A stretch of DNA of 64,000 bases. Origin: Thermoanaerobaculia bacterium (lineage in GTDB: Bacteria > Acidobacteriota > Thermoanaerobaculia > Multivoradales > JAGPDF01). The stretch is taken from the NCBI GenBank assembly GCA_050186295.1, contig JBFWYP010000001.1, positions 70,069 through 134,068 on the forward strand, written 5' to 3'. Both the position numbers and the translations under genes were made by a program. This document shows, piece by piece, positions 1 to 64,000 of the stretch. Each line of letters begins with the position of its first letter. The first letter of the stretch is position 1. The notes beneath the pieces are model-generated. The model was not told the origin of the DNA. It saw only the letters and a list, made by a program, of their open reading frames with translations, and did not search any database.

Positions 1-2065
1 CCATCGCCGCCGCCACCGCAGCCGAATCTCCGGCCTGGGCCCGTTGCCCGCGACAGGCGCGCGCCAGAATCGCTTCGGCTTCCCTCGTGCGACCGACCCG
101 GAAGGCGAGGGTGCCGGTGTTCCCCAGCATGATGAGCGCGTCCAGCTCTTCGCCCCGCCCGAGGCGCTCGTGAATGGCGAGTGACTCGCGGTAGGCGGCC
201 AGCGCGTCGTCGTATCGCCCCGCCGCCGTCAGGGTGATGGCGAGCGAGTTGTACAGATTGGCGGTCTCGCGATGGTCGCGCCCGGAGAGCGCGATCCGCT
301 CCGGGATCGCCGCCTCGTACGTCGCGATCGAACCGGCGAGATCGCCCTGGGACCGCTGCAAGAGTCCGCGCACGAAACGACCCTCGAGCCGCGGCTCGCG
401 GTAACGCTCCGGATCGCGCGCCCAGATCTCGTCGGCCGCCGTGAGGAGCTCTGCGGCCCGCTCGGGGTTGCCGCGGGCGAGCTCGAGCTGGGCGAGCTTC
501 TGCCGAGCCACCCCGACGGCGCGCGGGTCCGCTTCCGCTCCCGCCTTGGCGAGAAAGCCCTCGAGCAGCGGAACCTGCCCTTCGACGTCCTGCAGCGCAC
601 CGTAGAGGTCGGCCAGTGTCTCGACCACATGTCCGCTGAGCACCGGATCGGCGGCATAGCTCTCGAGAACCCGCGCGGCGCTGCGATCGAGCAGTGCCTT
701 GGCGCTCAGCGGACCCTCCGCTGCACCGGGATCGGTCGCAGGTGCGAGGGAGTCGCGGAACAGGCCGACCAGGTGATAGCGCAGCGCCTCCTCGCGGTCG
801 GCGGCGAGACGCGCCGCATCGCGTTCCAGCGCCGCGCGTCGCGCCTGCCACGCGAAAGCGACGAGCCCTCCCGCCAGCGCCAGGATGAGCGCTACCGTTC
901 CCGCCACGGCAACGCGGTTCCGCTTCAGGAATCGGCCGAGAACATAGCCGCGGCCGGGTTCGCGGGCGGCCACGGGCTCTTCGCGCAGATGCCGATCGAG
1001 GTCGGCGGAGAGCGCCGCAGCCGACGCATAACGCTCGACCGGGTCGCGCCGAAGGCAGCAGGCCACGATCGCATCGAGATCGCCGACGAGATCGCGAGAC
1101 CGGACCGGTGGCGCCTCTCCCCGGCTCTCGCGCGCCGCCGCGACCCGGCTCGGTCGAGGCGGCGGCGCCTCGAGCAGGAGCTTGACGGCACCGGCGAGCG
1201 GCAGGTGGGCGCTGCGAAAGGGGCGTTCCCCGGTCAGCAGCTCGAAGAGCACCACGCCGAGGCCGTAGACGTCGGTCGCCGTCGTCACCGGTCCGCCGGT
1301 CAGCTGCTCGGGAGCGGCGTAGTCCGGCGTGAGCGGCGCGCGCGTTTCGTCCCCGACCCCCTCGCCCCTCGCACCGTCGAGCAGCTTGGCGATCCCGAAA
1401 TCGAGCAGTTTCACCCGCGACTCGGCGTCGACGAAGATGTTCCCCGGCTTCAGGTCACGATGGACGATCAGATTGCGATGGGCGTAGTCGACGACATCGC
1501 AGACCTGACGGAGAAGTCCGAGCCGCTCCACCGGACCGAGTCCGGCGCGGCGGGCGTACTCCGTGATCGGCAGACCGTCGACGAATTCGAGGACGGCGTA
1601 CGGCAACCCTTCCTCGGAGAGCCCGCCATCCAGAAGCCGGGCGATCCCCGGATGCTCGAGACGAGCGAGCAGCTGGCGCTCGGCATGGAACCGGTCGAGC
1701 TCCGCACCGGCATCCACCCGGAGCAGTTTGAGAGCCGCGCGCTGCGTGAAGCTGCCGTCGACCCGTTCGGCGGCGTACACCTCTCCGCTCCCGCCGCGAC
1801 CGAGAAGCGGCCCGACTCGCCACGGCCCGAGTCGACTGCCCGGCGCGAGACGCCCCGCGTCCGACGTCTCTCCTCCGGGCGACGGAGCGGGCCGATCGAG
1901 GGTCCCGTCCGGCACCGCGTGGGCGGCGAGCAGCGACTCGACTTCGCGCCGTACCTCCTCGTCGCTGTTCGTCCGCCGCCGCAGCCACTCGGCGCGACGC
2001 TCGATCGGCAACTCGAGTGCACCGGCGAACAGCTCTTCGATCCGACTCCACCGATCCTCGTCCAT
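1..2065 (-). CDS. Serine/threonine protein kinase with TM segment and C-terminal TPR repeats (C-terminus truncated by window start)
   Basis: The minus-strand frame starts with ATG (revcomp of cat at 2063-2065) and stays open to position 1. The translation carries the Hanks kinase motifs HRDLKPGN and DFGIAK...APE, a hydrophobic segment, and TPR-like repeats. It is missing from the ORF track only because it has no in-window stop. Confidence 0.85.
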   Translation of the reverse strand, partial: MDEDRWSRIEELFAGALELPIERRAEWLRRRTNSDEEVRREVESLLAAHAVPDGTLDRPAPSPGGETSDAGRLAPGSRLGPWRVGPLLGRGGSGEVYAAERVDGSFTQRAALKLLRVDAGAELDRFHAERQLLARLEHPGIARLLDGGLSEEGLPYAVLEFVDGLPITEYARRAGLGPVERLGLLRQVCDVVDYAHRNLIVHRDLKPGNIFVDAESRVKLLDFGIAKLLDGARGEGVGDETRAPLTPDYAAPEQLTGGPVTTATDVYGLGVVLFELLTGERPFRSAHLPLAGAVKLLLEAPPPRPSRVAAARESRGEAPPVRSRDLVGDLDAIVACCLRRDPVERYASAAALSADLDRHLREEPVAAREPGRGYVLGRFLKRNRVAVAGTVALILALAGGLVAFAWQARRAALERDAARLAADREEALRYHLVGLFRDSLAPATDPGAAEGPLSAKALLDRSAARVLESYAADPVLSGHVVETLADLYGALQDVEGQVPLLEGFLAKAGAEADPRAVGVARQKLAQLELARGNPERAAELLTAADEIWARDPERYREPRLEGRFVRGLLQRSQGDLAGSIATYEAAIPERIALSGRDHRETANLYNSLAITLTAAGRYDDALAAYRESLAIHERLGRGEELDALIMLGNTGTLAFRVGRTREAEAILARACRGQRAQAGDSAAVAAAM

Positions 2066-2194
2066 GGCTCGGTCTCCGGTTTCCGGCAGGCGAAGTATCC
2101 GCCAGATCCGGTCCTCCCGGACCCCGGCGACCTCCGATTCGGGATGCGACAAGATGGGCGCTGAGATCCGGAACTTCCGCCAGGAGAGTCGACC

Positions 2195-3208
2195 ATGCGC
2201 AGATCGTCCGCCGCACTGCCTGCCGCCGTCCTCGTCGCCTTCGTCGGCTCCTTTCAGCTCGCCCCGCGCGCCGACCGGGATCCGTTCGCCGCCACCTTCT
2301 CGATCGTCGGCTACGACGAGGCGACCGGCGACCTCGGCGTCGCCGTGCAGTCGAAGTTCCCCAACGTCCGCGCGGTCGTCCCCTGGGCGAAAGCCGGGGT
2401 CGGCGCCGTGGCGACGCAGAGCTTCGCCGAGCTCGACTACGGGATCCGGGGCCTCGAGCTCCTCGAGCGCGGCGCGACGGCGGCCGAGGCGCTCGAGATC
2501 GTCCAGCGCGGCGACCCGGATCGCGAACAGCGGCAGGTCGGCATCGTCGACGCGCACGGCAACGTTGCCACCTACACCGGCACGGAGTGCTTCCCCTGGG
2601 CCGGCGGACGGACCGGCAGGGGGTATTCGGTGCAGGGCAACATCCTCGTCGGCCAGGCGACCGTCGATGCCATGGCGGTCGCCTTCGAAGCGGCGCCGGG
2701 CGAGCTCGCCGAACGCCTCCTCGCGGCGCTCGTCGCCGGCGGCAAGGCCGGCGGCGACCGTCGTGGCGAGCAGAGCGCGGCGCTCCTCGTCGTCCGCCGC
2801 GGCGCCGGCTACGACGGCCAGGACAACTTCGTCGATCTCTCGGTCTACGACCATCCGACCCCGATCGCCGAGCTCGTCCGGCTCGAGAGGCTCAATCGCC
2901 TCCACTTCCGCGGCTCGAAGACGGAGAACCTGATTGCGGTGACACCGGAGATCGCCCGCGAGCTGCAGAACATCTGGGCGAAGCGCGGATTCTGGAGCGG
3001 ACCGGTCGACGGCCGGATCGATGCCGCGTTCCAGAAGACGCTCACCGACTTCATGGGCTGGGAGAACTACGACACGCGGATCGAACCGGTGCAGAGGATC
3101 GATCTCGCCCGGGGCGAGACGCTGGTCATCGACCGCGAGGTCCTCGACGACATCCGCCGGGTCTTCCGCACCGGGGCCTGGAAGATGCGCACTGCCGATC
3201 CGCGCTGA
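2195..3208 (+). CDS. DUF1028-family (Ntn-hydrolase-like) secreted protein with C-terminal peptidoglycan-binding-like domain
   Basis: 337 aa ORF with N-terminal signal-like hydrophobic stretch, the FSIVGYDEATGDLGVAVQSKF block typical of DUF1028, and a C-terminal PG_binding_1-like segment. Confidence 0.75.
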   Translation: MRRSSAALPAAVLVAFVGSFQLAPRADRDPFAATFSIVGYDEATGDLGVAVQSKFPNVRAVVPWAKAGVGAVATQSFAELDYGIRGLELLERGATAAEALEIVQRGDPDREQRQVGIVDAHGNVATYTGTECFPWAGGRTGRGYSVQGNILVGQATVDAMAVAFEAAPGELAERLLAALVAGGKAGGDRRGEQSAALLVVRRGAGYDGQDNFVDLSVYDHPTPIAELVRLERLNRLHFRGSKTENLIAVTPEIARELQNIWAKRGFWSGPVDGRIDAAFQKTLTDFMGWENYDTRIEPVQRIDLARGETLVIDREVLDDIRRVFRTGAWKMRTADPR

Positions 3209-3284
3209 CCGGAAACCGGGGACCTTGGCCGGGCAGGCGGCGCTCGCTCCCTTCGCATCCGGCTTTCTCGCCTATCCTTGCCGG

Positions 3285-4571
3285 GTGCGATGCCGTCGAA
3301 CCGGTAGCCTCTGCCTGGCCTTCTGGACAGCGATCCTGTTCGGGGGGTGTCATCCGCGACCGCACAGCGTGGCGACGACGCCGCCTCCGGCACCACTCCT
3401 GGTCGCCGTCTCGCTCGACGGCTTCCGCTGGGACTACCCGGAGCTCCACGGAGCACCAAACCTCCTGGCGCTCGCCGGCGAAGGTATCCGTGCCGCCTCG
3501 CTGGTGCCGCAGTTTCCGTCGAAGACCTATCCCAACCACTACTCGATCGTCACCGGACTCCGCCCCGAGCATCACGGCATCGTCGCCAACACGATGCAGG
3601 ATCCGCTCTTCGGCGCGCGGTTCTCGCTCGCCGATCGCGCGGCCGTCGAGGACGGGCGCTGGTGGGAAGGGGAGCCGATCTGGGTCACCGCGGAGCGGGC
3701 GGGGCTCCGCACGGCCTCGTCGTTCTGGCCCGGCAGCGAGGCCGAGATCGCCGGCGTCCGGCCGTCGCTCTGGAAACGCTACGACGATTCGGTAGCCGAC
3801 GAAGTGCGGGCCGACGAGGCGCTCTCCTGGCTCGACCTGCCCGCCGCGAAGCGGCCCCGGCTCCTGCTCTTCTACCTCGCCGAACCGGACCGCTCGGGAC
3901 ATCGCTTCGGCCCGCGTTCCGACGAGACGGCTGCCGCCGTGCACCATGCCGACGCCATCGTCGGCCGGCTCCGCGCCGGCGTCGAAGCCCGCGGACTCGG
4001 CCCGTCCACCGACTGGGTCGTCGTCTCCGACCACGGCATGGCCGCGGTCGATCCCGATCGGACGATCGTGCTCGAGGAGTGGATCGACCTCGCCGAGGTG
4101 GAGATGGTCGACCTCAACATCGTCGGTACGCTCCGGCCGCGGACCGGGACGGAGGACGATCTCGTGCGCCGGCTCTCCCGGGCGGGTCCGCACCTCCACG
4201 CCGCCCGCCGGGAGGATCTGCCTGCGCGATTCCACTACCGCGACCACCGCCGCATCCCGCCGGTCGTCGTCTGGGTCGATCCCGGCTGGACGCTCGTCGC
4301 CACTCGCGACGAGCGGGACCGGCGGCGCCAAGACCCTCAGCTCGGCGCCCACGGCTACGACCCGGCCGAGCCCGCCATGCACGGCATCTTCGTCGCCGCC
4401 GGCCCCTCCTTCCGGCGCGGCGTCGATCTGCCAGCGGTCGAGAACTTGGATCTCTACGACATCTTCTGTTGGGTCCTCTCGCTCCCGGCAGCGGCCAACG
4501 ACGGCAGCGTGGCGACCGCCCGCGCGATCCTGAAGCGAGCTGCTGCCAACCCGGACCTCCGGCACCGGTAA
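3285..4571 (+). CDS. Ectonucleotide pyrophosphatase/phosphodiesterase (NPP, alkaline-phosphatase superfamily) lipoprotein
   Basis: VSLDGFRWDY and KTYPNHYSIVTGLRPEHHGIV are NPP signatures. I trimmed the track ORF (3021) to an in-frame GTG at 3285 that gives a lipoprotein signal ending in lipobox LFGGC; this also removes the overlap with the upstream gene. Confidence 0.85.
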   Translation: MRCRRTGSLCLAFWTAILFGGCHPRPHSVATTPPPAPLLVAVSLDGFRWDYPELHGAPNLLALAGEGIRAASLVPQFPSKTYPNHYSIVTGLRPEHHGIVANTMQDPLFGARFSLADRAAVEDGRWWEGEPIWVTAERAGLRTASSFWPGSEAEIAGVRPSLWKRYDDSVADEVRADEALSWLDLPAAKRPRLLLFYLAEPDRSGHRFGPRSDETAAAVHHADAIVGRLRAGVEARGLGPSTDWVVVSDHGMAAVDPDRTIVLEEWIDLAEVEMVDLNIVGTLRPRTGTEDDLVRRLSRAGPHLHAARREDLPARFHYRDHRRIPPVVVWVDPGWTLVATRDERDRRRQDPQLGAHGYDPAEPAMHGIFVAAGPSFRRGVDLPAVENLDLYDIFCWVLSLPAAANDGSVATARAILKRAAANPDLRHR

Positions 4572-4811
4572 CTTTCCCCGCGATCGCGGATCCTCGGAGC
4601 GGTGTCGCTCGGCATCGCGGCACTCACCCGGGTCCGCTTCTTCGCCCTCTCGCGTCGCCTTCGCGTTCCGGGACTCTGGACGATGCCGCCGTAGAATGGG
4701 CCTCTGAACGCTGCCACGCTGCTCCGCCGTCTGACGGACACTCGCCTGGTCTACGGGCCCGGGGCGGCAACGCGCAAGCTCGCGCTGCTCGCCGCGCTGC
4801 GCGACGCTCGT

Positions 4812-6386
4812 TTGCCCGACGCGGAATCTCTCTTCGCCTTCCACGAGCATCTCCTCTTCCTGCGTGCCTATCCCGACGACCGGCGCGTCCTCGCGCGATC
4901 CGAACGGCTCCTGCGCGCATTCGCGCGACGCCCCGATCTGCTTCGTTTCAGGGACGAACTGATGGACAGCGGGATCGCCGGAACGACCACTCGCTATCCG
5001 TTCTTCTATCCGACGGCACGCTGGCTGGCGCAGCGCTTTCCGCGCCAGCTGACGATTGACTGGGACGACTTCTCCGCCGCGGACGAGCAAGGGGTGGGGC
5101 GACTCCTGATCGAAGTCCTGCCGCCGGACGAGTCTGCCCCTCTGCGCGCCGGTGCGACCTCGCCGAGCGCCTACCTCGCAGCCGCCTCTCCGAGTCGCAC
5201 GGCGGCCGTGGCGCTTCTCGAACGGGTCGCCGCCAGCGCCGGCGACGACTTCCTGCGGGAAACGCTGCACGACCGCGCGGCGCCCTGGTATCGCCTGCGG
5301 CCGGGCGGCGGCGTCCCGAGCCGCACAGTTGCGAGGGCGAGCGGGGCGCCGGCGATCTTTCGTACCTCACCGCCCCGGCGATCGCGCCCGGATCTCGCGG
5401 CCGAGCTTCTCGTACCACCGGTCCGAATCCGCGAGGTCCGCGGCGCGGCCGCCGTCGGACTCGTCACCCTGGCGCGCGAAGCGATGATCGTTCGCGCCCG
5501 GGATCTCGACTGTTTCGCCTATGCTGATCGACGAGACGTCCGTCGGATCGAGCTCGAAGACGGACTCGTGCTCGTTGCCTTCGGTTCCCTCCCCGAGCGG
5601 CGCCTCCTGCTCTCCAGCGCCTACGGACTGCTCTCCCTTCGCAACGGCGTGCCCGTCGGCTACACCCAGCTCGACGGGTTCCTGGGCACCGCGCTGGTCC
5701 ACTTCAACACCTTCGAGACCTTCCGCGGCGCCGACGCCGCCTGGGTGTTCGCGCGAACGCTGGCCGCGGCGCGGTCTCTCTTCGGGTGCAGCGCCTTCGC
5801 GATCGAGCCCTATCAGCTCGGGCACGGGAACGACGAAGCGCTCGATTCGGGAGCGTGGTGGTTCTACCGCAAGCTCGGCTTCGTGCCACGCGATCCATCC
5901 ACCCGCCGCCTGGCCCGCCGCGAAGAGCGCAGGATGGCGCAGCGTCCAAGCCATCACAGCTCCCGCGCCACCCTTGCCCGGCTCGCGCAACACCATCTCT
6001 ACTGGGAGCCGAGCGGAGAATCCGCTGTCCTTCCTCCGCACGCGGCGGCATCCCGTGCGATCAACCGGCAGATAGCTTCCCGTTCCGAAGAGATCGGGAG
6101 CGCCCGGCGACGGATCGCTGCCGAGGTCGGGGAGCTGCTCGGCGTTCTACCCACCAGCCGCATGTCGCCGGCGGAGCGCTACTGGCTCGCTCGCTGGGCA
6201 CCGTTTCTCCTCTCCCTCCCCGGGTTCCGCGCCTGGAGCCCGGGCGAGCGGCGCGCACTCGCCGCGATCCTGCGCACCAAGGCGGGACGACGGGAGTCGG
6301 ATCTGCCGGCCCTCGCGCGACGACATCCCCGCTTCCGTGACGCGCTCTGTTCGCTGGCGGCACGCGAGCCGGCGTCCGACTCGTAG
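4812..6386 (+). CDS. Hypothetical protein with a central GNAT-like core (WWFYRKLGF)
   Basis: 524 aa ORF of ordinary composition. The in-frame protein-like sequence continues upstream of the TTG at 4812 back to a stop near 4685 with no ATG or GTG, so the true start may be TTG or CTG. The central segment resembles a GNAT fold. Confidence 0.55.
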   Translation: MPDAESLFAFHEHLLFLRAYPDDRRVLARSERLLRAFARRPDLLRFRDELMDSGIAGTTTRYPFFYPTARWLAQRFPRQLTIDWDDFSAADEQGVGRLLIEVLPPDESAPLRAGATSPSAYLAAASPSRTAAVALLERVAASAGDDFLRETLHDRAAPWYRLRPGGGVPSRTVARASGAPAIFRTSPPRRSRPDLAAELLVPPVRIREVRGAAAVGLVTLAREAMIVRARDLDCFAYADRRDVRRIELEDGLVLVAFGSLPERRLLLSSAYGLLSLRNGVPVGYTQLDGFLGTALVHFNTFETFRGADAAWVFARTLAAARSLFGCSAFAIEPYQLGHGNDEALDSGAWWFYRKLGFVPRDPSTRRLARREERRMAQRPSHHSSRATLARLAQHHLYWEPSGESAVLPPHAAASRAINRQIASRSEEIGSARRRIAAEVGELLGVLPTSRMSPAERYWLARWAPFLLSLPGFRAWSPGERRALAAILRTKAGRRESDLPALARRHPRFRDALCSLAAREPASDS

Positions 6387-6395
6387 ACTCCCCGG

Positions 6396-7454
6396 ATGCT
6401 GATCTACGGAGCCAACGGCTACACCGGAGAGCTCGTGGTCGCCGAGGCGCTGCGCCGCGGAATGCGACCGATCCTTGCGGGACGGAACGCCGCGGCGCTC
6501 GAGCGGCTCGCGGAACGACATGGCCTGCCGTTCCGCGCGTTCTCCCTCGACGAGCCGCGCACCGTCGCCAGCGCCGTCCGGGGCGCCGGCGCCGTCCTCC
6601 ACTGCGCCGGCCCGTTCGTCCACACCAGCCGTGCGATGGTCGACGCCTGCCTCGCCACCGGTGTCCACTACCTCGACATCACCGGCGAGATCGCCGTCTT
6701 CGAAGCGATCCTCGCCCGCGGGAAGGAGGCGCGGAGCGCCGGCGTCGTGCTGCTGCCGGGGGTCGGCTTCGACGTCGTGCCGACCGACTGCCTGGCGTTG
6801 CGGCTCAAGGAGCGCCTCCCCGACGCCACTCACCTCGAGCTCGCCTTCGTCGCCGACGGCGGCCGGATGAGCCGCGGCACGCAGCGGACCCGCATCGCTT
6901 CGCTCCCGCTGGCCGGCGCCGAACGGGTGAACGGCGAGATCCGGCCGACCGGGCTCGCCGAACGGACCCGGGAGATCGATCTTCCTGCCGGTCGCCGCCT
7001 GGTCGTGTCGATCCCCTGGGGCGACGTCGCAACCGCCTTTCACACCACCGGGATTCCCAACGTGCGGGTCTCGACAGGGATCCCGCCGCGCGCCCTCGCC
7101 CGCATGCGCCGCTGGCGGTTCCTGCTGCCGCTGACGAAGCTCGGCGCCGTTCGCCGGATGCTCCTGCGCCGGGTCGACCGCCAGCCCCCCGGACCGGACG
7201 AAGAGACACGCCGCACTGCGCGGATCCAGATCTGGGGAGAGGCCCGGAACGCCTCCGGCCGCTTCGTCCGTTCGACGTTCTCGATGCCGGAGGGGTACAC
7301 GTTCACCGCCCTGTCGGCGGTCGAGGCGCTCTCTCGGGTGGTCGCGGGGGAGGTCGCACCCGGCGCCTGGACCCCTGCCCGGGCCTTCGGCGCCCGCTTC
7401 GTCTTCGGCTGCGACGGGGTCGATCCGGCGGTCGACGACGACGGCTCGGTCTAG
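6396..7454 (+). CDS. Saccharopine dehydrogenase-like NAD(P)-binding oxidoreductase
   Basis: N-terminal Rossmann motif MLIYGANGYTGELV and overall resemblance to saccharopine dehydrogenase NADP-binding family proteins. Confidence 0.8.
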   Translation: MLIYGANGYTGELVVAEALRRGMRPILAGRNAAALERLAERHGLPFRAFSLDEPRTVASAVRGAGAVLHCAGPFVHTSRAMVDACLATGVHYLDITGEIAVFEAILARGKEARSAGVVLLPGVGFDVVPTDCLALRLKERLPDATHLELAFVADGGRMSRGTQRTRIASLPLAGAERVNGEIRPTGLAERTREIDLPAGRRLVVSIPWGDVATAFHTTGIPNVRVSTGIPPRALARMRRWRFLLPLTKLGAVRRMLLRRVDRQPPGPDEETRRTARIQIWGEARNASGRFVRSTFSMPEGYTFTALSAVEALSRVVAGEVAPGAWTPARAFGARFVFGCDGVDPAVDDDGSV

Positions 7455-7463
7455 AATGAGGCC

Positions 7464-8684
7464 GTGACGACGCCGCAACTCTCCGCCCGAGGCCGTGCGA
7501 TGCCGGCCTCTCCGATCCGCAAGCTGATGCCCCTGGCCGAAGAGGCCAAGAGGCGCGGCGTGCGCGTCCTGCACCTGAACATCGGCCAGCCCGATCTCGA
7601 GACGCCGGCGGTGATGCGCGACCGCCTCCGACGGGTCGAATCGACGATCGCCTATTCGCCTTCGGTCGGCACTCCGGAGTACCTCGACTCCCTGATCGAG
7701 TACTACCGACGGCTCGGCATCCCTCTCGCGAGCTCCGAGCTCGTCGCCACGACCGGCGGCAGCGAGGCGCTCCTCTTCGCCTTCTTCGCCGCCGCTTCGG
7801 TGGGCGACGAAGCGCTCACGGTGGAGCCGTACTACACGAACTACAACTCGTTCGCGACGATGGCCGGCGTCGAGTTGGTGACGGTGCCGACCTCGGGCGA
7901 AGACGGATTCCATCTGCCGTCGCGGGACGCCTGGGAACGTGCGCTGACACCCCGCACCCGGCTCGTGCTGCTCTGCAATCCGAACAATCCCACCGGCACC
8001 GTCTACAGCGAAGGCGAAGTCCGGGCGGTCGCCGAGTTCTGCCGCGATCACGGCCTCTTCTTCGTCGCCGACGAGGTCTACCGCGAGTTCGTCTACGACG
8101 GCGGCCGCGCGATCTCGGCCCTCGAGCTCGCCGGTTTCGAAGACCAGGTCATCGTGGTCGATTCGCTCTCCAAGCGCTACAGCGCCTGCGGCATTCGCCT
8201 CGGATCGTTCGCGACCCGCAATCGCGAGGTCCATCAGGCGGCTGTCCGCATGGCGCAGGGGCGCCTCTCCCCGCCCGGGCTCGCTCAGCTCGTCGCCACC
8301 GGCGCGGTCGAGCTCGGCCGGGAGTACTTCGACTCCATCGTCACCGAGTACCAGGGTCGGCGCGACCTCCTGTTCGAGGGGTTGACCGGGATTCCGGGCG
8401 TCTTCCTGCGCAAGCCCGAAGGCGCCTTCTACTTCGTCGCCCGCCTGCCGGTCGACGACAGCGAGGAGTTCGCCCGCTTCCTGCTCTCCGAGTTCTCGCA
8501 CGAAGGCGCGACGGTCATGGTCGCGCCGGCCGCCGGCTTCTACCGCACTCCGGGCCGCGGTCGCGACGAGGTCCGCATCGCCTACGTGCTCAACAAGGAG
8601 GATCTGGCGCTTGCCGTCCGGGTCTTCGCTGCCGGTCTCACGGCGTTCGCCGAGCGCTCGACGGCAGGCTCCGGGGTCGCCTGA
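7464..8684 (+). CDS. PLP-dependent aminotransferase, class I/II (aspartate aminotransferase-like)
   Basis: 406 aa. Contains the NPNNPTG block and the PLP-lysine region SLSKRYSACGIRLG typical of class I aminotransferases. Confidence 0.9.
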   Translation: MTTPQLSARGRAMPASPIRKLMPLAEEAKRRGVRVLHLNIGQPDLETPAVMRDRLRRVESTIAYSPSVGTPEYLDSLIEYYRRLGIPLASSELVATTGGSEALLFAFFAAASVGDEALTVEPYYTNYNSFATMAGVELVTVPTSGEDGFHLPSRDAWERALTPRTRLVLLCNPNNPTGTVYSEGEVRAVAEFCRDHGLFFVADEVYREFVYDGGRAISALELAGFEDQVIVVDSLSKRYSACGIRLGSFATRNREVHQAAVRMAQGRLSPPGLAQLVATGAVELGREYFDSIVTEYQGRRDLLFEGLTGIPGVFLRKPEGAFYFVARLPVDDSEEFARFLLSEFSHEGATVMVAPAAGFYRTPGRGRDEVRIAYVLNKEDLALAVRVFAAGLTAFAERSTAGSGVA

Positions 8685-8734
8685 TCCCGCAATCCCATCC
8701 CGCCCTCGGGCGGATTTCCACAAGGAGGCACCTC

Positions 8735-9346
8735 ATGCAACACCGAAGCTCCCGTCTCGTCGTCCTCTCCGCAGCGATCGTCGCGCTCTGCGCGTCGACC
8801 GTCTCGGTCGCCCAGGATCTGCATCCGTCGCGCCGACCGAGTCCGCTCGGCTCCGCCAGCACGCACATCGGCGACGCCTACGTGCGGATCGTCTTCAGTC
8901 AGCCGTACAAGCGGGATCGCGACAACATCTTCGGCACGAAGGAGAGCGGTGCACTCGTACCTTACGGCGAGCGCTGGCGCACCGGTGCCAACGAGGCCAC
9001 GGAGATCACCTTCAACAAGGCGCTGATGATCGGCGGCAAGAAGCTGCCCGCGGGGATCTACTCGGTCACCACCACACCCGGCGCCGACAGCTGGACCGTC
9101 CACTTCAACAGCGAGCTCGGCCTGGACGGACTCGGCCACTTCGATCGCGCAGCGGGCAAGTTCACTCCGGTCGACCTCGCGAAGAGCGACGTGCTCGTCG
9201 TGACCGCGAAGCCCACCGTCATCCCCGCCGACCAGGACGAGGTCGACCAGTTCAAGATCACGTTCGAGAAGAACGGTTCCGGACAGGACCTCGTGATGCG
9301 CTGGATCCGCACCGAAGTGCGTGTCCCGATTTCGGCAGCGATGTAA
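8735..9346 (+). CDS. DUF2911-family secreted protein
   Basis: Signal peptide followed by PYGERWRTGANEATE and the overall DUF2911 pattern; 203 aa. Confidence 0.75.
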   Translation: MQHRSSRLVVLSAAIVALCASTVSVAQDLHPSRRPSPLGSASTHIGDAYVRIVFSQPYKRDRDNIFGTKESGALVPYGERWRTGANEATEITFNKALMIGGKKLPAGIYSVTTTPGADSWTVHFNSELGLDGLGHFDRAAGKFTPVDLAKSDVLVVTAKPTVIPADQDEVDQFKITFEKNGSGQDLVMRWIRTEVRVPISAAM

Positions 9347-9455
9347 AAGTTCGACCGTGGGAGCGTCGCGCGGGTAACTTCCCGCCCGGCGCTCCGTATC
9401 AGGAGAGGAAGGCGGGAGACTTCGAAACTCTCTCTCCTCCACTCTCCTTGGGAAG

Positions 9456-9487
9456 GGGCGCCGAGCGCATCGGCGCCCCCTTTTTCG
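9456..9487 (+). terminator. Rho-independent terminator (GGGGCGCCGA-gcgca-TCGGCGCCCC followed by TTTTT)
   Basis: Perfect 10 bp GC stem with a 5 nt loop followed by a T-tract, about 110 bp downstream of the first DUF2911 gene. Confidence 0.75.
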
Positions 9488-9509
9488 TTCGGGGGTAGAC
9501 TCTCCCCGC

Positions 9510-10169
9510 ATGTTCCGGCTCCTCGCGCGACTCCTCGGCATGGCCCTCGCGGTCGCTCTCGCGTGGGTTCTCCTCGTCACCATCGCTCCCGGCTCGTGGG
9601 TCGCCTCCTGGGCGCCCTGCCCGCGCAACCTGGCCTGGGTTCCGGCCTGGCTGCCGCGTGCGAGTCCGCTCGGAGCGCTCAAGATCGATCTCCCCGGCGG
9701 CTCGGCGAAGCTCTGCTACGGGCGCCCATCACTCCGCGGCCGCGAGATGCTGGGTGGCGTTCTGCCGTACGGCGAGCTTTGGCGTCTCGGCGCCAACGAG
9801 CCGACGACGCTGCACGTCGACCGTGTCGTCCACATCGGCGACATGGTCCTGGCGGCGGGCAGCTATTCCCTCTACGCCTACCCCGGTTCGCGCGAGTGGG
9901 ACATCGTGGTCAATCGCAGCACGCGCCAGTGGGGCCTCGAGTCGGAGTACACCGACGAGGTTCGCGGCCAGGAGGTGGGGAGGATCCGCGTTCCGGCCGG
10001 CCGGATGGAGACTCCGGTCCAACAACTGACGTTCCGTGCCGTACCTGCGGTGACCGGAGCCGTCGATCTGATCTTCGAATGGCAGGACACGACCTGGCGC
10101 CTGCCCATCGACACCAGCCTGCACGGCGAAGAGTTCGAGGGCGGACCGCCGCCGACCCCCGAGAGCTGA
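9510..10169 (+). CDS. DUF2911-family protein (paralog of 8735..9346)
   Basis: LPYGELWRLGANEPT block parallels the upstream paralog; N-terminal hydrophobic segment; 219 aa. Confidence 0.7.
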   Translation: MFRLLARLLGMALAVALAWVLLVTIAPGSWVASWAPCPRNLAWVPAWLPRASPLGALKIDLPGGSAKLCYGRPSLRGREMLGGVLPYGELWRLGANEPTTLHVDRVVHIGDMVLAAGSYSLYAYPGSREWDIVVNRSTRQWGLESEYTDEVRGQEVGRIRVPAGRMETPVQQLTFRAVPAVTGAVDLIFEWQDTTWRLPIDTSLHGEEFEGGPPPTPES

Positions 10170-10173
10170 CCCG

Positions 10174-11400
10174 TCAGATCACTCCGCCGGCGCGAAGCCG
10201 CGCGAGCTCGTCGGCGTCGAGGCCGAGCTCCCCGCGGTAGACCTCGTCGTTCGCGGCCCCGAGCTCGCCCCCGGCGAACCGAGTTTCTCCCGGGGTTTCT
10301 TCGAGACGGGGTCGCATCGCCGGGACGGTCCACTCGGATCCGGCGCCCGGCACCCTTTCGAACAGCTCACGCGCACGATAGTGCGGGTCGTCGAACATGT
10401 CGGCGACGGTGAACTCGGTCGAGGCCGGCACCGAAGCGCGATCGAGCGCTGCGACGACTTCCGACGCGGTGCGACGCGCCGTCCAGCTCGAGATGGCGTC
10501 GTCGATCTCCGCCTGCCGTGCCACCCGTGCCGCGTTGCCACCGAGCTCATCGTCGGCGGCGAGGTCCGGCCGCCCGATCTCGCGCATCAGCCGGCGGAAG
10601 TTCGCCGCGTTGTTGGCACCGATCACCACCTTGCGCCCGTCGGCGGCGGAATAGGCGTTCGACGGCACGATGCCGGAGATCGTCGGCCCCGAGGGCCCGC
10701 GCACGAGCCCGCCGTGGGCGAACTCCGGCACCACCGACTCGAGCACGTTGAAGACCGACTCGAAGATCGCGACATCGACCACCTGCCCGATCCCGTCGCG
10801 GCGCCTCGCTTCGAGTGCCAGCAGTATGCCGAGCGCCGCGTGCAGTCCGGCGAGCGAATCGCCGAGCGAGAGATTCGATCGCACCGACTCCTGCCCCGGC
10901 ATGCCGGTGAGATGGCGGAGGCCGCCGAACGCCTCGCAGACCGAAGCGTAGCCGGGCCGGTGGGAATAGGGTCCCGTCTGGCCGAAACCGGAGAGTCGCG
11001 CCACCACGAGACCGGGATGGTCCCGGCGCAGAGACTCCGGATCGAGCCCCCAACTCTCCATCGTGCCGGGCCGGAAGTTCTCGATCACGACGTCCGTACC
11101 GGCGATCAGTCGGCGCGCGAGCGCCTGACCCTCGGAGCGTGAGAGATCGAGCGTGATGCAACGCTTGTTGCGGGAGATCGACCGCCACCAGTAGGAGGTG
11201 CCGTCGTCGTCGAGCTCGCGCCAGGTGCGGATCGGATCGCCGCGCCCGGGCGGTTCCACCTTGATCACGTCGGCGCCGAAGTAGGCGAGCAGCGCGCCGG
11301 CGAACGGCCCGGCGAGGATCTGACCCAGCTCGAGAACGCGCAGGCCGGCGAGCGGCGGTGCGCGACGCGCGGCGGGAGACCGGTCGGAAGGGGCGCTCAC
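10174..11400 (-). CDS. CoA transferase family III (CaiB/BaiF-type)
   Basis: LAGLRVLELGQILAGPFAGALLAYFGADVIKVEPP is the family III CoA-transferase N-terminal signature. I trimmed the start to a GTG at 11400 (VSAPSDR...). The track start at 11505 would overlap the divergent GGDEF gene. Confidence 0.85.
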   Translation of the reverse strand: MSAPSDRSPAARRAPPLAGLRVLELGQILAGPFAGALLAYFGADVIKVEPPGRGDPIRTWRELDDDGTSYWWRSISRNKRCITLDLSRSEGQALARRLIAGTDVVIENFRPGTMESWGLDPESLRRDHPGLVVARLSGFGQTGPYSHRPGYASVCEAFGGLRHLTGMPGQESVRSNLSLGDSLAGLHAALGILLALEARRRDGIGQVVDVAIFESVFNVLESVVPEFAHGGLVRGPSGPTISGIVPSNAYSAADGRKVVIGANNAANFRRLMREIGRPDLAADDELGGNAARVARQAEIDDAISSWTARRTASEVVAALDRASVPASTEFTVADMFDDPHYRARELFERVPGAGSEWTVPAMRPRLEETPGETRFAGGELGAANDEVYRGELGLDADELARLRAGGVI

Positions 11401-11483
11401 ACCGCCGGACTCTACCTGCCGGTCCGGTCGGGGCGCGATGCTAGACTGCCGCCCATCACGTCCTCCGGGGAGGCGCCAGCGCC

Positions 11484-12902
11484 GTGCGCATGTCGCTCCG
11501 AACAAAACTTTTCCTCAGCCATTTCCTCGCCGTGCTCCTGGTCTCCGGCAGCATCGGGACCTACTTCTACAAGCAGGCGACGGGCAGCCTCCTCGAGAAC
11601 CTCCGCGCCCGTCTCTCCCAGAGCGCGGGCCTCCTCGCGCGGACGATCGACGCCGACGACCTCGGTACGATCCGCTCGGAGGCGGATCGCGCGCTGCCCG
11701 GCTACGCGGAGCATCTCCGTCTGCTGCGCGACTTCCAGACCGCCAATCCGGACGTGGCCTTCATCTACGTCATGCGGCGCGATGGCGACGACGTCCGCTT
11801 CGTTCTCGACTCCGATCGCTCCGGGGAGCAGGCCGCTCCGGGAGAGCTCTACGAAGCCGACGTTCCGCGCCTGCGCGAGGGGTTCGATCACCCGGCGGCC
11901 GACGAGGAGATCCAGACCGATCGCTGGGGCTCGTTCCTCTCCGGCTACGCGCCGCTCAAGAACGGCAGGGGGCAGTACCTCGTCGGACTCGACATGCGGG
12001 CCGACGAGGTGCAGCGCAAGTTCCGCCGCATCCGGGTCGCTGGAGTGCTCTCCCTCGTCGCGTCCGTCCTCTTCGCGGCACTCTTCAGCCACTATCTCGC
12101 TTCGCGGATCACCCGGCCGCTGCGGCAGGTCATCGCCCGCACCGCCGAGATCGCGCGCGGCGAGCTCGGTGGCGAGCTCCCGCTCGAGAGCGGCGACGAG
12201 CTCGACGGTCTGGTGCTGGCCGTCAACCGGATGACCGCCGAGCTCCGCGAGAGCCAGAAGCGCCGCGATCAGGCGATGGCCGACCTGGCGCGCTCCAACG
12301 AGAATCTCGAGGAGCGCATCGCCGAGCGGACGCTCAAGCTCTCGGAGCTCAACGCCGCGATGCTGGCCGAGATCGAGGAGCGCAAGCGCGTCGAAGCGAG
12401 TCTGCAGAAGGCCGCGACCAGCGATTACCTGACGGGCCTGCTGAACCGCCCGGCGATGCTCAATCTGCTCGAGCAGGAGGCGGAACGGATGCGGCGGAAA
12501 ACGGCCCCGTACTCCCTGGCGCTCGCCGACCTCGACGACTTCAAGACGCTCAACGACCGGCACGGCCACGCCGTCGGCGACCGCGCCCTGGCGGCGATCG
12601 CCGACCATATGCGGGCCGGCCTGCGGCGCCAGGACGCCGTCTGCCGCTGGGGCGGCGACGAGCTCCTCGTCTTCCTCCCCGAAACCGGCCTCGAAGGGGC
12701 GTTCGAGGCGGCGGAGAAGATCCGTCTGCAGTTCTCCGAGGTCCCGATGATCGTGCAGGGGGTCGAGATCCGGTTGACGGTCTCGCTCGGGGTCGCCGAA
12801 GCCGCGGTCGAAGAACCGGCTGCGGACGTCGTCCGGAGGGCCGACGAGGCGCTCTACCGCGCCAAGCAGACCGGCCGTAACCGGGTCGCCCGCTCCGCCT
12901 GA
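11484..12902 (+). CDS. Diguanylate cyclase (GGDEF domain) with N-terminal TM/periplasmic sensor and HAMP/coiled-coil
   Basis: 472 aa with an N-terminal TM helix, an internal TM followed by a HAMP-like region, and a C-terminal GGDEF domain. The motif reads RWGGDEL (GGDEL variant) with an upstream RxxD I-site (RRQD). Confidence 0.85.
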   Translation: MRMSLRTKLFLSHFLAVLLVSGSIGTYFYKQATGSLLENLRARLSQSAGLLARTIDADDLGTIRSEADRALPGYAEHLRLLRDFQTANPDVAFIYVMRRDGDDVRFVLDSDRSGEQAAPGELYEADVPRLREGFDHPAADEEIQTDRWGSFLSGYAPLKNGRGQYLVGLDMRADEVQRKFRRIRVAGVLSLVASVLFAALFSHYLASRITRPLRQVIARTAEIARGELGGELPLESGDELDGLVLAVNRMTAELRESQKRRDQAMADLARSNENLEERIAERTLKLSELNAAMLAEIEERKRVEASLQKAATSDYLTGLLNRPAMLNLLEQEAERMRRKTAPYSLALADLDDFKTLNDRHGHAVGDRALAAIADHMRAGLRRQDAVCRWGGDELLVFLPETGLEGAFEAAEKIRLQFSEVPMIVQGVEIRLTVSLGVAEAAVEEPAADVVRRADEALYRAKQTGRNRVARSA

Positions 12903-12909
12903 CGAACGC

Positions 12910-14169
12910 TCAGACCCAGAGCAGACCCAGCGCGAAGAGTCCGGCGAAGAGCGCGAGGGCCGTCAGCACCCGGAGCCGGAAGCCGCTGGCGCCGAGCGCC
13001 GCGACGAGCGCCCCCTTGAAGGTCGTGTTGGCGATCATTCCGACAAGGAGGGCACGCGCCGCGATCGTCGGGTCGAGGCCGCCCTTCGCCAGCTCGGTGG
13101 TCGAGAAGGTCAGTGCGTCGAGGTCGGTGAGCCCGACGAGCGCTGCGCCGCCGACGATCCCCGATTCGCCCAGGCGCTCGCGCACCGCACCGAGCACCCA
13201 GAGGACGACCTGGAACAGGACCACCATCTGGATCGCCGATCCCAGGCGCAGCGGGCTCGCCGGAAGCTGCGCCTCGATCTCTTCGCCTCCCCGCGTCGAG
13301 CGCCAGATCGCGGCGCCGACGAAGACCGCACCGGCGAAGAGCGGCAGAACGAGCGCCGGGAGGAGCGCGCGGCCGACGTCGCGCTGCAGTACCCAGGAGA
13401 GAACGCCGACCCGGAGCGGCAGAACGGTCGACGCGGCGACGACGCCGAGCGCCAGCCCGAGTCTCGCCTTCTCCATGCGCCGGCTCTCGCGCGAGAAGTG
13501 CAGTGTCACGGCGGTCGACGAAACGATGCCGCCGAGCAGACCGGCGATGCCGTAGCCGCGCTCGGGCCCGGCGAGACGCATCGCCACGTAGCCGGCGAAC
13601 GACAGGCCGGCGAAGACCAGGACCAACCCCCAGAGCTTCTGCGGCTCGATACCGCCGAGTCCGGCGAGCGGTCCTTTCGGCAGCAGCGGCAGGAGGACGA
13701 GCGCGAGAGCGGCGAATCGCGCAGCGGCTTCGATCTCCCGGGGACGGAGCTTCGCCACCGCTCCGTGGAGCGGACCCTTGGAGACAAGAACCAGGGCGGT
13801 GAGCGCCGCGATGGCGCTCGCGGGAACGAACAGCCCCCAACCGGCGAGCGCACCGGCCCCGAGGACGACGATCGCCGCCACCTCGGTCGTCGCGTCGATC
13901 GTCCCCTGCCAGGCGGAGACGAAGTAGGCGATGGCGACGCTCAGAAGCGCTCCACCGAGCAGCACGGCGCCGATCCGCGGATCGACGTCGCGGGTGAGGA
14001 TCGCGGAGATCCCGCCGATCAGCCCGAGGAGCAGGAAGGTCCGCACACCTCCGAACCGGGTGTTCGGTTTCTCGCGGCCGGCGGACCACTCCCGCTCGAC
14101 ACCGACCGCGAAACCGGCGAGCGCCGCCACGGCGAGTTGCAGGAGAAGAGTCTGCGCTCCGTCGCTCAT
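12910..14169 (-). CDS. MgtC/SapB-family membrane protein with DUF4010 C-terminal domain
   Basis: I trimmed the track ORF (12910..15333) to an internal ATG at 14169, counted from the C-terminus. The N-terminus AVGVEREWSAGREKPNTRFGGVRTFLLLGL matches the MgtC family, followed by a multi-TM DUF4010-like region. Confidence 0.7.
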   Translation of the reverse strand: MSDGAQTLLLQLAVAALAGFAVGVEREWSAGREKPNTRFGGVRTFLLLGLIGGISAILTRDVDPRIGAVLLGGALLSVAIAYFVSAWQGTIDATTEVAAIVVLGAGALAGWGLFVPASAIAALTALVLVSKGPLHGAVAKLRPREIEAAARFAALALVLLPLLPKGPLAGLGGIEPQKLWGLVLVFAGLSFAGYVAMRLAGPERGYGIAGLLGGIVSSTAVTLHFSRESRRMEKARLGLALGVVAASTVLPLRVGVLSWVLQRDVGRALLPALVLPLFAGAVFVGAAIWRSTRGGEEIEAQLPASPLRLGSAIQMVVLFQVVLWVLGAVRERLGESGIVGGAALVGLTDLDALTFSTTELAKGGLDPTIAARALLVGMIANTTFKGALVAALGASGFRLRVLTALALFAGLFALGLLWV

Positions 14170-14699
14170 GCGGCTCTCCGGCCGGCGGTGCGAGCGAGAC
14201 CCCAGTGCGAGACGAGGGCGAGAGCGGCGGCGAGCAGATTGAATCCGATGTCGCGCGGATCGTAGTGGCGATTGGGCAGCATCCCCTGCACGATCTCGTC
14301 GGCCCAGCCGATCGCCCCGGCGGCCGCGAAGGCGAACCAGCCGGCCGCGCGCCGGCGCTCGGCGAACGCCGCGCGGAGGAGCAGTGCCAGCCCTCCGTAC
14401 TCCACCAGATGAAGGCGCTCCTGGGCCACGTCGAGCGACAGCGCGACGGCCGCGAAGAGGATCGCGGAGAGGGCGAGCACGCCCCACTCGGCGGCGCGCG
14501 CGCGGCGATGCCACATCCAGCCGAGAACCGCCCCGGACGCGACCAAGAAGACGGCGCCGACCGAAAGGCGGAGCAGATTGCGCTCGCGCAGCGCATCGAG
14601 CACGAACTGCAGCGGATAGAGCGACGCGAAGAGTGCTGCCGTGGTGAACGCCACGGCGATCCAGAGCCGCTTCTCGCGGGGGCTGATGGCGCCGGCCAC
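14166..14699 (-). CDS. VanZ-like family membrane protein
   Basis: 177 aa with four hydrophobic helices; the DEIVQGMLPNRHYDPRDIGFNLLAA block is typical of VanZ-like proteins. There is a 4 nt ATGA overlap with the downstream MgtC-like gene. Confidence 0.65.
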   Translation of the reverse strand: MAGAISPREKRLWIAVAFTTAALFASLYPLQFVLDALRERNLLRLSVGAVFLVASGAVLGWMWHRRARAAEWGVLALSAILFAAVALSLDVAQERLHLVEYGGLALLLRAAFAERRRAAGWFAFAAAGAIGWADEIVQGMLPNRHYDPRDIGFNLLAAALALVSHWGLARTAGRRAA

Positions 14700-14708
14700 G
14701 AGGCGAGC

Positions 14709-15518
14709 CTAGCGCAGGGCGGTGACGCCCCGGCGATCGCGACGACCGACGATCAGGTCCTGATAGGTCGCGGCTCCGGGGGCTCCCGTCCACGATCCGC
14801 GGTCGACGTCTCCTTCGAGCTCGAAGCCCGCCTTCGCGAGGGTCGCGAGAAGCCACTCCCGCTCGAACGCCGTCGCCTGCTCGGGCCTGTCCGGGAAAGC
14901 GGTCCAACCGCCGCCCCGGAGCTCGTGGCGGAAATCGAACCCCGTCCTCCCTTCCCTCGCGAGCCTCCGCACTCCGTCGTCGAGCACGAAGAACGTCGCC
15001 AGGAGCCGACCGCCCCGGCGCAACGCCCGAGCCAGTTCCGAGAGGTACCGCTCCACGGCGGCGGCGTCGAGGTGCGTCAGAAGGGAAGTGGCGAGCGCGA
15101 AGTCGAACTCTCCGTCGCCCACCGGGAGTACGGCACGCTCCGGCGGAACTCCCCCCTCGGCGTGGTAGTAGGCGCTGTGAACGTCGAGCCAGGCGAAGCG
15201 GAAGCGGGGATCGCGCGATGCGATCTCCGCTTCGTTCCAGGCGATGTAGTGCGGAGCGACGTCGACCCCGAGATAGCTCGCCCGCCGTGACAGATACGAG
15301 CGCAGCGGCTGGACGACGCGGCCGAGTCCGCAACCGAGGTCGAGCAGCCGGTCGTCGCGGCCGAGTCCGCCCCTTTCGACGAGCAGTCCCGCCAGCTCTT
15401 CGCCGACGGCTCTCCAGTCTCCCCCACCCACACCCGCGCGCATCGCGAGCGGCGGTTCGGGCAGGGGCCGCCGCAGCCAGCCTGCGACGCGGCGCCGGAG
15501 TCTTCCCAGGCGGGTCAC
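14709..15518 (-). CDS. Class I SAM-dependent methyltransferase
   Basis: LLDLGCGLGR glycine-rich SAM-binding motif; 269 aa; true start may be the internal Met (MRAGVGG). Confidence 0.7.
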   Translation of the reverse strand: MTRLGRLRRRVAGWLRRPLPEPPLAMRAGVGGGDWRAVGEELAGLLVERGGLGRDDRLLDLGCGLGRVVQPLRSYLSRRASYLGVDVAPHYIAWNEAEIASRDPRFRFAWLDVHSAYYHAEGGVPPERAVLPVGDGEFDFALATSLLTHLDAAAVERYLSELARALRRGGRLLATFFVLDDGVRRLAREGRTGFDFRHELRGGGWTAFPDRPEQATAFEREWLLATLAKAGFELEGDVDRGSWTGAPGAATYQDLIVGRRDRRGVTALR

Positions 15519-15528
15519 CTACCCGCGG

Positions 15529-16800
15529 TCAGTCCATCTGTTTGCGCAACACCGTCGGGATGTCGTAGTCGTCGACGTTCGACCAGTTGGGACCGAAGCC
15601 GCCGGGATCGTCCCCCTTCGAGCCCTGGGCGATGGCCTTGCGGTAGAACGGGATCTCCGCCGGGTCCTCCCGCTTCGTCTCTCCCGCCACCGGCCGGACG
15701 ACCCCCGAGCCGGGGGAGGCGTAGCGCGGCGTCGGAGTCGCCGGGACGGCGCCGGGGCGGTTGCCCAGCGGGAACGGCTGGACCTGGGCGTCGGGAAGCT
15801 CGCCGGCGTAACGGAAGCCGGTCGCGATCACCGTCACCTTCATCTCCTCGTCGAGCGCCTCGTCGATCACCATGCCGGAGATGATGTTGGCGTCGGGGTC
15901 GACCGCGCTCTGGATGATCCGGGCCGCCTCGGCGACCTCGTGGAGTGTCAGGTCGCGACCACCGGAAATGTTGATCAGCACGCCCTTCGCGCCCTCGATC
16001 GAAGTCTCCTCGAGCAGCGGCGAGCTGATCGCCCGCTGCGCCGCTTCGAGCGCCCGGTTCTCACCCTTGGCGATGCCGGTACCCATCAGCGCCATTCCCA
16101 TGCCGGACATGATCGCGCGCACGTCGGCGAAGTCGACGTTCACCTCGCCGGGAATCGTGATCAGGTCGGAGATGCCCTGGACCGCCTGGCGCAGGACGTC
16201 GTCGGCGATGCGGAACGCCTCGGCGAGCGGTGTGCCACGCTCGACGAACGAAAGCAGCCGCTCGTTCGGGATCGTGATCAGGGTGTCGACCGAGCCGCGC
16301 AGCTCCTCGATGCCGCGCTCCGCCACGAGCATACGGCGCTTGCCCTCGAAGGCGAACGGCTTGGTCACGACGGCGACGGTCAGCGCGCCGATCTCGGCGG
16401 CGAGCGAGGCGAGGATCGGCAGCGCGCCGGTCCCGGTGCCGCCGCCCATGCCGGCCGTGAGGAAGATCATGTCGGCGCCGTCCAGCATCTCGAGGATCTT
16501 CTCGGTGTCCTCGAGCGCCGCCTTGCGGCCGACTTCCGGGTCGGCCCCGGCGCCCAGCCCGCGCGTCATCTGGTTGCCGAGCTGGAGCTTGCCCGGTGCC
16601 TTGCACTTGACCAGCGCCTGGAGGTCGGTGTTGGCGGCAATGAACTCGATGCCGCGCAGATTCGACGCGATCATCCGGTTCACCGCGTTGCCGCCGCCGC
16701 CGCCCACGCCGATCACCTTGATCTTCGCCGGCGCCATGTCGGAGTCGAGCATCGCCAGCGGCGAGTTCTTCATCTCTTCGCGATCGTCGAACAGGATCAT
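15529..16800 (-). CDS. ftsZ: Cell division GTPase FtsZ
   Basis: Tubulin signature GGGTGTG and overall FtsZ sequence ([17 protein letters not shown]...), 423 aa. Confidence 0.97.
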
Positions 16801-16832
16801 TTCGTTCTCCCTTTTCTGCGTATCCGGAGGCT

Positions 16833-18071
16833 CTAGAGCAGGTCCGAAAACACGTTGCGCAGGCTGCCCATCATGCCGCGCATCGAAAACCCGGCGCGTC
16901 GCGGGCGGCGCTCCTGATGCTGCTCCACTCCGATCCCGTAGTGGAGCAGTCCCGCCGCCGTCGCCCAGCCGGGTGAGTTGATGACATCCACGAGTCCGGC
17001 GAGCCCCTGGGGCAGGCCGTAACGAACACTGGTGTTGAACGCCTGCCCCACCAGCTCGAGCAGTCCGTCGAGCTGCGCGCCGCCGCCGGTGAGGACGATG
17101 CCGCCGCGCAGGCGACCGTCCCAGCCGTTCTTCGCCAGATCGTCGCGGACGAGCGAGACCAGCTCTTCGGCGCGCGGCTGGAGGATCTCGCAGATCTCGC
17201 GCCGCGGGACGACCCGCGCCGAACCTCCGGCGACCGCGGGCACCGAGACGCCCTCCTCCTCCTGCACCATCGAGAGCAGGCAGCAGCCTTCCTTCGTCTT
17301 GATCCGTTCCGCCTCGGCGTACGGCGTACGCAGCACCATCGCCAGATCGTTCGTGAAGTGCCCGGCGCCGACGGGAAGGACGGCCGAGTGCTGCACTTCG
17401 CCTTCGGCGAAGAGCGCGTAACCGGAGGTGCCGGAACCGATATCGAGGACGAGCGCGCCGAGATCGCGTTCGTCCGGCGTGAGGGTCGCTTCGGCCGTGG
17501 CCAGCGGCTCGAAGACCATCTCCGCCACTTCGATTCCGGCGCGGTTGACGCAGGTCAGGAGCGTCTTCGATCGCGCCGCCTGCCCGGTGACGAGGTGCAC
17601 CTGGACCTCGAGCCGGCTGCCGAGCATCCCCAGCGGATCGCTGATTCCACCCTGTTCGTCGACGACGAACTCCTGCGGAATGGCGTGCAGGATCTCGCGG
17701 TCCGAAGGCAGGGCGGCCGACTGCGCGGCGTCCAGCGCGCGCTGGATGTCGCCCTTGCCGATCTCGCGGTCCTTGCGCGACACCGTGACCATGCCGCGGG
17801 CGTTGACCGACCGCATGTCGGCTCCGGCGACGCCGACGTAGGCGCGGGAGATCTCGACCCCGGCCATCACCTCGGCCTCCTCGCTCGCCGCTTTGAGCGC
17901 CTCGACCGCGGCCTCCACGTTGACGATGTTGCCGCGTCGCGTGCCGCGGTTCGGCGCCTGTCCGCGACCGGCGACCTCGAGTCCGCCACGCGCGTCACGC
18001 TGGCCGATCAGCACGGCCACCTTGGAGGAGCCGATGTCGATCCCTACGACGTACTGTTCTGCTTTGGCCAT
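16833..18071 (-). CDS. ftsA: Cell division protein FtsA
   Basis: Actin-like ATPase starting [24 protein letters not shown] trimmed the track ORF (to 18932) to the ATG at 18071, counted from the C-terminus. Confidence 0.95.
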
Positions 18072-18880
18072 TCCCCTGTCCTCTCTCTCGGAGCGGGTTG
18101 AAAGACAATTCGACGATCGAAACGGAGATCGATGAAGGCGACACCGCCGTAGCGGCGTTCGAGCTCGGGGAGCAGCGTGCGCACGCTCTCCAGACGCGCC
18201 GCGAGCGTGCCCGCGCGGACCAGCAGCGGGAACGGCCACAGGCTCGTGTGGATGCGGAAGTCTCCGCCCCCGAGAAGTTCGATCTCCGACAAGGACTGAA
18301 AGAGCTCCGGCGGGCCGGCCACCTCGAGCTCGTGCGACAAAGCGAACGCTTCCGCCGGATCCGTTTCGAACCGGCTGGCCTTCGAGATGAGCAGCAGGTC
18401 CCCGGGGCCGTGCTCCGGATCGTAGGGCGCGATGACCCTGCCCTTCCCGTCCAGGTACGACAGCGTCGCGCCGTCGTGGAACAGCGCTGCGGGACTGCGC
18501 TCGACGACGTCGAGGACGATCCGGTTGGGCAGACGCTTCTCCACCGTGACTCGGTCCACCCAGGGATGCTCGGCGATCCGCGCGCGGACGTCGGGCAGCT
18601 CGAGGCGGAACAGATTCTTCCCGACGAGCGGCGCGAGCGCCTCGTTCACCCAGGCGTCGGAGACGTGCGGGTGCGGCCCGAACTCGACGGCACCGAGGGC
18701 GAAGGTGGGAGAGGTGAACAGCCAGAGCGCCACCGCGGTCGGTCCGCCCACCATCACGAGCGCCTGCGCGAAATGCCGGCCGATCGCCAACCACGGGTTC
18801 CGACGGCGCACCCGGACGGCGCTCGCGGGGCGGCGAAACGGCAGCACACGCGCATCGGCGCCTGGCAGCTCGCGGCTCAC
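18044..18880 (-). CDS. ftsQ: Cell division protein FtsQ/DivIB
   Basis: N-terminal TM helix followed by a POTRA-like domain; sits between murC and ftsA. Confidence 0.85.
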   Translation of the reverse strand: MSRELPGADARVLPFRRPASAVRVRRRNPWLAIGRHFAQALVMVGGPTAVALWLFTSPTFALGAVEFGPHPHVSDAWVNEALAPLVGKNLFRLELPDVRARIAEHPWVDRVTVEKRLPNRIVLDVVERSPAALFHDGATLSYLDGKGRVIAPYDPEHGPGDLLLISKASRFETDPAEAFALSHELEVAGPPELFQSLSEIELLGGGDFRIHTSLWPFPLLVRAGTLAARLESVRTLLPELERRYGGVAFIDLRFDRRIVFQPAPRERTGEWPKQNSTS

Positions 18881-20262
18881 GCGCCCTCCTCCGCGGCCAG
18901 CCGCTCGGCGAACCTGTAGACGTCGCCGGCACCCATGGTCAGGACCACGTCTCCCGGCCCGAGCTCGCCCAGACGCTGCCGCACGATGTCCCAGTCGCCG
19001 CAGTAGTCGACCCGGGAGTGGCCGACCGCCTGCGTCGCGCGCGCCACCAGCTCGCCGGTGACACCGGCGATCGGCTTCTCACGCGACGGATAGACGTCGG
19101 TCACGAGGACGTGGTCGGCGGCGGCGAGCGCCTTGCCGAACTCCTCGGCGAGGTCGCGGGTGCGCGAGAACAGATGCGGCTGGAAGACCGCATGGAGCGT
19201 GTGCCGCGGGAAGACCTGTCGCGCTGCTGCCAGAGTCGCCGCGACCTCGGTCGGATGGTGCGCGTAGTCGTCGACGATGGCGGCGCCGCGATGGCTTCCC
19301 ATGGGCTCGAACCGCCGGTGGACGCCGCCGAAGCCGGCGAGGGCGCGCGCCACCACCGGCATCGGCACGCCGAGCGCCAGGGCGACGCCGACCGCTCCCA
19401 GCGTGTTGCGGACGTTGTGCACACCCGGCAGCGGAATCGTCACCCGCCCCAGCTCTCCCTCCGGTCGAGAGACCACGGTGAACGAGCTGCCGGCGGGGGT
19501 CATCTCGAGATCCACGGCGCGGAGAGTGCATTCTTCGCCCAGTCCGTACTTCGTCACCCGCCGGTCGCCCAGGCGCGGCAGGAGCTTCGCCGCCTGGACG
19601 TCGTCGGCGCAGACGATCACCTGGCCGAAGAACGGAACCCGGCTGGCGAAGGTGACGAAGGCGTCGTGGATCGCCTCGAGGTCCTGGTAGGTGTCCAGGT
19701 GGTCGCGATCGACGTTGGTGATCACCGCCAGTACCGGGAAGAGCGACAGGAAACTGCGATCGAACTCGTCTGCCTCGACGACCATGTAGTCGGAGTTCCC
19801 GAGTCGCGCTCCGGTCCCTGAGACCCGCAGCCGGCCGCCGACGATGACCGTCGGGTCGAGTCCGGCCTCGGTCATGATCGCGCCCACGAGCGACGTCGTC
19901 GTCGTCTTGCCGTGAGTGCCGGCGATCGCGATGCCGTACTTCATGCGCATCAGTTCGGCCAGCATCTCGGCGCGACGCACGACCGGTATGGTCCGGGCGC
20001 GCGCCTCGACGACCTCCGGATTGCCCGCCGCGATCGCCGAAGAGACCACGACCAGATCCACGCCGTCGAGATGGTCCGGCGCATGCCCGCGGGCCACCGC
20101 CACTCCGAGGCCGCGCAGGCGCGAGATCGTCTCGCCGTCCGACTGATCGCAGCCCGAGACGGTGAGCTCGTACTGCAGCAGCACTTCGGCGATTCCGCTC
20201 ATCCCGGCACCGCCGATGCCGACGAGATGGGCGTGGCGCAGACCCGCGAACCGGTGGAACAT
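18877..20262 (-). CDS. murC: UDP-N-acetylmuramate--L-alanine ligase MurC
   Basis: Mur ligase motifs GTHGKTTTTSL and DNVRN-like; I trimmed to the ATG at 20262, which overlaps the murG stop. Confidence 0.95.
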   Translation of the reverse strand: MFHRFAGLRHAHLVGIGGAGMSGIAEVLLQYELTVSGCDQSDGETISRLRGLGVAVARGHAPDHLDGVDLVVVSSAIAAGNPEVVEARARTIPVVRRAEMLAELMRMKYGIAIAGTHGKTTTTSLVGAIMTEAGLDPTVIVGGRLRVSGTGARLGNSDYMVVEADEFDRSFLSLFPVLAVITNVDRDHLDTYQDLEAIHDAFVTFASRVPFFGQVIVCADDVQAAKLLPRLGDRRVTKYGLGEECTLRAVDLEMTPAGSSFTVVSRPEGELGRVTIPLPGVHNVRNTLGAVGVALALGVPMPVVARALAGFGGVHRRFEPMGSHRGAAIVDDYAHHPTEVAATLAAARQVFPRHTLHAVFQPHLFSRTRDLAEEFGKALAAADHVLVTDVYPSREKPIAGVTGELVARATQAVGHSRVDYCGDWDIVRQRLGELGPGDVVLTMGAGDVYRFAERLAAEEGA

Positions 20263-21401
20263 CAGGCCGCCACTCCGAGCGTCGCCCGCGGGCGGCGCGA
20301 TTCGACGAGGGCCTCGAGCCGGTCGGCGATCTCCGCCGCGGCGCCCGGACGGGAGAGGACTCGCGCCGCAGCACCCATCGCCACGAGTCGAGCGCGATCG
20401 CTGAACAGCAACGTGATCTCGCGCAGCAGCCGCGGCGCGTCGAGAGCATGGTCCTCGACCACGACTGCGGCCCCTTCGTCCTCGAGCCGCCGGGCGTTCG
20501 CCACCTGGTGGGCTCCGGCGAGCACCAGCGGGAGGAGGAGCGACGGCCGGCCGGCCGCACAGATCTCGGCCAGAGTGATCGCTCCGGCGCGGGAGATCAC
20601 GAGGTCGACTGCGCCGATCGCTGCCGGCATGTTGTCGACGAACGGCACCACCCGCAGCCGCGGCGACTCGATACCGGCGGCGGCGTAGGCCGCCCGCACG
20701 GAGTCGAGATGGCGCGCGCCGCACTGATGCAGCACCGAGACCTCCGGCAGCTCCTCGAAGAGGCGACCGAGCACCTCGGGGAGGAGCTCGTTGATCCGCT
20801 GCGAGCCCTGACTGCCGCCGAGGACGAGCAGACGCGGCTTGCCGTCGCTCCGCACGGCGACCGCCTCGAAGAACTCGGGCCGCACCGGCACGCCCGTGGT
20901 CCAGGACGGACAGTGCAGGCGCTCGCCGGTGGAGGTGAACGCCACCGCGGCCCCGTCCGCGAAGCGCGACGCCCAAAGGTTCGCCCGTCCCGGCTCGGCG
21001 TTCGGTTCGACGATCGCGGTCGGGCGCCGCGCCCAGCGCGCGCCGACCACCGCCGGCGCCGACGCGTAGCCGCCCGTGCCGACGACCAGATCGACACCGT
21101 CCGCCACGACCACCCTGCGCGCGGTGAGGGCCGAGCGCAGCAGCGCCCAGACCGCGGCCAGCTGGCGCAGGAGCGACCGTCCGACGATCGGCTGCGCCGG
21201 GAGATCGACGAGCTCGAAGCCGCGCTCCTTCGCGAGGCGGGCCTCGATGCCGTTCGCGTTCCCTGCGAGGCGCACGTTCCAGCCGCGGCGCTCGAGCTCC
21301 TCGCCGATGGCGAGCGCCGGGAAGACGTGGCCACCGCTGCCGCCGCCGGCGAGGAGCGCGCGGCGCGAGCTGGCGGGAGGTCCGGTCACGGTCTCAGCCA
21401 T
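20262..21401 (-). CDS. murG: UDP-GlcNAc:lipid I GlcNAc transferase MurG
   Basis: GGSGGHVFPALA N-terminal motif and overall MurG architecture; 379 aa. Confidence 0.93.
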   Translation of the reverse strand: MAETVTGPPASSRRALLAGGGSGGHVFPALAIGEELERRGWNVRLAGNANGIEARLAKERGFELVDLPAQPIVGRSLLRQLAAVWALLRSALTARRVVVADGVDLVVGTGGYASAPAVVGARWARRPTAIVEPNAEPGRANLWASRFADGAAVAFTSTGERLHCPSWTTGVPVRPEFFEAVAVRSDGKPRLLVLGGSQGSQRINELLPEVLGRLFEELPEVSVLHQCGARHLDSVRAAYAAAGIESPRLRVVPFVDNMPAAIGAVDLVISRAGAITLAEICAAGRPSLLLPLVLAGAHQVANARRLEDEGAAVVVEDHALDAPRLLREITLLFSDRARLVAMGAAARVLSRPGAAAEIADRLEALVESRRPRATLGVAA

Positions 21402-22488
21402 TCTGGGAGACGTTGAGCAGCACGCCGCAGATCATCATCGTGACGACCAGCGACGAACCGCCGTAGGAGAGGAACGGCAGCGGAATCCCCTTCGTCGGAA
21501 GGAGGGCGATGGCCACCGAGATGTTGATCAGGGCCTGGATCACGAGCATCGTCGAGAATCCCCAGGCGAGGTAGCGGCCGAACGGATCGGGCGCGCGCAG
21601 TCCGGCGCGCAGACCGCGCCAGAGGACGACACCGAAGAGCGCCACCACCACCAGGGCCCCGATCAGTCCGAGCTCCTCGGCGACGATCGCGTAGATGAAG
21701 TCCGACTGCGGGTGCGGCAGGAAGTAGAGCTTCTGGATGCTGTTCCCGGGTCCGAGGCCCATGACGCCGCCCGAACCCACGGCGATGAGCGACTGCATCG
21801 CCTGGAAACCGGAGCCCAGTGGATCCTTGTCGGGATCGAGGAAGGCGAAGAGCCGCGCCCGGCGGTACGGTACCGAGATCACCAGGAAGTAGAGCACCGG
21901 CAGCGCCGCGGCGAGCCCGGCGCCGACGAAGCGCCAGGAGAGTCCCGCCAGGAAGAGCATCGCTGCCGCCGTGGTGGCGAGCAGCACGGCGGTGCCGAGA
22001 TCCGGCTGCAGCAGGATCAGCCCCGAGAGGAGCCCGGTCACCAGCGCCACCGGCAGCAGGACGTCGCGCCGATTGGCAGGAGCGATCGCGTCGTCGCGAC
22101 GGTCGAGGAAGAAGGCGAGGAACGGAACCAGCGCGAGCTTGGCGAGCTCGGACGGCTGGATCGAGATGCCGCCGATGAAGAACCAGCGCCGGGTCGCGTT
22201 CCACTGCGGCGCGAAGAGGACCGCGATCAGCAGCAGGACGATTCCGGCGATCATCGCGTAGACCACCCGCCGGTCGCGCAGCCGCCGGTAGTCGATATGC
22301 ATGATGATTCCCATCGCCACGAACCCGATCACCGCCGCGATCGCCTGCTTGACGAGGAACGGGCTGACGGCTCCGCCCTGCGCCCGAGCCATCGCGGCAC
22401 TGGCCGAATAGACCATCACCAGCCCCAGCCCGCAGAGCAGGACCACGGTGGTGAAGAGAATCCGGTCGTAGACGAGTTTCCGTGCCAT
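21394..22488 (-). CDS. ftsW: Lipid II flippase / peptidoglycan polymerase FtsW (SEDS family)
   Basis: Ten-TM SEDS protein with SELAKLALV and a conserved C-terminal region; I trimmed to the ATG at 22488 ([12 protein letters not shown]). Confidence 0.93.
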   Translation of the reverse strand: MARKLVYDRILFTTVVLLCGLGLVMVYSASAAMARAQGGAVSPFLVKQAIAAVIGFVAMGIIMHIDYRRLRDRRVVYAMIAGIVLLLIAVLFAPQWNATRRWFFIGGISIQPSELAKLALVPFLAFFLDRRDDAIAPANRRDVLLPVALVTGLLSGLILLQPDLGTAVLLATTAAAMLFLAGLSWRFVGAGLAAALPVLYFLVISVPYRRARLFAFLDPDKDPLGSGFQAMQSLIAVGSGGVMGLGPGNSIQKLYFLPHPQSDFIYAIVAEELGLIGALVVVALFGVVLWRGLRAGLRAPDPFGRYLAWGFSTMLVIQALINISVAIALLPTKGIPLPFLSYGGSSLVVTMMICGVLLNVSQNG

Positions 22489-23879
22489 CAGGCGATCCCC
22501 GCGGGCGCACCGAGCGCCCGTACGCTGGCGGCGAAGCGCTCGCCGCGATCGATGTAGTCCCGGAACTGGTCGAAGCTCGCGCACGCGGGCGAGAGCAGGA
22601 CCACCTCGCCCGACTTCGCGTTGCCGGCCGCTTCGGCCACCGCCGCGTCGAGCGTCCCGGAACGGGAGAACGGCGCCGTCGTTCCGAGCGCCTTCTCGAG
22701 CAGCGACGCCGACTCGCCGATGAAGTAGAGGTGTCGCGCCTTGCGCGCGACGACGTCGGCGAGGAAGCCGAAATCGGCGCCCTTGTTGCGGCCACCGAGG
22801 ACGAGATGCACGCTGGCGTCCGCGAACCCCTCGAGCGAACGGGCGGTCGCCGCCACGTTGGTGCCCTTCGAGTCGTCGTAGTACGTGACCCCCGCGATCT
22901 CGGCTACCCGCTCGACCCGGTGCGGCAGTCCGCGGAAGGCGCGCAGCGCCGGCGCGATCGCCGTCGCCGGAACGCCGGTCGCGCGTGCCAGGAGCGCCGC
23001 TGCCATGGCGTTCTCGACGTTGTGCGGACCCGGAAGCGGGAGATCCGCGAGCCGGAAGAGCTCCCCGCCCCCGTCGCCCTCGCCCGCGACCTCGACCACC
23101 GACCCTCCACGCCGCACGCAGCCACGACTTACCTCTCCCGCGAAGGAGAAGAGCCGCCGCTCGGCCGCCGTCGCCGTCGCCACGACGTCGGGCTCGTCGG
23201 CGTTGAGGATGGCCCGGTCCTCCGGAGTCTGGTTCATGAAGATCCGCCGCTTCGCCGCGAGGTATCCGGCGAGATCGCCGTGCCGGTCGAGATGATCCGG
23301 CGAGATGTTGAGCAGCGCCGCCGCCTGCGGCCGGAAGGCGTGGATCGTCTCGAGCTGGAAGCTCGAGAGCTCGACGACGAACGTCCGCCCCGGCGGCCCG
23401 TCGACCACCGCGGCGAGCGGCCTGCCGATGTTGCCGCAGACCTCGACCGCACGGCCTGCGCCGGCGACGAAGGCTCCGGTCATCGCGGTCGTGGTCGACT
23501 TGCCGTTCGAGCCGGTGATCGCGATCACCGTGCCCTCGAGCTCGTGGAAGGCGAGCTCCACCTCGGCCGCGACCGGGATCCGCGCCGCGCGCGCCGCCGC
23601 CAGCAGCGGGTGGTCGAGCGCGACCCCGGGACTGGTGATGACCGCGTCGATGCCGCGCGGGAGCTCCGCCGATCCGTCGCCGAGCCGCAGCTCGACCCCG
23701 GGATCGTGTGCCAGATCTTCGACGCCGAGATCGTCCGCGGGTCGCCGGTCGGAAGCCACCACCTCGACGCCCCGGCGCCGCAGGAGGCGCGCGGCCGCGG
23801 CCCCCGAGAGCCCGAGGCCGAGCACGAAGGCGCGCTCTAGCTTCGCGGGCGGAAAGGATGCGGAGGTCGATCCGCTCAT
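22488..23879 (-). CDS. murD: UDP-N-acetylmuramoylalanine--D-glutamate ligase MurD
   Basis: Mur ligase [10 protein letters not shown]-loop; I trimmed the track ORF (to 25091) to the ATG at 23879, which overlaps the mraY stop as ATGA. Confidence 0.93.
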
Positions 23880-24961
23880 CGCAGTTTGAGAGTCGAGAGC
23901 GAGAGCAGCGCGAACATCACCGCGAGGATCCAGAAGCGCACGATGATCTTCGGCTCCGCCCACCCGCCGAGCTCGAAATGGTGATGGAGAGGCGCCATGC
24001 GGAGGACCCGCTTGCCGCGCAGCTTGAACGAGAGGACCTGCACGATGACCGACAGCGCCTCGAGGACGAAGAGACCGCCGACGAGCGCCAGCACGAGTTC
24101 CTGTTTGGCGAGGACGGCGACCGTGCCGATGGCGCCGCCCAGGGCGAGCGACCCGACGTCGCCCATGAAGACCTCGGCGGGATGGGCGTTCCACCACAGA
24201 AAGCCGATCGAGGCACCGACCAGGGCGCCGCAGAAGACGGTGACCTCGCCGACGCCGGCGACGTAGGGGACCTGGAGGTACTGCGAAAGGACCCGGTTTC
24301 CGGCCACGTAGGTGAAGACCGCGTAGGTCGCTGCGGCGATCAGGGTCGCGCCGATCGCCAGCCCGTCGAGGCCGTCGGTCAGATTGACGGCATTGGAGGC
24401 GCCGACCAGGACGAAGACGAAGAACGGCACGTAGAGGATTCCGAGGTTGACCACCAGATCCTTGAAGAACGGGAAGGCGAGAGTCGGCTGGAACGGCGCC
24501 TCCATCGGCAGTCCCACCAGCAGGGCGCCGGCGATCGAGGCCGCGACGACCTGGAGCAGGAACTTGGCGCGCGCCGTGAGTCCGAGATTGCGCCGCCGGC
24601 GCAGCTTGAGGAAGTCGTCGGCGAAGCCGATCGCGCCGAAGGCGACCGTGATCCCCATCGCCAGCCAGACGTAGCCGTTGGCGAGGTTCGCCCACAGCAG
24701 GGTCGGAACGATGAGGGTGAAGAGGATGAGCAGTCCGCCCATCGTCGGCGTTCCCGCCTTGACCTGGTGGCTCTGCGGACCGACGTCGCGGATGTTCTGG
24801 CCCACCGACAGCCGCCGCAGCGTGGCGATGAAGCGCGGCCCGAGGAGCAGCGCGAGGAGGATCGCCGTCACCACCGCTCCGGCGGTGCGGAAGGTGATGT
24901 AGCGGAAGACGTTGAACGGCGCGAACAGGTCGCGCAGCGGATAGAGGAGATGGTAGAGCAT
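23876..24961 (-). CDS. mraY: Phospho-N-acetylmuramoyl-pentapeptide transferase MraY
   Basis: Ten-TM protein with [13 protein letters not shown] and HHHFE motifs. Confidence 0.96.
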
Positions 24962-26446
24962 CTACCGCCTCCCCTCTTCGCCGCGCTCGGCGAGCGCCAG
25001 GGCGAGCTCGTCGCGGTCGACGAACGGAATCCGCTGGTTGCCGACGAGCTGCACGCGTTCGTGCCCTTTGCCGGCGACGAGGACGGCCCACTGTCCAGGA
25101 GCGCCGGCAGCGACCGCGACGGCGCGGCGGATCGCCTCCCTACGGTCAGGGACGATCCGGTACTCGCGGTTGCCGCTCGCCTTCAGGCCTTGCTCCACCT
25201 GCGCCAGGATGGCGAGCGGATCCTCGCTGCGCGGATTGTCGGAAGTGGCGATGGGAAGGTCGGCGAGATCGCCGGCGGTCTTGCCCATGATCGGTCGCTT
25301 GCCGGGATCGCGATCACCACCGCAGCCGAAGACCACGACCACGCGCCGGCCGGTCAGTTCGCGCAGCGACCGGATCGCCGCGGCGAGCGCCGCGTCCGTG
25401 TGCGCGTAGTCGACCGCGGCGACGAAGCTCTGCCCCGCCCGCACCGACTCCATCCGTCCCGGCAGCGGTCCGGTCGCGCGGATCCCTTCGACGACGGCCT
25501 CCGGCGGCAGGCCGAGCGCCTCGGCAGCGGCGGTCGCGGCGACGATGTTCTCGAGGTTGAATCGCCCGAGGAGCGTCGACTCGAACAGGATCTCGCCGCT
25601 CGGCGTGCGGATGGAACCGCGGATGCCGTCGCCGTCGAGCGTCACCCGCGAAACCATCACCTCGCCCTTGGCGCCGAACGTCAGCGCGCCGGGAAACTCC
25701 TCCGCGAGCCGGCGGCCGAACGGGTCGTCGAACGCCACCACGGCCTTGCCGCCCGGCTTGCGCATCTCGAACAGGCGCCGCTTGGCGAGATAGTAGCTCT
25801 CGAGATCGGCGTGGAAATCGAAGTGGTCGCGCGTCAGGTTGGTGAAGAGCGCGACGTCGAAGAGGGCGCCACGCACCCGCCCCTGCTCGAGCGCGTGCGA
25901 CGAGACCTCGGTCGCGACGGCGGCTGCGCCACGCTCCTTCATCTCGCGCAGGAGCCGGAAGAAGTCGGACGCCTCGGGCGACGTTCTTCCGCGGGTCGAG
26001 CCGAGCTCCTCCCCGGCGAACCGGAAGCCGAGAGTCCCGATCGTGCCGCACGGCCTGGCGGCGGCATTCAGGATCCCGGCCATCAGCTCGACGATCGTCG
26101 ACTTGCCGTTGGTCCCGGTGACTCCGACCAGCACGATCTCGCGATCGGGATGACCGTAGAGCGGCGCCGCGAGGTCGCCGAGCAGCTCGCGCGGAGAATC
26201 CGTCACCAGCCAGGGTACATCCGGCGCCACCTCCTGCGGCCGCGGTCGATCGGCGAGGACCGCTTCCGCGCCGCGCTCGATCGCCTGACCCGCGAACAGC
26301 CGGCCGTCGAACTGGGCTCCACTCCAGGTCACGAACAGCTCGCCCTTCTCGAGCGTGCGCGAATCATGTCGAACGCCGAAGACCTCGGGATCCGACCCGA
26401 GGTCTCCAGTGACCGGACGGCCCGCGAACAGTTGCGAGAGCTTCAT
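24962..26446 (-). CDS. murE: UDP-MurNAc-tripeptide--2,6-diaminopimelate ligase MurE
   Basis: GTNGKST P-loop and the DNPR motif (DNPRSEDP) that specifies meso-DAP. Confidence 0.93.
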   Translation of the reverse strand: MKLSQLFAGRPVTGDLGSDPEVFGVRHDSRTLEKGELFVTWSGAQFDGRLFAGQAIERGAEAVLADRPRPQEVAPDVPWLVTDSPRELLGDLAAPLYGHPDREIVLVGVTGTNGKSTIVELMAGILNAAARPCGTIGTLGFRFAGEELGSTRGRTSPEASDFFRLLREMKERGAAAVATEVSSHALEQGRVRGALFDVALFTNLTRDHFDFHADLESYYLAKRRLFEMRKPGGKAVVAFDDPFGRRLAEEFPGALTFGAKGEVMVSRVTLDGDGIRGSIRTPSGEILFESTLLGRFNLENIVAATAAAEALGLPPEAVVEGIRATGPLPGRMESVRAGQSFVAAVDYAHTDAALAAAIRSLRELTGRRVVVVFGCGGDRDPGKRPIMGKTAGDLADLPIATSDNPRSEDPLAILAQVEQGLKASGNREYRIVPDRREAIRRAVAVAAGAPGQWAVLVAGKGHERVQLVGNQRIPFVDRDELALALAERGEEGRR

Positions 26447-28461
26447 CCGCCTGCTCCGGCGATTCCCGGTTCGAGGAAGAGCTCGATCGACGTGCCGGGG
26501 TCCGGGACCGGCGAGCCCGCGACCGGCTTCTGGCGCCGCACGACGCCCGAGCCGACGATCACCGGTCGCAGCCGGAGTCCGCTCGTCGCCGCAAGGGCCT
26601 GGCGCGCCGTCAGGCCGGCGAGGTCGGGGACCCCGGCCACGGGCAGCGCGTCGCGAACTGCCGGGATCGGCATCGCGGCGGGCGGTTCGACCGCGGGATC
26701 CGGTTCGCCGCCGGCCTGCGCGAGGACGATCTCACCCGGCCCGACCGGGAGCTCCGGCTCGGGCTCTTCGCGTGGCCAGATCTCGGGAGCTTCGCGCTCG
26801 GGCCGCACGTTCAGATAGAGCAGCGCCTGGCGCACGATCGCTTCGAAGACCGGCGCCGCAGCCTCTCCTCCGTGGTACGTCCCTCGCGGGTCGTCGAGCA
26901 CCACGGCGGCGACGAGCGCCGGACGATCGAGGGGAGCAAAGCCGGCGAAACTGGCGATGAACTCGTTGTTGAGATAGCCCTTGCCGGGAAGGGCCTTCTG
27001 CGCCGTCCCGGTCTTTCCCGCCACCGGATAGCCGGCGACCGCCGCCTGCCGTCCGGTCCCGCCCTGCATGGTGACTCCGGCCAGAAGCACGCGCAGCGTC
27101 TCGATCGTGCGGCCGGAGACCGGCCGCGAGCGTTCGGTGACGACGGCATGTCGCACCTCCGCGTCCGCACCGGTGCGCAGCTGCCGGACGACGAACGGCT
27201 CCAGGAGCCGCCCGCCGTTCGCCACGGTTCCGAACGCGAGGGTCAGCTGCAGCGGCGTCACGGACAGTCCCTGTCCGAACGAGATGTAGGCCTTGGCGAG
27301 TTTGGGCCAGCGCTCGACCGGCATCAGCAGCCCGGGACTCTCGCCCGGCAGATCGATTCCGGAGGTGCGGCCGAAGCCGAAGGCGCGGATCGTCGAGTAG
27401 AACGTCGCGTTCGACACCCGGAGCGCGGTCTTGATCGTCCCCACGTTCGACGACTTGGCGATCACTTCGCGGAACGTGAGGTTCCCGAACGACTTGTGGT
27501 CGGAGATCCGGACGCCCGCGAGGGTGATCCCGCCGTACTCGCAGTCGAACGTCTCGTCGGGATCGACAAGTCCCTCCTCCAGCGCGGCGGCGGCAGTGAC
27601 CATCTTGAACGTCGAACCCGGCTCGTAGGCATCGGTGACCGGACGGTTGCGGCGCGCGTCCGCCGAGGCGTCACCGAACCGGTTGGGATCGAAGCGCGGC
27701 CACGAAGCCATCGCCAGCACGGCGCCGCTGTCCGGGTCCAGCAACACGACGCTGCCGCTCTTCACCCGCAGCTCGCGTGCCGCGCGATCGAGCTCCTGTT
27801 CGGCGATCTGCTGCAGGGTGGCGTCGAGCGTGAGGTGCAGGTCGCCGCCGGCCACCGGCGCCGCGGACGGAAGATTCGGCGGCACCGCCATCCCCTTGCG
27901 GGCGTCACGCAGGACGGTCCGCCGGCCCGGCTTGCCGGCCACGACCTTGTCGTACATCGCTTCGAGACCGGCGAGCCCCTGGTTGTCGGTGCCAACGTAG
28001 CCGAGGACGTGGGCCGCGAGCTCGCGCAGCGGGTAGTAGCGCTTGGACTCCTCGAGGAAGTAGAGACCCGGGAGCTCGCGATCGCGGATGGCCCGCGCCT
28101 GGGGCGGATCGAGCTTCCTCGCCACCCAGACGAACTCGCGGTCGCTCGCCAGCTGGCGCTCGAGCTTCTTCGCGTCGAGCGGAACGATCGCCGCGATCGC
28201 CGCCGCCGTGGCCTTCACGTTCTCGATCTCGCGCGGTACGGCGAACGCCGACTCGACCTCGATCGACACGGCGAGCTCACGGCCGCGCGCGTCGAAGATG
28301 GTGCCGCGCGGCGGGTCGAGCTCGATCACCCGCTGCTGCTGTCGTTCGGCGCGGCGCGCGAACTCGTCGTGCCGGTCCACCTGGAGGTGGAACAGCCGTG
28401 CGCCGATCCCCCCCATCCACAGGGTGAGGAATCCGACGACGAAATAGAGCCGGCTCCTCAC
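26443..28461 (-). CDS. ftsI: Peptidoglycan D,D-transpeptidase FtsI (class B PBP) with C-terminal PASTA domain
   Basis: N-terminal TM helix, a dimerisation domain, transpeptidase motifs STFK, SSN and KTGT, and a C-terminal PASTA-like segment. Confidence 0.93.
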   Translation of the reverse strand: MRSRLYFVVGFLTLWMGGIGARLFHLQVDRHDEFARRAERQQQRVIELDPPRGTIFDARGRELAVSIEVESAFAVPREIENVKATAAAIAAIVPLDAKKLERQLASDREFVWVARKLDPPQARAIRDRELPGLYFLEESKRYYPLRELAAHVLGYVGTDNQGLAGLEAMYDKVVAGKPGRRTVLRDARKGMAVPPNLPSAAPVAGGDLHLTLDATLQQIAEQELDRAARELRVKSGSVVLLDPDSGAVLAMASWPRFDPNRFGDASADARRNRPVTDAYEPGSTFKMVTAAAALEEGLVDPDETFDCEYGGITLAGVRISDHKSFGNLTFREVIAKSSNVGTIKTALRVSNATFYSTIRAFGFGRTSGIDLPGESPGLLMPVERWPKLAKAYISFGQGLSVTPLQLTLAFGTVANGGRLLEPFVVRQLRTGADAEVRHAVVTERSRPVSGRTIETLRVLLAGVTMQGGTGRQAAVAGYPVAGKTGTAQKALPGKGYLNNEFIASFAGFAPLDRPALVAAVVLDDPRGTYHGGEAAAPVFEAIVRQALLYLNVRPEREAPEIWPREEPEPELPVGPGEIVLAQAGGEPDPAVEPPAAMPIPAVRDALPVAGVPDLAGLTARQALAATSGLRLRPVIVGSGVVRRQKPVAGSPVPDPGTSIELFLEPGIAGAGG

Positions 28462-28841
28462 CGGGCGCCGTCCGCCCCCCGGGACGTCGCGCCGCCGAGG
28501 CGCGTCTCCTCGAGGAAGATCACCTGTTCGAGCCGCGGCGCTTCGAGGCCGAGCTCCTTGCCGGCGCGCTCCGCCAGGCGCTGCGGATTGGAGAGGTAGG
28601 CGGCCTCGAGCCGGAGCTGGCGCTCGACCTGCTGCAGCTGATGGTTCCGCCGCTCGAGCGACTCGATCCGGTAGCCGACCCGCAGCGCCTCCAGCTGCAG
28701 CCAGGTGTAGACGAGCAGTCCGAGCGCCAGCGGGAACACGGCCGCGATCACGAGCCCGAGCTCGCGCAGACGGCGGCGGTCGCGCTCGCGCACCAGGTAC
28801 GCGTTGACGACCGGCCGGCGGACCGTATAGGCGTTGCGCAC
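28458..28841 (-). CDS. ftsL: Cell division protein FtsL-like (small bitopic coiled-coil protein)
   Basis: 127 aa with one TM helix followed by leucine-zipper-like heptads; located between rsmH and ftsI as in dcw clusters. Confidence 0.6.
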   Translation of the reverse strand: MRNAYTVRRPVVNAYLVRERDRRRLRELGLVIAAVFPLALGLLVYTWLQLEALRVGYRIESLERRNHQLQQVERQLRLEAAYLSNPQRLAERAGKELGLEAPRLEQVIFLEETRLGGATSRGADGAR

Positions 28842-28845
28842 GAGC

Positions 28846-29775
28846 TCAGAGCCTGCGGGCAGCCCTGAGTCGCGCCGAACGCGAGCGCGGGTTGACGTCG
28901 ATCTCGGCGACCGACGGACGAACCGGCTTCTTCGTCAGGACGTCGAGCAGGCGGGTCTCGGAGCGCGTGCGCCCGGTCGTCTGGTCGACTTCGCCGCGCG
29001 CCAGCTCACGGATCCGGTTCTTGACGATCCGGTCCTCGAGGCTCTGGAACGAGATCACGACGAGGCGTCCGTCCTGTTCGAGCAGTCTCGTCGCCCGGTC
29101 GAGCAGCTCCTCGATCGCGGCGAGCTCCTCGTTGACCGCGATACGGAGCGCCTGGAACACTCGCGTCGCCGGGTCGATCTTCTCGTCGCGTCGCCCGCGT
29201 CGCTTCGAGCGCCGCACGACGTCGGCGAGCGCCGCGGTGGTGTCGATCGGATGCAGCTCGCGCGCTCCGACGACGGCGCGCGCCACCCGCCGCGCATCCG
29301 GTTCGTCCCCGTACTCCCTGAAGATCTGTTCCAATTCTCCCTCCGTCGCGCTCGCAATCAGCTCGGCCGCGGTGTCGCCTTCGGCGCTCATCCGCATGTC
29401 GAGCGGTCCGTCCCGCTGGAAACTGAAACCGCGTTCGGGTGTGTCGAGCTGCAGCGACGACACCCCGAGATCGGCGTAGATGCCGGCCGGTCGCTCCGTG
29501 CTCCACGGCCCTTGCTCCCAGAGCTCCGCGATCTGCGCGAAGTTGCCTTCGACGAGATGCACACGCGCGGCGAACGGCGCGAGTCTCGCGCGCGCCAGAT
29601 CGAGCGCACGACGATCGCGGTCGATGCCGAACAGGCGGACGTCGGGGAAGCGATCGAGGAGCGCCTCGGCGTGACCACCGAGACCGAGTGTGCAGTCGAC
29701 GAACGAGCCGCCGCGTCCCGGGTCGAGCCAGGCGAGCGTCTCGTCCAGGAGCACGGGCAGATGGCGCGCCGGCAC
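28846..29775 (-). CDS. rsmH: 16S rRNA (cytosine1402-N4)-methyltransferase RsmH (MraW)
   Basis: HLPVLLDETL, DCTLGLGGH and LDMRM motifs. I trimmed the start to the GTG at 29775 to avoid overlap with mraZ. Confidence 0.9.
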   Translation of the reverse strand: MPARHLPVLLDETLAWLDPGRGGSFVDCTLGLGGHAEALLDRFPDVRLFGIDRDRRALDLARARLAPFAARVHLVEGNFAQIAELWEQGPWSTERPAGIYADLGVSSLQLDTPERGFSFQRDGPLDMRMSAEGDTAAELIASATEGELEQIFREYGDEPDARRVARAVVGARELHPIDTTAALADVVRRSKRRGRRDEKIDPATRVFQALRIAVNEELAAIEELLDRATRLLEQDGRLVVISFQSLEDRIVKNRIRELARGEVDQTTGRTRSETRLLDVLTKKPVRPSVAEIDVNPRSRSARLRAARRL

Positions 29776-29795
29776 TTGGCGAGCTCCATGTCCCG

Positions 29796-30236
29796 TCAGA
29801 TTCCCCGCTCGGCGAGCTTCGCGAAGTCGTCGTCGGTGAACGGATGTTCTTCGAGGCGCTTCTCGAAGCGCTCGCGGTTCCACACCACGAGGTGATCGAT
29901 CCGCGCGGAGACCACCACTTCGCCGCTCATCCCGGCCGCAGAGCGCACGATCGGCGGCACCAGCAGCCGCCCCTGCGCGTCGAGACGCGCCTGCTGCCCG
30001 TAGTAGCTGACCCTCTCGAGGTAGCGCTCCTTGACCCGGTCGGTCGCCGGCAGGGAGGAGAGCCGCGACTCGATCTCCTCCCAGACGGGGACCGGATAGA
30101 TGAGCGCCTGCTCGCCGGAAACCGAGGTGATGAAGTAGTCGCTGCCGAATCGATCTTCGAGCGTCCGCCGGAAGTCCGTGGGGATCTTCAGACGCCCTTT
30201 TTCATCGATCGTCGCAACTGCGCTTCCTCGGAACAT
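29796..30236 (-). CDS. mraZ: Transcriptional regulator MraZ
   Basis: 146 aa with duplicated MraZ (DUF) domains: IDEKGRLKIP and a second half with DAQGRLLVP. Confidence 0.93.
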   Translation of the reverse strand: MFRGSAVATIDEKGRLKIPTDFRRTLEDRFGSDYFITSVSGEQALIYPVPVWEEIESRLSSLPATDRVKERYLERVSYYGQQARLDAQGRLLVPPIVRSAAGMSGEVVVSARIDHLVVWNRERFEKRLEEHPFTDDDFAKLAERGI

Positions 30237-30282
30237 GGCCCGCCCCGGAAGTTGTTGGGGTTACGAGGGCAATGTACAAGAC

Positions 30283-30316
30283 TGTTCCACTTTTGTCCAT
30301 TTTTTTCCACACAATC
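30283..30316 (-). promoter_or_regulatory. AT-rich dcw promoter region with three TGGA(A/C) direct repeats at 10-11 bp spacing (putative MraZ operator)
   Basis: The only low-GC stretch in the window. The minus strand reads GTGTGGAAAAAAATGGACAAAAGTGGAACAG, 45-80 bp upstream of the mraZ ATG. Confidence 0.5.
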
Positions 30317-30423
30317 GTCGGCACTCGACGACGCGCAGGGAAGGCGGAAGTGCAGCGTAATTTCAAGGAGCCCCGTCACGCGGCCCTGCGCGGCAGCGCC
30401 GCGACGTCGCCGCGGGAGCCGAC

Positions 30424-31539
30424 TCAGCGTCCGGGAGGCACCGGTGCCGTGATCGGCTCCATCGGCGGCGGGGAGGAGCTCGCTTCGCGCTTGGGAGCGA
30501 ACGCGGAGAGTGGATCGTTCTCGTCGGGAGCTTCGGTTTCGCGGAAACCCTCCGCCTCGGCGGGGATGTGCTCGACGATGTAGGCCGAGCGTTCGAGGTC
30601 GCCGAGGTACTTCTTCAACACTTCGTCGTGGCGACGCTCGCGCTCGCGCGCCTCGATCTCGGGCTTGACCTCGGTGTACGGTTTGAGACTGCTCTCGACG
30701 CGCTCCTCGACTTCCAGGAGGTGCAGGCCGCCGCGCCCTTCGACCGGGGCCGAGAGACCGCCCTGGGGAAGCGCCCAGACCGCGGTGTCGAGTCCCGGAG
30801 CCAGCTCGCCCGGCTCGACCCATCCGAGGTCGACCGGACCGGTCACACGGTCGCTGCCGAGCCGCTCCGCCGCAGCCTCCATCGTCTCGCCGTCGACGAT
30901 CGCCTGGCGCAGCGCCTCGGCGGCGGCGCGCGTTTCCGGTCCCGGCGTGCCTTCGCTCGGCACGACGAGCTCGCGCACCCGGACCCGCGCCGGGATCCGG
31001 AACTCGTCGGGATGCTCGCGGTAGTAGCGCTGCAGGAACTCGTCCTCGACGTTGATCTTCGGATTGACCTCGCGCTGGATGACCTGATTCGCTTTGATCG
31101 ACCGCGAAGTGCGATCGCGGTAGTCCTCGATCGTCATGTTGGCGTTGCGCAGGGCCGCTTCGAACGTCGCTTCGTCCGGAATTCCCATGCGCTGCCGCGT
31201 CGAGTCGATCGCTTCGTCGATCTCGCCGCGCGACGGCTCGATCACGAGCTGACGGGCGCGAGAGAGCAGCAAGAGCTCGTCGAGGATCTCGCGCATCGTC
31301 GCCCGCGGCGCCTCGCTCAGCATCTGTGCGCGCTCGTCCGGAGACAGCGTCTCGACCTCGCGGATCGCCGCGGTCCGCGCGTCCCGGCGCTCCCGGTACT
31401 CGACCGCGGTGGCGATCTCGTCGTTGACCCGGAGGACGATCGAGTTGAGCTCTTCCGCAGGCACCGGAGCGACGGCCCCGGTGGCGAGCAGGGTGGCAGC
31501 CAGGACCGCGCTGCGGATCCGTGTTTTCTCAAGGGACAT
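30424..31539 (-). CDS. SurA-like periplasmic chaperone / PpiC-type peptidyl-prolyl isomerase
   Basis: I trimmed to the ATG at 31539, giving the signal peptide MSLEKTRIRSAVLAATLLATGAVAP. The protein has a SurA_N-like region and a parvulin domain. Confidence 0.75.
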   Translation of the reverse strand: MSLEKTRIRSAVLAATLLATGAVAPVPAEELNSIVLRVNDEIATAVEYRERRDARTAAIREVETLSPDERAQMLSEAPRATMREILDELLLLSRARQLVIEPSRGEIDEAIDSTRQRMGIPDEATFEAALRNANMTIEDYRDRTSRSIKANQVIQREVNPKINVEDEFLQRYYREHPDEFRIPARVRVRELVVPSEGTPGPETRAAAEALRQAIVDGETMEAAAERLGSDRVTGPVDLGWVEPGELAPGLDTAVWALPQGGLSAPVEGRGGLHLLEVEERVESSLKPYTEVKPEIEARERERRHDEVLKKYLGDLERSAYIVEHIPAEAEGFRETEAPDENDPLSAFAPKREASSSPPPMEPITAPVPPGR

Positions 31540-32434
31540 GCGGAGGCCTCGAAATCGGGAAGGAGCCCCGGTAGCTGAAGGGCAGGTTTCGTTCGTACAC
31601 CTCGACAGTGTACCGGCTGCGGGCCGCTGCGGATAGCTCGGCGAGGGCGGCGTCGCCTGCCTCGCGGCGGAGGCGATCCTCGATCTCCGCACGCGCTTCG
31701 GCGAGATCGGGAGTGTGCGCCGGGAGGTGCCGGACCACCTGGAAGACGTGAAATCCGTACTCGGCGGTGACCACCGGACTCACGCCGCCGTCGGCGAGCC
31801 GGAAGACGAGATCGGCGAAGGCCGGCGGAAGATCGTCGCGGGCCAGCTCTCCCTGTTCGGCACCGATGGGCGCGCTCCCTTCCGGAGTCAGTCGCGCGAC
31901 GACATCGGAGAACTCCGCTCCGGCGATCAGCTCGCGACGTGCCCGCTCGGCGAGTGGGCGGTCCTCGACCAGGATCTGGCGCAACAGCACCCTCTCCGGT
32001 CGCGTGAGCTGCTCACGCTCCTCCTCGAACGCCTTCGCGATCTCGAGCTCGCCGGGCGGGCGCAGATTGATGCTCGCGAGCAGCGCGCCGATTGCCTCGT
32101 CCGCATCGCTGCCGGGCGTCGCGAGGCCACGCTCGCGAGCCAGCGTCACCAGGAGCTCCGCCTCGAGGAACTGATCGAAGAGCTGACTCAGCGCCGCGCT
32201 CGTCAGCGCGCCGAACGATTCGCTCGTGCCCGGCGCATTGGCGCGCTCGTCCGAGCCGCCGCTCGAGCCGACGTTGCGCTCGAGGTAGCGCTCGAACTGC
32301 GAGTACTTGAGCGTCCGCTCGCCGAGTTGCGCCACGGCATGGGGAGGCGGCAGCCTGGTCTCCCGCGCGCAGCCCGCCGACGCCAGGGCCGTGACGAGCA
32401 GGACGGGCAGCGTGCGGCGGAGTTCGCCGCTCAC
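31529..32434 (-). CDS. PpiC-type (parvulin) peptidyl-prolyl isomerase lipoprotein
   Basis: I trimmed the track ORF (to 35062) to the GTG at 32434, which overlaps the mfd stop as GTGA. Lipobox LASAGC and a C-terminal parvulin domain (GFHVFQVV). Confidence 0.7.
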   Translation of the reverse strand: MSGELRRTLPVLLVTALASAGCARETRLPPPHAVAQLGERTLKYSQFERYLERNVGSSGGSDERANAPGTSESFGALTSAALSQLFDQFLEAELLVTLARERGLATPGSDADEAIGALLASINLRPPGELEIAKAFEEEREQLTRPERVLLRQILVEDRPLAERARRELIAGAEFSDVVARLTPEGSAPIGAEQGELARDDLPPAFADLVFRLADGGVSPVVTAEYGFHVFQVVRHLPAHTPDLAEARAEIEDRLRREAGDAALAELSAAARSRYTVEVYERNLPFSYRGSFPISRPPHVP

Positions 32435-35400
32435 GACACGAGCTCCGCCAGGACCGCCTGTGCCAGCTCGACGACCGGAACCCCGGCCGGCAGATCGAGC
32501 GTCAGCACACCCGTGGGCGAGAACGCCGCGCCGGGGCGGCTGGAGACGAAGCGGATCAGGCGGTCGACGTCGATCCGCGTGTCGCGCCGCAGCCGGAACG
32601 TCAGCCGCCCGTCGCTCGCGCCGATCGCCTGCACGCGCAACGCCTCCGCGGCGCGCTTGAGAGCCACGACGTCGAGCAGCGCTTCGACCGGCTTCGGCGG
32701 CCGGCCGAAGCGGTCGGTGAGCTCGGCGAGCAGCTCCTCCCGCGGCAGCTCGGCGGCGGCGAGCTTGCGATAGATCTCCATGCGCAGGTTCTCGTCCTCC
32801 ACGTAGTCGCGCGGAATGGTCATGGCGAGCGGCAGATCGAGCGCCACCGATGGCCCTTCCTCCACCGCCTCTCCCTTGAGCTCGCGCACCGTCTCCTCGA
32901 GCATCTTGAGGTAGGTCTCGATGCCGAGCTCGGCGATGTGGCCGCTCTGCTCGGCCCCGAGGAGGTTGCCGGCGCCACGGATTTCGAGATCCCGTCCGGC
33001 GATCCGGAAGCCGGCGCCGAGCTCGGTGAACTCGCGCAGCGCTTCCAGACGGCGCCGGGCGTCGTCGGTGAGCGGCGCATCCGGCGGCACCAGCAGATAA
33101 CAGTAGCCGAGCTCGCGGCTGCGGCCGACCCGTCCGCGGAGCTGATAGAGCTGTGCCAGCCCGAACCGGTCGGCGCGGTGCACGAGCATCGTGTTGACGG
33201 TCGGAATGTCGATGCCGTTCTCGATGATCGTCGTCGCCAGGAGCAGGTCGTACTCGCGTGCGGTGAAAGCGTGCATCCGTCGGTAGAGCTCGCGCTCGTC
33301 CATCTGACCGTGCCCCACGACGACCCGCAGCCCCGGCACCAGCTCGCGCAGCGCCTCGGCCATGCGGTCGATCGATTCGACGCGGTTGTAGACGTAGAAG
33401 ATCTGCCCGCCGCGCCCGAGCTCGTACTCGATCGCCTCGCGGACGAGCTCGTCCGAGAACGGCAGCACGGCGGTCTCGATCGCCATCCGGTCCTTGGGCG
33501 GCGTCTCGATCACCGCCATGTCCCGCACGCCGGCGAGGGAGAGCTGCAGCGTCCGCGGCAGCGGTGTCGCCGACATGGCGAGGACATGGACGTTCTTCTT
33601 GAGCTGCTTCAGGCGCTCCTTCTGGGCCACCCCGAAGCGCTGCTCCTCGTCGACGATGACCAGTCCGAGGCGCTGGAACTCGATGTCCTTCGACAGCACG
33701 CGGTGCGTGCCGATCACGACGTCGACCTTGCCGGAGGCGATCCGCTCCTTGAGCTCCTTGAGGTCCTTCCCGACGCGCAGCCTGGAGATCCGTTCGATCG
33801 CCACCGCGAAGCCGTCGAAGCGCCGTTGGAAGACCTCGAGGTGCTGGTCGGCGAGGATCGTCGTCGGCGCGAGCACCGCCACCTGGAATCCCGAATCGAC
33901 GGCGCGGAACGCGGCGCGCATCGCCACCTCGGTCTTGCCGAATCCGACGTCGCCGCAGAGCAGGCGGTCCATCGGTTTCGACTGCGTCATGTCCTCGAGA
34001 ACGGTGGTGATCGCCTCCGCCTGGTCCGGGGTCTCGTCGTAGGGAAAGGCGGCGCCGAACTGCCGCTCGAGGTCGGTGTCGCCCGCGAGGATCGGCGCGC
34101 GCGCCAGCTGGCGTTCGGCGTAGAGCTTGAGGAGCTCTTCGGCCATGTCGCGGAGTCCCTTCTTCACGCGCGCCTTGGTCTTGTTCCAGGAAGTTCCGCC
34201 GAGCTGGTCGAGCCGCGGGCCGATCCCCTCGATGCCGCTGTACTTCTGCACCAGATCGAGCCGCGAAAGCGGCACCAGCAGCCGCCGGCCGCCGGCGTAG
34301 GCGATCTCCATCACCTCGCTTTCGGCGGTCTGTGGTGCGGCGAGGTCGCGCAGCGAAGAAGGCAGTCGCTCCCGGTCGGTCGCAGCTCCCACCGATCGCA
34401 GCGCCACGAACTGTCCGATGCCGTGATCGGCGTGCACGACGTACTCGCCGACCTTGAGATCGCGCAGGGTCGCGAGGAACGGGCCGAAGCGGCCGCGGCC
34501 CTTGCGTGCCACGCGCGACGCCAGACGCGGCAGGAGCTGCGTCTCGCCATAGACGGCGACCCCCGCCGCCGGCAGGCGGAATCCGCGCTCGATCTCGCCG
34601 CCGACGAGCTCGACCCCCTCGGGACCGACGGAGATCTCGCGGCCCTCGAGGAGCTCGACGAGCGCCGCGTGTCGTTCCCGCGGCGCCACGAGCAGCACGC
34701 GCTCGGACCGCGACCGGCTCGCCGCGACCTCCTGCGGAAACCGCGGCAGCTGTCCGTGGAAGAGCTCGGTCGCCTGCGCCACGAAGTCGACCGCCTCCGG
34801 ATCGCCGCCGAGCGGCAGGATCCGCGCCGCCGCACCCTCCACCAGCGAACGCACCGCCGCGGCGGGGTGCTCGAGGATCTCGGGTTCGAGCGCGAACCGC
34901 CGGTGTTCCCGGCGAGCCTCGAACTCGCCGTGCAGACGCTCCGCGTGGTGCTCCACCTCGCGCAGCAGGGCCGGCGGATCGAGCGCCACCCAGAGCGCGT
35001 CGGGCAGCAGCTCTCCGAGGGTTCGCGTCCGCGATGCGAGCAACGGCAGGAGATTCATCCATCCCGGGAATCCGTGTCCGCCGGCGAGCGTCGCGAGATG
35101 GTCCAGGGTCTCCCGCCCCGGCTCCTCTCCGACCAGTGTCACCAGGCGCTCCCCCAGGCGCCGGGCCGCCTCCTCGCCCTCGGGAAAGAGGGCGAGCGGC
35201 AGAACCGCGGCGCGCTCGAGCTCGGAGTGCGAACGCTGCGACTCGGTCTCGAAACGCCGCAGACTCTCGATCTCGTCACCGAACAGGTCGAGCCGCAGCG
35301 GCTCCTCCTCGCCCGCCGGAAAGAGGTCGAAGACGCCGCCGCGGACCGCGAAGTCACCCACCTCACCCACCAGGTCGACGCGCCGGTAGCCGAGGGCCGC

Positions 35401-35877
35401 GAGTCGCTCCGCCAGCCGGTCGAGCTCGACTGACGCTCCGCGCACGAGCTCGAGCGGCCGGAGACCCTCGGGATCCGGCAGGCGGCGGAACAGGGCGCGC
35501 GGCGTGACGAGAAGCGCACGCAACCTGCCGGCCAGCGCATCCGTCAGCGCCGTCACCTCCTGCGCGCGCACCGTGAGCGACGTCTCGGCTTCCTGGTACG
35601 GCGAGAGGGACGGCGACGAGAAGTATGCCCCGACCTCTTCCCCGGCCACGAGTCGCAACGACTCGAGCCAGGCGAGGGCATCCGATTCGTGCGGAACCAC
35701 GACCACGACCGGCGCACGGTCCTGCTCGGCGAGGAGGTCGAAGATCCAGGCCGCGGCCGCCGGCGGCAGACGCGTGGCGCACCCACCGTCGGCGGCGATC
35801 CGGGAGGAGAATGCGGTGAAGGCGGGACTTCGGGCGATCCGCAGGGAGAGTTCCCCCCACGGCTCGAGGCGCGTCAT
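32431..35877 (-). CDS. mfd: Transcription-repair coupling factor Mfd
   Basis: 1148 aa with a UvrB-like N-terminal region, an RNAP-interacting domain, superfamily-2 translocase motifs (GDVGFGKTEVA, DEEQRFG) and a TRCF C-terminal domain. Confidence 0.95.
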   Translation of the reverse strand: MTRLEPWGELSLRIARSPAFTAFSSRIAADGGCATRLPPAAAAWIFDLLAEQDRAPVVVVVPHESDALAWLESLRLVAGEEVGAYFSSPSLSPYQEAETSLTVRAQEVTALTDALAGRLRALLVTPRALFRRLPDPEGLRPLELVRGASVELDRLAERLAALGYRRVDLVGEVGDFAVRGGVFDLFPAGEEEPLRLDLFGDEIESLRRFETESQRSHSELERAAVLPLALFPEGEEAARRLGERLVTLVGEEPGRETLDHLATLAGGHGFPGWMNLLPLLASRTRTLGELLPDALWVALDPPALLREVEHHAERLHGEFEARREHRRFALEPEILEHPAAAVRSLVEGAAARILPLGGDPEAVDFVAQATELFHGQLPRFPQEVAASRSRSERVLLVAPRERHAALVELLEGREISVGPEGVELVGGEIERGFRLPAAGVAVYGETQLLPRLASRVARKGRGRFGPFLATLRDLKVGEYVVHADHGIGQFVALRSVGAATDRERLPSSLRDLAAPQTAESEVMEIAYAGGRRLLVPLSRLDLVQKYSGIEGIGPRLDQLGGTSWNKTKARVKKGLRDMAEELLKLYAERQLARAPILAGDTDLERQFGAAFPYDETPDQAEAITTVLEDMTQSKPMDRLLCGDVGFGKTEVAMRAAFRAVDSGFQVAVLAPTTILADQHLEVFQRRFDGFAVAIERISRLRVGKDLKELKERIASGKVDVVIGTHRVLSKDIEFQRLGLVIVDEEQRFGVAQKERLKQLKKNVHVLAMSATPLPRTLQLSLAGVRDMAVIETPPKDRMAIETAVLPFSDELVREAIEYELGRGGQIFYVYNRVESIDRMAEALRELVPGLRVVVGHGQMDERELYRRMHAFTAREYDLLLATTIIENGIDIPTVNTMLVHRADRFGLAQLYQLRGRVGRSRELGYCYLLVPPDAPLTDDARRRLEALREFTELGAGFRIAGRDLEIRGAGNLLGAEQSGHIAELGIETYLKMLEETVRELKGEAVEEGPSVALDLPLAMTIPRDYVEDENLRMEIYRKLAAAELPREELLAELTDRFGRPPKPVEALLDVVALKRAAEALRVQAIGASDGRLTFRLRRDTRIDVDRLIRFVSSRPGAAFSPTGVLTLDLPAGVPVVELAQAVLAELVS

Positions 35878-35956
35878 GCGTCGATTCTACCGGAGCCGGA
35901 CCGCTCCGCCCGGAGGCGCGACACGGCTGCCGACCCACCTCGCGGGGCGGTCGCAC

Positions 35957-35984
35957 GTCGCGAACGCTGTGGTAGCTTCGCGAC
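35957..35984. promoter_or_regulatory. Perfect 8 bp inverted repeat GTCGCGAA-N12-TTCGCGAC in the mfd/pntA divergent intergenic region
   Basis: Arms at 35957-35964 and 35977-35984. I have no functional assignment; it could be an operator or an RNA hairpin. Confidence 0.3.
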
Positions 35985-36155
35985 ATGCTCTGACCCGGGA
36001 AACCAGGCGATTCCGGAACGACTTTCCGGCGGCGCAGGCGCGGAACGACGGCGCACGGCCGGAGCGGACCGGTGCCGCCGCGGAGCAAGAGCGGACAGCA
36101 GGACCGACCGCCGGCGGCGCGATCCGCACCGCCGGTGCGAATCGCCGGAGGGTTC

Positions 36156-36437
36156 ATGACGTTCGTCACCGCGCTCACCGTCTTCGTCCTCGCGATCTAC
36201 GTCGGGGTCGAGGTCATCAACAAGGTCCCGCCGACGCTGCACACCCCCCTGATGTCCGGCTCGAACGCCATCTCCGGCATCACCATCGTCGGATCGCTGA
36301 TCCTCGCCGGCCAGCCCGACGTTCCCGAGCTCGTGCACGTCCTCGCCGGCGTTGCCGTCGCCTTCGCGACGGTCAACGTGGTCGGCGGGTTCCTCGTCAC
36401 CCACCGGATGCTCGGCATGTTCCAGAAGAAGCGCTGA
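36156..36437 (+). CDS. pntA: NAD(P) transhydrogenase subunit alpha part 2 (PntAB, membrane dII segment)
   Basis: MTFVTALTVFVLAIYVGVEVINKVPPTLHTPLMSGSNAISGI closely matches the small alpha-2 subunit. I trimmed the track ORF from 36072 to the ATG at 36156. Confidence 0.85.
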   Translation: MTFVTALTVFVLAIYVGVEVINKVPPTLHTPLMSGSNAISGITIVGSLILAGQPDVPELVHVLAGVAVAFATVNVVGGFLVTHRMLGMFQKKR

Positions 36438-36447
36438 GGACATCGCG

Positions 36448-38028
36448 GTGCAGACCCAGGATCTCCGCGAGCTCGCCTACCTCGTCGCCGCCGTCCTCTT
36501 CATCGTCGACCTGAAGTGGATGGCGCATCCGCGCACGGCGGTCCGCGGCAACTACGCCGGCGCACTCGGCATGTCGATCGCGATCGTCGCCACCGTCCTC
36601 GGTCAGTCGATGACCTGGAAGTACGTCCTGATCGGCGCCGGCGTGGGCACGATCGCCGGCTGGTTGATGGCAGCGAAGGTGAAGATGACGTCGATGCCGG
36701 AGATGGTCGGCATCCTCAACGGCTTCGGTGGCGGCGCCTCGGTCCTGGTCGGAGCCGCGGCGCTGGTCTCCGCCCAGCAGGCTCTCGCGTCGGGGAACGG
36801 CGCCGGTCTGCAGGAGGAGATCGCGATCGTCCTCTCCGCCCTGATCGGTTCTGTCACCTTCTTCGGCAGTTACGTCGCCTTCGGCAAGCTCGCCGAGTTC
36901 CTCGCCGTCAAGTGGAAGCTCAAGGGGTGGCAGAAGGCGATCAAGTACGGCTTCGCGGCGCTCACCGCGCTCGTCGGCGTCGGCTACGGTGTTTCCGCCG
37001 GACTGCTGGATCCCGCGACCGGCGCGAGCGACCGGCTGGTCGTCGCGCTCACCTGCCTCTCGTTCCTCTGCATCGCCGGACTCCTGACCCTGCGGCGGGA
37101 CCGCTTCCCGGGGATGAACGCCTGCAAGTGGCTTGCGGTGGCGGCGAGCCTCGCCACCGGCGTCCTGCTCGTCCTCGACCCCACCGACATCGCCCTCTAC
37201 TGGCTGCTCGCGGGCCTCTCCGGTCTGCTGGGCGTGCTGCTGACGATCTCGATCGGCGGCGCCGACATGCCGGTGGCGATCGCCCTCCTCAACTCCTACT
37301 CGGGCCTCGCCGGTGCCGCGACCGGCTTCGTCATCTCGAACACCGTGCTGATCGTCGCCGGCTCGCTGGTGGGCGCCTCGGGTCTCATCCTGACCAAGAT
37401 CATGTGCCGGGCGATGAACCGCTCGATGACCAACGTGCTGTTCGGTTCGATGGGACCGACGGCCGAGACGCCGGACGCCGAGGAGGTCTACCGCACCGTC
37501 AAGGCGACGTCGGCCGAGGAGATCGCCATCCTGCTCGACGGCGCCCAGCGGGTCGTGATCGTCCCGGGGTACGGCATGGCGGTCGCCCAGGCGCAGCACA
37601 CGGTGCGCCAGCTCGCCGGCCTCCTCGAAGAGCACGGGGCGAACGTCGAGTACGCGATCCACCCGGTCGCCGGCCGGATGCCGGGCCACATGAACGTGCT
37701 CCTGGCGGAGGCGAACGTCGACTACGAGAAGCTGCGCGAGATGGACGACATCAACGGCGAGATGGACCAGATCGACGTCGCAATCGTCGTCGGCGCCAAC
37801 GACGTGGTCAATCCGGTCGCCGAGACCGACCCCAAGAGCCCGATCGCGGGCATGCCGATCATCGAGGCGCACAAGGCGAAGACGGTGATCGTGATCAAGC
37901 GCAGCCTCTCTCCGGGCTTCGCCGGGATCCCCAATCCGCTCTTCGCGGCCGAGAACTGCCTGATGTACTTCAACGACGGCAAGAAGGCGATCCAGGACCT
38001 CATCACCGCGGTCAAAGAGTCGGCCTGA
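36448..38028 (+). CDS. pntB: NAD(P) transhydrogenase subunit beta PntB
   Basis: Multi-TM N-terminus and a C-terminal dIII NADP-binding domain (VVIVPGYGMAVAQAQH...GANDVVNP). The start is set to the GTG at 36448, just after the pntAB stop. Confidence 0.9.
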   Translation: MQTQDLRELAYLVAAVLFIVDLKWMAHPRTAVRGNYAGALGMSIAIVATVLGQSMTWKYVLIGAGVGTIAGWLMAAKVKMTSMPEMVGILNGFGGGASVLVGAAALVSAQQALASGNGAGLQEEIAIVLSALIGSVTFFGSYVAFGKLAEFLAVKWKLKGWQKAIKYGFAALTALVGVGYGVSAGLLDPATGASDRLVVALTCLSFLCIAGLLTLRRDRFPGMNACKWLAVAASLATGVLLVLDPTDIALYWLLAGLSGLLGVLLTISIGGADMPVAIALLNSYSGLAGAATGFVISNTVLIVAGSLVGASGLILTKIMCRAMNRSMTNVLFGSMGPTAETPDAEEVYRTVKATSAEEIAILLDGAQRVVIVPGYGMAVAQAQHTVRQLAGLLEEHGANVEYAIHPVAGRMPGHMNVLLAEANVDYEKLREMDDINGEMDQIDVAIVVGANDVVNPVAETDPKSPIAGMPIIEAHKAKTVIVIKRSLSPGFAGIPNPLFAAENCLMYFNDGKKAIQDLITAVKESA

Positions 38029-38134
38029 CAGGGGTTTCCACCCCGGCGAGAGCAGGCTCTGTGACGGCCGGCCGCGGCAGTTGCGCACGGCGCCAGTCCT
38101 GCTATTGTTTTTCTCCCTCACTAGGAGGAATTCC

Positions 38135-40714
38135 ATGACAGACGCGTCCACGAAGCTACGCACCCTGCTGGGCGGCGGAGCGCTCGCCCTCTCCCTGTTC
38201 GTTCTCGCCGCCGCGCCGCTCGCGGCCCAGGAAGCCCCGGACGAGAGCGACGCCGACATGCCGCCGTTCGCGACCGGCATCGACAAGGAGGCGTACATGC
38301 GCGCGCGCGCCGAGTACATCTCGTTGCTGCGCGGCGTTCCGACGTTCCAGTCCTACGACGCCCGCGCGCTCGCGATCCAGCAGATGGACGCCGTCGAGAG
38401 GCTCCGCCGGCCCGATGTCGAGATCGGCGCCTGGACCCCGCTCGGGCCCAATCCGATCCCGAACGGACAGGTCGTGACCGGTCCGCAGCTCGCGGTGAGC
38501 GGCCGGGTGAGCGCCATCGCCGTCGACCCGACCGACGAGGACATCGTCTACGTCGGCGCGGCCCAGGGCGGCGTCTACCGCTCGCTCAACGGCGGCACGA
38601 GCTGGACGCAGATCTTCGACGGCGCCGACAGCCTGGCGATCGGCGCCCTCGCCATCGCTCCTTCCTCGCCGACGACCTTGTACGTCGGCACCGGAGAGTC
38701 CGCACTCTCGGCGGACAGCTTCTTCGGCGTCGGTGTCTACCGGATCGACAATGCGACGACGACCGCCGACCTGGTCGGTCCGTTCAATCCCCTGGTGACC
38801 ACCGGCATCGCCAACACGACCGCGTTCACCGGTCGCGCGATCAGCGAGATCCTGGTCCACCCGACACTGCCGGGGACGATCTTCGTCGCCACCACGAGCG
38901 GCACCTCGAGCAACCCTTCGGGCAGCTCCGTGGGCTTCACCGTTCCGCCGCTCGCCATTCGCGGGCTCTACCGCTCGACCGACGCCGACACGGCCAACCC
39001 GTCCTTCACCAAGCTTACGGTGACGACCGCCGGCAGCATCGCGCCCGACGCGAGCGGCGACCGCTCGATCACCGACATCGCGATGGATCCGACCGATCCC
39101 AACACGATGGTCGCCTGGGTCCTCGGCAACGCCGCCGCCGGCGACGGCGGCGTCTATCGCTCCACCAACGCGCTGACGACGGCGACCTTCACCCAGACCT
39201 ACACGACGACGACCAGCTCCTCCCGCGGCGAACTCGCCGGAAACCGGGTAGGCGCGACGATCACCTTCTTCGCCGCCAGCGGCGACGCCAGCAGCGGACA
39301 GCTCCGGAGGTCGACGGACGGCGGAGCGACCTGGAGTGCAGCGCTCACCGCCGCCAACGGCTTCTGCGGCGGGCAGTGCTTCTACGACATCGCGGTCGCG
39401 GTGCATCCGACGAACGCCAACATCCTGAACGTCGGCGGTGCGCCCACCTTCGCCGCCGGGCGCTCGACGGACGGCGGCGCCACCTTCACCTCGAACGCGA
39501 CCTCGGCTTCGGGGGTCCACGGCGACACCCACGTGATCGCCATCGCGACTGCGCTCCCGGCGGTGGTCTATCTCGGCACGGACGGCGGCATCTACCGTTC
39601 GAGCGACAGCGGAATCACCTGGTCGACGCTCAACAACAGCGACTTCTACGCCACGCAGTTCCAGAGTCTCGCCCAGCACCCCACCGACCCGGACTTCCTG
39701 ATCGGCGGCACGCAGGACAACGGCACCGAGTTCCGCATGCCGGGTGGGGCGTGGACCCGCGCCGACTTCGGCGACGGCGGCTACGCACTGATCGACCAGA
39801 ACGCCGCCGACACGACGAACGTCACGATGTACCACACCTACTTCAACCAGACGAACGCCATGGGCTTCGCCCGGGTCACCAACGTGGCGAGCGCCACGGA
39901 AGGGAACTGGACCGGATTCGGCTGCGGCTTCGGCGGCTTCATCGCCAACGGCATCACCTGTACCGCATCCAACATCCTGTTCTACGCGCCGATGGCTCTC
40001 GGTCCAGGCTCCCCCAACACGGTCTACTTCGGCTCGGATCAGCTCTACCGGTCCGCCAACCTCGGCGTCACCATGCCGGCGGTCAGCCAGGTGTTGCAGA
40101 GCGGGCAGCCGATCACGACGATCGCGATCGCGCCGACGAACGACAACGTCCGCATCGTCGGCCTCCGCAACGGCCAGGTCTTCGCTACCACGACGGGCGG
40201 TAACCCGATCCCCAACGTCACGGCGGCCGCCATGCCCGATCCGGATCCCAACGACACCGGCCTGCGCCGCGCGGTGACCCGCGCCGCGATCGACCCGAAG
40301 TCCGCCAACACCGCCTGGGTCGCCTTCGGCGGCTACGGCGTCGCCAGCGGGGAACACATCTGGAAGACCACCAACCTGGCGGCAGGAGCGGCCGGCTGGA
40401 CGGCGGCCGGAGCGGGCATCCCCGACGTGCCGGTAAACGCGCTGGCGATCGATCCCAATGCGACGGCCGTGGTCTACGCCGGCACCGATATCGGCGTCTT
40501 CGCGACCTACGACGGCGGGCTGAACTGGACGCCGTACGGCAGCGGCCTGCCGCGCGTTGCCGTGTTCGACATGGGCGTCTTCGACGGCGGCGCCGCGCTG
40601 CCGATGTTGCGGATCGCGACGCACGGCCGGGGGATCTGGGAGATCGGCGCCGCCGGCATCTTCTCCGACGCCTTCGAGACCGGGAACTTCAACGGCTGGG
40701 ACGGCCACCCGTAG
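38135..40714 (+). CDS. Secreted BNR/Asp-box repeat protein (sortilin/Vps10- or Ycf48-like beta-propeller)
   Basis: Strong SD AGGAGG 7 nt upstream of the ATG at 38135, then a signal peptide. At least five S-x-D-G-G-x-T-W BNR motifs (SLNGGTSWTQI, STDGGATWSAA, STDGGATFTSN, SSDSGITWSTL, TYDGGLNWTPY). Confidence 0.8.
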   Translation: MTDASTKLRTLLGGGALALSLFVLAAAPLAAQEAPDESDADMPPFATGIDKEAYMRARAEYISLLRGVPTFQSYDARALAIQQMDAVERLRRPDVEIGAWTPLGPNPIPNGQVVTGPQLAVSGRVSAIAVDPTDEDIVYVGAAQGGVYRSLNGGTSWTQIFDGADSLAIGALAIAPSSPTTLYVGTGESALSADSFFGVGVYRIDNATTTADLVGPFNPLVTTGIANTTAFTGRAISEILVHPTLPGTIFVATTSGTSSNPSGSSVGFTVPPLAIRGLYRSTDADTANPSFTKLTVTTAGSIAPDASGDRSITDIAMDPTDPNTMVAWVLGNAAAGDGGVYRSTNALTTATFTQTYTTTTSSSRGELAGNRVGATITFFAASGDASSGQLRRSTDGGATWSAALTAANGFCGGQCFYDIAVAVHPTNANILNVGGAPTFAAGRSTDGGATFTSNATSASGVHGDTHVIAIATALPAVVYLGTDGGIYRSSDSGITWSTLNNSDFYATQFQSLAQHPTDPDFLIGGTQDNGTEFRMPGGAWTRADFGDGGYALIDQNAADTTNVTMYHTYFNQTNAMGFARVTNVASATEGNWTGFGCGFGGFIANGITCTASNILFYAPMALGPGSPNTVYFGSDQLYRSANLGVTMPAVSQVLQSGQPITTIAIAPTNDNVRIVGLRNGQVFATTTGGNPIPNVTAAAMPDPDPNDTGLRRAVTRAAIDPKSANTAWVAFGGYGVASGEHIWKTTNLAAGAAGWTAAGAGIPDVPVNALAIDPNATAVVYAGTDIGVFATYDGGLNWTPYGSGLPRVAVFDMGVFDGGAALPMLRIATHGRGIWEIGAAGIFSDAFETGNFNGWDGHP

Positions 40715-40748
40715 GCGCATCCTGCAGGCCTGCTGCTAGCCTGCGCCG

Positions 40749-41996
40749 GTGACGGAGAGCTCCGAACCAGGGTCCCGGACGGCCGAGGTCGCGCTCCTCA
40801 TCCGTCTGGGCCGCGACCTGCACGAGGCGGGGCTCGCCGCGCCGCAGCTCGAGACGGCGCTCGCCCGCGTCGCTTCGCGGCTCGGAATCGTCGCGCAGTT
40901 CTTCTCGACCCCGACGTCGCTCTTCATCGCCTTCGGCGACGGCGCGGGCCAGCGGACCCATCTCGAGCGGGTCTCGCCCGGGGCCATCGATCTCGGACGG
41001 CTGGCCGAGCTCGAGGCGCTCCTCGATCGACTCGCCGGCGGCGAGCTCACCCCGACAGCCGCGGCGACCGAGTTGGACGAGCTCGCTCGCCGGTCGCGGC
41101 GCTATCCGCGCTGGCTCACCGGCGTCTGCTGGGCGTTCGCCTCCGCCACCGCCGCAGTCTTCCTCGGCGGCGCGGCGCGCGAAGTCGTCGTCGCCGGTGC
41201 GATCGGCCTCCTTACCGGAGTCATCGCGTGGCTCGCCGACCGCCGACCCTCCGCCAAGCGCCTGTTCGAACCGTTCGCCGCGGCACTCGCGGCCTTCGGC
41301 GTCGCCACGATCGCCCACGCCTTCCCGCCGGTGTCGGCCTACATCGCCACCGTCGCCGGGCTCATCGTCCTGCTCCCCGGATACACCCTGACGACGGCGC
41401 TCTCGGAGCTCGCGACCCAGCACCTCTCCTCGGGCACCTCCCGTTTCGCCGGAGCGCTCGTCTCCTTCCTCATGCTCGGACTCGGCGTTGCGGTGGGCGG
41501 CAGGATCGCCGAAGCGCTCTGGGGTGGAGTCCCGGGTGTCGTCCCGATCGGCCCGGCGACCTGGCTGCAGGTCGTCGCGCTGCTCCTGGCACCGGTCTCC
41601 CTCGCCGTGATCCTCAAGGCTCCGGCTACGGAGATGCCCTGGATCGCGATCGTCGGGGCGATCGGCTACTTCGGAGGCCGGCTCGGCGTCGAGGCGTTCG
41701 AACCGGCGGTCGGAATGTTCGGCGGGGCGCTGGCCGTCGGGCTCGCTTCGGCGGGCTACTCGCGTCTCCGTCGCCGGCCGTCCTCCGTCACGCTCGTTCC
41801 CGGCATCCTGATGCTCGTGCCGGGCTCGATCGGCTATCGCAGCCTCACGGCCCTCCTCGCGGAAGAGGTGGTGCCGGGGATCGAGACCGCGTTCAAGATG
41901 CTCTTGGTGGCCGCCTCTCTCGTCGCCGGACTGCTCGTCGCGTCGGCGATCACGGTGGAACGGCGCGACCGCAGCGCCCCGCCGCAGTCGACCTGA
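40749..41996 (+). CDS. Threonine/serine exporter family protein (ThrE; fused DUF1212 + DUF3815)
   Basis: 415 aa with an N-terminal cytoplasmic ThrE-like region and a C-terminal 10-TM region; typical ThrE architecture. Confidence 0.8.
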   Translation: MTESSEPGSRTAEVALLIRLGRDLHEAGLAAPQLETALARVASRLGIVAQFFSTPTSLFIAFGDGAGQRTHLERVSPGAIDLGRLAELEALLDRLAGGELTPTAAATELDELARRSRRYPRWLTGVCWAFASATAAVFLGGAAREVVVAGAIGLLTGVIAWLADRRPSAKRLFEPFAAALAAFGVATIAHAFPPVSAYIATVAGLIVLLPGYTLTTALSELATQHLSSGTSRFAGALVSFLMLGLGVAVGGRIAEALWGGVPGVVPIGPATWLQVVALLLAPVSLAVILKAPATEMPWIAIVGAIGYFGGRLGVEAFEPAVGMFGGALAVGLASAGYSRLRRRPSSVTLVPGILMLVPGSIGYRSLTALLAEEVVPGIETAFKMLLVAASLVAGLLVASAITVERRDRSAPPQST

Positions 41997-42018
41997 CGGT
42001 CGACCTCCTTCGCCCTCT

Positions 42019-42552
42019 TCAGCGACCGGCGCGGCGGTAGGTGCCGTCGAAAGCGGTCGTCCAGCTCCCGCCCTCGTCGGTCGAAACCTCCCAGTGCTGT
42101 CGCACCGAGCCGTCCGCGTTCGGAGTCCAGGTGATGCGGTCGATCTGCTGTCCGCCCTTGGGATTCGCGTGACGCCCTTCGAGGACCATGCTGCCGTTGC
42201 GCAGCCCGCCCTCGAGATTCAGCAGACCCCCCTGATTGTCGACCCAGGTCTGATGCCAGACTTTGCGCGACGCATCGTAGACGTTGAAACTCGTACCCGA
42301 GTAGCCCTTCGGCGTCGCATACTCCTCGCGCAGTCCGCAGTCGTCGAAGAGCTTCGTGATCCGGTTCGTTCCGGCGATCCCCTTGGCGGTGGAAACCTCC
42401 CAGTTCCCCAGCCAGAAATCGAACTGCCGATGTTCCGGAGCCGCGCAAGGGCGCGGGGCGGCGGCCGGCGCCGGCGCGGCGGAAGGAGCGGTCTGCCCCA
42501 ACGCAAGGGACGGGATCGCCAGCAGCAGGAGCGTCGTCAAGGTTCCGGTCAT
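42019..42552 (-). CDS. DUF1579-like secreted protein
   Basis: Signal peptide plus an FDFWLGNWE block characteristic of DUF1579; 177 aa. Confidence 0.6.
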   Translation of the reverse strand: MTGTLTTLLLLAIPSLALGQTAPSAAPAPAAAPRPCAAPEHRQFDFWLGNWEVSTAKGIAGTNRITKLFDDCGLREEYATPKGYSGTSFNVYDASRKVWHQTWVDNQGGLLNLEGGLRNGSMVLEGRHANPKGGQQIDRITWTPNADGSVRQHWEVSTDEGGSWTTAFDGTYRRAGR

Positions 42553-42775
42553 CGGTGGTCTCCCATCGGAATGCCGGGTACTACGTGATCCGAGGTCCCC
42601 GGGTTCTCACCGGGGACGGGCGGTCCGTTCGTCGCGACCGAGTTCGCACGGCCGGTCGCACCAAACTGCCACCCATGGCGCAGAATGGCGCGATCGGACT
42701 GCGAACTGCGTTCTGAAGAGCAGGCGGGCGCGGAAGGACCGCGCCAGGCCACCGGATCCGAACGGAGAGAAAGAG

Positions 42776-44134
42776 ATGCCCCGACGTCGCTCGGTTCGCA
42801 GGAACGGCAGGATGCGCCTGCTGGCACCGGTCGTCGCTGGCATCGCCGGCATCGCTGCCATCGCCGGCATGACGGCATGCCGGCCGGGAGCGGGCGATGT
42901 TGCGGCCGATGCCGCCGTGCCGCTCCAGGCCGTTCACGCCCGGAGCCTCCGCGACGTAACGTTCGAACGGACGCCCGAGCGGATCGAGCGCGGGCGCTAC
43001 CTCGCGACTGCGGCAATCGGATGCGTGGTCTGCCACTCCGAGCGCGACCGGAGCCAGCCCGGCGAGCCGCCGCTCGCCGGTCGCGAGTTCGCCGGCCGGA
43101 TCCTTTCCGAGACGCCGGACTCCCGGACGGTGGCGCCGAACCTCACTCCGGACGTCGCGACCGGCGCCGGCTCGTGGAGCGACGACATGCTGGCGCGCGC
43201 CATCCGCGAGGGCGTCGGCCACGACGGACGCGGCCTCGGCGGTCCGATGTGGTGGTGGGCGTTCCGCGACCTCTCCGACGAAGACCTGGCCTCGATCGTC
43301 GTCTACCTGCGTTCGATCCCGCCGGTCCGCCACCAGCTGCCGCCCCGCCGACTTTCCGCGCAGCAGGAGCAGGCCCGCGCCGAAGCGGCGCGACCGCTCT
43401 CCGAGCCGGTACCGGAAGAGGACCTCTCCGACCCCGTCGCGCGCGGCCGCTACCTCCTGGCCATCGCCGACTGCATGGGCTGTCACTCGTCGTGGGAGGC
43501 GCCGAAGATGGCCGGCGCCTTCGCCGGCGGCAATGCGGTGGAGCGCGACGGAACGATCGCCTGGAGCGCGAACATCACGCCCGACCCGCTCGCGCTCGGC
43601 GCCTGGACGCCGGAGATGTTCCGCGCGCGGATCCGGACCGGCCGCGGCGGAACGCTCCACCCGACCATGCCGTGGGTCGCTTACCGGAATCTGAGCGACG
43701 ACGACCTCGACGCCATCTTCGCGGCCCTTCGCGAGGTCGAGCCGGTGACTCACCTCGTCAACAACGTCGAGCCGCCGACGCCCTGCCCGGTCTGCGGCCA
43801 GACGCATCCGGCGGGCGAGCTCAACCGCGTCCCGGTCTTCGAGCGCGTCGACCTCGATCCGGCGACGATCCCGGCGCTCGCCGGGACCTACCGCAACGAG
43901 AAGTACGACCTGACCGTGACGATCCGGATCGTCGAGGAAAAGCTCGTCGCGAGCGAAGGCGGCGCGCCGATCGAGCTCGTCCCGTGCGCCGACGGCTGGT
44001 TCCGCGGTCACGGTCTGGTGGGGCCGTACCGGTTCGAACGCGATGCCGCCGGACGGGTGACCGCCCTCTTCAGCCGCGATCTCGGCCTGACCCGCTACGA
44101 ACCGGTGGCCGAACCTCCCGGCGGAGGGGGTTGA
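42776..44134 (+). CDS. Diheme c-type cytochrome (two CXXCH motifs) with N-terminal signal/anchor
   Basis: I trimmed the track ORF from 42356 to the ATG at 42776, preceded by GGAGAGAAAGAG. Motifs CVVCH and CMGCH, plus an extra CPVC near the C-terminus. Confidence 0.75.
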   Translation: MPRRRSVRRNGRMRLLAPVVAGIAGIAAIAGMTACRPGAGDVAADAAVPLQAVHARSLRDVTFERTPERIERGRYLATAAIGCVVCHSERDRSQPGEPPLAGREFAGRILSETPDSRTVAPNLTPDVATGAGSWSDDMLARAIREGVGHDGRGLGGPMWWWAFRDLSDEDLASIVVYLRSIPPVRHQLPPRRLSAQQEQARAEAARPLSEPVPEEDLSDPVARGRYLLAIADCMGCHSSWEAPKMAGAFAGGNAVERDGTIAWSANITPDPLALGAWTPEMFRARIRTGRGGTLHPTMPWVAYRNLSDDDLDAIFAALREVEPVTHLVNNVEPPTPCPVCGQTHPAGELNRVPVFERVDLDPATIPALAGTYRNEKYDLTVTIRIVEEKLVASEGGAPIELVPCADGWFRGHGLVGPYRFERDAAGRVTALFSRDLGLTRYEPVAEPPGGGG

Positions 44135-44137
44135 CGG

Positions 44138-44643
44138 CTACTCGATTTCGAGCAGCGGATCGCCGCCTTCGACGGCTTCGCCGCTCGTGACGTGGATCTT
44201 CTTCACGGTGCCGGCGCGGTCGGCCTGGATCTCGTTCTGCATCTTCATCGCCTCCAGCACGACGAGCGACTGCCCGGCCTCGACGGCCTCGCCCTCCGCG
44301 ACGCGGATGTCGACCACGCGCCCGGGCATGTAGGCGGTGACGGTCATCTTGCCGCGCTGCCCCGGACCGCCACGCGCCTCTTCCGCCAGGTGGGTCAGCG
44401 GGTCGACGAGCTCGACGTCGAACGAGCGCCCGCGCCAGCCCACGGCATAGCTGCCGTCGCCGTGGCGGAAGACCGCCGTCTCGTGGCTCTCTCCCTCGAC
44501 GAGGAGCGAGATCACGAACGGACCGAGCGAACGGGTGTCGACGTCGAGCTCGCGCTCCGCGATGCGCACCCGGTAGTGGCCGCTGTGGAGGCGCGTCACT
44601 TCCAGGCGCTCGCTGCGGCCGGCGAATCTGGCGACCAGCTGCA
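44138..44643 (-). CDS. Biotin carboxyl carrier (biotinyl/lipoyl) domain protein; possibly the C-terminal part of a frameshifted BC-BT-BCCP alpha subunit
   Basis: The C-terminal 70 aa contain EAMKMQNEI (biotinyl-lysine AMKM). A protein-like 100 aa precedes it. I placed the start at the GTG at 44643, 3 nt after the biotin carboxylase stop. Confidence 0.6.
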
Positions 44644-44646
44644 CGG

Positions 44647-46169
<1,523 letters not shown>

Positions 46170-46173
<4 letters not shown>

Positions 46174-48611
46174 GCAGGCTCCTCGTTCCAGGGCGCGGGG
46201 ATCGTACCATCCGCGCTCCCCGCGCCCGGCCCGCGACCGCCCGCGACGGAACGGGCGACCGCCAGGAGGAGCAGCAGTCCCACCACGACGACACCCATCG
46301 CCAGGTGCAGGGGTCGCCTGCTGATCCAGAACCGGACGCGGTGCGCCCCTGCCGGGACGCGGACGCCGAGCCGCGCGAGCTGCACGATCTCGGTCCGGGC
46401 CGGCGCTCCGTCGATCTCGGCCCGCCAGATCGGCAGATAGGCGCGGCGCAGGAAGAGGACGCTGTCCGAAGCGGCCAGAGCTTCGATCTCGACCTCCTCG
46501 GCAGCCTCGCGGACGATGCGGGCGGTCCCTCCCCCCCCGGAGCCGGTCGCGGTTTCCCCTCCGGCCTCCTCTCCTGCGCCCCCCGCCAGGATCGCCGTCT
46601 GGTGGGGATCGAAGTCGTTCGCGAAGATCGCCTCCATGGCGGCATTCATCTGCGGCGCCCGCACGATCCGCCCGGCGATCTCCACCTCGGCCGCGCGATC
46701 GACGGGCTCGTACACGTGGAGGTCGTTGCCCCACCAGCCCGGATAGCGCGCCAGCTCCCGCACGCGCGGCAACGCTTCCGGGTCGAGCTCGCGGTCGAGC
46801 AGGAGACGATCGACCCCGAGCGCCTCGAGGACGTCGATGCGCCGCGCGTCCGGGAAGCCGCGGAGACCGACGGTCACCGCCTGCGAGAGAAAGCTGTCGA
46901 GACCCTCCGGAGAGATCGCAAGCTCCGTCCGGCGACCATGAAGCACCGCCGTGAACGGGTAGAGCTCCTCCGCCGAGCGGCGCATCAGCCAGCGCAGCCT
47001 GCGGTCCGGGTAGTCGCCGGCAAGCATCGTGCTCGGCCGGAAGAAATCCTGGCTGGCTCCCTGCATCAGGACCGCGTCCTCCGGCACGACCGCGAGTACC
47101 TTCGGCGCCGCGAGGTAGGGGGCGATGTCGTCCATCGGCAGCGCCGGCCTCAGGAGCCAGAGCTGGAAGGCGGTCGCGCAGAAGAGCGCCAGGACTCCGG
47201 AGATCCCGGACCGGTGGCGGGACAGCGCGACGCAGAGGAGAAGCAGTCCGAGGACTCCGAGCGTCAGAAAGGCGACCCCCTGCAGGCGGATCGAGAGCTC
47301 GGCCAGGAGATTCGGCGGGACCTCGGTCGCGAGGAGCGAGGTGACGATCCGACCGAATCCTCGCGGCGCGAGCACCGCCGCGACGAGCGTCGCGAGATAG
47401 CCCGCCGCAATCGTCGCGAGCGCCAGTCCGAGCGGCCTCCTCCGGCCGCGCTCGAACGCCTCCGTGAAGCCGAGACCGGCGAGGAGGCTGGCTCCGAGCG
47501 CCGCAGCCAGCCAGAATTTCTGGGGAAAGCGGAGCGCCTCGCCCAGGGAGGTCCGGACCAGGAGGCGCAGGAGCGGATTGAACTGCCCCAGAGCGAAGAG
47601 GAATCCGAGAGCGATCGCACCCGCCGACCAGAGCTTCGCGCGCCGGCCGTCCTTCGCCAGCAGACCGAGCCCGACGAGAGCCAGCGCCAGAGCTCCCGGC
47701 GCCAGGGTGAAGAAGAGGGGGGGATAGCTGTCGAAGAGCCCGGGTGCGAGGTTCTCCGCGAGATCGGGGCGCCCGAAGAAGAAGGGAAAGAAGAGATCGG
47801 CGAGGTGCTGGAGCCGGAAGCTGCCGAGAAACGGCGGCGCCTCGCCGTTCCACTCGTTGGCCCGGAACGAGAAACCCAGGATGCGGAACGTCTCGACGAG
47901 CTGCGGCGCGGCGAGAAGCGTGCCGGCAGTCAGCGCGAGCAGGAGCCTGGCGTCGAGCAGAGCCCGCCACCTCGACCGGCTGCGGTCGCCCCCGCGCACG
48001 ACGCGCGCAGCCAGGGCGAGCAGCAGCGCGAGCAGGCCAAGCAGCGGTTCTCCGGCGAGAATCAGCAGCGTCCAGAGAAGTCCCGCCGCGACGAGCCCGC
48101 GACGACGGAGTTGCGGCATGTCCGATCCGCTCTCGACGAGCGCCGCTACGAGTGCCGGCGCCAGCGCCGCGCCGGCGACGACGTTGTAGAGATTGAGCGT
48201 GCTGACGAAGTAGCCGGAGGTCGCGTAGCACGCCGCCGTGGCCCAGGCCGACGGGCGCCCGAGCCCCCACGCGCGCCCCATCCAGTAGGCCGCCGCGAGC
48301 GCCACGAAGGCGTGCAGCCAGAAGTGGGCGTTGAAGCTCCAGAACCGTTCGCCGACCAGAGCAAGGAGGTTCGTCGGGTAGAACGGCAGCGCGTTGAGGT
48401 TGCCGGCGAGCGCCTGACCGCCGGCACGGAGCGGATCCACGAGAGGAATCGTTCCCGCGCGCCACGCGTCGACGAGCGAGATCCGCAGAAGGAAGTGGGT
48501 GTGCAGTACGTCGCGGAGGATGAGCGTCTTCCCTCCCGCGATGAGCGACCAGAAAGTCGCCGCGAGGAGCGCCGCCGTCGGCAGCACGTAGAGCGCGACG
48601 AAACGCTTCAT
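46170..48611 (-). CDS. Large polytopic membrane protein, GT-C/YfhO-like putative glycosyltransferase (paralog B)
   Basis: I trimmed the track ORF (to 51644) to the ATG at 48611, which overlaps the upstream paralog's stop as ATGA. 813 aa with a roughly 480 aa multi-TM N-terminus, a soluble C-terminal domain and a terminal TM helix. Confidence 0.8.
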
Positions 48612-50944
48612 GGTCGCAGGTATCCGAGCACGAGGGCGGCGAGGAGCGCGAGCAGTGCGATCCCGCCCGCCAGCTTCTCCGCGAGTCGCGATGTTCCGAT
48701 CACCACTTCCTGGCGTCCGGCCGGAACCTCGACTCCGAGGAGGGCGAGATTCGCCGGCTGCGTCGGCAGGCGAGTGCCGTCGGCGAGCCGCGCCTCGATC
48801 TCCGGAAAGAAGGCGCGCTGGACGACGGCGAGACCTCCCTCCCCTTCGACCGAGAAGCGCAGGCGATCGAAACGCTCGTCGAGGATCCGGATCGTGGCTC
48901 CCGGCGTGTGGCGCACCGGCCGGCTGGCGACCGCCGTGCCGGTCTCCTCCCGCGCGCTCTCCGTGCCGTGGTCGGCCAGGAGGGCGGCGATCGGCGAGTC
49001 GGCGACCACGATCCGCTCCGGCCAGATCACCCGGCCCGCCGAGTCTGAGACGCGGTAGAGCTCGCTGTCCACACCGTAGCGGCGATCTCTGGCGACCGGC
49101 GACCCCGGGGGCGGGTTGCCGTCGTCGTCGCGGCGCACGAACCAGTCGACCCCCTGCCGGCGGAACCAGCGCAGGCGATCCGGCCAGGGGGCCCGCGCCT
49201 GGTACTCCATCAGCAGGGAGCTCAACGGTGAATAGATTCCGTCGAAATCGGGAGCCTGCGGGTAGCGGAGGCCGTGCAGAGCCCCGGTCGCGACGTCGAG
49301 ATCGAGTCGCGCATCCCGCCAGGCGGCGGTTTCCGATTCGAAGGCGCGGCCGCCGCGATTCGACGACGGCGTCGACGGCGGCACGTCCCACAGCAGGACG
49401 ACGTCGGGGTCGTCGCGGAGCATCACGATCCAGGGCGCGGGTGGCGCGAACTCGTCGCGCCGCGCAGTGGTCAGGAGCGGCAGGAGTTGCGCCAGGGCGA
49501 GAAGCTGCGCCGCCAGCACGAGACCCGGGCGGTTCCGCCGCACTCCGATCGCCGCCACAGTGAGCAGCAGCGCCGCGAAGAGCGCCCCGAGGAACCACTG
49601 CGTCTGCTGGGTCGCGGCGACGGCGTGGCTCCGCGCGCCGAGCTCGTGCACGAACCGGTCGCGGATCGGGCCCCGCCCGAACCAGAGTCCGAGCGCTGCG
49701 AGCAGCGCCAGGAGCGCTCCGGCTCCGAGGCTCCGCCGCGACTGCGCGGTGGACGCTTCGTCGCGTTCGCGGAACCAGCGATCGAAGCCCCACCCGGCGA
49801 GCAGGGCGAGTGCCAGGGTCACCCAGAGCAGGAACTTCTGCGAGAAGCGGAAAAGCCCGCCAGTGAGCCGTAGCAGAACCTCTGCCGCCGGTCCGCCCAT
49901 CCAACCGAAGACGAGTCCGGCGACGACGAGCGCCGCCCAGCGCCACCTTCGGTAGGCCGCCAGCGCCGCTGCCAGCCCCACGACTCCACAGTAGAACGAG
50001 TAGATGTACGGTGTCAGCGGAGTCACGCTCGACCAGTAGCCGAAGCGGTCCAGGTTCGACGGCCACCCCCAGGGGAGCGGCAGCAGGAGCTCGAGCCAGC
50101 GGCCCGGCGGGAGCGAGTGCGCCGACACCTGGGCGACCGTGAGCCCGTGCGCGCCACGATAGGTGAAGTCGAGGATCCGCGCCGCGGCGACGATCTGCGG
50201 CGCCGCGATCAGCAGCCCGATCCCGCCGATCACCAGACAGTCGACGACACCGCGACGGAGGCCCCGACGCTCCCACGCCACCAGCAGCATCGGCACCGTG
50301 GCGAGCGCCGCGGTGACCGGCTCTCCGGCGAGGAGCATCATCCCGCAGGCGGCTCCTCCCCAGAGACATCCGCGTCGTCCTCCGCGTGCCACACCCCAGA
50401 GGACGAACGGCAGCCAGGCGACGACGGCGATCAGGTTGTAGAAGGTGAGGAGGGTCAGGACGTAGCCCGACGCGGCGAAGGTCAGCGCCGCGAACGTCGC
50501 CGCCGCGGCACTCTGTCCGAAGGTCCTCGCCAGGAGCCGCATGCCGAGGAACGCCAGGAGCCAGTGCAGGACGTAGTGCGCATTGAAGGCGACCCAGAAC
50601 GGAAGCGCCAGATAGAGCAGATTCCCGGGATAGAACGGCAACGCGTTGGGGTTGCCGGCGAACGGCTGACCGAGCGCCCGCGTGGTGTCGAAGGACGGAA
50701 TCTCGCCGCTCGCGAGTGCCTCGGCCCCGTAGTGCTTGAACGACAGATGGGTGGTGAACACGTCGCGCGCCAGGAGCGTGCGCCCGCCCGTGAGCAGCGG
50801 CCAGGAGAAGAAGAGCCAGGTGATCGCCAGCACGACGAGGAGCCAGCGGTCGACCCGCAGAGCCGGCGCCGGAGCGACCGGCCCGGAACCCGCCCCCGGG
50901 CCGTTCCCGTCGATCGCATCCGGCGCGCTTAGAATACCGGCCAT
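48608..50944 (-). CDS. Large polytopic membrane protein, GT-C/YfhO-like putative glycosyltransferase (paralog A)
   Basis: 778 aa. It shares N-terminal blocks with paralog B (G-x-TLL/I-ARDV..TH, NALPFYP-NLL, FNAH..LH) and the same overall architecture. Confidence 0.8.
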   Translation of the reverse strand: MAGILSAPDAIDGNGPGAGSGPVAPAPALRVDRWLLVVLAITWLFFSWPLLTGGRTLLARDVFTTHLSFKHYGAEALASGEIPSFDTTRALGQPFAGNPNALPFYPGNLLYLALPFWVAFNAHYVLHWLLAFLGMRLLARTFGQSAAAATFAALTFAASGYVLTLLTFYNLIAVVAWLPFVLWGVARGGRRGCLWGGAACGMMLLAGEPVTAALATVPMLLVAWERRGLRRGVVDCLVIGGIGLLIAAPQIVAAARILDFTYRGAHGLTVAQVSAHSLPPGRWLELLLPLPWGWPSNLDRFGYWSSVTPLTPYIYSFYCGVVGLAAALAAYRRWRWAALVVAGLVFGWMGGPAAEVLLRLTGGLFRFSQKFLLWVTLALALLAGWGFDRWFRERDEASTAQSRRSLGAGALLALLAALGLWFGRGPIRDRFVHELGARSHAVAATQQTQWFLGALFAALLLTVAAIGVRRNRPGLVLAAQLLALAQLLPLLTTARRDEFAPPAPWIVMLRDDPDVVLLWDVPPSTPSSNRGGRAFESETAAWRDARLDLDVATGALHGLRYPQAPDFDGIYSPLSSLLMEYQARAPWPDRLRWFRRQGVDWFVRRDDDGNPPPGSPVARDRRYGVDSELYRVSDSAGRVIWPERIVVADSPIAALLADHGTESAREETGTAVASRPVRHTPGATIRILDERFDRLRFSVEGEGGLAVVQRAFFPEIEARLADGTRLPTQPANLALLGVEVPAGRQEVVIGTSRLAEKLAGGIALLALLAALVLGYLRP

Positions 50945-51815
50945 GTCTCTCGCTCTCCTTCGCTCGCTGCGCCCTGCGCAGTGGGTGAAGAACCTCTTCG
51001 TCCTCGTCCCGCTGGTCTTCGCTCACCGGGCCGACGACCCCACGGTGGTGCGTCGCGCGGTCGTCGCCCTGCTCTGTTTCTGCGCCGCGTCGAGCGCCAT
51101 CTACCTCGTCAACGACCTCAGGGACCGCGACAGCGACCGCCATCATCCGCTGAAACGGCTGCGCCCGATCGCCTCCGGGCTGCTCTCCCCCGCCGTCGCG
51201 GCGGCCGCCGCCGCCGTGCTGCTGGCCGGCGCCTTCCTGGCCGCCCGGGGAGCGGGAAACCGCTTCCTGTTCGCGCTCGCTGCCTACGTCGTCCTCAACG
51301 TACTCTACTCGCTCGCCCTCAAGCGGATGGTGATCCTCGACGTCATGTCGATCGCCGCCGGCTTCGTCCTCCGGGTGCTCGCCGGCGCCGTCGCGATCGA
51401 CGTCGACGTCTCGAACAGGCACCAGCTCTGCACGACGTTCGTCGCGCTCTTCCTCGGCGTCTCCAAGCGCCGCCACGAGATCGCCGCGCTGCCGCCCGGG
51501 ACCCTCGGGACCCGCGCCGTGCTCGAGCAGTACAGCCTCACCTTCCTCGATCAGCTGATCAACGTCGTCACCGCGTCCACGGTTGTCGCCTACTCTCTCT
51601 ACACCGTCGATCCGGCGACCGCGGCGAGGCTGGGCACGCCTCACCTGGTCTGGACCGTCCCGCTGGTGCTGTTCGGGATCTTCCGCTTCCTCTTCCTGCT
51701 CTATCGCTCCGACGACGCCCGCAGCCCGACCGACGCGATCCTTCGGGATCCGCCCTTCCTCGCCAACCTCGCGCTCTGGGGAGTCGTGGTGCTCTCCTTG
51801 ATCTATGGCACCTGA
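50943..51815 (+). CDS. UbiA-family prenyltransferase resembling decaprenyl-phosphate phosphoribosyltransferase (DPPR synthase)
   Basis: I trimmed the track ORF from 50736 to the ATG at 50943. The LRPAQWVKNLFVLVPLVFA N-terminus and the first Asp-rich motif NDLRDRDSDRHHPLKRLRPIASG resemble the DPPR-synthase subfamily; 8-9 TM helices. Confidence 0.85.
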   Translation: MSLALLRSLRPAQWVKNLFVLVPLVFAHRADDPTVVRRAVVALLCFCAASSAIYLVNDLRDRDSDRHHPLKRLRPIASGLLSPAVAAAAAAVLLAGAFLAARGAGNRFLFALAAYVVLNVLYSLALKRMVILDVMSIAAGFVLRVLAGAVAIDVDVSNRHQLCTTFVALFLGVSKRRHEIAALPPGTLGTRAVLEQYSLTFLDQLINVVTASTVVAYSLYTVDPATAARLGTPHLVWTVPLVLFGIFRFLFLLYRSDDARSPTDAILRDPPFLANLALWGVVVLSLIYGT

Positions 51816-54303
51816 CCGCCGCCTGCGATACGCCTTTGCGGGTCTCTTCTTCGCCTCCGGCGCCGCCGGGCTCGTCGATCAGGTGGTCTGGCTGCGCTAT
51901 CTCGCGCTCGTCTTCGGCAACACGACCCTCGCCACGGCGACGATCCTCGCCGTCTTCCTGGGCGGTCTCGGCCTGGGCTCCTGGCTCTTCTCGCGTCACG
52001 CCGAGGCGCTCGCGGAGAGCGGCAGGGCGGTCGCCGTCTACGCGCTCCTCGAGGCGGGCGTCGGTCTCTTCGCGATCTTCTCGCCGCGACTCTTCGCCGC
52101 GATCGATTCGGTCTACATCGTGACCTACCGCTCGGTCGGCGACGAGCCGCTCCTCTTCGCGCTGCTCCGCGCGGCCCTCGCGGCGCTCGTTCTCCTCCCG
52201 CCGACGCTGCTCATGGGGGGCACGCTCCCCGTGCTGCTCGGCGCCCTCTCGCGCCGTCCGGAGGGCGAAACCGCGGGTCACCGGGAAGGGCGTGACACCG
52301 CGCTCCTCTACGGCGCCAACACCCTCGGCGCGATGGCCGGCGTCGGAGCCGCCGGCTTCTTCACCATCCGGCTGTTCGGCCTCGAAGCGAGCCTCCTCCT
52401 TTCGGCGGCGCTCAATCTCGCCGTCGCCCTGGTCGCGATCCTGCTGCAGCCGCCGAAGCGCCGCGCCCCGCCGTCAACGTCGTCGCCGGCAGCCGATCCG
52501 GCGCGATACCTGCTCCTCGCCGCGCTCTTCATGGGCGCGACCAGCATCGCCTGCGAGGTGCTCTGGACCCGGGTCCTCGTCTTCTACCTCGGGTCGAGCG
52601 TCTACGCCTTCAGCCTGATGCTGCTGCTCTTCCTCGCCGGCATCGCCATCGGCAGTCTCGCCGCCGCGCGCGTCGTCGACCGGGTGGAGCGCCCGGTGGT
52701 CCTGCTCTTCCGCCTCGAGCTGCTCCTCGCGCTGCTCACTCCGGTCTCGATCTGGCTCTTCGCGACCCTCGACGACCGGCTCATCGCGCTCTCCGAGGCG
52801 CTCGAGCCGCGCCGCTTCGGTGTCGCCGTGGTGGCGGAGCTCCTGGCGATCGCTCCCATCCTCCTGCCGCCGACCCTGCTGATGGGTTTCCGCTTCCCCG
52901 TCGCAGCCCGCGCCTACTCTCGACGGATCGGGACACTCGGCGCCGACGTCGGAAGGCTGTACGGAGCCAACACGGCAGGGTCGATCGTCGGCGCGCTGGG
53001 AGCCGGCTTCCTCCTGATCCCGCTCCTCGGCAGCCAGAACTCCCTCCTCGCAGTCGGCACGGCCAACGCCCTCGTTGCCGTCTGGCTGGCCCGCCGCGCG
53101 ACGCGCGACGCCCCCCTCCTCCCGGGGGACCGTCGTCTCGCGATCGCGGCCTGGCTCGTCGTGCCGGCACTCGTCCTGACGGGATCGCTTCTGCCGCCGG
53201 ATCGCGTGATCCTCGCTTCGGGCCTCTTCGCGAGCGACCGTCCGGGCGATCTTCTCTACTTCCAAGAGGACGCCAATGCGGCGGTCGCCGTGCGCAACAA
53301 ACACGACCCCGACGGCGACTACGTCTCGCTCGAGCTCAACGGCGTCAACGTCGCCGGGACCAGTCCGGACCTCTACGCCGTGCAGAAGCTGCAGGGGCAT
53401 CTGCCGCTCCTCCTTGGGAACCACGACGACGCCCGTGTCGTCCATATCGGATTCGGTAGCGGCGGCACGGCGCACGCGGTATCGCGCCACCCGGTGAGCG
53501 AGATCCGGATCGTCGAGATCAGTCCGGCGGTCCTGGCGGCTTCTGACCGCTACTTCGCCGGAATCAATCACGGCGTTCTCGCCGACCCGCGCGTGAAGGT
53601 CGAGATCAACGACGGACGCAACTTCCTGCTCGCGACACCGCTGGTCTTCGACGCGGTGCTGTCCGACTCGATCCATCCGCGCTACGCCGGCAACGGTTCT
53701 CTCTACAGCAAGGAGTACTTCGAGCTGGTGGCGAAACGTCTCGCTCCGGGCGGCGTCGTCTCGATGTGGCTGCCGATGTACTCTCTCACCACGTCGAACT
53801 ACGCGATGATCGTCCGCGCCTTCAGGGACGTCTTCCCCCACACCGTGATCTGGTACGAGCCGTCGGCGCTCAACTCGTTCACCGTCGTCACCGGGCGACG
53901 CTCCGGCGGACCCTGGGACGAGGCCGAGCTGGCGCGGAACTTCCGCGATCCGGCAGTCCTCGAAGCGCTCGCCGACATCGGCATGAGAACGCCGGCCGAC
54001 GTTCTCGCCTGCTACATCGTCTCCGGTCTCGAGCTCGACGCCTTCCTCGGTGGCGCGCCGCCGCACGTCGACGACCTGCCGGCCGTCGAGTACGAAAGCG
54101 GCACCCTGCTCGGCGCCAACTGGACCTGGCTCGAGACCTTCTCGCGGCTCCTCGCCAGCCGCCCGGTGGAAGTTCCCGACACGGTGCTCGAGGCGGTACC
54201 CGAAGACGAGCGCGAAGCGCTTCGGTCGGCGTGGACCGCGCGAGGACAGCACCTCGAGGGTCAACGGCAGTTCCTCGCCGCGAACGTCACCCGCTGGCAC
54301 TGA
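51805..54303 (+). CDS. Fused MFS-like membrane domain / spermidine-synthase-like (polyamine aminopropyltransferase fold) protein
   Basis: 832 aa with a roughly 450 aa, 12-TM N-terminus. The C-terminal class-I MTase/spermidine synthase fold carries VVHIGFGSGGTAH, EIRIVEISPAV, VEINDGRNF and FDAVLSDSIHP. Confidence 0.85.
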   Translation: MAPDRRLRYAFAGLFFASGAAGLVDQVVWLRYLALVFGNTTLATATILAVFLGGLGLGSWLFSRHAEALAESGRAVAVYALLEAGVGLFAIFSPRLFAAIDSVYIVTYRSVGDEPLLFALLRAALAALVLLPPTLLMGGTLPVLLGALSRRPEGETAGHREGRDTALLYGANTLGAMAGVGAAGFFTIRLFGLEASLLLSAALNLAVALVAILLQPPKRRAPPSTSSPAADPARYLLLAALFMGATSIACEVLWTRVLVFYLGSSVYAFSLMLLLFLAGIAIGSLAAARVVDRVERPVVLLFRLELLLALLTPVSIWLFATLDDRLIALSEALEPRRFGVAVVAELLAIAPILLPPTLLMGFRFPVAARAYSRRIGTLGADVGRLYGANTAGSIVGALGAGFLLIPLLGSQNSLLAVGTANALVAVWLARRATRDAPLLPGDRRLAIAAWLVVPALVLTGSLLPPDRVILASGLFASDRPGDLLYFQEDANAAVAVRNKHDPDGDYVSLELNGVNVAGTSPDLYAVQKLQGHLPLLLGNHDDARVVHIGFGSGGTAHAVSRHPVSEIRIVEISPAVLAASDRYFAGINHGVLADPRVKVEINDGRNFLLATPLVFDAVLSDSIHPRYAGNGSLYSKEYFELVAKRLAPGGVVSMWLPMYSLTTSNYAMIVRAFRDVFPHTVIWYEPSALNSFTVVTGRRSGGPWDEAELARNFRDPAVLEALADIGMRTPADVLACYIVSGLELDAFLGGAPPHVDDLPAVEYESGTLLGANWTWLETFSRLLASRPVEVPDTVLEAVPEDEREALRSAWTARGQHLEGQRQFLAANVTRWH

Positions 54304-54306
54304 GAG

Positions 54307-55296
54307 ATGGCTGAACCTCTCGAGGATGCGGACCCGGGCTCCCTTCCGGGAGGCTGGACGCGGCGACTCCGTCCGCACGAGTGGCTCACCCTCCTCTTCG
54401 CCGGACTCACCGCCGTCCTGTTCGCCTGGCGCGGGGAGCCGTTCACGGTCGGGCCGCTCCTGCGCGGTTACGGAAAGTTCGTCGGTGCGATCTCGCTGCT
54501 CCTCGTGCCGGCCTGGTACGTCGGCGAGCTCCGGCGCCGGCGGCTGGGGGAAGCCAGCCCGTCGTTCGCCGTGCAGCTCGCGGACTACCTGCGCTCGCTC
54601 GCGGTGCTCGTCCTCGCGCTGGTGGCCTACACCAACCTGAAGTGCCGCCTGCTCCTCCTCCACCCCCGGCTCTTCGACCGCGTCCTGGCGCGCCTCGACG
54701 CCATCCTGCACGCCGCGGGGGGCGACCTGGCCGGCTGGATCGCCTCGTTCCACTCGCCGGCGCGGACCGTCCCGTTCCATCACGTCTACTTCCTCGCCTG
54801 GGCGGCGTTCGCGCTGCCGCTCGCCGTCGCGGCCGCGGTCCGCGGAGCGGCGACCGTTCGCCGCGCTCTCACCGCGCTCACGATCCTCTACATCGCCGGC
54901 GTGCTGCTCTACCTCGCGGTCCCGTCACTTGGTCCGGCGCTGGTCGACCGCGCGGCGTTCCGCGCCCTCGACGGCACCGAGATGTTCACGCTGCAGACCG
55001 AGATGCTGGCGGCCCTCCGTTACACGGTCGAACACCCGCACGCTCCGGCGGTCCCGTTCTTCGGCCTCGCCGCCTTCCCGAGCCTCCACGTCGCTACCAG
55101 CTTCCTCGGCATCCTGGTCGCCTGGCGCACCTGGCGCCCGCTGCTCGTCCTGCTCGTCCCCTGGAATCTCGCCATCGCCGCCAGCGCGGTCTACTTCGGC
55201 TGGCACTACATCCTCGACTTCTATCCCGCGATCGGGCTGGCGTGGGGGTGCTGGTGGGTGGCCGGATCGCGGAGATTCGCCACCCCGGGCCCGTAG
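54307..55296 (+). CDS. PAP2-superfamily membrane phosphatase
   Basis: Polytopic membrane protein with PAP2-like motifs PSLH and WHYILD in the C-terminal helices; 3 nt after the upstream stop. Confidence 0.7.
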   Translation: MAEPLEDADPGSLPGGWTRRLRPHEWLTLLFAGLTAVLFAWRGEPFTVGPLLRGYGKFVGAISLLLVPAWYVGELRRRRLGEASPSFAVQLADYLRSLAVLVLALVAYTNLKCRLLLLHPRLFDRVLARLDAILHAAGGDLAGWIASFHSPARTVPFHHVYFLAWAAFALPLAVAAAVRGAATVRRALTALTILYIAGVLLYLAVPSLGPALVDRAAFRALDGTEMFTLQTEMLAALRYTVEHPHAPAVPFFGLAAFPSLHVATSFLGILVAWRTWRPLLVLLVPWNLAIAASAVYFGWHYILDFYPAIGLAWGCWWVAGSRRFATPGP

Positions 55297-55313
55297 CTAT
55301 ACTGCGACTCCCC

Positions 55314-57101
55314 GTGAAGAGCAGCCCCGGAACCACCGAATCGCAAGACCCTCCACCGGGCCGGCGAGCGACGATCGTCGCAGGAGCCGCGGCGGTCATC
55401 CTGTTCGGCGCTTCGATCCTGTTCCTTCACGTCCTCGCAGTCACCACCGAAAGCATCAACTGGGACGAGTTCGCGCTCTTCGCTCGCGCCGTCGATTCGG
55501 TCCAGGGAGGCAAACTGATCACCGGGGGCCGCCCCGGGCTCGGCGTCGTCTCGCTCATTCCGATCGCAGTCCCTTGCGAGAGCGAGGTCGCCACGGTGCA
55601 GCTGGGCAGATTCCTCTGGATCGGATGGACCCTGCTCGCCGGGCTTGCCCTCTGGTTGCTGGTTCGTCGCTGCCTAACCGGAGCGAAGGAGGCGCCGTGG
55701 GCGGCCGCGCTCGCGGTCGGGCTCTGGTTCCTCGTGCCCGTGGTCGAGAGATGGTCGCTCCATGTGCGCACCGATCAGCCCGCACTCGCTCTGGCTCTCC
55801 TGGGGACGCTCGGACTTCTCGACCGCCGCGGTCGACTCTTCACCGGAATCCTCTCGGGCGCGCTGTTCGGGCTGGGTTATCTCTTCTCCCAGAAGGCCGT
55901 GTACGTCGCCGCTCTGGGCATGCTGCTCTGGATGTTCGATCGATTTCCCGGCCTGCGCGGACTCCTGGCCAGCGAATGGAAGAGGCTCGTCGGCATCGGC
56001 GCCGGCGGCCTGGCGGTCCTGGCGGCATTTCGCATCGCCACCTCCCTCGCATTCGAGATCCCGGACGCGCTCACGATCGACCGCGCGCTGCGATTCCGTG
56101 CCGACTACTCGGACATGTCGGCATCGGCGCTGATCGGCGCAGGAGCGACCCTCGTTCCCCACCTCGTCCTCGTCCTGCTCATGCTCCTCGCGACTCACCG
56201 TCTCTGGGGCAGCGGTTCGCCCGAACAGACGCTGCTCCTGCGCTCCTGGGCCGTTCTCGCCCTCGGAGGAGCCGTTCTGCTCTTCCACACCAGCCGATTC
56301 GTCTATTTCTGGATCACTCTCGGCATCTTCCCCGCGGTCGCTCTGGCGCTCGCGCTGCCGGTGATCCGGCATGCCTTGCCGCCCGGCCTCGTACGCATCA
56401 CGCTGGCGACGACCATCCTCCTTCTCGCGATTCCGGGAATCTCCGCGGCGCGGTCGATGCTCCTCGATTCACAGCGGTTTCAGCGCGAGAGTCTGGAGTT
56501 CGTGGATCGCAACTTCTCCGACTCCGAAGCGGGATTTCAGCCCGAACGGGCGCTGTTCTGTCGCGACTCCGACGATCCCTTCCCCACCTACTTCACCCTG
56601 CGAATCGGCCGCGACTTTCGACCTGCGGCCCGGGGGAAGGCGGAAGAGTTCCTGCGCAAGTTCCGCGAGCGCCCCGTCTACTACATCGTCGATTCGCATC
56701 GGCTGTCGCTGTTTCCACCCGCGATCTGGGATTTCTGGAGAGCCCACTACGTGCCCTACTACTCTGCGGTCGCCATTCCGGGATTCACCGTGGACGGAGC
56801 CGGTCCGTCACCGCAGACCGGAGAGATCATCATTCCGGGCGACTACCGCTGGATCCCGCTCGCCTCGTCCTCGGGCGCCGCGCTACGCCTCGACGGAGTC
56901 GACCTGCCGGCCAGAGAGGCAAGGCACCTCGAGGCGGGAGCGCACAGCGTGGAAACGGGGTCCGGAGTCAGCGGCGTGGTCGCCTGGGCGCTCGCCGAGG
57001 AGCCCCATGATCCCCAACGGTCCTTCTACGGTCTCGCGATGCTGAATGAGTTCACCTACGGCAACGCTCGCGGCGCCACACGACGAAGGAAGGTGGACTG
57101 A
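55314..57101 (+). CDS. GT-C family membrane glycosyltransferase (ArnT/PMT_2-like), putative polyprenyl-phosphate-sugar dependent
   Basis: I trimmed the track ORF from 54381 to the GTG at 55314 (MKSSPG...). The first TM is followed by a loop with NWDEFALFARA (the DE motif of GT-C enzymes), about 11 TM helices, and a C-terminal soluble domain. Confidence 0.65.
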   Translation: MKSSPGTTESQDPPPGRRATIVAGAAAVILFGASILFLHVLAVTTESINWDEFALFARAVDSVQGGKLITGGRPGLGVVSLIPIAVPCESEVATVQLGRFLWIGWTLLAGLALWLLVRRCLTGAKEAPWAAALAVGLWFLVPVVERWSLHVRTDQPALALALLGTLGLLDRRGRLFTGILSGALFGLGYLFSQKAVYVAALGMLLWMFDRFPGLRGLLASEWKRLVGIGAGGLAVLAAFRIATSLAFEIPDALTIDRALRFRADYSDMSASALIGAGATLVPHLVLVLLMLLATHRLWGSGSPEQTLLLRSWAVLALGGAVLLFHTSRFVYFWITLGIFPAVALALALPVIRHALPPGLVRITLATTILLLAIPGISAARSMLLDSQRFQRESLEFVDRNFSDSEAGFQPERALFCRDSDDPFPTYFTLRIGRDFRPAARGKAEEFLRKFRERPVYYIVDSHRLSLFPPAIWDFWRAHYVPYYSAVAIPGFTVDGAGPSPQTGEIIIPGDYRWIPLASSSGAALRLDGVDLPAREARHLEAGAHSVETGSGVSGVVAWALAEEPHDPQRSFYGLAMLNEFTYGNARGATRRRKVD

Positions 57102-57161
57102 CGTGTCCCCGACAACCTCGCAACTCTTCACGGCCGATCGACATACCCGCCCGGGGACATC

Positions 57162-58337
57162 GTGAAGAAGCTGCGCACGAAGTCCGACCTCGCGATCCAC
57201 GGGGCCCCGCCCGCATTCGAGTCTCCGCTCCACGTAGGCCGTCCGAACATCGGGGATCGCAACCGGTTCCTGGAGCTGGCAAGCGAAGTCCTCGATCGGG
57301 CGTGGCTCACGAACAACGGCCCCCTCGTGCAGGAACTGGAAGCACGACTGGCGCGAGTTCTCGAGGTTCGGCACTGCATCGCCATGTGCAACGGAACCGT
57401 CGCGCTCGAAACGGCGATCCGTGCGACCGGCCTCCGTGGCGAGGTCATCGTTCCTTCGTACACGTTCATCGCGACCGCACACGCGCTCCACTGGCACGGC
57501 CTCACCCCGGTCTTCGCGGACATCGACCTCCACACGCACTCGCTCGATCCCGAGTCGGTTCGATCGAAGATCACTGCCCGCACCAGCGCGATCCTCGGAG
57601 TCCACCTCTGGGGCCGACCGGCTGCGCACGCCGAGCTCGAACGGATCGCTTCCGAGCACGGCCTCGCGCTCCTCTACGACGCCGCCCACGCCTTCGGCTC
57701 GACGCTGGATTCTCGCCCGGTCGGTCGCCTCGGACGATGCGAGGTGTTCAGTTTCCACGCAACGAAGTACTTCAGTTGCGGCGAGGGCGGTGCCGTCACC
57801 ACGAACGACGATCAGCTGGCGGAGAAGATCCGACTGATGAGGAACTTCGGCTTCGCGGGATTCGACAACGTCGTTCACCCCGGAACGAACGCCAAGATGC
57901 CCGAGATGTCCGCGGCTCTCGGCCTCTCGAACCTCGACAGCCTGGACCGGATACTCGATTGGAACCGACGAAACTTCGAGCTCTACGCCGAAGCGCTCTC
58001 CGGCCTTCCCGGCATCTCCCTTTTCGAGCCGCCTCCGTCCGAGCGCTCCAACTATCAGTACGTCGTCGTCGAAACGCACGAGGACTGCACGGCTTCGCGG
58101 GACGAGCTCCTCGCCACTCTCCACGCCGAGAACGTGTTGGCGAGGAGGTACTTCTGGCCCGGGTGTCACCGCATGCTTCCCTACCGCGAGAGCGACCCCG
58201 GCGCAGCCGAGCACCTTTCCCGCACGGAGGTCGTCGCCGGACGCGTCATCGTGCTCCCGACCGGACTCGCGATTTCGGAAGAGGAGATCCGGATCGTGGC
58301 GTCCATCCTCGAAATCGCGCTGTCCCGACGCCGGTGA
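57162..58337 (+). CDS. DegT/DnrJ/EryC1/StrS family sugar aminotransferase (PLP-dependent)
   Basis: 391 aa with the conserved SFHATKYFSCGEGG lysine region; GTG start at 57162. Confidence 0.9.
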   Translation: MKKLRTKSDLAIHGAPPAFESPLHVGRPNIGDRNRFLELASEVLDRAWLTNNGPLVQELEARLARVLEVRHCIAMCNGTVALETAIRATGLRGEVIVPSYTFIATAHALHWHGLTPVFADIDLHTHSLDPESVRSKITARTSAILGVHLWGRPAAHAELERIASEHGLALLYDAAHAFGSTLDSRPVGRLGRCEVFSFHATKYFSCGEGGAVTTNDDQLAEKIRLMRNFGFAGFDNVVHPGTNAKMPEMSAALGLSNLDSLDRILDWNRRNFELYAEALSGLPGISLFEPPPSERSNYQYVVVETHEDCTASRDELLATLHAENVLARRYFWPGCHRMLPYRESDPGAAEHLSRTEVVAGRVIVLPTGLAISEEEIRIVASILEIALSRRR

Positions 58338-59473
58338 GCCTTCGCCCACGCGGCCTTCTCATCTTCGGCGGGTCGAACAACCGAGCCGTCGTCGCGCTCT
58401 CTCGAGCCCTCACCGCGCTCTCGCTTCCTTTCCACATCATCGCCAGGAACGGCGCTGACCCCGTGCTCAGGACACGGTTCTCGCGCCACGTCTCGTCGAT
58501 CCGCACCTCCGAGGAGCTCGATCTCGATCGGTTCGCAGGCTGGATCTCCGATGCGACTTCCCGGTCGCCGGGAGTCGACTGGACGATCGCTCCCACTTCC
58601 GAGTTCGTGAACCTCTGGATGCTCCGCGAGCGCGACGGCATCGAATCCCTCGGCGCCCGCGTCCCTCTCGTCGAGGCACCGCTCTACGACTCGTTGACGA
58701 ACAAATGGAGCGCGTCGCAGCTGTTCGGGAGCCGCGGGATCCGAGTTCCCGCACTCAGAACCGGCTTCCTCTCCGAGGCATTGCCGCTCGTCGCCAAGCC
58801 TCACAGGAATCTGGGAGCCGCAGGCCGCATGCTCTATCCGTGGATCATCCGCAGCAGGCATCAACTCGACGTGTTCCTGGAGTCCGAGAACCCAGACGAC
58901 TATTTTCCCCAGGAGCTCGTGCGGGGCGACAGCTTCTACCTCCTGCTCCACTTGGCTCGCAATGGCAGGGTGACGGCATCGAGCCAGCGAAACATCGCCC
59001 AACAGGCGGGGGGTCGATCGATCGTGCTCGCCGAGACCTCGGACTTCCACTGTCAGCCGGTCGCGGACCGGGCAATCACCGTGCTCCGGGATGCGGGCTT
59101 TCGCGGGCTTGCGATGATCGAGTTTCTCGTCGACCGATCGGACGCCTGTTTCATCGAGATCAACCCGCGGGCCTGGGGGCCACTCCAACTCTGCCTGGAT
59201 CACGCCAGCGGTATAGTCGAATCGTTCCTCGGTGACGAATTGTTCGACGACGAGACGAAATTTCTCGAAACGGCCGACCGACGGCCCAAGCGTGCGGCCT
59301 ACTCGTGGATGGGGGGATGGTTCGACGAGTGGCGCGCGCGGAGGCCCGTGCATTGGTGCGGTGGTTTCCGCCCTCCACTCTCGCTTCGTCTGAGATTGCT
59401 GTCCGGTGACGTATACCTGCGTCGAGACACCTGGAGGCTCACCCTCTCGTCGGAGCAGTCTCGTGCCCGATGA
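58334..59473 (+). CDS. ATP-grasp domain protein (putative amide ligase)
   Basis: I trimmed the track ORF from 57302 to the GTG at 58334, which overlaps the degT stop as GTGA. ATP-grasp core with IEINPRAWGP; about 379 aa. Confidence 0.75.
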   Translation: MSLRPRGLLIFGGSNNRAVVALSRALTALSLPFHIIARNGADPVLRTRFSRHVSSIRTSEELDLDRFAGWISDATSRSPGVDWTIAPTSEFVNLWMLRERDGIESLGARVPLVEAPLYDSLTNKWSASQLFGSRGIRVPALRTGFLSEALPLVAKPHRNLGAAGRMLYPWIIRSRHQLDVFLESENPDDYFPQELVRGDSFYLLLHLARNGRVTASSQRNIAQQAGGRSIVLAETSDFHCQPVADRAITVLRDAGFRGLAMIEFLVDRSDACFIEINPRAWGPLQLCLDHASGIVESFLGDELFDDETKFLETADRRPKRAAYSWMGGWFDEWRARRPVHWCGGFRPPLSLRLRLLSGDVYLRRDTWRLTLSSEQSRAR

Positions 59474-60326
59474 TCCGACCGACGAGCTGAAGCAACTGCT
59501 CTCGTCGCTCTATGGGGACGCTTCGAAGCACTCCGGATATCAGACCATGCCGGATTTCGTGGCCGAACGTCTCGGCTTCCAGAGTGTGATCGATCAACGC
59601 TGGCGTGGCGACCGAGTTCGTCTCGACTACATCCGACGCGTCATCCGGGACGACCCGCAATCGTGGTGCGATTTCGGCGCAAACACCGGCTTCTTCTCGC
59701 TTTCGCTCGCGGAGGCAAGTCCGCGAACGGAAGTCCTCGCAGTCGAAGCGAATCCTCGACACGCGGAGCTGATCGAACGGGTCTCCGCAGCCTGTCGACT
59801 CCCGAACCTCCGCGTACTGTCGCGGTCGATCGGAATCCGGGAGCTCGACGAGCTCGGACGAGTGGACGTTCTCCTGCACATGAACGTCCTTCACCATGCA
59901 GGAGTCGACTTCGACACCGATGTGGTCGGCGGCCCTGGTGAATTCGCGGACTACGCCATCCACTACCTCACTCGCGTCGCTGCGATCTCCGACCGCCTCG
60001 TTTTCCAGGCGGGCGTCAACCTCGGAGGTGACAAGAGCCGTCCGATTCTCGACCGGGCCGACCACGCGACGCGAACGAGGTACTGGTCCGATCTGCTGAG
60101 GGCGGCCGGTTGGCGGGTCCTGGACTGCGCGCTCGCACGGAGCGAGTCGAACGGCTCGGTGGCGTACCTCAGCATGCCGGCGCGCCTTCTGGAGTTCCTC
60201 GGATCGCCGCGCGACGAACCGGGCGCCGTCATGGACGAATGGTTCGCCGGCCTCGGTCTCGACCGCCACCCGGGCGAGTTTTTTCTGCGGCCGATCTTCT
60301 ACTGCGCCGCCGGGAGGGGTCGCTAG
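59406..60326 (+). CDS. FkbM-family SAM-dependent methyltransferase
   Basis: DFGANTGFFSLSLAE matches the FkbM family motif D-x-GAN-x-G. The start may be the later ATG at 59547; I cannot resolve the 68 nt overlap with the ATP-grasp ORF. Confidence 0.65.
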   Translation: MTYTCVETPGGSPSRRSSLVPDDPTDELKQLLSSLYGDASKHSGYQTMPDFVAERLGFQSVIDQRWRGDRVRLDYIRRVIRDDPQSWCDFGANTGFFSLSLAEASPRTEVLAVEANPRHAELIERVSAACRLPNLRVLSRSIGIRELDELGRVDVLLHMNVLHHAGVDFDTDVVGGPGEFADYAIHYLTRVAAISDRLVFQAGVNLGGDKSRPILDRADHATRTRYWSDLLRAAGWRVLDCALARSESNGSVAYLSMPARLLEFLGSPRDEPGAVMDEWFAGLGLDRHPGEFFLRPIFYCAAGRGR

Positions 60327-61783
60327 GAGGGACCTCCATCGGACATGTCGATCCCGAGGAGGAAGTCTCGCTCATCGTGCCTCCGATTCCACGGCACTCC
60401 CTGCCAGGCGGTTCCACCGAGATACAACGCGAAAAACAGTCCTGCCGAGACCGTGAGGCGGGACAGCGGCGACTCTGCGAGCTCCGAAGCCAGTTTCGCG
60501 CCCCCTCCGGCCAGGGCATTGAGCAACACGATCCGGCCCAGATGACGGAGCTGGGGCGCGAGCCCGTAGCCCAGCCACCGATCGGAGTACCGGAGGTTCG
60601 CGACCAGTGCTACAGCGCTCGCCAGCGCGAAGGCCCAGGCGACACCGATCGCGCCGAACCCTGATCCCGCGACGATCGCGACGATGAGAATCGACTTCTT
60701 TACGATCTCGAGCTTCAGGAATCTCCGCGCGTGGCCCATGGCCTTCAGCGCCGCGAGATTGATCGCGCTCACCGGCGCGAACAGCGCGGCCAGAGCGAGA
60801 ATCGCGAGAACCGGCCCCGTCTCCGACCAGTCCGGACCGAGAAGGATCGCGACGAGGTCCTTCGCCCCGATCGACAGCAGGAGCATGCAGGGCATGAACA
60901 GGAACTGCGCGGTTGCATTCCAGTGACGAATCGCTCGCCGGAGCGCCGAACGATCGGTCGCGATTTCGGAGAGGACAGGAAGCCCGGTCCGATCGATCAA
61001 CCGCGTCGCGAGGAAGGTAGGAACCTGCTGGACGTTCTGGGCCAGGGAGAACCGACCGACCGTGCCGCTGTCGAACTTCCACCCCAGGATCAGGGCGTGG
61101 AGGCGAGTCGACAGCGTGTCGAGAAGTGAGGAGAGCGCCAGGAAGCCGCCGAATCCGACCAGGTCCCGGATCGCGGATCGTCGGACGCGACCTCGCGGTC
61201 GCCAGCCGGAGAACATCCACAAGCCGAGGACCCGCAGGGCCATCGTCCCGAGCGTGAAGACGATCAGGCTCCAGAGACCGCGCCCCCGGGCAGCGAGCAG
61301 AACAGCTCCCGCTCCGGCGGCGAGCGATGCACCGATCTCGATCGCCGCACGGCGCTGGAACCGCAACGCCCTCACCAGGAATCCGTCCGGCACCGCGACG
61401 AGCGAACCCAGCGGTAGCGCCAGGGAGAGCCATCGGACCAGGAAGAGCAGACCGGGTTCGCCGAACGATCTGGAAAGCCACGGCGCAGCGGCCCAGAGCA
61501 TCGCCCCTGCGATGCTTCCGCAGGCGAAAGAGGCGAGGAGCGCCGAAACCCGGTGATCCTCGGTGACGTCGGGCAGCTGGACCAGCGCAGCCCCGAAACC
61601 CGAATCGCTCAGGATGAGTCCGAGGCTGACGAAGACCATGGCGATCGAAAGCAGTCCGAATTCGCCGGGGGAAAGGAGACGTGCAAGCAACAGGAACACC
61701 AGCATCTGAATTCCGTATCGCGCGACGAGCTCGACGCCCCCCCACATCGCCACGTGTACGATGCTCCTGCGGAGCGCCTTCAT
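60323..61783 (-). CDS. Polysaccharide biosynthesis protein, Wzx-like flippase (MOP superfamily)
   Basis: About 12-14 TM helices with a typical Wzx/PST-family N-terminus; I trimmed the start to MKALRRSIVHVAMWGG. Confidence 0.8.
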   Translation of the reverse strand: MKALRRSIVHVAMWGGVELVARYGIQMLVFLLLARLLSPGEFGLLSIAMVFVSLGLILSDSGFGAALVQLPDVTEDHRVSALLASFACGSIAGAMLWAAAPWLSRSFGEPGLLFLVRWLSLALPLGSLVAVPDGFLVRALRFQRRAAIEIGASLAAGAGAVLLAARGRGLWSLIVFTLGTMALRVLGLWMFSGWRPRGRVRRSAIRDLVGFGGFLALSSLLDTLSTRLHALILGWKFDSGTVGRFSLAQNVQQVPTFLATRLIDRTGLPVLSEIATDRSALRRAIRHWNATAQFLFMPCMLLLSIGAKDLVAILLGPDWSETGPVLAILALAALFAPVSAINLAALKAMGHARRFLKLEIVKKSILIVAIVAGSGFGAIGVAWAFALASAVALVANLRYSDRWLGYGLAPQLRHLGRIVLLNALAGGGAKLASELAESPLSRLTVSAGLFFALYLGGTAWQGVPWNRRHDERDFLLGIDMSDGGPS

Positions 61784-61831
61784 GACGCAGAGCTCTCGGC
61801 TTGCCACCGCGGAACGGAAGTCGACGGCACG

Positions 61832-62860
61832 CTAGGCTCCTCGCCTTCCGAAGAGAACTCGCTCGGCCACCTGCCGGAAAACATAGAGCAAAGCCGCCGG
61901 ACGGGCCGCCACTTCCGAGAGGAAGGCCCGGCAGAACTCCAGGCTCGCCCGCGCTTCGCCCGCCCTCAAAGCTGCTGCGATACCCTTCAACGCCTGTCCC
62001 GTTCGACGGTCGGCCAATCGTCCGCGGACCCAAGGGTCCGAGCTCATCTCCGCGACGACCTCGAACGTCCGCCTGCGGAACCGGGCCCGCTGGATCCCCG
62101 ATCGCAGACTCCAGACACCCCCCCGATGCACGCGATAAACCACCGGCTGCATGTCCGGTCGTGCGATCGCCATTCCGAATCGACCCAACCATGCCCAGAA
62201 AACCGTGTCTGCGTTCACGACGTCGAGGATGGACTCCGGGAACGAGGGGTCCGAGAGCACATTTCGGAAAAGTACCGACTGGTTGATGATCGGTTCTCCG
62301 GCTGCCAACTCGCGCCGGCTCACGTCGCGGAACAGTCGGCGGGGAACGAAGTACTCGGTCGTCCGCCTTCCGTCGATCTCGCGCACGGCGTTCGTCATGC
62401 ACATGACGGCGTCCGGACGGGTGTGAAGCGTCTCGACCTGCGCCGACAACTTGGTCTCGTCCATCCAGTAGTCGTCGCCGTCGAGCCAGGCGACGAACTC
62501 TCCGCGACAGCGCGAGAGGAGGTCGAGCAGGTTGAATCGTCCGGTCTGAACCCCGTCGATCACGATCCGGTTCTCCGGTCGCTGCAGGATCAGCCGGATC
62601 CGCCCAGCGTTCCTGCTCGCGATGTCCCTGCAGATCTCTCTCGTCCCGTCCGTGGAGGCATCTTCGCCGACGAGAATCTCGAAACCGAAGTCCGTGCGTT
62701 GCGCGAGAACGGACTCCAACGCCTGGGCGATGAAATTCCGATGATTGTAGGTGGGAACGATGACCGACACCAACGGAGAGTCGGGAACCTCGTTCGCGAC
62801 CTCGAGGGGAGCCACTTTTCGAACACGCGCGACGAGACGGTCGAGTTCGCGGATCACGCG
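61832..62860 (-). CDS. Glycosyltransferase family 2
   Basis: VSVIVPTYNHRNFIAQALESV, ILVGEDASTDGT and DGDDYW motifs. I trimmed the start to the GTG at 62860 so it does not overlap the upstream GT26 gene. Confidence 0.85.
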   Translation of the reverse strand, partial: RVIRELDRLVARVRKVAPLEVANEVPDSPLVSVIVPTYNHRNFIAQALESVLAQRTDFGFEILVGEDASTDGTREICRDIASRNAGRIRLILQRPENRIVIDGVQTGRFNLLDLLSRCRGEFVAWLDGDDYWMDETKLSAQVETLHTRPDAVMCMTNAVREIDGRRTTEYFVPRRLFRDVSRRELAAGEPIINQSVLFRNVLSDPSFPESILDVVNADTVFWAWLGRFGMAIARPDMQPVVYRVHRGGVWSLRSGIQRARFRRRTFEVVAEMSSDPWVRGRLADRRTGQALKGIAAALRAGEARASLEFCRAFLSEVAARPAALLYVFRQVAERVLFGRRGA

Positions 62861-62921
62861 AAGCGTCTCCGTCTCTTCCTCGCATACGACTCCCGGCAGG
62901 ACGGTCGTGCGGAAAGGGCTC

Positions 62922-63692
62922 CTAGGGGGTAGAGTCGCCGCGGACGCCCCGCAGCCGGTAGCCGAGAATCCGGGCGCCGAATCGCGGCAGTCCGAGGAGA
63001 TATCGCTTCGCGACTCTCCTGGGCTGGACAATGAGGCGAAAGAGCCATTCGAAACCTCGATCCGTCATCCATCGCGGCCCGCGACGCTCGTGTCCGGTAT
63101 ACCAACGGAACATCCCTCCGACTGCGAGCGACGTTGCGGAAGAGAGGCGCCCGCGATGTCTCGCCATCCAGATTTCCTGTCGCGGGCAACCCATTGCGAC
63201 GAGCACCATTCCGGCCCCGGACTCGCGAACCATCCCTGCGACGCGGTGTTCCTCCTCCGGTCCGAAGTAGCCGTGATGATAACCGGCAACCATTTCGCCG
63301 AAGCGCTCGGTGACGGCCTCCGCCATCTTCTTCGCGACCTGCGGTTCGTCTCCGAGAAGGAAGACGGAGCTGCCGATTTCGCGGAGGCGAGTGAAGATCT
63401 CGTCGATGAAGTCGGGAGTCGCCATTCGCTCGGGCACCGGAACTCCGAGGAATCGCAGGCCGAGGCGTGCGCCTACGCCATCGCAGAACACGAGGTCGAG
63501 CGACCTCATCGCCTCGGCGAGCTCGGGGTTTCCGTGGAGCTCCTCGAAGATGTGGGCATTGACGTAACCCGCGCAGAGTCCCTTCCCTCCCCGGACGCTG
63601 TCGACCAGGGTGTCGATCATCTCTGCGCGCTCGACCAGATCGATGACAAGCGGGCCGAGCCGGTACCTCCGATCTGGCAGCGCCGTACTCAT
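62922..63692 (-). CDS. WecB/TagA/CpsF-family glycosyltransferase (GT26)
   Basis: 256 aa with the GT26 fold pattern (VNAHIFEEL, LVFCDGVGARLG, GCPRQEIW). Confidence 0.85.
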   Translation of the reverse strand: MSTALPDRRYRLGPLVIDLVERAEMIDTLVDSVRGGKGLCAGYVNAHIFEELHGNPELAEAMRSLDLVFCDGVGARLGLRFLGVPVPERMATPDFIDEIFTRLREIGSSVFLLGDEPQVAKKMAEAVTERFGEMVAGYHHGYFGPEEEHRVAGMVRESGAGMVLVAMGCPRQEIWMARHRGRLSSATSLAVGGMFRWYTGHERRGPRWMTDRGFEWLFRLIVQPRRVAKRYLLGLPRFGARILGYRLRGVRGDSTP

Positions 63693-63888
63693 CGCTTCAC
63701 CCGGGATCAGAATACGTCATAGTCTCGTCGAATCAGCAGTCTTGCAACGGGCGGAACCGCCCAAACCAGGCGCCGATCCGGGCACACCCGGCGACAGCGC
63801 ACCTCGGGAGCCGGATTGCCGGAAGAGGCGAGAGAATCGGGAGGCATCACGTGGAGGCGTGAAGCGCGTGCCGCGGTGATGGTGCTGT

Positions 63889-64000
63889 GCGACTCGCTTG
63901 CCATCCTGGCATCCGGGCTGTTCGCGTTCCTCACCTGGGCGCGACCCGTCCGCGGCCAGGACCTCGCGCTCTACTCGGAGCTCTGGATCCTCCTGCCGCT
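63889..64000 (+). CDS. Partial ORF (5' end only) with N-terminal TM helix; possibly a polyprenyl-phosphate sugar phosphotransferase
   Basis: ATG at 63889 is followed by MVLCDSLAILASGLFAFLTWARP... and stays open to the window end. The function is a guess from the TM N-terminus and the surrounding glycan genes. Confidence 0.3.

Follow-up and report, generated by a model that had tools for sequence, protein, structure and literature searches.

Does a locus that combines a UbiA-type prenyltransferase gene, a PAP2-superfamily gene and several genes for large polytopic membrane proteins encode a system that glycosylates the cell envelope with a lipid-linked pentofuranose in a bacterium outside the actinobacteria? 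We addressed this question in a 64 kb stretch of DNA (the window) from the MAG of an uncultured soil/water bacterium that belongs to the Thermoanaerobaculia (Acidobacteriota), so that the non-actinobacterial, high-GC host surmised in an earlier note on this DNA is indeed what the window comes from. Overall, we consider it somewhat probable (about 0.6) that genes A to E form a module, conserved in Thermoanaerobaculia, for extracytoplasmic pentofuranosylation, with ribofuranose most simply being the transferred sugar.

Organization of the locus

The interval under study holds six genes (Table 1), and its bounds coincide exactly with the stop codons of A and F. Gene calls were derived from a GC3 frame plot and agree with those made by NCBI for L001, a MAG contig that is nearly identical. 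Genes C to F exhibit operon-like spacing, with an 11-nt overlap between C and D, a 3-nt gap between D and E and a 17-nt gap between E and F. B is divergent from the UbiA gene C, and the ATG of A overlaps the stop codon of B (ATGA), indicating that B and A are co-transcribed.

Table 1. Genes of the locus, with positions in the window.
Gene	Position	Strand	Length (aa)	Description
A	46170-48611	-	813	Polytopic GT-C-fold membrane protein, distantly YfhO-like, paralog of B
B	48608-50944	-	778	GT-C-fold membrane glycosyltransferase, distant YfhO family, AftD-like fold
C	50943-51815	+	290	UbiA-superfamily polyprenyl-phosphate 5-phosphoribosyltransferase (DPPRS/PPPRS type)
D	51805-54303	+	832	About 14 TM segments, spermidine-synthase-fold domain and C-terminal domain
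E	54307-55296	+	329	PAP2-superfamily (PAP2_3 branch) integral membrane protein
F	55314-57101	+	595	GT-C-fold glycosyltransferase, distant PMT_2/ArnT-like

Gene C is of the DPPR synthase type

The C protein, which carries the sequences LRPAQWVKN and NDLRDRDSDRHHPLKRLRPIASG, scores 276.9 bits against NF008977, the equivalog model for decaprenyl-phosphate phosphoribosyltransferase (cutoff 234). Models for quinone, heme and chlorophyll prenyltransferases each give at most 41.5 bits, with the quinone and heme models falling at least 235 bits below NF008977, which rules out C as a quinone or heme prenyltransferase. C also matches the solved structure of Rv3806c (8J8J) over its full length (residues 5-277, E 3.6e-29). 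In this alignment 10 of the 13 substrate-binding (DP/PRPP) residues of Rv3806c are kept (R22, K28, Y70, N73, D77, K87, R90, Y138, K143 and K191), among them K28 and Y70, which bind the 5'-phosphate, and N73 and D77, which bind Mg/ribose (PMC10994848), while C departs from Rv3806c at three (Q135 to N, Y157 to F and K208 to A). These comparisons support the prediction that C is a DPPR-synthase-type enzyme, and the resemblance that the earlier note had seen in this reading frame is thus upheld by profile models that separate it from the other UbiA subfamilies.

A and B are tied to the UbiA gene by conserved synteny

The divergent pair made up of an A/B-type gene and a DPPRS gene recurs in about 35 related loci (L002-L030, L070, L075, L078, L080, L081 and L087), usually together with a PAP2_3 gene, and this recurrence indicates that the core module is real. 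Wherever a Thermoanaerobaculia-type locus has flanking sequence, an A/B-like gene divergently adjoins UbiA, with the pairing reaching down to 43% identity for B and 51% for UbiA. The start codons of the two genes overlap or lie about 50 nt apart, and the pair is kept while the surrounding genes vary. No GT-C protein other than A and B has this tie to UbiA.

A and B are 28% identical over their full length (E 6e-25). The RD of the first loop is invariant in both, the RDV motif after TM1 being kept in A, and A has a C-terminal beta-rich extracytoplasmic domain that is followed by a final TM helix. Taken individually, A, B and F give no Pfam hit: B is below every Pfam threshold, YfhO included, and A has a faint YfhO match at its C-terminus that is also under threshold, with Pfam YfhO matched by 18 of the 38 members of the A/B family. 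The closest solved structure to B is AftD, which uses decaprenyl-P-arabinofuranose as donor, and AftA is also among its best structural neighbours. The GT-C fold is thus assigned by structure for B and F, and through paralogy to B for A, which is predicted to be an extracytoplasmic glycosyltransferase using a lipid-linked pentose. The proposal that all three GT-C-like proteins could use such a donor therefore stands as to fold and as to the synteny of A and B with UbiA, but is weaker for F, which does not share this conserved synteny.

Gene E belongs to the PAP2_3 branch

In about 15 loci, UbiA is followed within 4 kb by an E-type PAP2_3 gene. Three independent arrangements (L008, L029 and L087) have it immediately after UbiA and in the same orientation, and in about 12 other loci it comes after D. 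No E-like gene adjoins UbiA in one subclade (L020-L028) or in L080 and L081, and a phosphatase in the cluster is therefore not obligatory.

E matches Pfam PAP2_3 at 1.7e-19 and scores 26.3 bits on PF01569 (PAP2), just under the cutoff of 27.2. Its motifs are K112-x6-H119-P, P258-S-L-H261 and S293-A-x5-H300-x3-D304, with K112, H135, H261 and H300 at least 90% conserved among 25 homologs. Both canonical phosphate-binding arginines are replaced, KX6RP having become KX6HP and SRX5HX3D having become SAX5HX3D. In addition, BLASTP found no similarity (E 6.3) between E and a canonical 178-aa PAP2 protein that adjoins DPPRS and GtrA genes on a Streptomyces replicon. E is thus not a PAP2 protein of the Rv3807c type, as had been thought, although its superfamily, its strand and its position two genes downstream of UbiA were correctly given.

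What links E to the DPPRS gene is its conserved adjacency, from which we infer that E is a polyprenyl-P-ribose-5-phosphate phosphatase. Note that the PAP2_3 branch includes phosphotransferases such as IPC synthase, and E may likewise be a phosphotransferase. An alternative, which we hold to be unlikely, is that E is a phosphotransferase or phosphatase for another envelope lipid, such as lipid A or undecaprenyl-PP, or serves in AUR1/SMS-type headgroup transfer, with the 5-phosphate being removed by an unlinked enzyme or with A and B transferring ribose-5-phosphate. Beyond branch membership, the replacement of the arginine in both motif C1 and motif C3 and the dissimilarity to the DPPRS-adjacent PAP2, this alternative is favored by the several UbiA-A/B loci that lack E, by PAP2_3 genes that adjoin F homologs without a nearby UbiA gene, and by the multiplied PAP2_3 paralogs of certain loci (L027 has a tandem of five and L005 has two), which a housekeeping phosphatase with a single substrate would leave unexplained. 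Against it are the repeated placement of E after UbiA or D, the conservation of the catalytic His-His(-Asp) residues, and the fact that a PAP2-superfamily enzyme dephosphorylates the DPPRS product in mycobacteria (PMC11127046).

Identity of the sugar

When the window was searched by tblastn with M. tuberculosis DprE1 (a query checked against the PDB, 1058 bits) and with a DprE2 sequence, nothing was recovered at E<=0.01, in agreement with what the earlier note had reported. Neither gene was present within 10 kb on either side of UbiA in the approximately 35 Thermoanaerobaculia loci, and no other epimerase was found in the window or in these loci. As a positive control, the same search recovered DprE1 and DprE2 pairs next to UbiA at L039 and L057. 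The lack of an epimerase in the window and related loci indicates that the sugar is most simply ribofuranose rather than arabinofuranose, as first suggested from the window; this absence covers 64 kb, and such genes may lie elsewhere in the genome.

For that reason we also considered that the same pathway delivers arabinofuranose or xylofuranose, with DprE1/DprE2- or ORF13-type epimerases encoded elsewhere converting polyprenyl-P-ribose before it is flipped. The structural proximity of B to mycobacterial arabinofuranosyltransferases would fit this alternative, as would L039, a locus from another acidobacterial lineage (Terriglobales) in which DprE1 and DprE2 immediately adjoin the DPPRS homolog. 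However, such epimerases cluster with UbiA in other lineages, and a survey places them inside modification loci (PMC11127046), and DprE1 and DprE2 are absent from all of these Thermoanaerobaculia neighbourhoods. We thus rate this alternative as improbable, slightly more so than a different role for E.

Gene F and the adjoining glycan island

The AF2 model of F (pLDDT 89.9, pTM 0.90) has Foldseek matches to ALG12, EmbB, AglB, ArnT (TM 0.5) and ALG9. D51-E52, which follow TM1, are invariant in 39 homologs, of which 17 match Pfam PMT_2. A glycan island of lower GC begins with F, whose GC content is 0.664 (versus 0.69-0.72 in A to E), and homologs of F elsewhere adjoin Bac_transf, PAP2_3 or Wzx genes and not UbiA. 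A connection of F with the pentose donor is therefore uncertain; as part of an adjoining variable island, F may or may not share this donor.

That F clearly belongs to a separate island, that DPPRS homologs of other phyla lie in housekeeping contexts (near rmlD, SIS, uridine-kinase-like, ispE, prs, L25, pth and H+-PPase genes) with no adjacent GT-C gene, and that C55-P-hexose or C55-P-GlcNAc is the donor of those YfhO proteins that have been characterised could suggest a coincidental neighbourhood, in which the UbiA product goes to a non-glycan use, for example as an intermediate for lipids or cofactors, and ordinary undecaprenyl-P-hexose or Und-PP-oligosaccharide donors supply A, B and F, but the retention of the divergent UbiA-A/B pair at every locus of the clade amid changing surroundings, and a core A-E cluster that has no GT2-type polyprenyl-P-hexose synthase (GtrB/CsbB-like), make this highly improbable.

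Proposed pathway

In the pentofuranosylation pathway that we favor, C would move ribose-5-phosphate from PRPP onto polyprenyl phosphate, probably undecaprenyl-P, at the cytoplasmic face to form polyprenyl-P-5-phosphoribose, a step that is strongly supported by the sequence of C. E would then strip the 5-phosphate to yield polyprenyl-P-ribofuranose, as suggested by conserved adjacency and by analogy with Rv3807c and HAD-PRP domains. The cluster has no GtrA, SMR or MATE flippase, nor one of any other recognised type; in the third step we infer that the lipid-linked sugar would reach the outer leaflet, possibly via the MFS-like membrane domain of D. Finally, B and A, on the basis of their GT-C fold and conserved first-loop Asp, would put the presumed pentofuranose on an envelope acceptor, for which LPS or lipid A-core, some other lipoglycan and a polysaccharide are all candidates.

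Comparison with known systems

The idea of an uncharacterised system outside the mycobacterial arabinan context has been overtaken by the literature, as Kelly et al. (PNAS 2024; PMC11127046) described widespread PPPRS, flippase and GT-C pentofuranose systems in Gram-negative bacteria. They also demonstrated experimentally the logic of a polyprenyl-P-ribofuranose synthase, phosphatase, flippase and GT-C for the Citrobacter youngae O antigen (PMC11127046). The present locus departs from published systems in its other GT-C and PAP2 branches, in having no GtrA/MATE flippase and in its core-genome location.

Like ORF15-ORF14-ORF12 of C. youngae O1/O2, this Gram-negative (diderm) module would couple a PRPP-using UbiA-type polyprenyl-phosphate phosphoribosyltransferase to 5-phosphate removal and to a GT-C that transfers the pentofuranose outside the cytoplasm, yielding Ribf without an epimerase. 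However, in C. youngae the synthase carries the phosphatase as a fused HAD (PRP) domain, whereas C is a stand-alone protein and PAP2_3 is the sole candidate. The MATE or GtrA flippase of that system is absent here, and its prototype GT136 is annotated as EpsG-like with a CBM whereas A and B are distantly YfhO/AftD-like, a contrast drawn by description. It is also a serotype-specific O-antigen add-on, whereas the present module belongs to the core genome of an entire class.

Relative to the mycobacterial decaprenyl-P-arabinose pathway (Rv3806c, Rv3807c, DprE1/DprE2, Rv3789 and Aft/Emb GT-Cs), the locus lacks DprE1/DprE2 and a GtrA/SMR-type analog of Rv3789, its PAP2_3 protein is unrelated in sequence to the small canonical PAP2 and does not have the motif arginines, and its host is an acidobacterium without arabinogalactan. 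B is only 18% identical to AftD in the structural alignment and has no Pfam DUF3367 match.

Firmicutes YfhO/CsbB/GtcA teichoic-acid glycosylation similarly employs a YfhO-family GT-C outside the membrane, with a C-terminal extracytoplasmic domain and terminal TM helix, and a polyprenyl-monophosphate-sugar donor. In contrast, the donor synthase here would be a PRPP-dependent UbiA enzyme rather than a GT2 (CsbB/GtrB), GtcA/GtrA is missing, the diderm host has no teichoic acids, and A and B are under the Pfam YfhO threshold.

A DPPRS homolog together with a large polytopic membrane protein is also seen in non-Actinobacteria in the group IV pilin arabinosylation system of P. aeruginosa (PPPRS, DprE1/E2 homologs and TfpW), and in plasmid-borne DPPRS clusters of Burkholderia, Lactococcus and Streptomyces. 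These Pseudomonas, Burkholderia, Lactococcus and Streptomyces clusters have GtrA and a phosphatase of either the HAD or the canonical PAP2 type, and some of them also have DprE1/E2; none of these is found here.

Gene D

Gene D, which the earlier note did not describe, scores 136 bits against NF037959 (fused MFS/spermidine synthase, cutoff 40) and matches Pfam Spermine_synth at 5e-20; it is not a GT-C. An alignment with plant SpdS shows GFGSGG in D where the plant enzyme has GGGDGG, and DSIHP in place of DSSDP. D is a candidate flippase or modifier. About 17 Thermoanaerobaculia loci carry it at the position between C and E, and others lack it.

Gene organization and host

Our overall reading of genes A to E is that they encode transfer of a lipid-linked pentofuranose, by default ribofuranose, to an envelope acceptor, and we put its probability at roughly 0.6. 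Specifically, the UbiA-family protein C would make polyprenyl-P-5-phosphoribose from PRPP, a step with strong homology evidence. The PAP2-superfamily protein E may then remove the 5-phosphate, as suggested by gene linkage and analogy and weakened by its atypical motifs, and a further protein would flip the lipid-linked sugar, the local candidate being the membrane domain of D, a fused MFS/spermidine-synthase-like protein. Finally, the GT-C-fold proteins B and A would move the pentofuranose onto an envelope acceptor, a step in which the fold and catalytic-loop residues are seen directly and the donor and acceptor are presumed.

The window has a GC content of ~70%, so that mechanically made ORF lists are full of spurious frames. 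Genes were called by a third-position GC frame plot, in which a single coding frame stands out clearly all the way from 44 to 60.5 kb, and these calls agree with those made by NCBI for a near-identical MAG contig. The interval singled out by the earlier note has the stop codons of A and F as its exact ends. The stop of B is overlapped by the ATG of A, and the C-D, D-E and E-F junctions measure -11, +3 and +17 nt, respectively.

Genes A to F and the genes following F
Gene	Position	Strand	Length	Description
A	46170-48611	-	813 aa	GT-C-fold membrane protein
B	48608-50944	-	778 aa	GT-C-fold membrane protein
C	50943-51815	+	290 aa	UbiA protein, DPPRS-type by homology
D	51805-54303	+	832 aa	MFS/spermidine-synthase-like fusion
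E	54307-55296	+	329 aa	PAP2_3-branch PAP2-superfamily protein
F	55314-57101	+	595 aa	GT-C-fold protein, PMT_2/ArnT-like
DesI-like sugar aminotransferase	57162-58337			island after F
Wzx-like flippase	60323-61807	-		island after F
GT2	61832-63031	-		island after F
ATP-grasp protein				island after F
Methyltransferase				island after F

The divergent ATGs of B and C share 2 nt (50943-50944) and leave no intergenic promoter region, so that each promoter must be located within the opposite gene unless the true starts are further downstream. An identical 2-nt overlap of the called start codons occurs in a 45%-identity relative (L087, 10001-10002), and other relatives have a gap of ~50 nt between the divergent starts. 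The upstream region (23876-40714) is a housekeeping context containing a dcw cluster at 23.9-28.8 kb (mraY, a Mur ligase and a PASTA-containing PBP) as well as genes for a SurA-like PPIase, mfd (32431-35886), pntB and a BNR/sortilin-like repeat protein.

There was no exact-sequence match to C in the homolog look-up, where a 99% identical protein (P0001) stood in for it. This best homolog comes from Thermoanaerobaculia MAGs, as do all other close homologs. Thermoanaerobaculia is a class in the phylum Acidobacteriota, and the host is thus non-actinobacterial, as had been proposed.

The UbiA protein resembles mycobacterial DPPR synthase

Homology argues strongly that C is a DPPRS/PPPRS-type enzyme that would convert PRPP and polyprenyl-P to polyprenyl-P-5-phosphoribose, in line with the earlier assignment to the type of Rv3806c, the mycobacterial DPPR synthase. 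C contains the LRPAQWVKN peptide and the first Asp-rich motif that the earlier note quoted. It scores 276.9 bits on NF008977, the NCBIfam equivalog for decaprenyl-phosphate phosphoribosyltransferase (cutoff 234), and no model of a quinone, heme or chlorophyll prenyltransferase gives it more than 41.5 bits, the values for non-DPPRS models being 41.5 for PRK12884 prenyltransferase, 34.3 for UbiA-like and 33.5 for heme o synthase. The Rv3806c-type claim therefore survives, since C does not group with quinone or heme prenyltransferases, the outcome that would have counted against it. A further match of C, below the cutoff (187.4 versus 351 bits), is to the UbiA half of the 482-residue model NF006088, which we take to represent the HAD-fused UbiA type; C itself is a stand-alone, unfused enzyme.

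The alignment of C to the solved Rv3806c structure (8J8J) runs end to end with an E-value of 3.6e-29, and we mapped it onto the decaprenyl phosphate, Mg2+ and PRPP binding residues of Rv3806c (PMC10994848). The Mg/ribose motif N-D-x-x-D-x-x-x-D reads N-D-L-R-D-R-D-S-D in C, and R22, K28, Y70, N73, D77, K87, R90, Y138, K143 and K191 are identical in the two proteins. C differs from Rv3806c at Q135 (N), Y157 (F) and K208 (A), of which the Y157 to F change is also noted for some mycobacteria in the structure paper (PMC10994848).

A and B are paralogous GT-C-fold proteins

The earlier note had counted three GT-C-like membrane proteins in this interval, and AlphaFold2 models, structure matches and the paralogy of A and B now confirm this fold for A, B and F. 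None of the three has a Pfam or NCBIfam match at normal thresholds, and searching the PDB by sequence brought no useful match for A, E or F. A and B are full-length paralogs (28% identity, E 6e-25) in a family of 403 detectable homologs in which Thermoanaerobaculia predominate. Their scores on Pfam YfhO (PF09586) are 13.2 bits for A and 8.4 bits for B against a cutoff of 28.5, and 18 of 38 sampled A/B homologs match YfhO at E<=0.01 (best 7.7e-9); judged by sequence, A and B are best described as distant YfhO relatives and not as clear members.

A model of B built from 38 homologs reached a pLDDT of 89.4 and a pTM of 0.91, and structure comparison recognised a GT-C polytopic membrane architecture with the arabinofuranosyltransferase AftD as the nearest solved structure. 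The catalytic acid of GT-C enzymes sits at the position just after TM1. In B, R60-D61-V62 directly follow TM1 and are invariant, R60-D61 in 38 sequences including A. Note that the placement of the acidic residues of B and F in the first extracytoplasmic loop was read from the secondary-structure string of the models.

E belongs to the PAP2_3 branch and D is a candidate flippase or modifier

E had been likened to Rv3807c, the mycobacterial PAP2 phosphatase. Its membership of the PAP2 superfamily and its linkage to DPPRS hold, and the Rv3807c type does not. The best family for E is PAP2_3 (PF14378; 70.9 bits, 1.7e-19), and on PF01569 (PAP2) it scores 26.3 bits, just under the 27.2 cutoff. Canonical PAP2 motifs are KX6RP, PSGH and SRX5HX3D; E carries K112-x6-H-P (KX6HP), P-S-L-H261 and S-A-x5-H300-x3-D (SAX5HX3D), and so lacks both canonical motif arginines. 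Conservation among 25 homologs is 90% or more at K112, H135, H261 and H300. Our actinobacterial comparator was the 178-aa PAP2 of Streptomyces viridifaciens pKVP1, encoded in a PAP2-DPPRS-GtrA arrangement, which scores 60.7 bits on PF01569 and has canonical KX6RP, PSSH and SRX5HX3D motifs; BLASTP of E against this protein found no pairwise similarity (E 6.3). The PAP2_3 branch, the atypical motifs and the lack of similarity to the comparator together indicate that E is at best an analogue, not an ortholog, of the Rv3807c type. A candidate source of an Rv3807c ortholog, an Ilumatobacteraceae locus, was dropped, as its UbiA match adjoins cytochrome oxidase and is probably a heme o synthase.

The loss of both motif arginines means that E could instead be a phosphotransferase, and we regard a role for E other than removal of the 5-phosphate as somewhat unlikely; such a role would leave the rest of the model intact. 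In about 15 loci an E-type gene is found at most 4 kb from UbiA and on its strand, directly after UbiA in three of them (L008, L029 and L087) and after D in about 12. E-type genes are absent beside UbiA in L080, L081 and the L020-L028 subclade, and in this subclade GT4 and GT2 genes follow UbiA in place of the E-type PAP2_3.

Tandem PAP2_3 paralogs with 27-30% identity to E were also seen: L027 (~440-7400) has at least four, with up to five tblastn matches, and L005 (1208-3312) has two beside accB. These arrays are close to the A/B-UbiA module, and a single housekeeping phosphatase role does not account for them.

D matches NF037959 (fused MFS/spermidine synthase) and Pfam Spermine_synth, an identity that rules it out as the third GT-C. 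Relative to a plant spermidine synthase, the GGGDGG and DSSDP motifs of its SpdS-fold domain read GFGSGG and DSIHP. Spermidine synthases need those motif aspartates for aminopropyl transfer, and the altered motifs indicate that D is probably not an aminopropyltransferase. We consider D a candidate flippase or modifier. It lies between DPPRS and PAP2_3 in the closest Thermoanaerobaculia clade only, and a search for D-DPPRS linkage outside this clade found none.

Absence of linked epimerases

In the DPA pathway, DPPRS is accompanied by the epimerase pair DprE1 (FAD oxidase) and DprE2 (SDR), neither of which is in the window. This absence, already suspected in the earlier note, is borne out by tblastn searches at E<=0.01 with M. 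tuberculosis DprE1, the query that was verified against the PDB (1058 bits, full length), and with a DprE2 sequence. The same searches found neither gene within +/-10 kb of UbiA in any Thermoanaerobaculia locus. The approach works, since it detected DprE1 and DprE2 beside UbiA in two positive-control loci, at 299 and 117 bits in L039 and at 224 and 108 bits in L057. With no epimerase linked to the module, ribofuranose is the default sugar. Epimerases turn such a donor into Xylf or Araf (PMC11127046), and it is unlikely, if a little less so than the alternatives taken up below, that an unlinked epimerase does so here and that the transferred sugar is Araf or Xylf.

The two control loci are themselves candidate arabinofuranose-donor pathways outside Actinobacteria. 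L039 (7029-10794) is from a Terriglobales MAG of the Acidobacteriota and L057 (4112-8449) from an unclassified MAG, and in both the epimerase genes lie directly beside the DPPRS homolog. The arabinose branch is thus present in some Acidobacteriota.

F begins an adjoining glycan island

F has 159 homologs, and 17 of 39 match Pfam PMT_2. Its model (pLDDT 89.9, pTM 0.90) has structural matches to ALG12, EmbB, AglB, ArnT and ALG9, and D51-E52, which come after TM1, do not vary among 39 sequences. Among the loci compared, F adjoins the A-E module in this genome only, and homologs of F elsewhere have Bac_transf, PAP2_3 or Wzx genes as neighbours and lack a UbiA gene in their surroundings. The GC content of F is 0.664 versus 0.69-0.72 for A-E. 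F was accordingly rejected as a core part of the module on GC content and homolog context; on these grounds we take A-E to be the module and F to open a variable glycan island next to it.

GC is 0.64-0.66 from F onward (55314-64000) versus 0.69-0.72 upstream, and this stretch resembles a variable glycan island that borders the conserved module and may have been acquired. In L082 (8001-11087), L083 (1209-4295) and L084 (5011-8123), F homologs of 40-42% identity directly follow a Bac_transf initiating transferase, and on two of these contigs the F homolog directly precedes a 384-aa PAP2_3 gene. The pairing of an F-type GT-C with PAP2_3 thus recurs independently of UbiA.

Conservation of the module and comparison with known systems

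A genome-collection scan yielded 74 loci encoding relatives of C, against which the window proteins were searched by tblastn, and B and C homologs were also compared via precomputed Pfam annotation. Antisense ORFs in the high-GC DNA upset a single-linkage clustering of all ORFs from 79 loci, and this clustering served only to choose representatives for Pfam. An A/B-like gene divergently adjoins UbiA in every Thermoanaerobaculia-type locus with enough flank, and accC-accB come after A in most loci.

A quite improbable reading, taken as a whole, is that A-E are not a side-chain decorator and form the biosynthetic core of a class-wide Thermoanaerobaculia envelope polymer, a riban/arabinan-like pentofuranan or lipoglycan. 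Two AftD-like GT-Cs would assemble such a polymer on the outer side of the membrane, with PAP2_3 processing polyprenyl-P-5-phosphoribose and the MFS/spermidine-synthase-fold fusion acting as flippase or modifier. If true, arabinan synthesis would have a counterpart outside the Actinobacteria, and its PAP2_3 and MFS/SpdSyn-fold accessory solutions would be new to such pathways. That the gene neighbourhood is coincidental is very unlikely; the divergent A/B-UbiA pairing is kept down to 51% UbiA and 43% B identity.

The transfer of a lipid-linked pentofuranose by A-E, our preferred reading, opens no new concept, as the pathway logic was published in 2024. Citrobacter youngae was shown experimentally to modify its O antigen with alpha-ribofuranose in the periplasm, using a synthase in which HAD-PRP is fused to a UbiA domain homologous to Rv3806c, together with a MATE flippase and the GT-C founding family GT136; a P. 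aeruginosa pilin arabinosylation system is cited in the same work (Kelly et al., PNAS 2024, PMC11127046). Lipid-linked pentofuranose outside mycobacteria is therefore an existing concept, and the suggestion that an uncharacterised, possibly ribose-based system of this kind was at hand had been anticipated by that study. Neither the paper nor its supplement mentions PAP2_3, YfhO or Acidobacteria (PMC11127046), and our literature search found no paper on YfhO with DPPRS, none on PF14378 and nothing on acidobacterial DPPRS systems.

Of the three components described by Kelly et al. (PPPRS, a MATE or GtrA/SMR flippase, and GT-C), the window has PPPRS and GT-C; as flippase, either the MFS-like domain of D or the product of the Wzx-like gene may be considered. 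No GtrA, MATE, HAD or DprE1/E2 gene occurs in the window module, and no MATE, GtrA or SMR gene is among the called genes at 40.9-61.8 kb (L001 annotation). What is new here is that the GT-C and PAP2 proteins belong to other branches, that an MFS/SpdSyn-like protein is added, that a recognised flippase is lacking, and that the module is conserved class-wide in the core genome. If our preferred reading is true, a core glycan of the envelope bears a pentofuranose, which is probably ribofuranose, throughout a widespread, almost uncultured Acidobacteriota class, and PRPP-dependent lipid-linked pentofuranosylation gains a YfhO/AftD-like GT-C lineage, a candidate phosphatase branch in PAP2_3 and possibly a new flippase type. 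The module also supplies glycoengineering with defined enzymes and allows the relation between GT-C fold and donor specificity to be tested.

In two more distant relatives, L080 (12335-15344) and L081 (15555-18358), the block UbiA-B-A-accC-accB leads into lpxL-like, lpxK and waaA (Kdo transferase) genes, a hint that the acceptor could be lipid A/core, with a connection to LPS.

Wider distribution of DPPRS homologs

DPPRS homologs at 32-51% identity occur in many phyla, and in PLSDB they were found on 95 plasmid or megaplasmid records, including Rhizobium (34) and haloarchaea (38-42% identity). A dairy Lactococcus plasmid has the order large membrane protein-DPPRS-HAD phosphatase-GtrA, and this large membrane protein has no BLASTP similarity to A, B or F. 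Burkholderia has large membrane protein-methyltransferase-UbiA-FAD oxidase-two SDRs-GtrA, with a UbiA of 472 aa versus 290 in C, and the pKVP1 arrangement combines a canonical PAP2 with DPPRS and GtrA.

In six loci from Eisenbacteria-like and unclassified MAGs (L036, L041, L044, L047, L048 and L054; ~6800-16800), the DPPRS homolog lies in a conserved housekeeping array with no GT-C adjacent. The first half of this array encodes a sugar nucleotidyltransferase, RmlD-like, SIS and uridine-kinase-like proteins and UbiA, and the second half an IspE-like GHMP kinase, PRPP synthetase, L25, Pth and H+-PPase. Finally, a phage-labelled contig from human faeces (MT837543.1) also encodes a DPPRS homolog.

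Follow-up and report, generated by a model that had tools for sequence, protein, structure and literature searches.

What do two large membrane proteins do when their genes lie end to end and stand head-to-head with the gene for a predicted lipid-linked donor synthase? We addressed this question for genes A and B of a 64-kb window, the whole 64,000-nucleotide stretch of DNA analysed here (Table 1). The first-pass annotation had described the two genes as tandem paralogs that are paired divergently with a UbiA/PAP2 operon and resemble YfhO/GT-C-type transferases, enzymes that glycosylate extracytoplasmic substrates with sugars from lipid-linked donors.

Table 1. Positions of the genes and overlaps discussed in the text.
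Feature	Position	Strand	Description	Basis
Gene A	48608..50944	-	778 aa, ATG start	ORF and translation
Gene B	46170..48611	-	813 aa, ATG start	ORF and translation
ATGA overlap	48608..48611	-	A stop / B start, translational coupling	sequence cgaccATGAagcg
Biotin carboxylase, AccC-like	44647..46173	-	~508 aa; directly 3' of B, same operon	Biotin_carb_N/CPSase_L_D2/Biotin_carb_C
Biotin carboxyl carrier-like protein (BCCP)	44138..44644	-	168 aa; last gene of minus-strand operon	
CATG palindrome	50942..50945	.	start codons of A (minus) and phosphoribosyltransferase (plus); 2-nt overlap, no intergenic region	
Predicted polyprenyl-phosphate 5-phosphoribosyltransferase (UbiA family, Rv3806c/PPPRS type)	50943..51815	+		NF008977, Pfam UbiA
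Fused MFS-like/spermidine-synthase-like membrane protein	51805..54303	+	832 aa	NF037959, Pfam Spermine_synth
PAP2_3 membrane phosphatase	54307..55296	+		Pfam PF14378, 70.9 bits
Third GT-C candidate	55314..57101	+	595 aa, polytopic, distantly PMT_2/ArnT-type	homolog domains

Paralogy, fold and conserved residues

A and B are full-length paralogs whose similarity lies far beyond chance. BLASTP aligns them at 28% identity over 765 residues (E=6e-25), colinearly from TM1 to the C-terminal anchor, which bears out the paralogy claimed in the first-pass annotation. The N-terminal blocks it quoted are present in both proteins: GGRTLLARDVFTTH in A and GGKTLILRDVLHTH in B, together with NALPFYPGNLL and NALPFYPTNLL, and FNAHYVLH and FNAHFWLH, respectively. 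Its picture of tandem, ATGA-coupled minus-strand genes also agrees with the reading frames, the overlap and the third-position GC, which at 0.85–0.92 tracks exactly the A and B frames. The B ATG (48611-48609) overlaps the A TGA (48610-48608) in the context ccATGAag, and a Shine-Dalgarno-like AAGGAG lies ~10 nt 5' of the A start. Related loci likewise have a 4-nt overlap or a short gap between the two genes (for example 12259/12262 in L001 and 7341/7344 in L003). The duplication that gave rise to A and B, within a YfhO-like GT-C branch, is ancient. A third paralog class, overlooked at first, exists unlinked.

Structural models support a GT-C fold for both proteins. Hydropathy and AlphaFold2 (A, pLDDT 92.9, pTM 0.93; B, pLDDT 92.2, pTM 0.93) place in each a ~490-aa helical membrane domain, a ~260-aa mixed alpha/beta soluble domain and one C-terminal TM helix, the same architecture that had been claimed from sequence. 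Foldseek searches of the PDB returned only GT-C enzymes at E<1e-3, namely AftD (3.6e-8 and 1.4e-8 for the two models), ArnT (TM-score 0.53–0.59, normalised on the target ArnT), EmbB/EmbC and STT3. AglB, DPY19, Pmt4 and ALG enzymes came next, their probabilities being 0.8–1.0 and their E-values between 1.5e-3 and 8e-2, whereas MFS and other transporter folds had probabilities <0.2 and TM-scores of ~0.1. AftD as top match is not donor-specific, because AftD, ArnT and STT3 are generic top structural matches of such GT-Cs (PMC8035078). A sequence search of the PDB gave no match, and hence no detectable similarity to Emb/Aft; public homologs are all named 'hypothetical protein'. Pfam YfhO (PF09586) is the sole family that recurs among relatives, matching 14 of 62 family members (best E 3.4e-8), and with the models it supports the earlier YfhO/GT-C-type reading. 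A and B themselves, at 8.4 and 13.2 bits, fall short of the 28.5-bit Pfam gathering score for YfhO, a point previously overlooked; these matches are colinear with the profile (A 36-187 to profile 4-161; B 714-761 to profile 774-821 of 835). The C-terminus of B also has a weak match to NCBIfam PgfM2. The positively charged N-termini and C-terminal tails fit a predicted topology in which both termini are inside (N-in/C-in) and the soluble domain faces out.

The two paralog families share a conserved putative catalytic set. Both carry an invariant Arg-Asp pair directly behind TM1 (R60/D61 in A, R33/D34 in B), and at a further 44 positions the families share one residue with a conservation of at least 90%. 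Across 92 sequences from both families, this EL1 Arg-Asp and His/Arg/Lys positions are invariant. Forty positions are conserved only in A, 33 only in B and 8 are switched while the putative catalytic set is kept in both, so the duplication could plausibly reflect two acceptor or linkage specificities.

The divergent operon and related loci

The 'UbiA' gene is, by profile and motif, a polyprenyl-phosphate phosphoribosyltransferase and the proposed donor synthase; the first-pass annotation overlooked this identity, which points to the donor. Its product scores 276.9 bits against NCBIfam NF008977 (decaprenyl-phosphate phosphoribosyltransferase; equivalog cut-off 234), and its N-D-x-x-D-x-x-x-D motif, YLVNDLRDRDSD, matches the essential N247/D248/D251/D255 of Citrobacter youngae ORF15 (PMC11127046). 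The divergent pairing holds: the operon is real, and A and the synthase share CATG for their start codons. In L001, too, the gene callers place the two starts head-to-head with an overlap of 2 nt.

The fused MFS-like/spermidine-synthase-like protein (136 bits against NF037959, cut-off 40) lies between synthase and PAP2 in ~14 related loci and is a speculative flippase candidate, because it is the sole transporter-like product of the operon; the window contains no MATE or GtrA/SMR flippase and no epimerase (DprE1/E2 or ORF13-like). PAP2_3 adjoins the synthase in L001, L005-L012, L014, L029, L038, L054, L059 and L077, and by analogy with Rv3807c (PMC11127046) would dephosphorylate polyprenyl-P-ribose-5-P at the 5 position. 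The third GT-C candidate, also overlooked, has no Pfam match itself; 6 of its 41 homologs carry PMT_2 (PF13231), and one protein, P0241, is 100% identical at 595 aa. Its position is not conserved, as tblastn found no homolog in 86 related loci.

Linkage of synthase and GT-C genes is the conserved feature. The synthase stands directly head-to-head with the GT-C gene(s) in 50 of the 76 related acidobacterial loci whose upstream sequence reaches far enough, and A always precedes B where both are present. These 50 span Thermoanaerobaculia and Holophagae, down to ~32% identity, and neighbours other than the synthase differ from locus to locus. Some 22 paralog loci have no synthase at all. In ~17 loci the synthase is adjoined by a GtrB/AglJ-like polyprenyl-phosphate hexosyltransferase, a GT2 with two C-terminal TMs (best matches AglJ, dolichyl-P-hexose transferase, PpgS, PgfS and ArnC), so a hexose donor is possible there. 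Genes for lpxK/kdtA/lpxL adjoin some related loci.

Proposed function and its alternatives

We give about even chances to A and B being a YfhO-type version of the polyprenyl-phospho-pentofuranose glycosylation pathways, with the paralogs acting on a ribofuranose-type donor made at the locus. Since they stand head-to-head with a predicted lipid-linked ribose synthase, A and B probably act on a ribose-type (pentofuranose) sugar polymer at the cell surface, either building it or decorating it. The synthase would make polyprenyl-phospho-ribose-5-P from PRPP at the cytoplasmic face, the PAP2_3 phosphatase would dephosphorylate the lipid-linked phosphoribose, and a flippase would then flip polyprenyl-phospho-ribofuranose. 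This lipid or its epimer is the most likely donor; DprE1/DprE2, known from mycobacteria, are absent from the window, which makes ribofuranose rather than arabinofuranose the default prediction. At the periplasmic face, the helical membrane domain of A and B would bind the polyprenyl-phosphate-linked monosaccharide and hand its sugar on to a glycan or glycoconjugate of the envelope. D61 in A and D34 in B, the invariant Asp that follows TM1, would be the catalytic base, invariant H123/H127, R256/R263 and R366/K370 (A numbering) would hold donor phosphate and sugar, and the ~260-aa periplasmic domain would present the acceptor. Co-translated A and B would most likely each contribute a different residue or linkage, one after the other, or form a hetero-complex.

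Experiments have established the combination of PPPRS, phosphatase and GT-C as a way to make mycobacterial arabinan. They have done the same for the pentofuranose side chains of C. youngae O1/O2 (PMC11127046; Kelly et al. 2024), whose three-component system consists of PPPRS ORF15, MATE flippase ORF14 and GT-C ORF12, the last being CAZy GT136. Both loci have a UbiA-family PPPRS with NDxxDxxxD, a phosphatase step, and GT-C(s) beside the synthase with a catalytic Asp after TM1 (putative in A and B) and a C-terminal periplasmic domain (beta-rich in Citrobacter). The Asp/His/Arg spacing of A, 61/127/366, resembles the essential D31/H106/R349 of ORF12, as an analogy only. Here, however, dephosphorylation would fall to a free-standing PAP2_3 membrane protein in mycobacterial style rather than to a fused HAD domain, the window has neither MATE flippase nor epimerase, and the locus is chromosomal core rather than an O-antigen island. 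A and B are YfhO-like instead of ArnT-like and add a C-terminal TM anchor and a second paralog. The mycobacterial decaprenyl-phospho-arabinose pathway (Rv3806c, Rv3807c, DprE1/E2, EmbA/B/C, AftA-D) shares an operon of Rv3806c-type synthase and PAP2-superfamily phosphatase, with several large GT-Cs with periplasmic domains encoded nearby. Its AftD is the best, if generic, PDB fold match (PMC8035078); the far greater size of AftD and Emb keeps the target-normalised TM-scores low (0.22–0.28). The best global superposition is with ArnT (undecaprenyl-phosphate-L-Ara4N:lipid A transferase, GT83), at only 14–15% identity and without the 260-aa domain or terminal TM; ArnA/C/D genes are absent at the A/B locus. 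ArnT is a periplasm-facing GT-C that uses an Und-P-monosaccharide.

YfhO proteins of Firmicutes (B. subtilis and S. aureus YfhO, L. monocytogenes Lmo1079; PF09586) share the overall architecture of A and B, with many TMs, a large loop and a last TM in B. subtilis (PMC5836110). Their fold, too, is predicted to be GT-C, with AftD, ArnT, STT3 and AglB again the top structural homologs, and their genes likewise adjoin one for a lipid-linked-donor enzyme. Unlike them, A and B form a conserved tandem pair below the Pfam threshold, have no GtrA flippase, and are linked to a UbiA-type phosphoribosyltransferase (PRPP donor) rather than a CsbB/GtrB GT-A. Their host is an uncultured diderm acidobacterium without teichoic acids, unlike the Firmicutes.

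Known YfhO enzymes bear on the donor in the opposite direction. Those characterised pair with CsbB and use Und-P-GlcNAc (PMC5836110, PMC8035078), which counts against ribose, and the proven pentofuranosyltransferase, GT136, is ArnT-like (PMC11127046). A and B might thus use polyprenyl-phospho-hexose/-HexNAc from a GtrB/CsbB-type GT2 elsewhere in the genome, while the 595-aa protein, with PMT_2 in its homologs, could by analogy be the true partner of the phosphoribosyltransferase. The GT2 beside the synthase in ~17 loci fits this arrangement, which we nevertheless consider unlikely: the 64-kb window has no GtrB-like GT2, its sole GT2 (61835-63064) having no TM segment, the PMT_2-like gene occurs in 0 of 86 related loci against the conserved synthase-YfhO-like linkage, and the start-codon overlap physically ties A to the synthase.

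EmbA-EmbB is a precedent for paralogous GT-Cs acting together. An obligate hetero-complex in the style of EmbA-EmbB or Pmt1-Pmt2, polymerising a pentofuranose homopolymer or long side chains instead of adding single decorating residues, would suit the ATGA coupling, the A-then-B order fixed throughout one class, the full conserved residue set in both paralogs, the EmbA/EmbB and AftD fold matches, and the housekeeping surroundings and host-like GC, unlike a variable serotype island. We judge it improbable, as single-copy loci in Holophagae and some others (L002, L004, L081-L084) show that members of the family can do without a heterodimer. An A-B read-through fusion ORF in one MAG (P0029) would also suit a complex, but it ends in out-of-frame sequence and is probably an assembly frameshift. 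Protein O-glycosylation of secreted or envelope proteins, as by S. mutans PgfM1/PgfM2 or PMT enzymes, is an alternative for the acceptor alone and can be combined with the ribose-type donor. The weak match of the B C-terminus to NCBIfam PgfM2 (E 0.081), PMT-family fold matches, PgfS-like GT2s in related loci and arabinosylation of P. aeruginosa pilin via the same donor pathway, as cited within PMC11127046, speak for it, yet PgfM2 is matched at just 11 bits against a cut-off of 1500 and the neighbourhood holds no conserved candidate acceptor gene, and we regard it as similarly improbable. It is barely credible that A and B have a degenerate GT-C-like membrane domain and serve as transporters, flippases or scaffolds instead of enzymes: there has been speculation that YfhO itself flips its donor (PMC5836110) and no dedicated flippase was found at the locus, but the invariant EL1 Arg-Asp and His/Arg/Lys set is active-site-like and transporter folds fit poorly.

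Neighbouring genes

The minus-strand operon continues beyond B into two biotin-related genes that the earlier reading passed over. The biotin carboxylase (632.9 bits against NF006367, cut-off 597) lacks a canonical start codon, its CTG overlapping the B TGA (CTGA), and lies 3' of the GT-C genes in 40 of 65 loci. The BCCP-like gene has a GTG start after GGAGGG and encodes an EAMKMQNEI biotinylation motif. A nearby DegT aminotransferase is DesI-like and belongs to a separate, lower-GC polysaccharide cluster.

Tandem paralogs with a GT-C fold

Genes A and B are adjacent minus-strand open reading frames (ORFs) that encode paralogous proteins. The first-pass annotation had described the pair as overlapping through an ATGA, and sequence and reading frames both agree. 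A's TGA is overlapped by B's ATG within ccATGAag, and third-codon-position GC (0.85–0.92, in a window of about 70% GC) tracks the two frames, changing over precisely where they meet. Paralogy had been proposed from common N-terminal blocks; BLASTP aligned A with B at 28% identity over 765 residues (E = 6e-25), in an alignment that contains all of those blocks and runs colinearly from the first transmembrane (TM) helix to the C-terminal anchor. The closest public proteins to those of the window come from Thermoanaerobaculia (Acidobacteriota) metagenome-assembled genomes (MAGs), and A and B orthologs share a contig in at least 15 cases. In one public MAG both genes are annotated as fragments, of 446 aa for A and 730 aa for B (P0002 and P0121; NCBI R2862_06105 / R2862_06100), and the out-of-frame ends of the A fragment differ from the window by frameshifts. 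In another, A and B are joined in a 1130-aa ORF (P0029) whose end is out of frame. Assembly indels probably account for the fragments and the fusion.

The structural models of A and B adopt the fold of GT-C glycosyltransferases, as had been suggested from sequence. AF2 modelled both proteins with high confidence (pLDDT 92.9 and pTM 0.93 for A; pLDDT 92.2 and pTM 0.93 for B). Each model begins with an all-helical membrane domain that extends to roughly residue 490, continues with a domain of mixed alpha/beta structure whose last portion is a beta-sandwich (about 493–750 in A) and finishes in a single long C-terminal helix; the polytopic membrane domains are of the kind that defines the class (8–13 TM helices). 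Foldseek matches to A or B in the PDB with E < 1e-3 were all GT-C enzymes, with probability 0.99–1.00. These matches included AftD (E = 3.6e-8 for A and 1.4e-8 for B), ArnT (TM-score 0.53–0.59 on the target), EmbB/EmbC and yeast STT3. A transporter or protease fold is ruled out, MFS matches having a probability below 0.2 and a TM-score of about 0.1. By sequence, a family profile searched against PDB sequences found no related solved structure, the best match being a designed TM protein (E = 0.36), and no Emb, Aft or ArnT match. Both proteins are predicted to be N-in/C-in with a periplasmic soluble domain, a topology that fits their positively charged N-termini and C-terminal tails. As the top fold match, AftD might point to an arabinofuranose donor, a reading that we dropped because AftD, ArnT and STT3 come up as the best structural matches of GT-Cs in general, Gram-positive YfhO and PMT_2-type enzymes among them (PMC8035078), and are therefore uninformative on the donor.

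We regard A and B as a divergent branch that is probably related to YfhO, not as members of that family by Pfam's rule. Against Pfam YfhO (PF09586; gathering threshold 28.5 bits), A scores 8.4 bits (E = 0.82, residues 36–187 on profile positions 4–161) and B 13.2 bits (E = 0.029, residues 714–761 on positions 774–821 of 835). Pfam and NCBIfam scans of the two proteins reached no curated threshold, and the sub-threshold matches included DUF6044 for A (E = 0.022) and NCBIfam PgfM2 for B (E = 0.081). What leads us to place them beside YfhO is threefold. Their weak matches, one towards each end of the YfhO model, are colinear with it. PF09586 is the sole recurrent family among the 62 aligned members scanned, matched by 14 at E ≤ 0.01 (best 3.4e-8), and several homologs carry it as a precomputed domain. 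Finally, hydropathy and the AF2 models give A and B the YfhO-type architecture of many TM helices, a large extracytoplasmic loop and a final TM helix, comparable to the 13 TM helices of Bacillus subtilis YfhO and its 389-aa extracellular loop preceding the last TM (PMC5836110). The first-pass annotation's YfhO/GT-C assignment thus holds for fold and architecture and fails at the Pfam threshold. The family profile matched 57,734 cluster representatives at E ≤ 1e-3 and 9,503 at E ≤ 1e-30 among 1.84 billion, so the superfamily is very large. A and B have hundreds of close relatives, and those that are named are all annotated 'hypothetical protein'.

Residue conservation extends across both paralog families. 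In an alignment of A, B and 90 homologs of both families (92 sequences), an Arg-Asp pair (R60-D61 in A, R33-D34 in B) is invariant. The pair lies directly after TM1 (helix 28–51 in A), which is the canonical position of the GT-C catalytic acid, and gives both proteins the conserved acidic residue of the first extracytoplasmic loop that is expected of a GT-C. Besides this pair, 44 positions show at least 90% conservation and carry the same residue in the two families. Among them (A numbering) are H66 and G97-N98...Y105-P106 of the first loop, H123 and H127 where the next helix begins, and R256, R263 and R366-x-P368-x-K370. Because the invariant pair and the 44 positions are common to both families, A and B both look catalytically competent. 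The invariant Asp/His/Arg spacing of A (61/127/366) resembles that of the essential D31/H106/R349 of ORF12, the GT-C transferase of the Citrobacter youngae pentofuranose system, an analogy and not a test. Other conserved positions separate the families, with 40 specific to A, 33 specific to B and 8 'switched', a pattern that would fit long-standing subfunctionalisation.

The divergent operon and related loci

The gene divergent from A supplies the UbiA-family polyprenyl-phosphate 5-phosphoribosyltransferase by which pentofuranose systems are recognised. The product of this gene, the proposed donor synthase, exceeds the cut-off of the NCBIfam equivalog 'decaprenyl-phosphate phosphoribosyltransferase' (see table). 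It carries the N-D-x-x-D-x-x-x-D motif (YLVNDLRDRDSD) that is essential in the Citrobacter and mycobacterial phosphoribosyltransferases (PMC11127046). The start codons of A and the synthase are contained in one CATG palindrome (50942–50945), and this 2-nt head-to-head overlap leaves no intergenic promoter region. An AAGGAG ribosome-binding motif lies about 10 nt upstream of A's ATG, within the first codons of the synthase. The same overlap was called independently in a related locus with an A ortholog sharing just 45% identity (L001, 10001–10002) and is also found at L057 (10001–10002), an arrangement that recurs in distant genomes. Promoter and terminator scans of 43500–52000 gave counts not above those of shuffles.

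Features of the window, in coordinate order
Feature	Coordinates	Strand	Remarks
dcw cell-division cluster	within 14169-40711		mraW, ftsI (PASTA domain), murE, murF, mraY, murD, murG, murC, ftsQ, ftsZ
SurA-like PPIase (surA)	within 14169-40711		
mfd	32434-35886		
pntB, 916-aa BNR/sortilin-repeat protein	within 14169-40711		
ThrE	40749-41996		
BCCP-like protein	44138..44644	-	168 aa; GTG start after GGAGGG; EAMKMQNEI motif
Biotin carboxylase	44647..46173	-	NCBIfam NF006367, 632.9 bits (cut-off 597); adjoins B without gap
Gene B	46170..48611	-	813 aa, long ORF
Gene A	48608..50944	-	778 aa, long ORF
UbiA-family phosphoribosyltransferase	50943..51815	+	NCBIfam NF008977, 276.9 bits (cut-off 234)
Fused MFS/spermidine-synthase-like protein	51805..54303	+	832 aa; NF037959
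PAP2_3 phosphatase	54307..55296	+	Pfam PAP2_3
Polytopic protein	55314..57101	+	595 aa; no Pfam or NCBIfam match
DesI-like DegT aminotransferase	57162-58337	+	NCBIfam; divergent operon; polysaccharide cluster
ATP-grasp gene	58340-59470		polysaccharide cluster
Methyltransferase	59394-60323		polysaccharide cluster
Wzx-like flippase	60326-61831	-	polysaccharide cluster
GT2 without TM segments	61835-63064	-	polysaccharide cluster

Beyond the synthase, the divergent operon encodes a transporter-like fusion, a phosphatase and a further polytopic protein. The MFS/spermidine-synthase fusion, its only transporter-like gene, separates the synthase gene from the PAP2 gene in the window and in about 14 related loci. 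The PAP2_3 protein has no NCBIfam match and is missing from many related loci. The 595-aa polytopic protein is probably a third GT-C, since 6 of its 41 homologs carry PMT_2; tblastn found no counterpart of it in 86 related loci. Flippase-like genes in the window are limited to the MFS fusion and the distant Wzx-like gene, with no dedicated MATE or SMR/GtrA flippase in the operon or the 64-kb window. Of the YfhO/CsbB/GtcA partners, neither a CsbB/GtrB-type GT-A nor a GtrA-type flippase occurs in the 64-kb window, and no DprE1/DprE2 or ORF13-like epimerase was found there.

The synthase recurs beside these GT-C genes in related genomes. Scanning GTDB species representatives yielded 80 loci, of which all but one are from Acidobacteriota (Thermoanaerobaculia and Holophagales/Holophagae), and the window's proteins were compared with 86 loci by tblastn. 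In 50 of the 76 loci having at least 1.5 kb of upstream sequence, the synthase gene and the first GT-C gene are immediate head-to-head neighbours. Two-copy loci invariably place A before B. A single copy, resembling B, is present in Holophagae and in a small number of other loci. Beyond the synthase, the divergent operon differs in composition among loci, comprising the synthase, MFS fusion and PAP2 gene as in the window, the synthase and PAP2 gene, or, in about 17 loci, the synthase and a GT2 with two C-terminal TM helices. Because its best NCBIfam similarities are to AglJ, dolichyl-phosphate hexose transferase, PpgS, PgfS and ArnC, this GT2 is a predicted polyprenyl-phosphate glycosyltransferase. 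The one exception to the acidobacterial distribution, a MAG labelled Polyangiaceae (Myxococcota; L024, CAXMQZ010000103.1), has the full arrangement of synthase, A, B, biotin carboxylase (BC) and biotin carboxyl carrier-like protein (BCCP), and reflects either mis-binning or horizontal transfer out of Acidobacteriota.

About 22 loci contain a third, 'solo' GT-C paralog that is unlinked and has no synthase (among them L013, L016, L020, L022, L041, L048, L056, L058, L067, L069, L070, L085 and L086). In about 15 of the roughly 22, the gene divergent from this paralog encodes a phosphatase of the endonuclease/exonuclease/phosphatase (EEP) family that is strongly conserved, and 12 of these EEP-paired loci also have a classical SDR, with 70–89% identity between genomes. 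The EEP-family protein and the SDR may constitute a second donor-processing module. A DprE2-like identity for the SDR found no support, as NCBIfam places it as generic FabG-like.

Candidate donors and what is new

The linked synthase has counterparts in known pentofuranose systems, and the PAP2_3 protein and the A/B pair may have them too. A phosphoribosyltransferase, a phosphatase and a periplasm-facing GT-C make up the mycobacterial decaprenyl-phospho-arabinose/Emb-Aft system, a pathway established by experiment whose GT-Cs belong to families GT53/85/87/89. In pentofuranose systems the phosphatase that removes the 5-phosphate is a HAD PRP domain or an Rv3807c-type PAP2, and epimerases are optional (DprE1/DprE2 for Araf, the SDR ORF13 for Xylf). 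Extracytoplasmic glycosylation from polyprenyl-phospho-pentofuranose was long held to be peculiar to mycobacteria; work in 2024 reportedly first showed its use in Gram-negative O-antigens, with a different GT-C family. The same kinds of component form the C. youngae three-component system for pentofuranose side chains, likewise established by experiment, whose GT-C founded CAZy GT136 (PMC11127046). Being YfhO-like, A and B would represent a GT-C family other than GT136, Aft or Emb in an analogous job.

The simplest account makes A and B transferases that consume polyprenyl-phospho-ribofuranose, or an epimer, in the periplasm, and we give it an even chance of being right. Across two classes, the only neighbour that stays with these GT-C genes is the synthase making polyprenyl-phospho-5-phosphoribose from PRPP. 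From this linked gene and the charge-based topology we infer that A and B would use a polyprenyl-phosphate-linked sugar as donor on the extracytoplasmic face. A different wiring, with a hexose donor for A and B and the ribose donor for the ArnT-like (PMT_2-like) enzyme, would suit the GtrB-like GT2 of related loci, the PMT_2-like GT-C of this window and the precedent of characterised YfhO enzymes, whose donor is Und-P-GlcNAc supplied by CsbB (PMC5836110). We consider it unlikely, the 64 kb being devoid of a GtrB-like GT2; unlike YfhO/CsbB, the window pairs its GT-Cs with a UbiA-type phosphoribosyltransferase and not with a GT-A. Polysaccharide, LPS and protein are all possible acceptors. The fixed gene order, translational coupling and putative catalytic set in both proteins would fit either sequential action or a hetero-complex like EmbA/EmbB, and single-copy genomes show that the family does not require a heterodimer.

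Fold, superfamily and donor pathway all have precedents. What appears to be new is a conserved tandem pair of YfhO-type GT-Cs joined to a UbiA-type phosphoribosyltransferase instead of a GT-A, together with the lineage, uncultured diderm Acidobacteriota, and a family that is unannotated as a whole. If the linkage is functional, pentofuranose chemistry would reach a phylum that is abundant in soils and sediments and has hardly any cultured members. Many proteins now annotated 'hypothetical protein', with about 58,000 cluster representatives matching the family profile, would gain a first function, and YfhO-type enzymes would not be confined to the CsbB/Und-P-GlcNAc logic of Firmicutes. The prediction is that ribo-, arabino- or xylofuranose occurs in acidobacterial envelope glycans, with relevance to soil aggregation, phage receptors and biomarker chemistry. 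A literature search on Thermoanaerobaculia glycans returned nothing relevant.

Downstream genes and wider surroundings

The minus-strand operon runs gap-free beyond A and B into the BC gene and then the BCCP gene. Near the conserved N-terminus of the BC (KRFRKVLIANRGEIA) the reading frame offers none of ATG, GTG and TTG; the sole candidate start is a CTG (46173–46171) that overlaps B's TGA as CTGA, which means either non-canonical initiation or an error in the sequence. BC and BCCP genes lie downstream of the GT-C genes in 40 of 65 loci, including those of Holophagae at about 32% identity, which reflects either a functional link or housekeeping synteny. In these BC–BCCP pairs (L003, L004, L081, L082, L084 and about 35 others) no carboxyltransferase lies nearby, and the genes are often translationally coupled.

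A far more speculative proposal, which we regard as a long shot, is that Thermoanaerobaculia and Holophagae make a core envelope polymer from polyprenyl-phospho-pentofuranose by means of a co-translated, YfhO-type A–B hetero-complex that is operon-coupled to biotin carboxylase. Under this proposal, the conserved coupling to BC and BCCP would hint that synthesis of the polymer is tied to lipid or fatty-acid metabolism. If it is true, YfhO-type enzymes would be the fourth GT-C lineage to have been recruited independently to pentofuranose chemistry, and a pentofuranan envelope polymer in diderm acidobacteria would be a functional analogue of mycobacterial arabinan.

The A/B operon lies between two different kinds of surroundings. 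Over 56001–64000, which contains a polysaccharide cluster, GC is 0.64–0.66 versus 0.68–0.72 elsewhere in the window, and this stretch is possibly a variable or acquired O-antigen/EPS region. To the left of the operon, 14169–40711 is a housekeeping context that includes the dcw cluster.

Follow-up and report, generated by a model that had tools for sequence, protein, structure and literature searches.

Three adjacent genes occupy positions 57162..60326 of the forward strand of the window, i.e. of the whole 64,000-nucleotide stretch of Thermoanaerobaculia DNA analyzed. The first (57162..58337, 391 aa) encodes a DesI-like aminotransferase of the DegT/DnrJ/EryC1 PLP type, the second (58334..59473, 379 aa, GTG start) an ATP-grasp ligase, the third (59463..60326, 287 aa, GTG start) a protein with a methyltransferase (MT) fold. 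Direct reading of the sequence locates at 58334..58337 the tetranucleotide GTGA, in which the GTG start of the ATP-grasp gene at 58334 overlaps the TGA stop of the DegT gene at 58335-58337; the overlap reported in the first-pass annotation is real. The same 4-nt overlap is also called in other loci carrying the trio (L001, L005, L007, L027), and the N-terminus of the ATP-grasp protein counted from the GTG at 58334 aligns with 22 homologues, public gene calls of 284-336 aa being truncated. The third gene overlaps the ATP-grasp gene by 11 nt. Its start, GTG 59463, agrees with the NCBI call and with a 94%-identical homologue of 287 aa, and a Shine-Dalgarno-like GGAG is read on the same strand at 59452..59455, within the 3' end of the ATP-grasp gene and 7 nt upstream of the GTG. 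The three genes and their order thus stand as first annotated, with the start of the third moved to GTG 59463 and its FkbM label dropped (see below).

Genes flanking the trio

Directly upstream, a co-directional gene (55254..57101, forward strand), separated from the trio by a 60-nt gap, encodes a polytopic membrane protein of 615 aa, as in the call on record. Pfam and NCBIfam searches gave no match for this protein, and its comparison with the ~650-aa proteins found in pilin islands was negative by BLAST and reached 29% probability in hhalign. Downstream, and convergent with the trio, a Wzx-type MOP flippase gene (60323..61807, reverse strand; PF13440, E=2e-65) shares CTAG 60323-60326 with the third gene, the two stops overlapping there; the best NCBIfam match of its product is to the 'O-glycosylation flippase' model (180 bits, sub-threshold). 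On the same reverse strand lie a GT2 glycosyltransferase gene (61832..62857; PF00535, E=1e-22), a candidate for the transfer of the modified sugar, the start of which is ambiguous (the mechanical ORF extends to 63031, the gene call on record is of 341 aa), and a WecG/TagA/CpsF (GT26) glycosyltransferase gene (62922..63692; PF03808, E=1e-52; TIGR00696, 130 bits vs. a cutoff of 69). The partial gene earlier placed at 63889 is present, but starts at TTG 63816 on the forward strand (63816..64000) and continues beyond the window. L031, another assembly of this locus, supplies 383 aa of its product, a polyprenyl-phosphate sugar-phosphate transferase of the Bac_transf type (PF02397, E=9e-24), i.e. 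a phosphoglycosyltransferase.

Wzx, GT2, GT26 and the initiating phosphoglycosyltransferase form a set for the assembly of a lipid-linked repeat unit, as originally suggested. Co-transcription of the trio with Wzx, GT2 and GT26 does not hold, since these genes are convergent with it on the opposite strand. A scan of the 54-64 kb interval for promoters and terminators gave no signal exceeding the shuffled background. The link of the trio to Wzx and GT2 rests on conserved synteny with homologues in other phyla. Wzx homologues (30-44% identity) come after the trio in several loci (L002, L005, L006, L011, L014, L015, L018, L019), and GT2 homologues adjoin it elsewhere (e.g. in L006, 43% identity over 336 aa). 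The 40 window proteins scanned, which represent the window except for about 24.9-30.2 kb and 36.1-38.0 kb, include neither a sugar nucleotidyltransferase nor a 4,6-dehydratase (RmlA, RmlB), in line with the proposal that precursor genes reside elsewhere.

Aminotransferase and methyltransferase-fold partner

The DegT protein matches PF01041 over residues 34-382 (349.8 bits vs. a cutoff of 19.8, E=2e-104). Its top match among all models is TIGR04427 PLP_DesI (491.7 bits, under the 650-bit equivalog cutoff), and its closest solved relative is DesI (2po3; E=8e-117, 51% identity over 385 aligned columns). The PLP-lysine motif SFHATK is identical, residue for residue, in the two proteins, and by this lysine the window DegT is assigned to the aminotransferase type, not to the histidine dehydratase type. 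DegT partners in Comamonas and Terrisporobacter likewise match DesI best. The activity on an NDP-4-keto sugar earlier attributed to the window enzyme can be narrowed to that of a DesI-like NDP-4-keto-6-deoxyhexose aminotransferase. DesI is the dTDP-4-keto-6-deoxy-D-glucose 4-aminotransferase of Streptomyces venezuelae, with which the window protein shares sequence identity and lysine motif; as to differences, its TIGR04427 score falls short of the cutoff (492 vs. 650 bits), the window lacks a DesII-type radical SAM partner, and the setting is that of a surface glycan instead of a macrolide sugar.

The third protein had been described as an FkbM-family methyltransferase. This identity was rejected: PF05050 is matched neither by the window protein nor by any of the 41 family members, and the match to TIGR01444 is sub-threshold (21.9 vs. 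37.7 bits) and restricted to the motif I-II stretch. Methyltransf_12 is matched sub-threshold by the window protein (25.8 bits, cutoff 30), and by 38 of the 41 members of the family. The AF2 model (pLDDT 93) hits in Foldseek, with probability 1.0, class I methyltransferases including the StiE O-MT, EvdMO1 and WbdD. Residues D70, G72, N74, G76 and E95, corresponding to SAM motif I and to the acidic residue of strand 2, are invariant in the family. The protein has, according to the model, a class I SAM-methyltransferase fold, and is predicted to bind SAM. The NVLHH stretch, also invariant, was considered as an 'NPPY-like' N-methyltransferase motif and discarded, 'vlhh' past strand 4 being generic in Methyltransf_11/12-type enzymes.

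Conservation and genomic settings of the module

The order ATP-grasp gene, MT-like gene is kept in 25 out of 25 evaluable loci, and a DesI-like DegT gene lies within 2 kb of the pair in 24 of them, the stop of one gene often overlapping the start of the next. The exception (L020) has the pair but no DegT gene, and its ATP-grasp reading frame is split. Longest-ORF gene calls on high-GC loci were left out because of spurious antisense ORFs. ATP-grasp::MT fusions make up at least 63 protein clusters (587-643 aa, with 85% or more of the fused sequence covered). The MT-like gene is an obligate partner, always found downstream of the ATP-grasp gene or fused to it, and the arrangement goes far beyond chance, since the same order recurs in 25 independent loci and in natural fusions.

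The module is spread over at least six bacterial phyla. The majority of loci sit in flagellin islands (Comamonas, Caballeronia, Terrisporobacter) or pilin islands (Xanthomonadales), others in polysaccharide loci of the Wzx or ABC type. Terrisporobacter petrolearius, for which the genome is complete, encodes an ATP-grasp::MT fusion and DegT in its flagellin island, next to a dedicated RfbA (460 bits against a cutoff of 361) and RfbB (495 bits against 365), RmlC and RmlD being absent there. Appendage genes are not in range of the pair in the window, in L027 and in L028; in L029 the trio stands alone, with no glycan genes nearby, which fits donors that are ordinary metabolites.

The ATP-grasp enzyme could in principle work with the opposite polarity, activating the carboxylate of a uronic acid or other acidic sugar and coupling it to an amine, the DegT product being that amine or unrelated. 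General ATP-grasp chemistry permits this, and Cj1438 of Campylobacter jejuni is an ATP-grasp amidoligase which amidates glucuronate of the capsule. Yet in the loci read neither a UDP-sugar dehydrogenase gene nor one for uronic acids is conserved beside the pair, the only constant neighbor is the DesI-like aminotransferase, and the fusion to a methyltransferase is left unexplained; we hold such polarity to be quite improbable.

ATP-grasp protein

ATP-grasp relatives form a family of 366 representatives at E≤1e-30. The window protein matches PF02655 ATP-grasp_3 just above the cutoff (23.7 vs. 23.2 bits). In a set of 23 family members, 19 match ATP-grasp_3, 6 CPSase_L_D2 and 2 ATPgrasp_Ter (E≤0.01). 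Residues K155, Q193, E263, E275, N277 and R279 are invariant in the alignment of the 23 sequences, the last three lying in an IExNPR motif, which in the window protein reads IEINPR and lines up with IEVNPR in pyruvate carboxylase. The ATP lysine and the E-x-N-x-R metal/phosphate site are conserved, and the catalytic core is intact; use of ATP is predicted. The AF2 model (pLDDT 91) has a three-domain ATP-grasp fold; its Foldseek matches, all with probability 1.0, are biotin carboxylase, PylC, PurK and an L-amino-acid ligase (TM 0.47-0.61). These characterized or solved relatives are distant (14-19% identity, TM at most 0.61), and searches by sequence and fold retrieved no close solved structure for either the ATP-grasp or the MT-like protein. 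In a collection of 72,556 plasmids, tblastn gave no match for the ATP-grasp protein.

Membership in known groups was rejected for PylC (TIGR03909, 13.3 bits vs. a cutoff of 248.3), for CPS-like proteins (PRK12767/NF009405, 20.8 bits vs. 390), and for Ddl-like and RimK-like ligases, as none of the 23 family members matches Dala_Dala_lig_C or RimK models at E≤0.01. By HMM comparison the protein belongs to no characterized clade, and does not group with peptide or ribosomal-modification ligases. The pair might still act directly on proteins such as flagellin or pilin, or on a non-glycan metabolite, DegT serving a separate pathway. Most loci are in flagellin or pilin islands, protein-modifying ATP-grasp enzymes and methyltransferases exist, and glycan genes are missing around the trio in L029. 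Against this, the pair is also found with no appendage genes in range, DegT adjoins it in nearly all loci, frequently by overlapping codons, and no member of the family matches models of RimK or other protein ligases at E≤0.01. Modification of this kind is very unlikely. Amidation of the sugar, the role originally ascribed to the ATP-grasp enzyme, is the best reading, because its gene adjoins that of a DesI-like aminotransferase and the protein never groups with ribosomal or peptide-modification ligases; an amide would be the product.

The carboxylase matches may hint at a different chemistry. A bicarbonate-using ATP-grasp enzyme would N-carboxylate the 4-amino group, and the paired or fused methyltransferase would at once trap the labile carbamate as a methyl ester, to give an N-methoxycarbonyl amino sugar. 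Biotin carboxylase and PurK, which operate through carboxyphosphate, are alongside PylC the best sequence and fold matches. That the two enzymes are strictly paired and often fused would suit the hand-over of an unstable intermediate, genes for donor synthesis would be unnecessary, as the isolated trio of L029 implies, and N-methoxycarbonyl amino sugars occur naturally (kijanose). However, the carboxylase matches extend no further than a generic metal-binding motif of 45 residues or the overall fold, and in the motif-only alignment IExNPRxWGP features an invariant proline, four residues past the arginine, at the position of the catalytic glutamate of biotin carboxylase. To our knowledge, no bacterial surface glycan carries an N-methoxycarbonyl group, and a literature search on this chemistry found nothing. 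Methyl carbamate formation is accordingly rated as unlikely. It is equally doubtful that the ATP-grasp/MT pair installs an N-substituent new to bacterial surface glycans, of which the methyl carbamate would be the most distinctive candidate.

Comparison with known systems

N-acyl O-methyl viosamines are known from flagellin and spore glycans, as mVio in Pseudomonas syringae, Qui4N(3-hydroxybutanoyl) in Burkholderia cenocepacia and anthrose in Bacillus anthracis. Sugars of the mVio/anthrose type share the scaffold inferred for the trio, a 4-amino-4,6-dideoxyglucose, N-acylated, often methylated and displayed on flagella. In their pathways the acyl group is provided by acyl-CoA or ACP acyltransferases and fatty-acid-type enzymes, whereas the trio has an ATP-grasp ligase.

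In Neisseria meningitidis, the ATP-grasp domain of PglB2 and the aminotransferase PglC lead to the glyceramido-acetamido-trideoxyhexose of the pilin glycan (PMC11130364). As in the trio, a 4-aminotransferase of the DegT family works together with an ATP-grasp domain, to which the addition of an acyl group other than acetyl to the new amine is ascribed (PMC11130364), and type IV pilin receives the product, as is presumed for Xanthomonadales loci. The fusion partner of the ATP-grasp domain in PglB2 is however a phosphoglycosyltransferase instead of a methyltransferase, and the sugar is a UDP-2-acetamido sugar instead of a DesI-type dTDP sugar. No methyltransferase partner has been described for PglB2, which is set apart from the trio by description, not by sequence.

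In the type B flagellin locus of Clostridioides difficile, CDR20291_0245 (ATP-grasp) lies beside CDR20291_0247 (FdtB-like DegT), and is genetically required for the terminal Fuc3N, the amine of which bears Gly-Ala-taurine (PMC5207245, PMC5207246). Here too an ATP-grasp gene adjoins a DegT aminotransferase gene in a flagellin glycosylation island. By description, CDR20291_0245 belongs to Pfam ATP-grasp_4 (PF13535), the trio family to ATP-grasp_3; the aminotransferase acts at C3, unlike the DesI-like 4-aminotransferase of the trio, and the partners are FemAB-like and ornithine-cyclodeaminase-like proteins instead of an MT-fold protein. In Shewanella oneidensis, sfmD (SAM methyltransferase) and sfmE (ATP-grasp_4) are adjacent and both needed for full flagellin modification (PMC3765264). 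Compared by description, this pair has the reverse gene order, larger products (395 and 412 aa), another ATP-grasp Pfam family and, unlike the trio pair, a nonulosonic-acid pathway as setting.

The precedents for sugar acylation by ATP-grasp enzymes, PglB2 and CDR20291_0245, are genetic only. The context of a sugar amidoligase recurs in the present family, with DegT within 2 kb in 24/25 loci, in flagellin, pilin or polysaccharide settings. Literature searches on flagellin glycosylation, viosamine and methyl carbamate retrieved no paper on the DegT/ATP-grasp/MT trio.

Proposed pathway

It is fairly probable that the trio is a self-contained nucleotide-sugar tailoring module, in which the ATP-grasp ligase N-acylates dTDP-viosamine and a methylation follows; the cap put on the 4-amino-6-deoxy sugar is probably a small acyl group bearing a methyl. 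By homology, the DesI-like PLP enzyme would transaminate C4 of dTDP-4-keto-6-deoxy-D-glucose, supplied by RmlA and RmlB encoded outside the window, to yield dTDP-4-amino-4,6-dideoxy-D-glucose (dTDP-viosamine). ATP-grasp chemistry and genomic context suggest that a small common carboxylate (amino acids and short hydroxy acids are candidate donors) would then be turned into an acyl-phosphate, which the 4-amino group of the sugar would attack to form an amide. The SAM-methyltransferase-fold partner would add a methyl group, as obligate pairing and fusions indicate, most probably to the newly attached group (e.g. the free amine of an aminoacyl residue) or alternatively to a ring hydroxyl, as in 2-O-methylated N-acyl-viosamines. 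Annotation and synteny are consistent with a last step in which GT2 would transfer the finished sugar to an undecaprenyl-linked unit begun by the Bac_transf enzyme, lengthened by GT26 and flipped by Wzx. Either a polysaccharide or a protein O-glycan may serve as acceptor in the Thermoanaerobaculia genome; in other bacteria the same module would feed flagellin and pilin glycans.

Significance

What is new here is the comparative result, an uncharacterized, recurrent DegT/ATP-grasp/MT module. Flagellin and pilin glycans influence motility, phage and immune recognition, and serotype, and genome sequence is a poor guide to the unusual sugars which they contain. The trio, made up by a DesI-like aminotransferase, a distinct ATP-grasp family and an obligate MT-fold partner, fused in many lineages, is a compact marker flagging sugar decoration in Proteobacteria, Bacillota, Bacteroidota, Acidobacteriota and Patescibacteria. 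Should the cap be a methyl carbamate, it would widely decorate flagella, pili and polysaccharides, in six phyla or more. If N-acylation by the ATP-grasp enzyme is true, the family would be the first defined one for a reaction resting so far on the genetics of PglB2 and CDR20291_0245.

Genes of the module

The module is made up of three ORFs located on the forward strand within 57162-60326 of the window. The first (57162-58337; 391 aa) encodes an aminotransferase of the DegT/DnrJ/EryC1 type (PF01041, 349.8 bits). The best curated model for this protein, TIGR04427 'dTDP-4-dehydro-6-deoxyglucose aminotransferase (DesI)', is matched with 491.7 bits, under the 650-bit equivalog cutoff. Among solved structures, DesI of Streptomyces venezuelae (2po3) comes closest (E=8e-117): 197 of 385 aligned columns are identical (51%), and the SFHATK lysine motif is kept.

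The second gene (58334-59473; forward strand, 379 aa) starts at a GTG (58334) which overlaps the TGA stop of the DegT gene (58335-58337). The GTGA overlap described in the first-pass annotation is the true junction of the two genes, because the protein read from GTG 58334 aligns, from residue 4 onward, with 22 homologues of 370-409 aa. The full 379-aa gene is found in one ENA call; public calls of 284, 288 and 336 aa are truncated, and lose a conserved N-terminal domain (motif FGGSNNRAV). The product is an ATP-grasp enzyme, albeit barely recognisable as such: it matches ATP-grasp_3 with 23.7 bits (gathering score 23.2), a model matched by 19 of the 23 family members. Both the nucleotide lysine K155 and the E275-x-N277-x-R279 site, which aligns with the IEVNPR motif of biotin-carboxylase domains, are invariant in the family alignment. 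The AlphaFold model built on this alignment is confident (pLDDT 91) and has the three-domain fold. In Foldseek it comes closest to biotin carboxylases, PylC, PurK and an L-amino-acid ligase, though with TM of 0.47-0.61 and 14-19% identity only. The protein belongs to a family of its own, since it falls far below the cutoffs of the curated PylC (13.3 vs. 248.3 bits) and CPS-like (20.8 vs. 390 bits) models, and neither D-Ala-D-Ala ligase nor RimK models were matched by any of the 23 family members. When 1.84 billion representatives were searched with a profile, 366 relatives passed E<=1e-30, and 3,494 passed E<=0.001.

The third gene (59463-60326; forward strand, 287 aa) starts at GTG 59463 and thereby overlaps the ATP-grasp gene by 11 nt; a GGAG precedes the start codon at a distance of 7 nt. 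This start agrees with the NCBI call and with a 94%-identical homologue of equal length, and nearly all of 120 relatives measure about 255-307 aa. The FkbM label initially given to the protein has to be dropped: PF05050 is matched by none of 41 family members, and TIGR01444 reaches 21.9 bits (cutoff 37.7). The TIGR01444 match is confined to the DFGANTGFFS...AVEANP stretch, presumably the source of the FkbM call. The structural model (pLDDT 93) is confidently that of a class I SAM-methyltransferase, and Foldseek relates it with probability 1.0 to the StiE O-methyltransferase, the sugar O-methyltransferase EvdMO1, WbdD and others (TM <=0.51). The family keeps motif I (D70, G72, N74, G76) and the acidic E95 without exception.

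Conservation and gene fusions

The comparison covered 26 distinct loci encoding a relative of the ATP-grasp protein, 25 of which, where the sequence continues, could be evaluated. In all 25 the ATP-grasp gene is either fused to a methyltransferase-fold gene or directly followed by one, the two often overlapping by 4 nt, and a DegT gene is found within 2 kb of the pair in 24. Fusions with the ATP-grasp part first make up at least 63 clusters at 90% identity; they are 587-643 aa long, and cover 85-100% of the Terrisporobacter fusion. Four ATP-grasp/methyltransferase fusions were checked by eye. The fusions argue that both enzymes act consecutively on one substrate.

An alternative accounts neatly for the obligate coupling: the ATP-grasp enzyme might N-carboxylate the amine with bicarbonate, and its methyltransferase partner trap the carbamate as a methyl ester. 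The presence of carboxylases among the top matches agrees with this, but these matches are generic, and where biotin carboxylase has its catalytic glutamate, an alignment made in motif register only puts an invariant proline. We regard carbamate formation as unlikely.

Xanthomonadales proteins are 59-62% (DegT) and 37-41% (ATP-grasp) identical to those of the window, Burkholderiales proteins 34-39% and 43-44%, respectively. Because the two identities differ oppositely in the two groups, the ATP-grasp/methyltransferase pair is the stable core of the module, the aminotransferase having been swapped among DesI-like lineages. Even for the divergent partner DegTs (34-39% identical to that of the window) the closest solved relative is still DesI. 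In L020, a locus from an Acidobacteriota MAG, the ATP-grasp homologue (10001-11114) is split in two frames, 10001-10207 and 10242-11114, which may be due to gene decay or to misassembly; DegT homologues were not found within 10 kb of it.

Genomic settings

The complete genome of Terrisporobacter petrolearius carries the module in a flagellin island, in which fliS-fliD-fliT-flagellin and three glycosyltransferase genes are followed by the ATP-grasp/methyltransferase fusion (WP_228107064.1), DegT, a radical-SAM gene, RfbA, RfbB and flagellar rod genes. Since RfbA (460 vs. 361 bits) and RfbB (495 vs. 365 bits) pass their equivalog cutoffs, and neither RmlC nor RmlD is present in the island, dTDP-4-keto-6-deoxyglucose would be made there, and is predicted to be supplied to the pathway of the trio. 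The gene between DegT and RfbA (13067-14017 of L026, the compared locus of this species) encodes a 316-aa radical-SAM/SPASM protein, not DesII-like by score.

The trio adjoins fliC/fliD in Comamonas, Paraburkholderia, Caballeronia turbans and a Pseudomonas strain, type IV pilin genes in Fulvimonas, Rudaea, Luteibacter, other Rhodanobacteraceae and a Casimicrobiaceae genome. Most pilin-type loci also encode unannotated membrane proteins of about 650 aa, sometimes in two copies, and several contain pilB/C/D. The membrane proteins reside directly beside the pilin genes (L001, 4422-6401; L002, 2452-4431; L005, 589-2553; L007, 1406-3349; relatives in L011, L015 and L017-L019). An F-x-DD motif in their N-terminal part is invariant, and TPR models match the C-terminal part weakly; they fall in no Pfam family and are candidate pilin glycosyltransferases. 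Elsewhere the trio is accompanied by Wzx or ABC-transporter polysaccharide genes, including in a Patescibacteria genome, and in one locus (L029) it stands alone. Amidation of a uronic acid instead of acylation of an amino sugar fits the conserved neighbours poorly and seems improbable; direct modification of a protein also fits them badly, and we give it still less credit.

Surroundings of the module in the window

Genes of the glycan block (55254-63692) have a G+C content of 0.637-0.665 each, vs. 0.696 for the 64-kb window (69.6%) and 0.69-0.72 for the genes just upstream. The difference may stem from horizontal transfer, or may be what glycan loci usually show. The trio forms the 3' end of a co-directional run, preceded by four genes in operon-like arrangement (50955-57101, forward strand). 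These encode, in order, an orthologue of UbiA-family decaprenyl-phosphate phosphoribosyltransferase (NCBIfam, 276 bits vs. an equivalog cutoff of 234), a membrane protein of 832 aa whose C-terminal part is a spermidine-synthase domain, a phosphatase of the PAP2_3 type, and, directly before the trio, a 615-aa membrane protein without family. The set is reminiscent of how the mycobacterial polyprenyl-phospho-ribose/arabinose donor pathway begins; DprE1/DprE2-like genes were not seen with it. Divergent from this operon, two adjacent genes on the reverse strand (46170-50944) encode polytopic membrane proteins of 813 and 778 aa, paralogues (34% identity over 367 aa, E=5e-31) which match neither Pfam nor NCBIfam models.

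Downstream, the Wzx (60323-61807), GT2 (61832-62857) and GT26 (62922-63692) genes are convergent, on the reverse strand. The stop codons of the Wzx and third genes overlap in the palindrome CTAG (60323-60326), and therefore neither intergenic space nor a terminator separates the two transcription units. Co-transcription of the cassette with these genes, on which its link to the glycan locus had been made to depend, is thus lacking. Despite the opposite strands in the window, the functional link to Wzx and GT2 survives: in at least eight loci of other phyla, homologues of both (Wzx, 30-44% identity; GT2, up to 43% over 336 aa) come after the trio and share its strand. Beyond GT26, a divergent gene on the forward strand encodes a polyprenyl-phosphate sugar-phosphate transferase (Bac_transf, a phosphoglycosyltransferase), likely the initiating enzyme. 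The partial gene formerly placed at 63889 is real but begins at TTG 63816, running off the window at 64000; it is found at 3-1151 of L031, a second assembly of the locus. RmlA/RmlB equivalents are missing among the 40 window proteins scanned, in line with the earlier view that precursor genes lie elsewhere.

The remainder of the window hosts an ordinary dcw cell-division/cell-wall cluster (~14700-30200, reverse strand; ftsZ, ftsA, ftsQ, murC, murG, ftsW, murD and mraY identified), Mfd, transhydrogenase and other housekeeping genes. A class I methyltransferase gene and a VanZ-like gene are found just downstream of ftsZ, and two tandem DUF2911 paralogues at 8735-10169 (forward strand).

Proposed pathway and significance

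The observations concern gene identity, protein folds, the conservation of catalytic residues, gene order and fusion; from them we infer the following chemistry. The DegT enzyme would form dTDP-4-amino-4,6-dideoxy-D-glucose; the ATP-grasp enzyme would activate a small common carboxylate as acyl-phosphate, to be attacked by the sugar amine; the methyltransferase-fold partner would methylate the acylated product, and GT2 transfer the finished sugar. The stand-alone trio of L029 argues that no special donor needs to be synthesized.

Literature searches found no paper on the trio itself. In Neisseria, the ATP-grasp protein PglB2 is responsible for the glyceramido sugar on pilin (PMC11130364), and in C. 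difficile CDR20291_0245 is needed for the Gly-Ala-taurine-capped Fuc3N on flagellin (PMC5207245, PMC5207246). Both systems give a genetic precedent for the acylation of amino sugars by an ATP-grasp enzyme encoded beside DegT. Shewanella sfmD/sfmE are a looser parallel to the pair (PMC3765264).

The cassette noticed in the first-pass annotation is thus real, and its interpretation as sugar tailoring largely right, save for the name of the third protein. N-acylation and methylation of NDP-amino sugars are known; new is the ATP-grasp/methyltransferase pair proposed to do both. The trio emerges as a glycosylation unit for flagellin, pilin and polysaccharides that is widespread and uncharacterised; its product can be tested directly, either by combining the three enzymes or by turning to one of several cultured strains.
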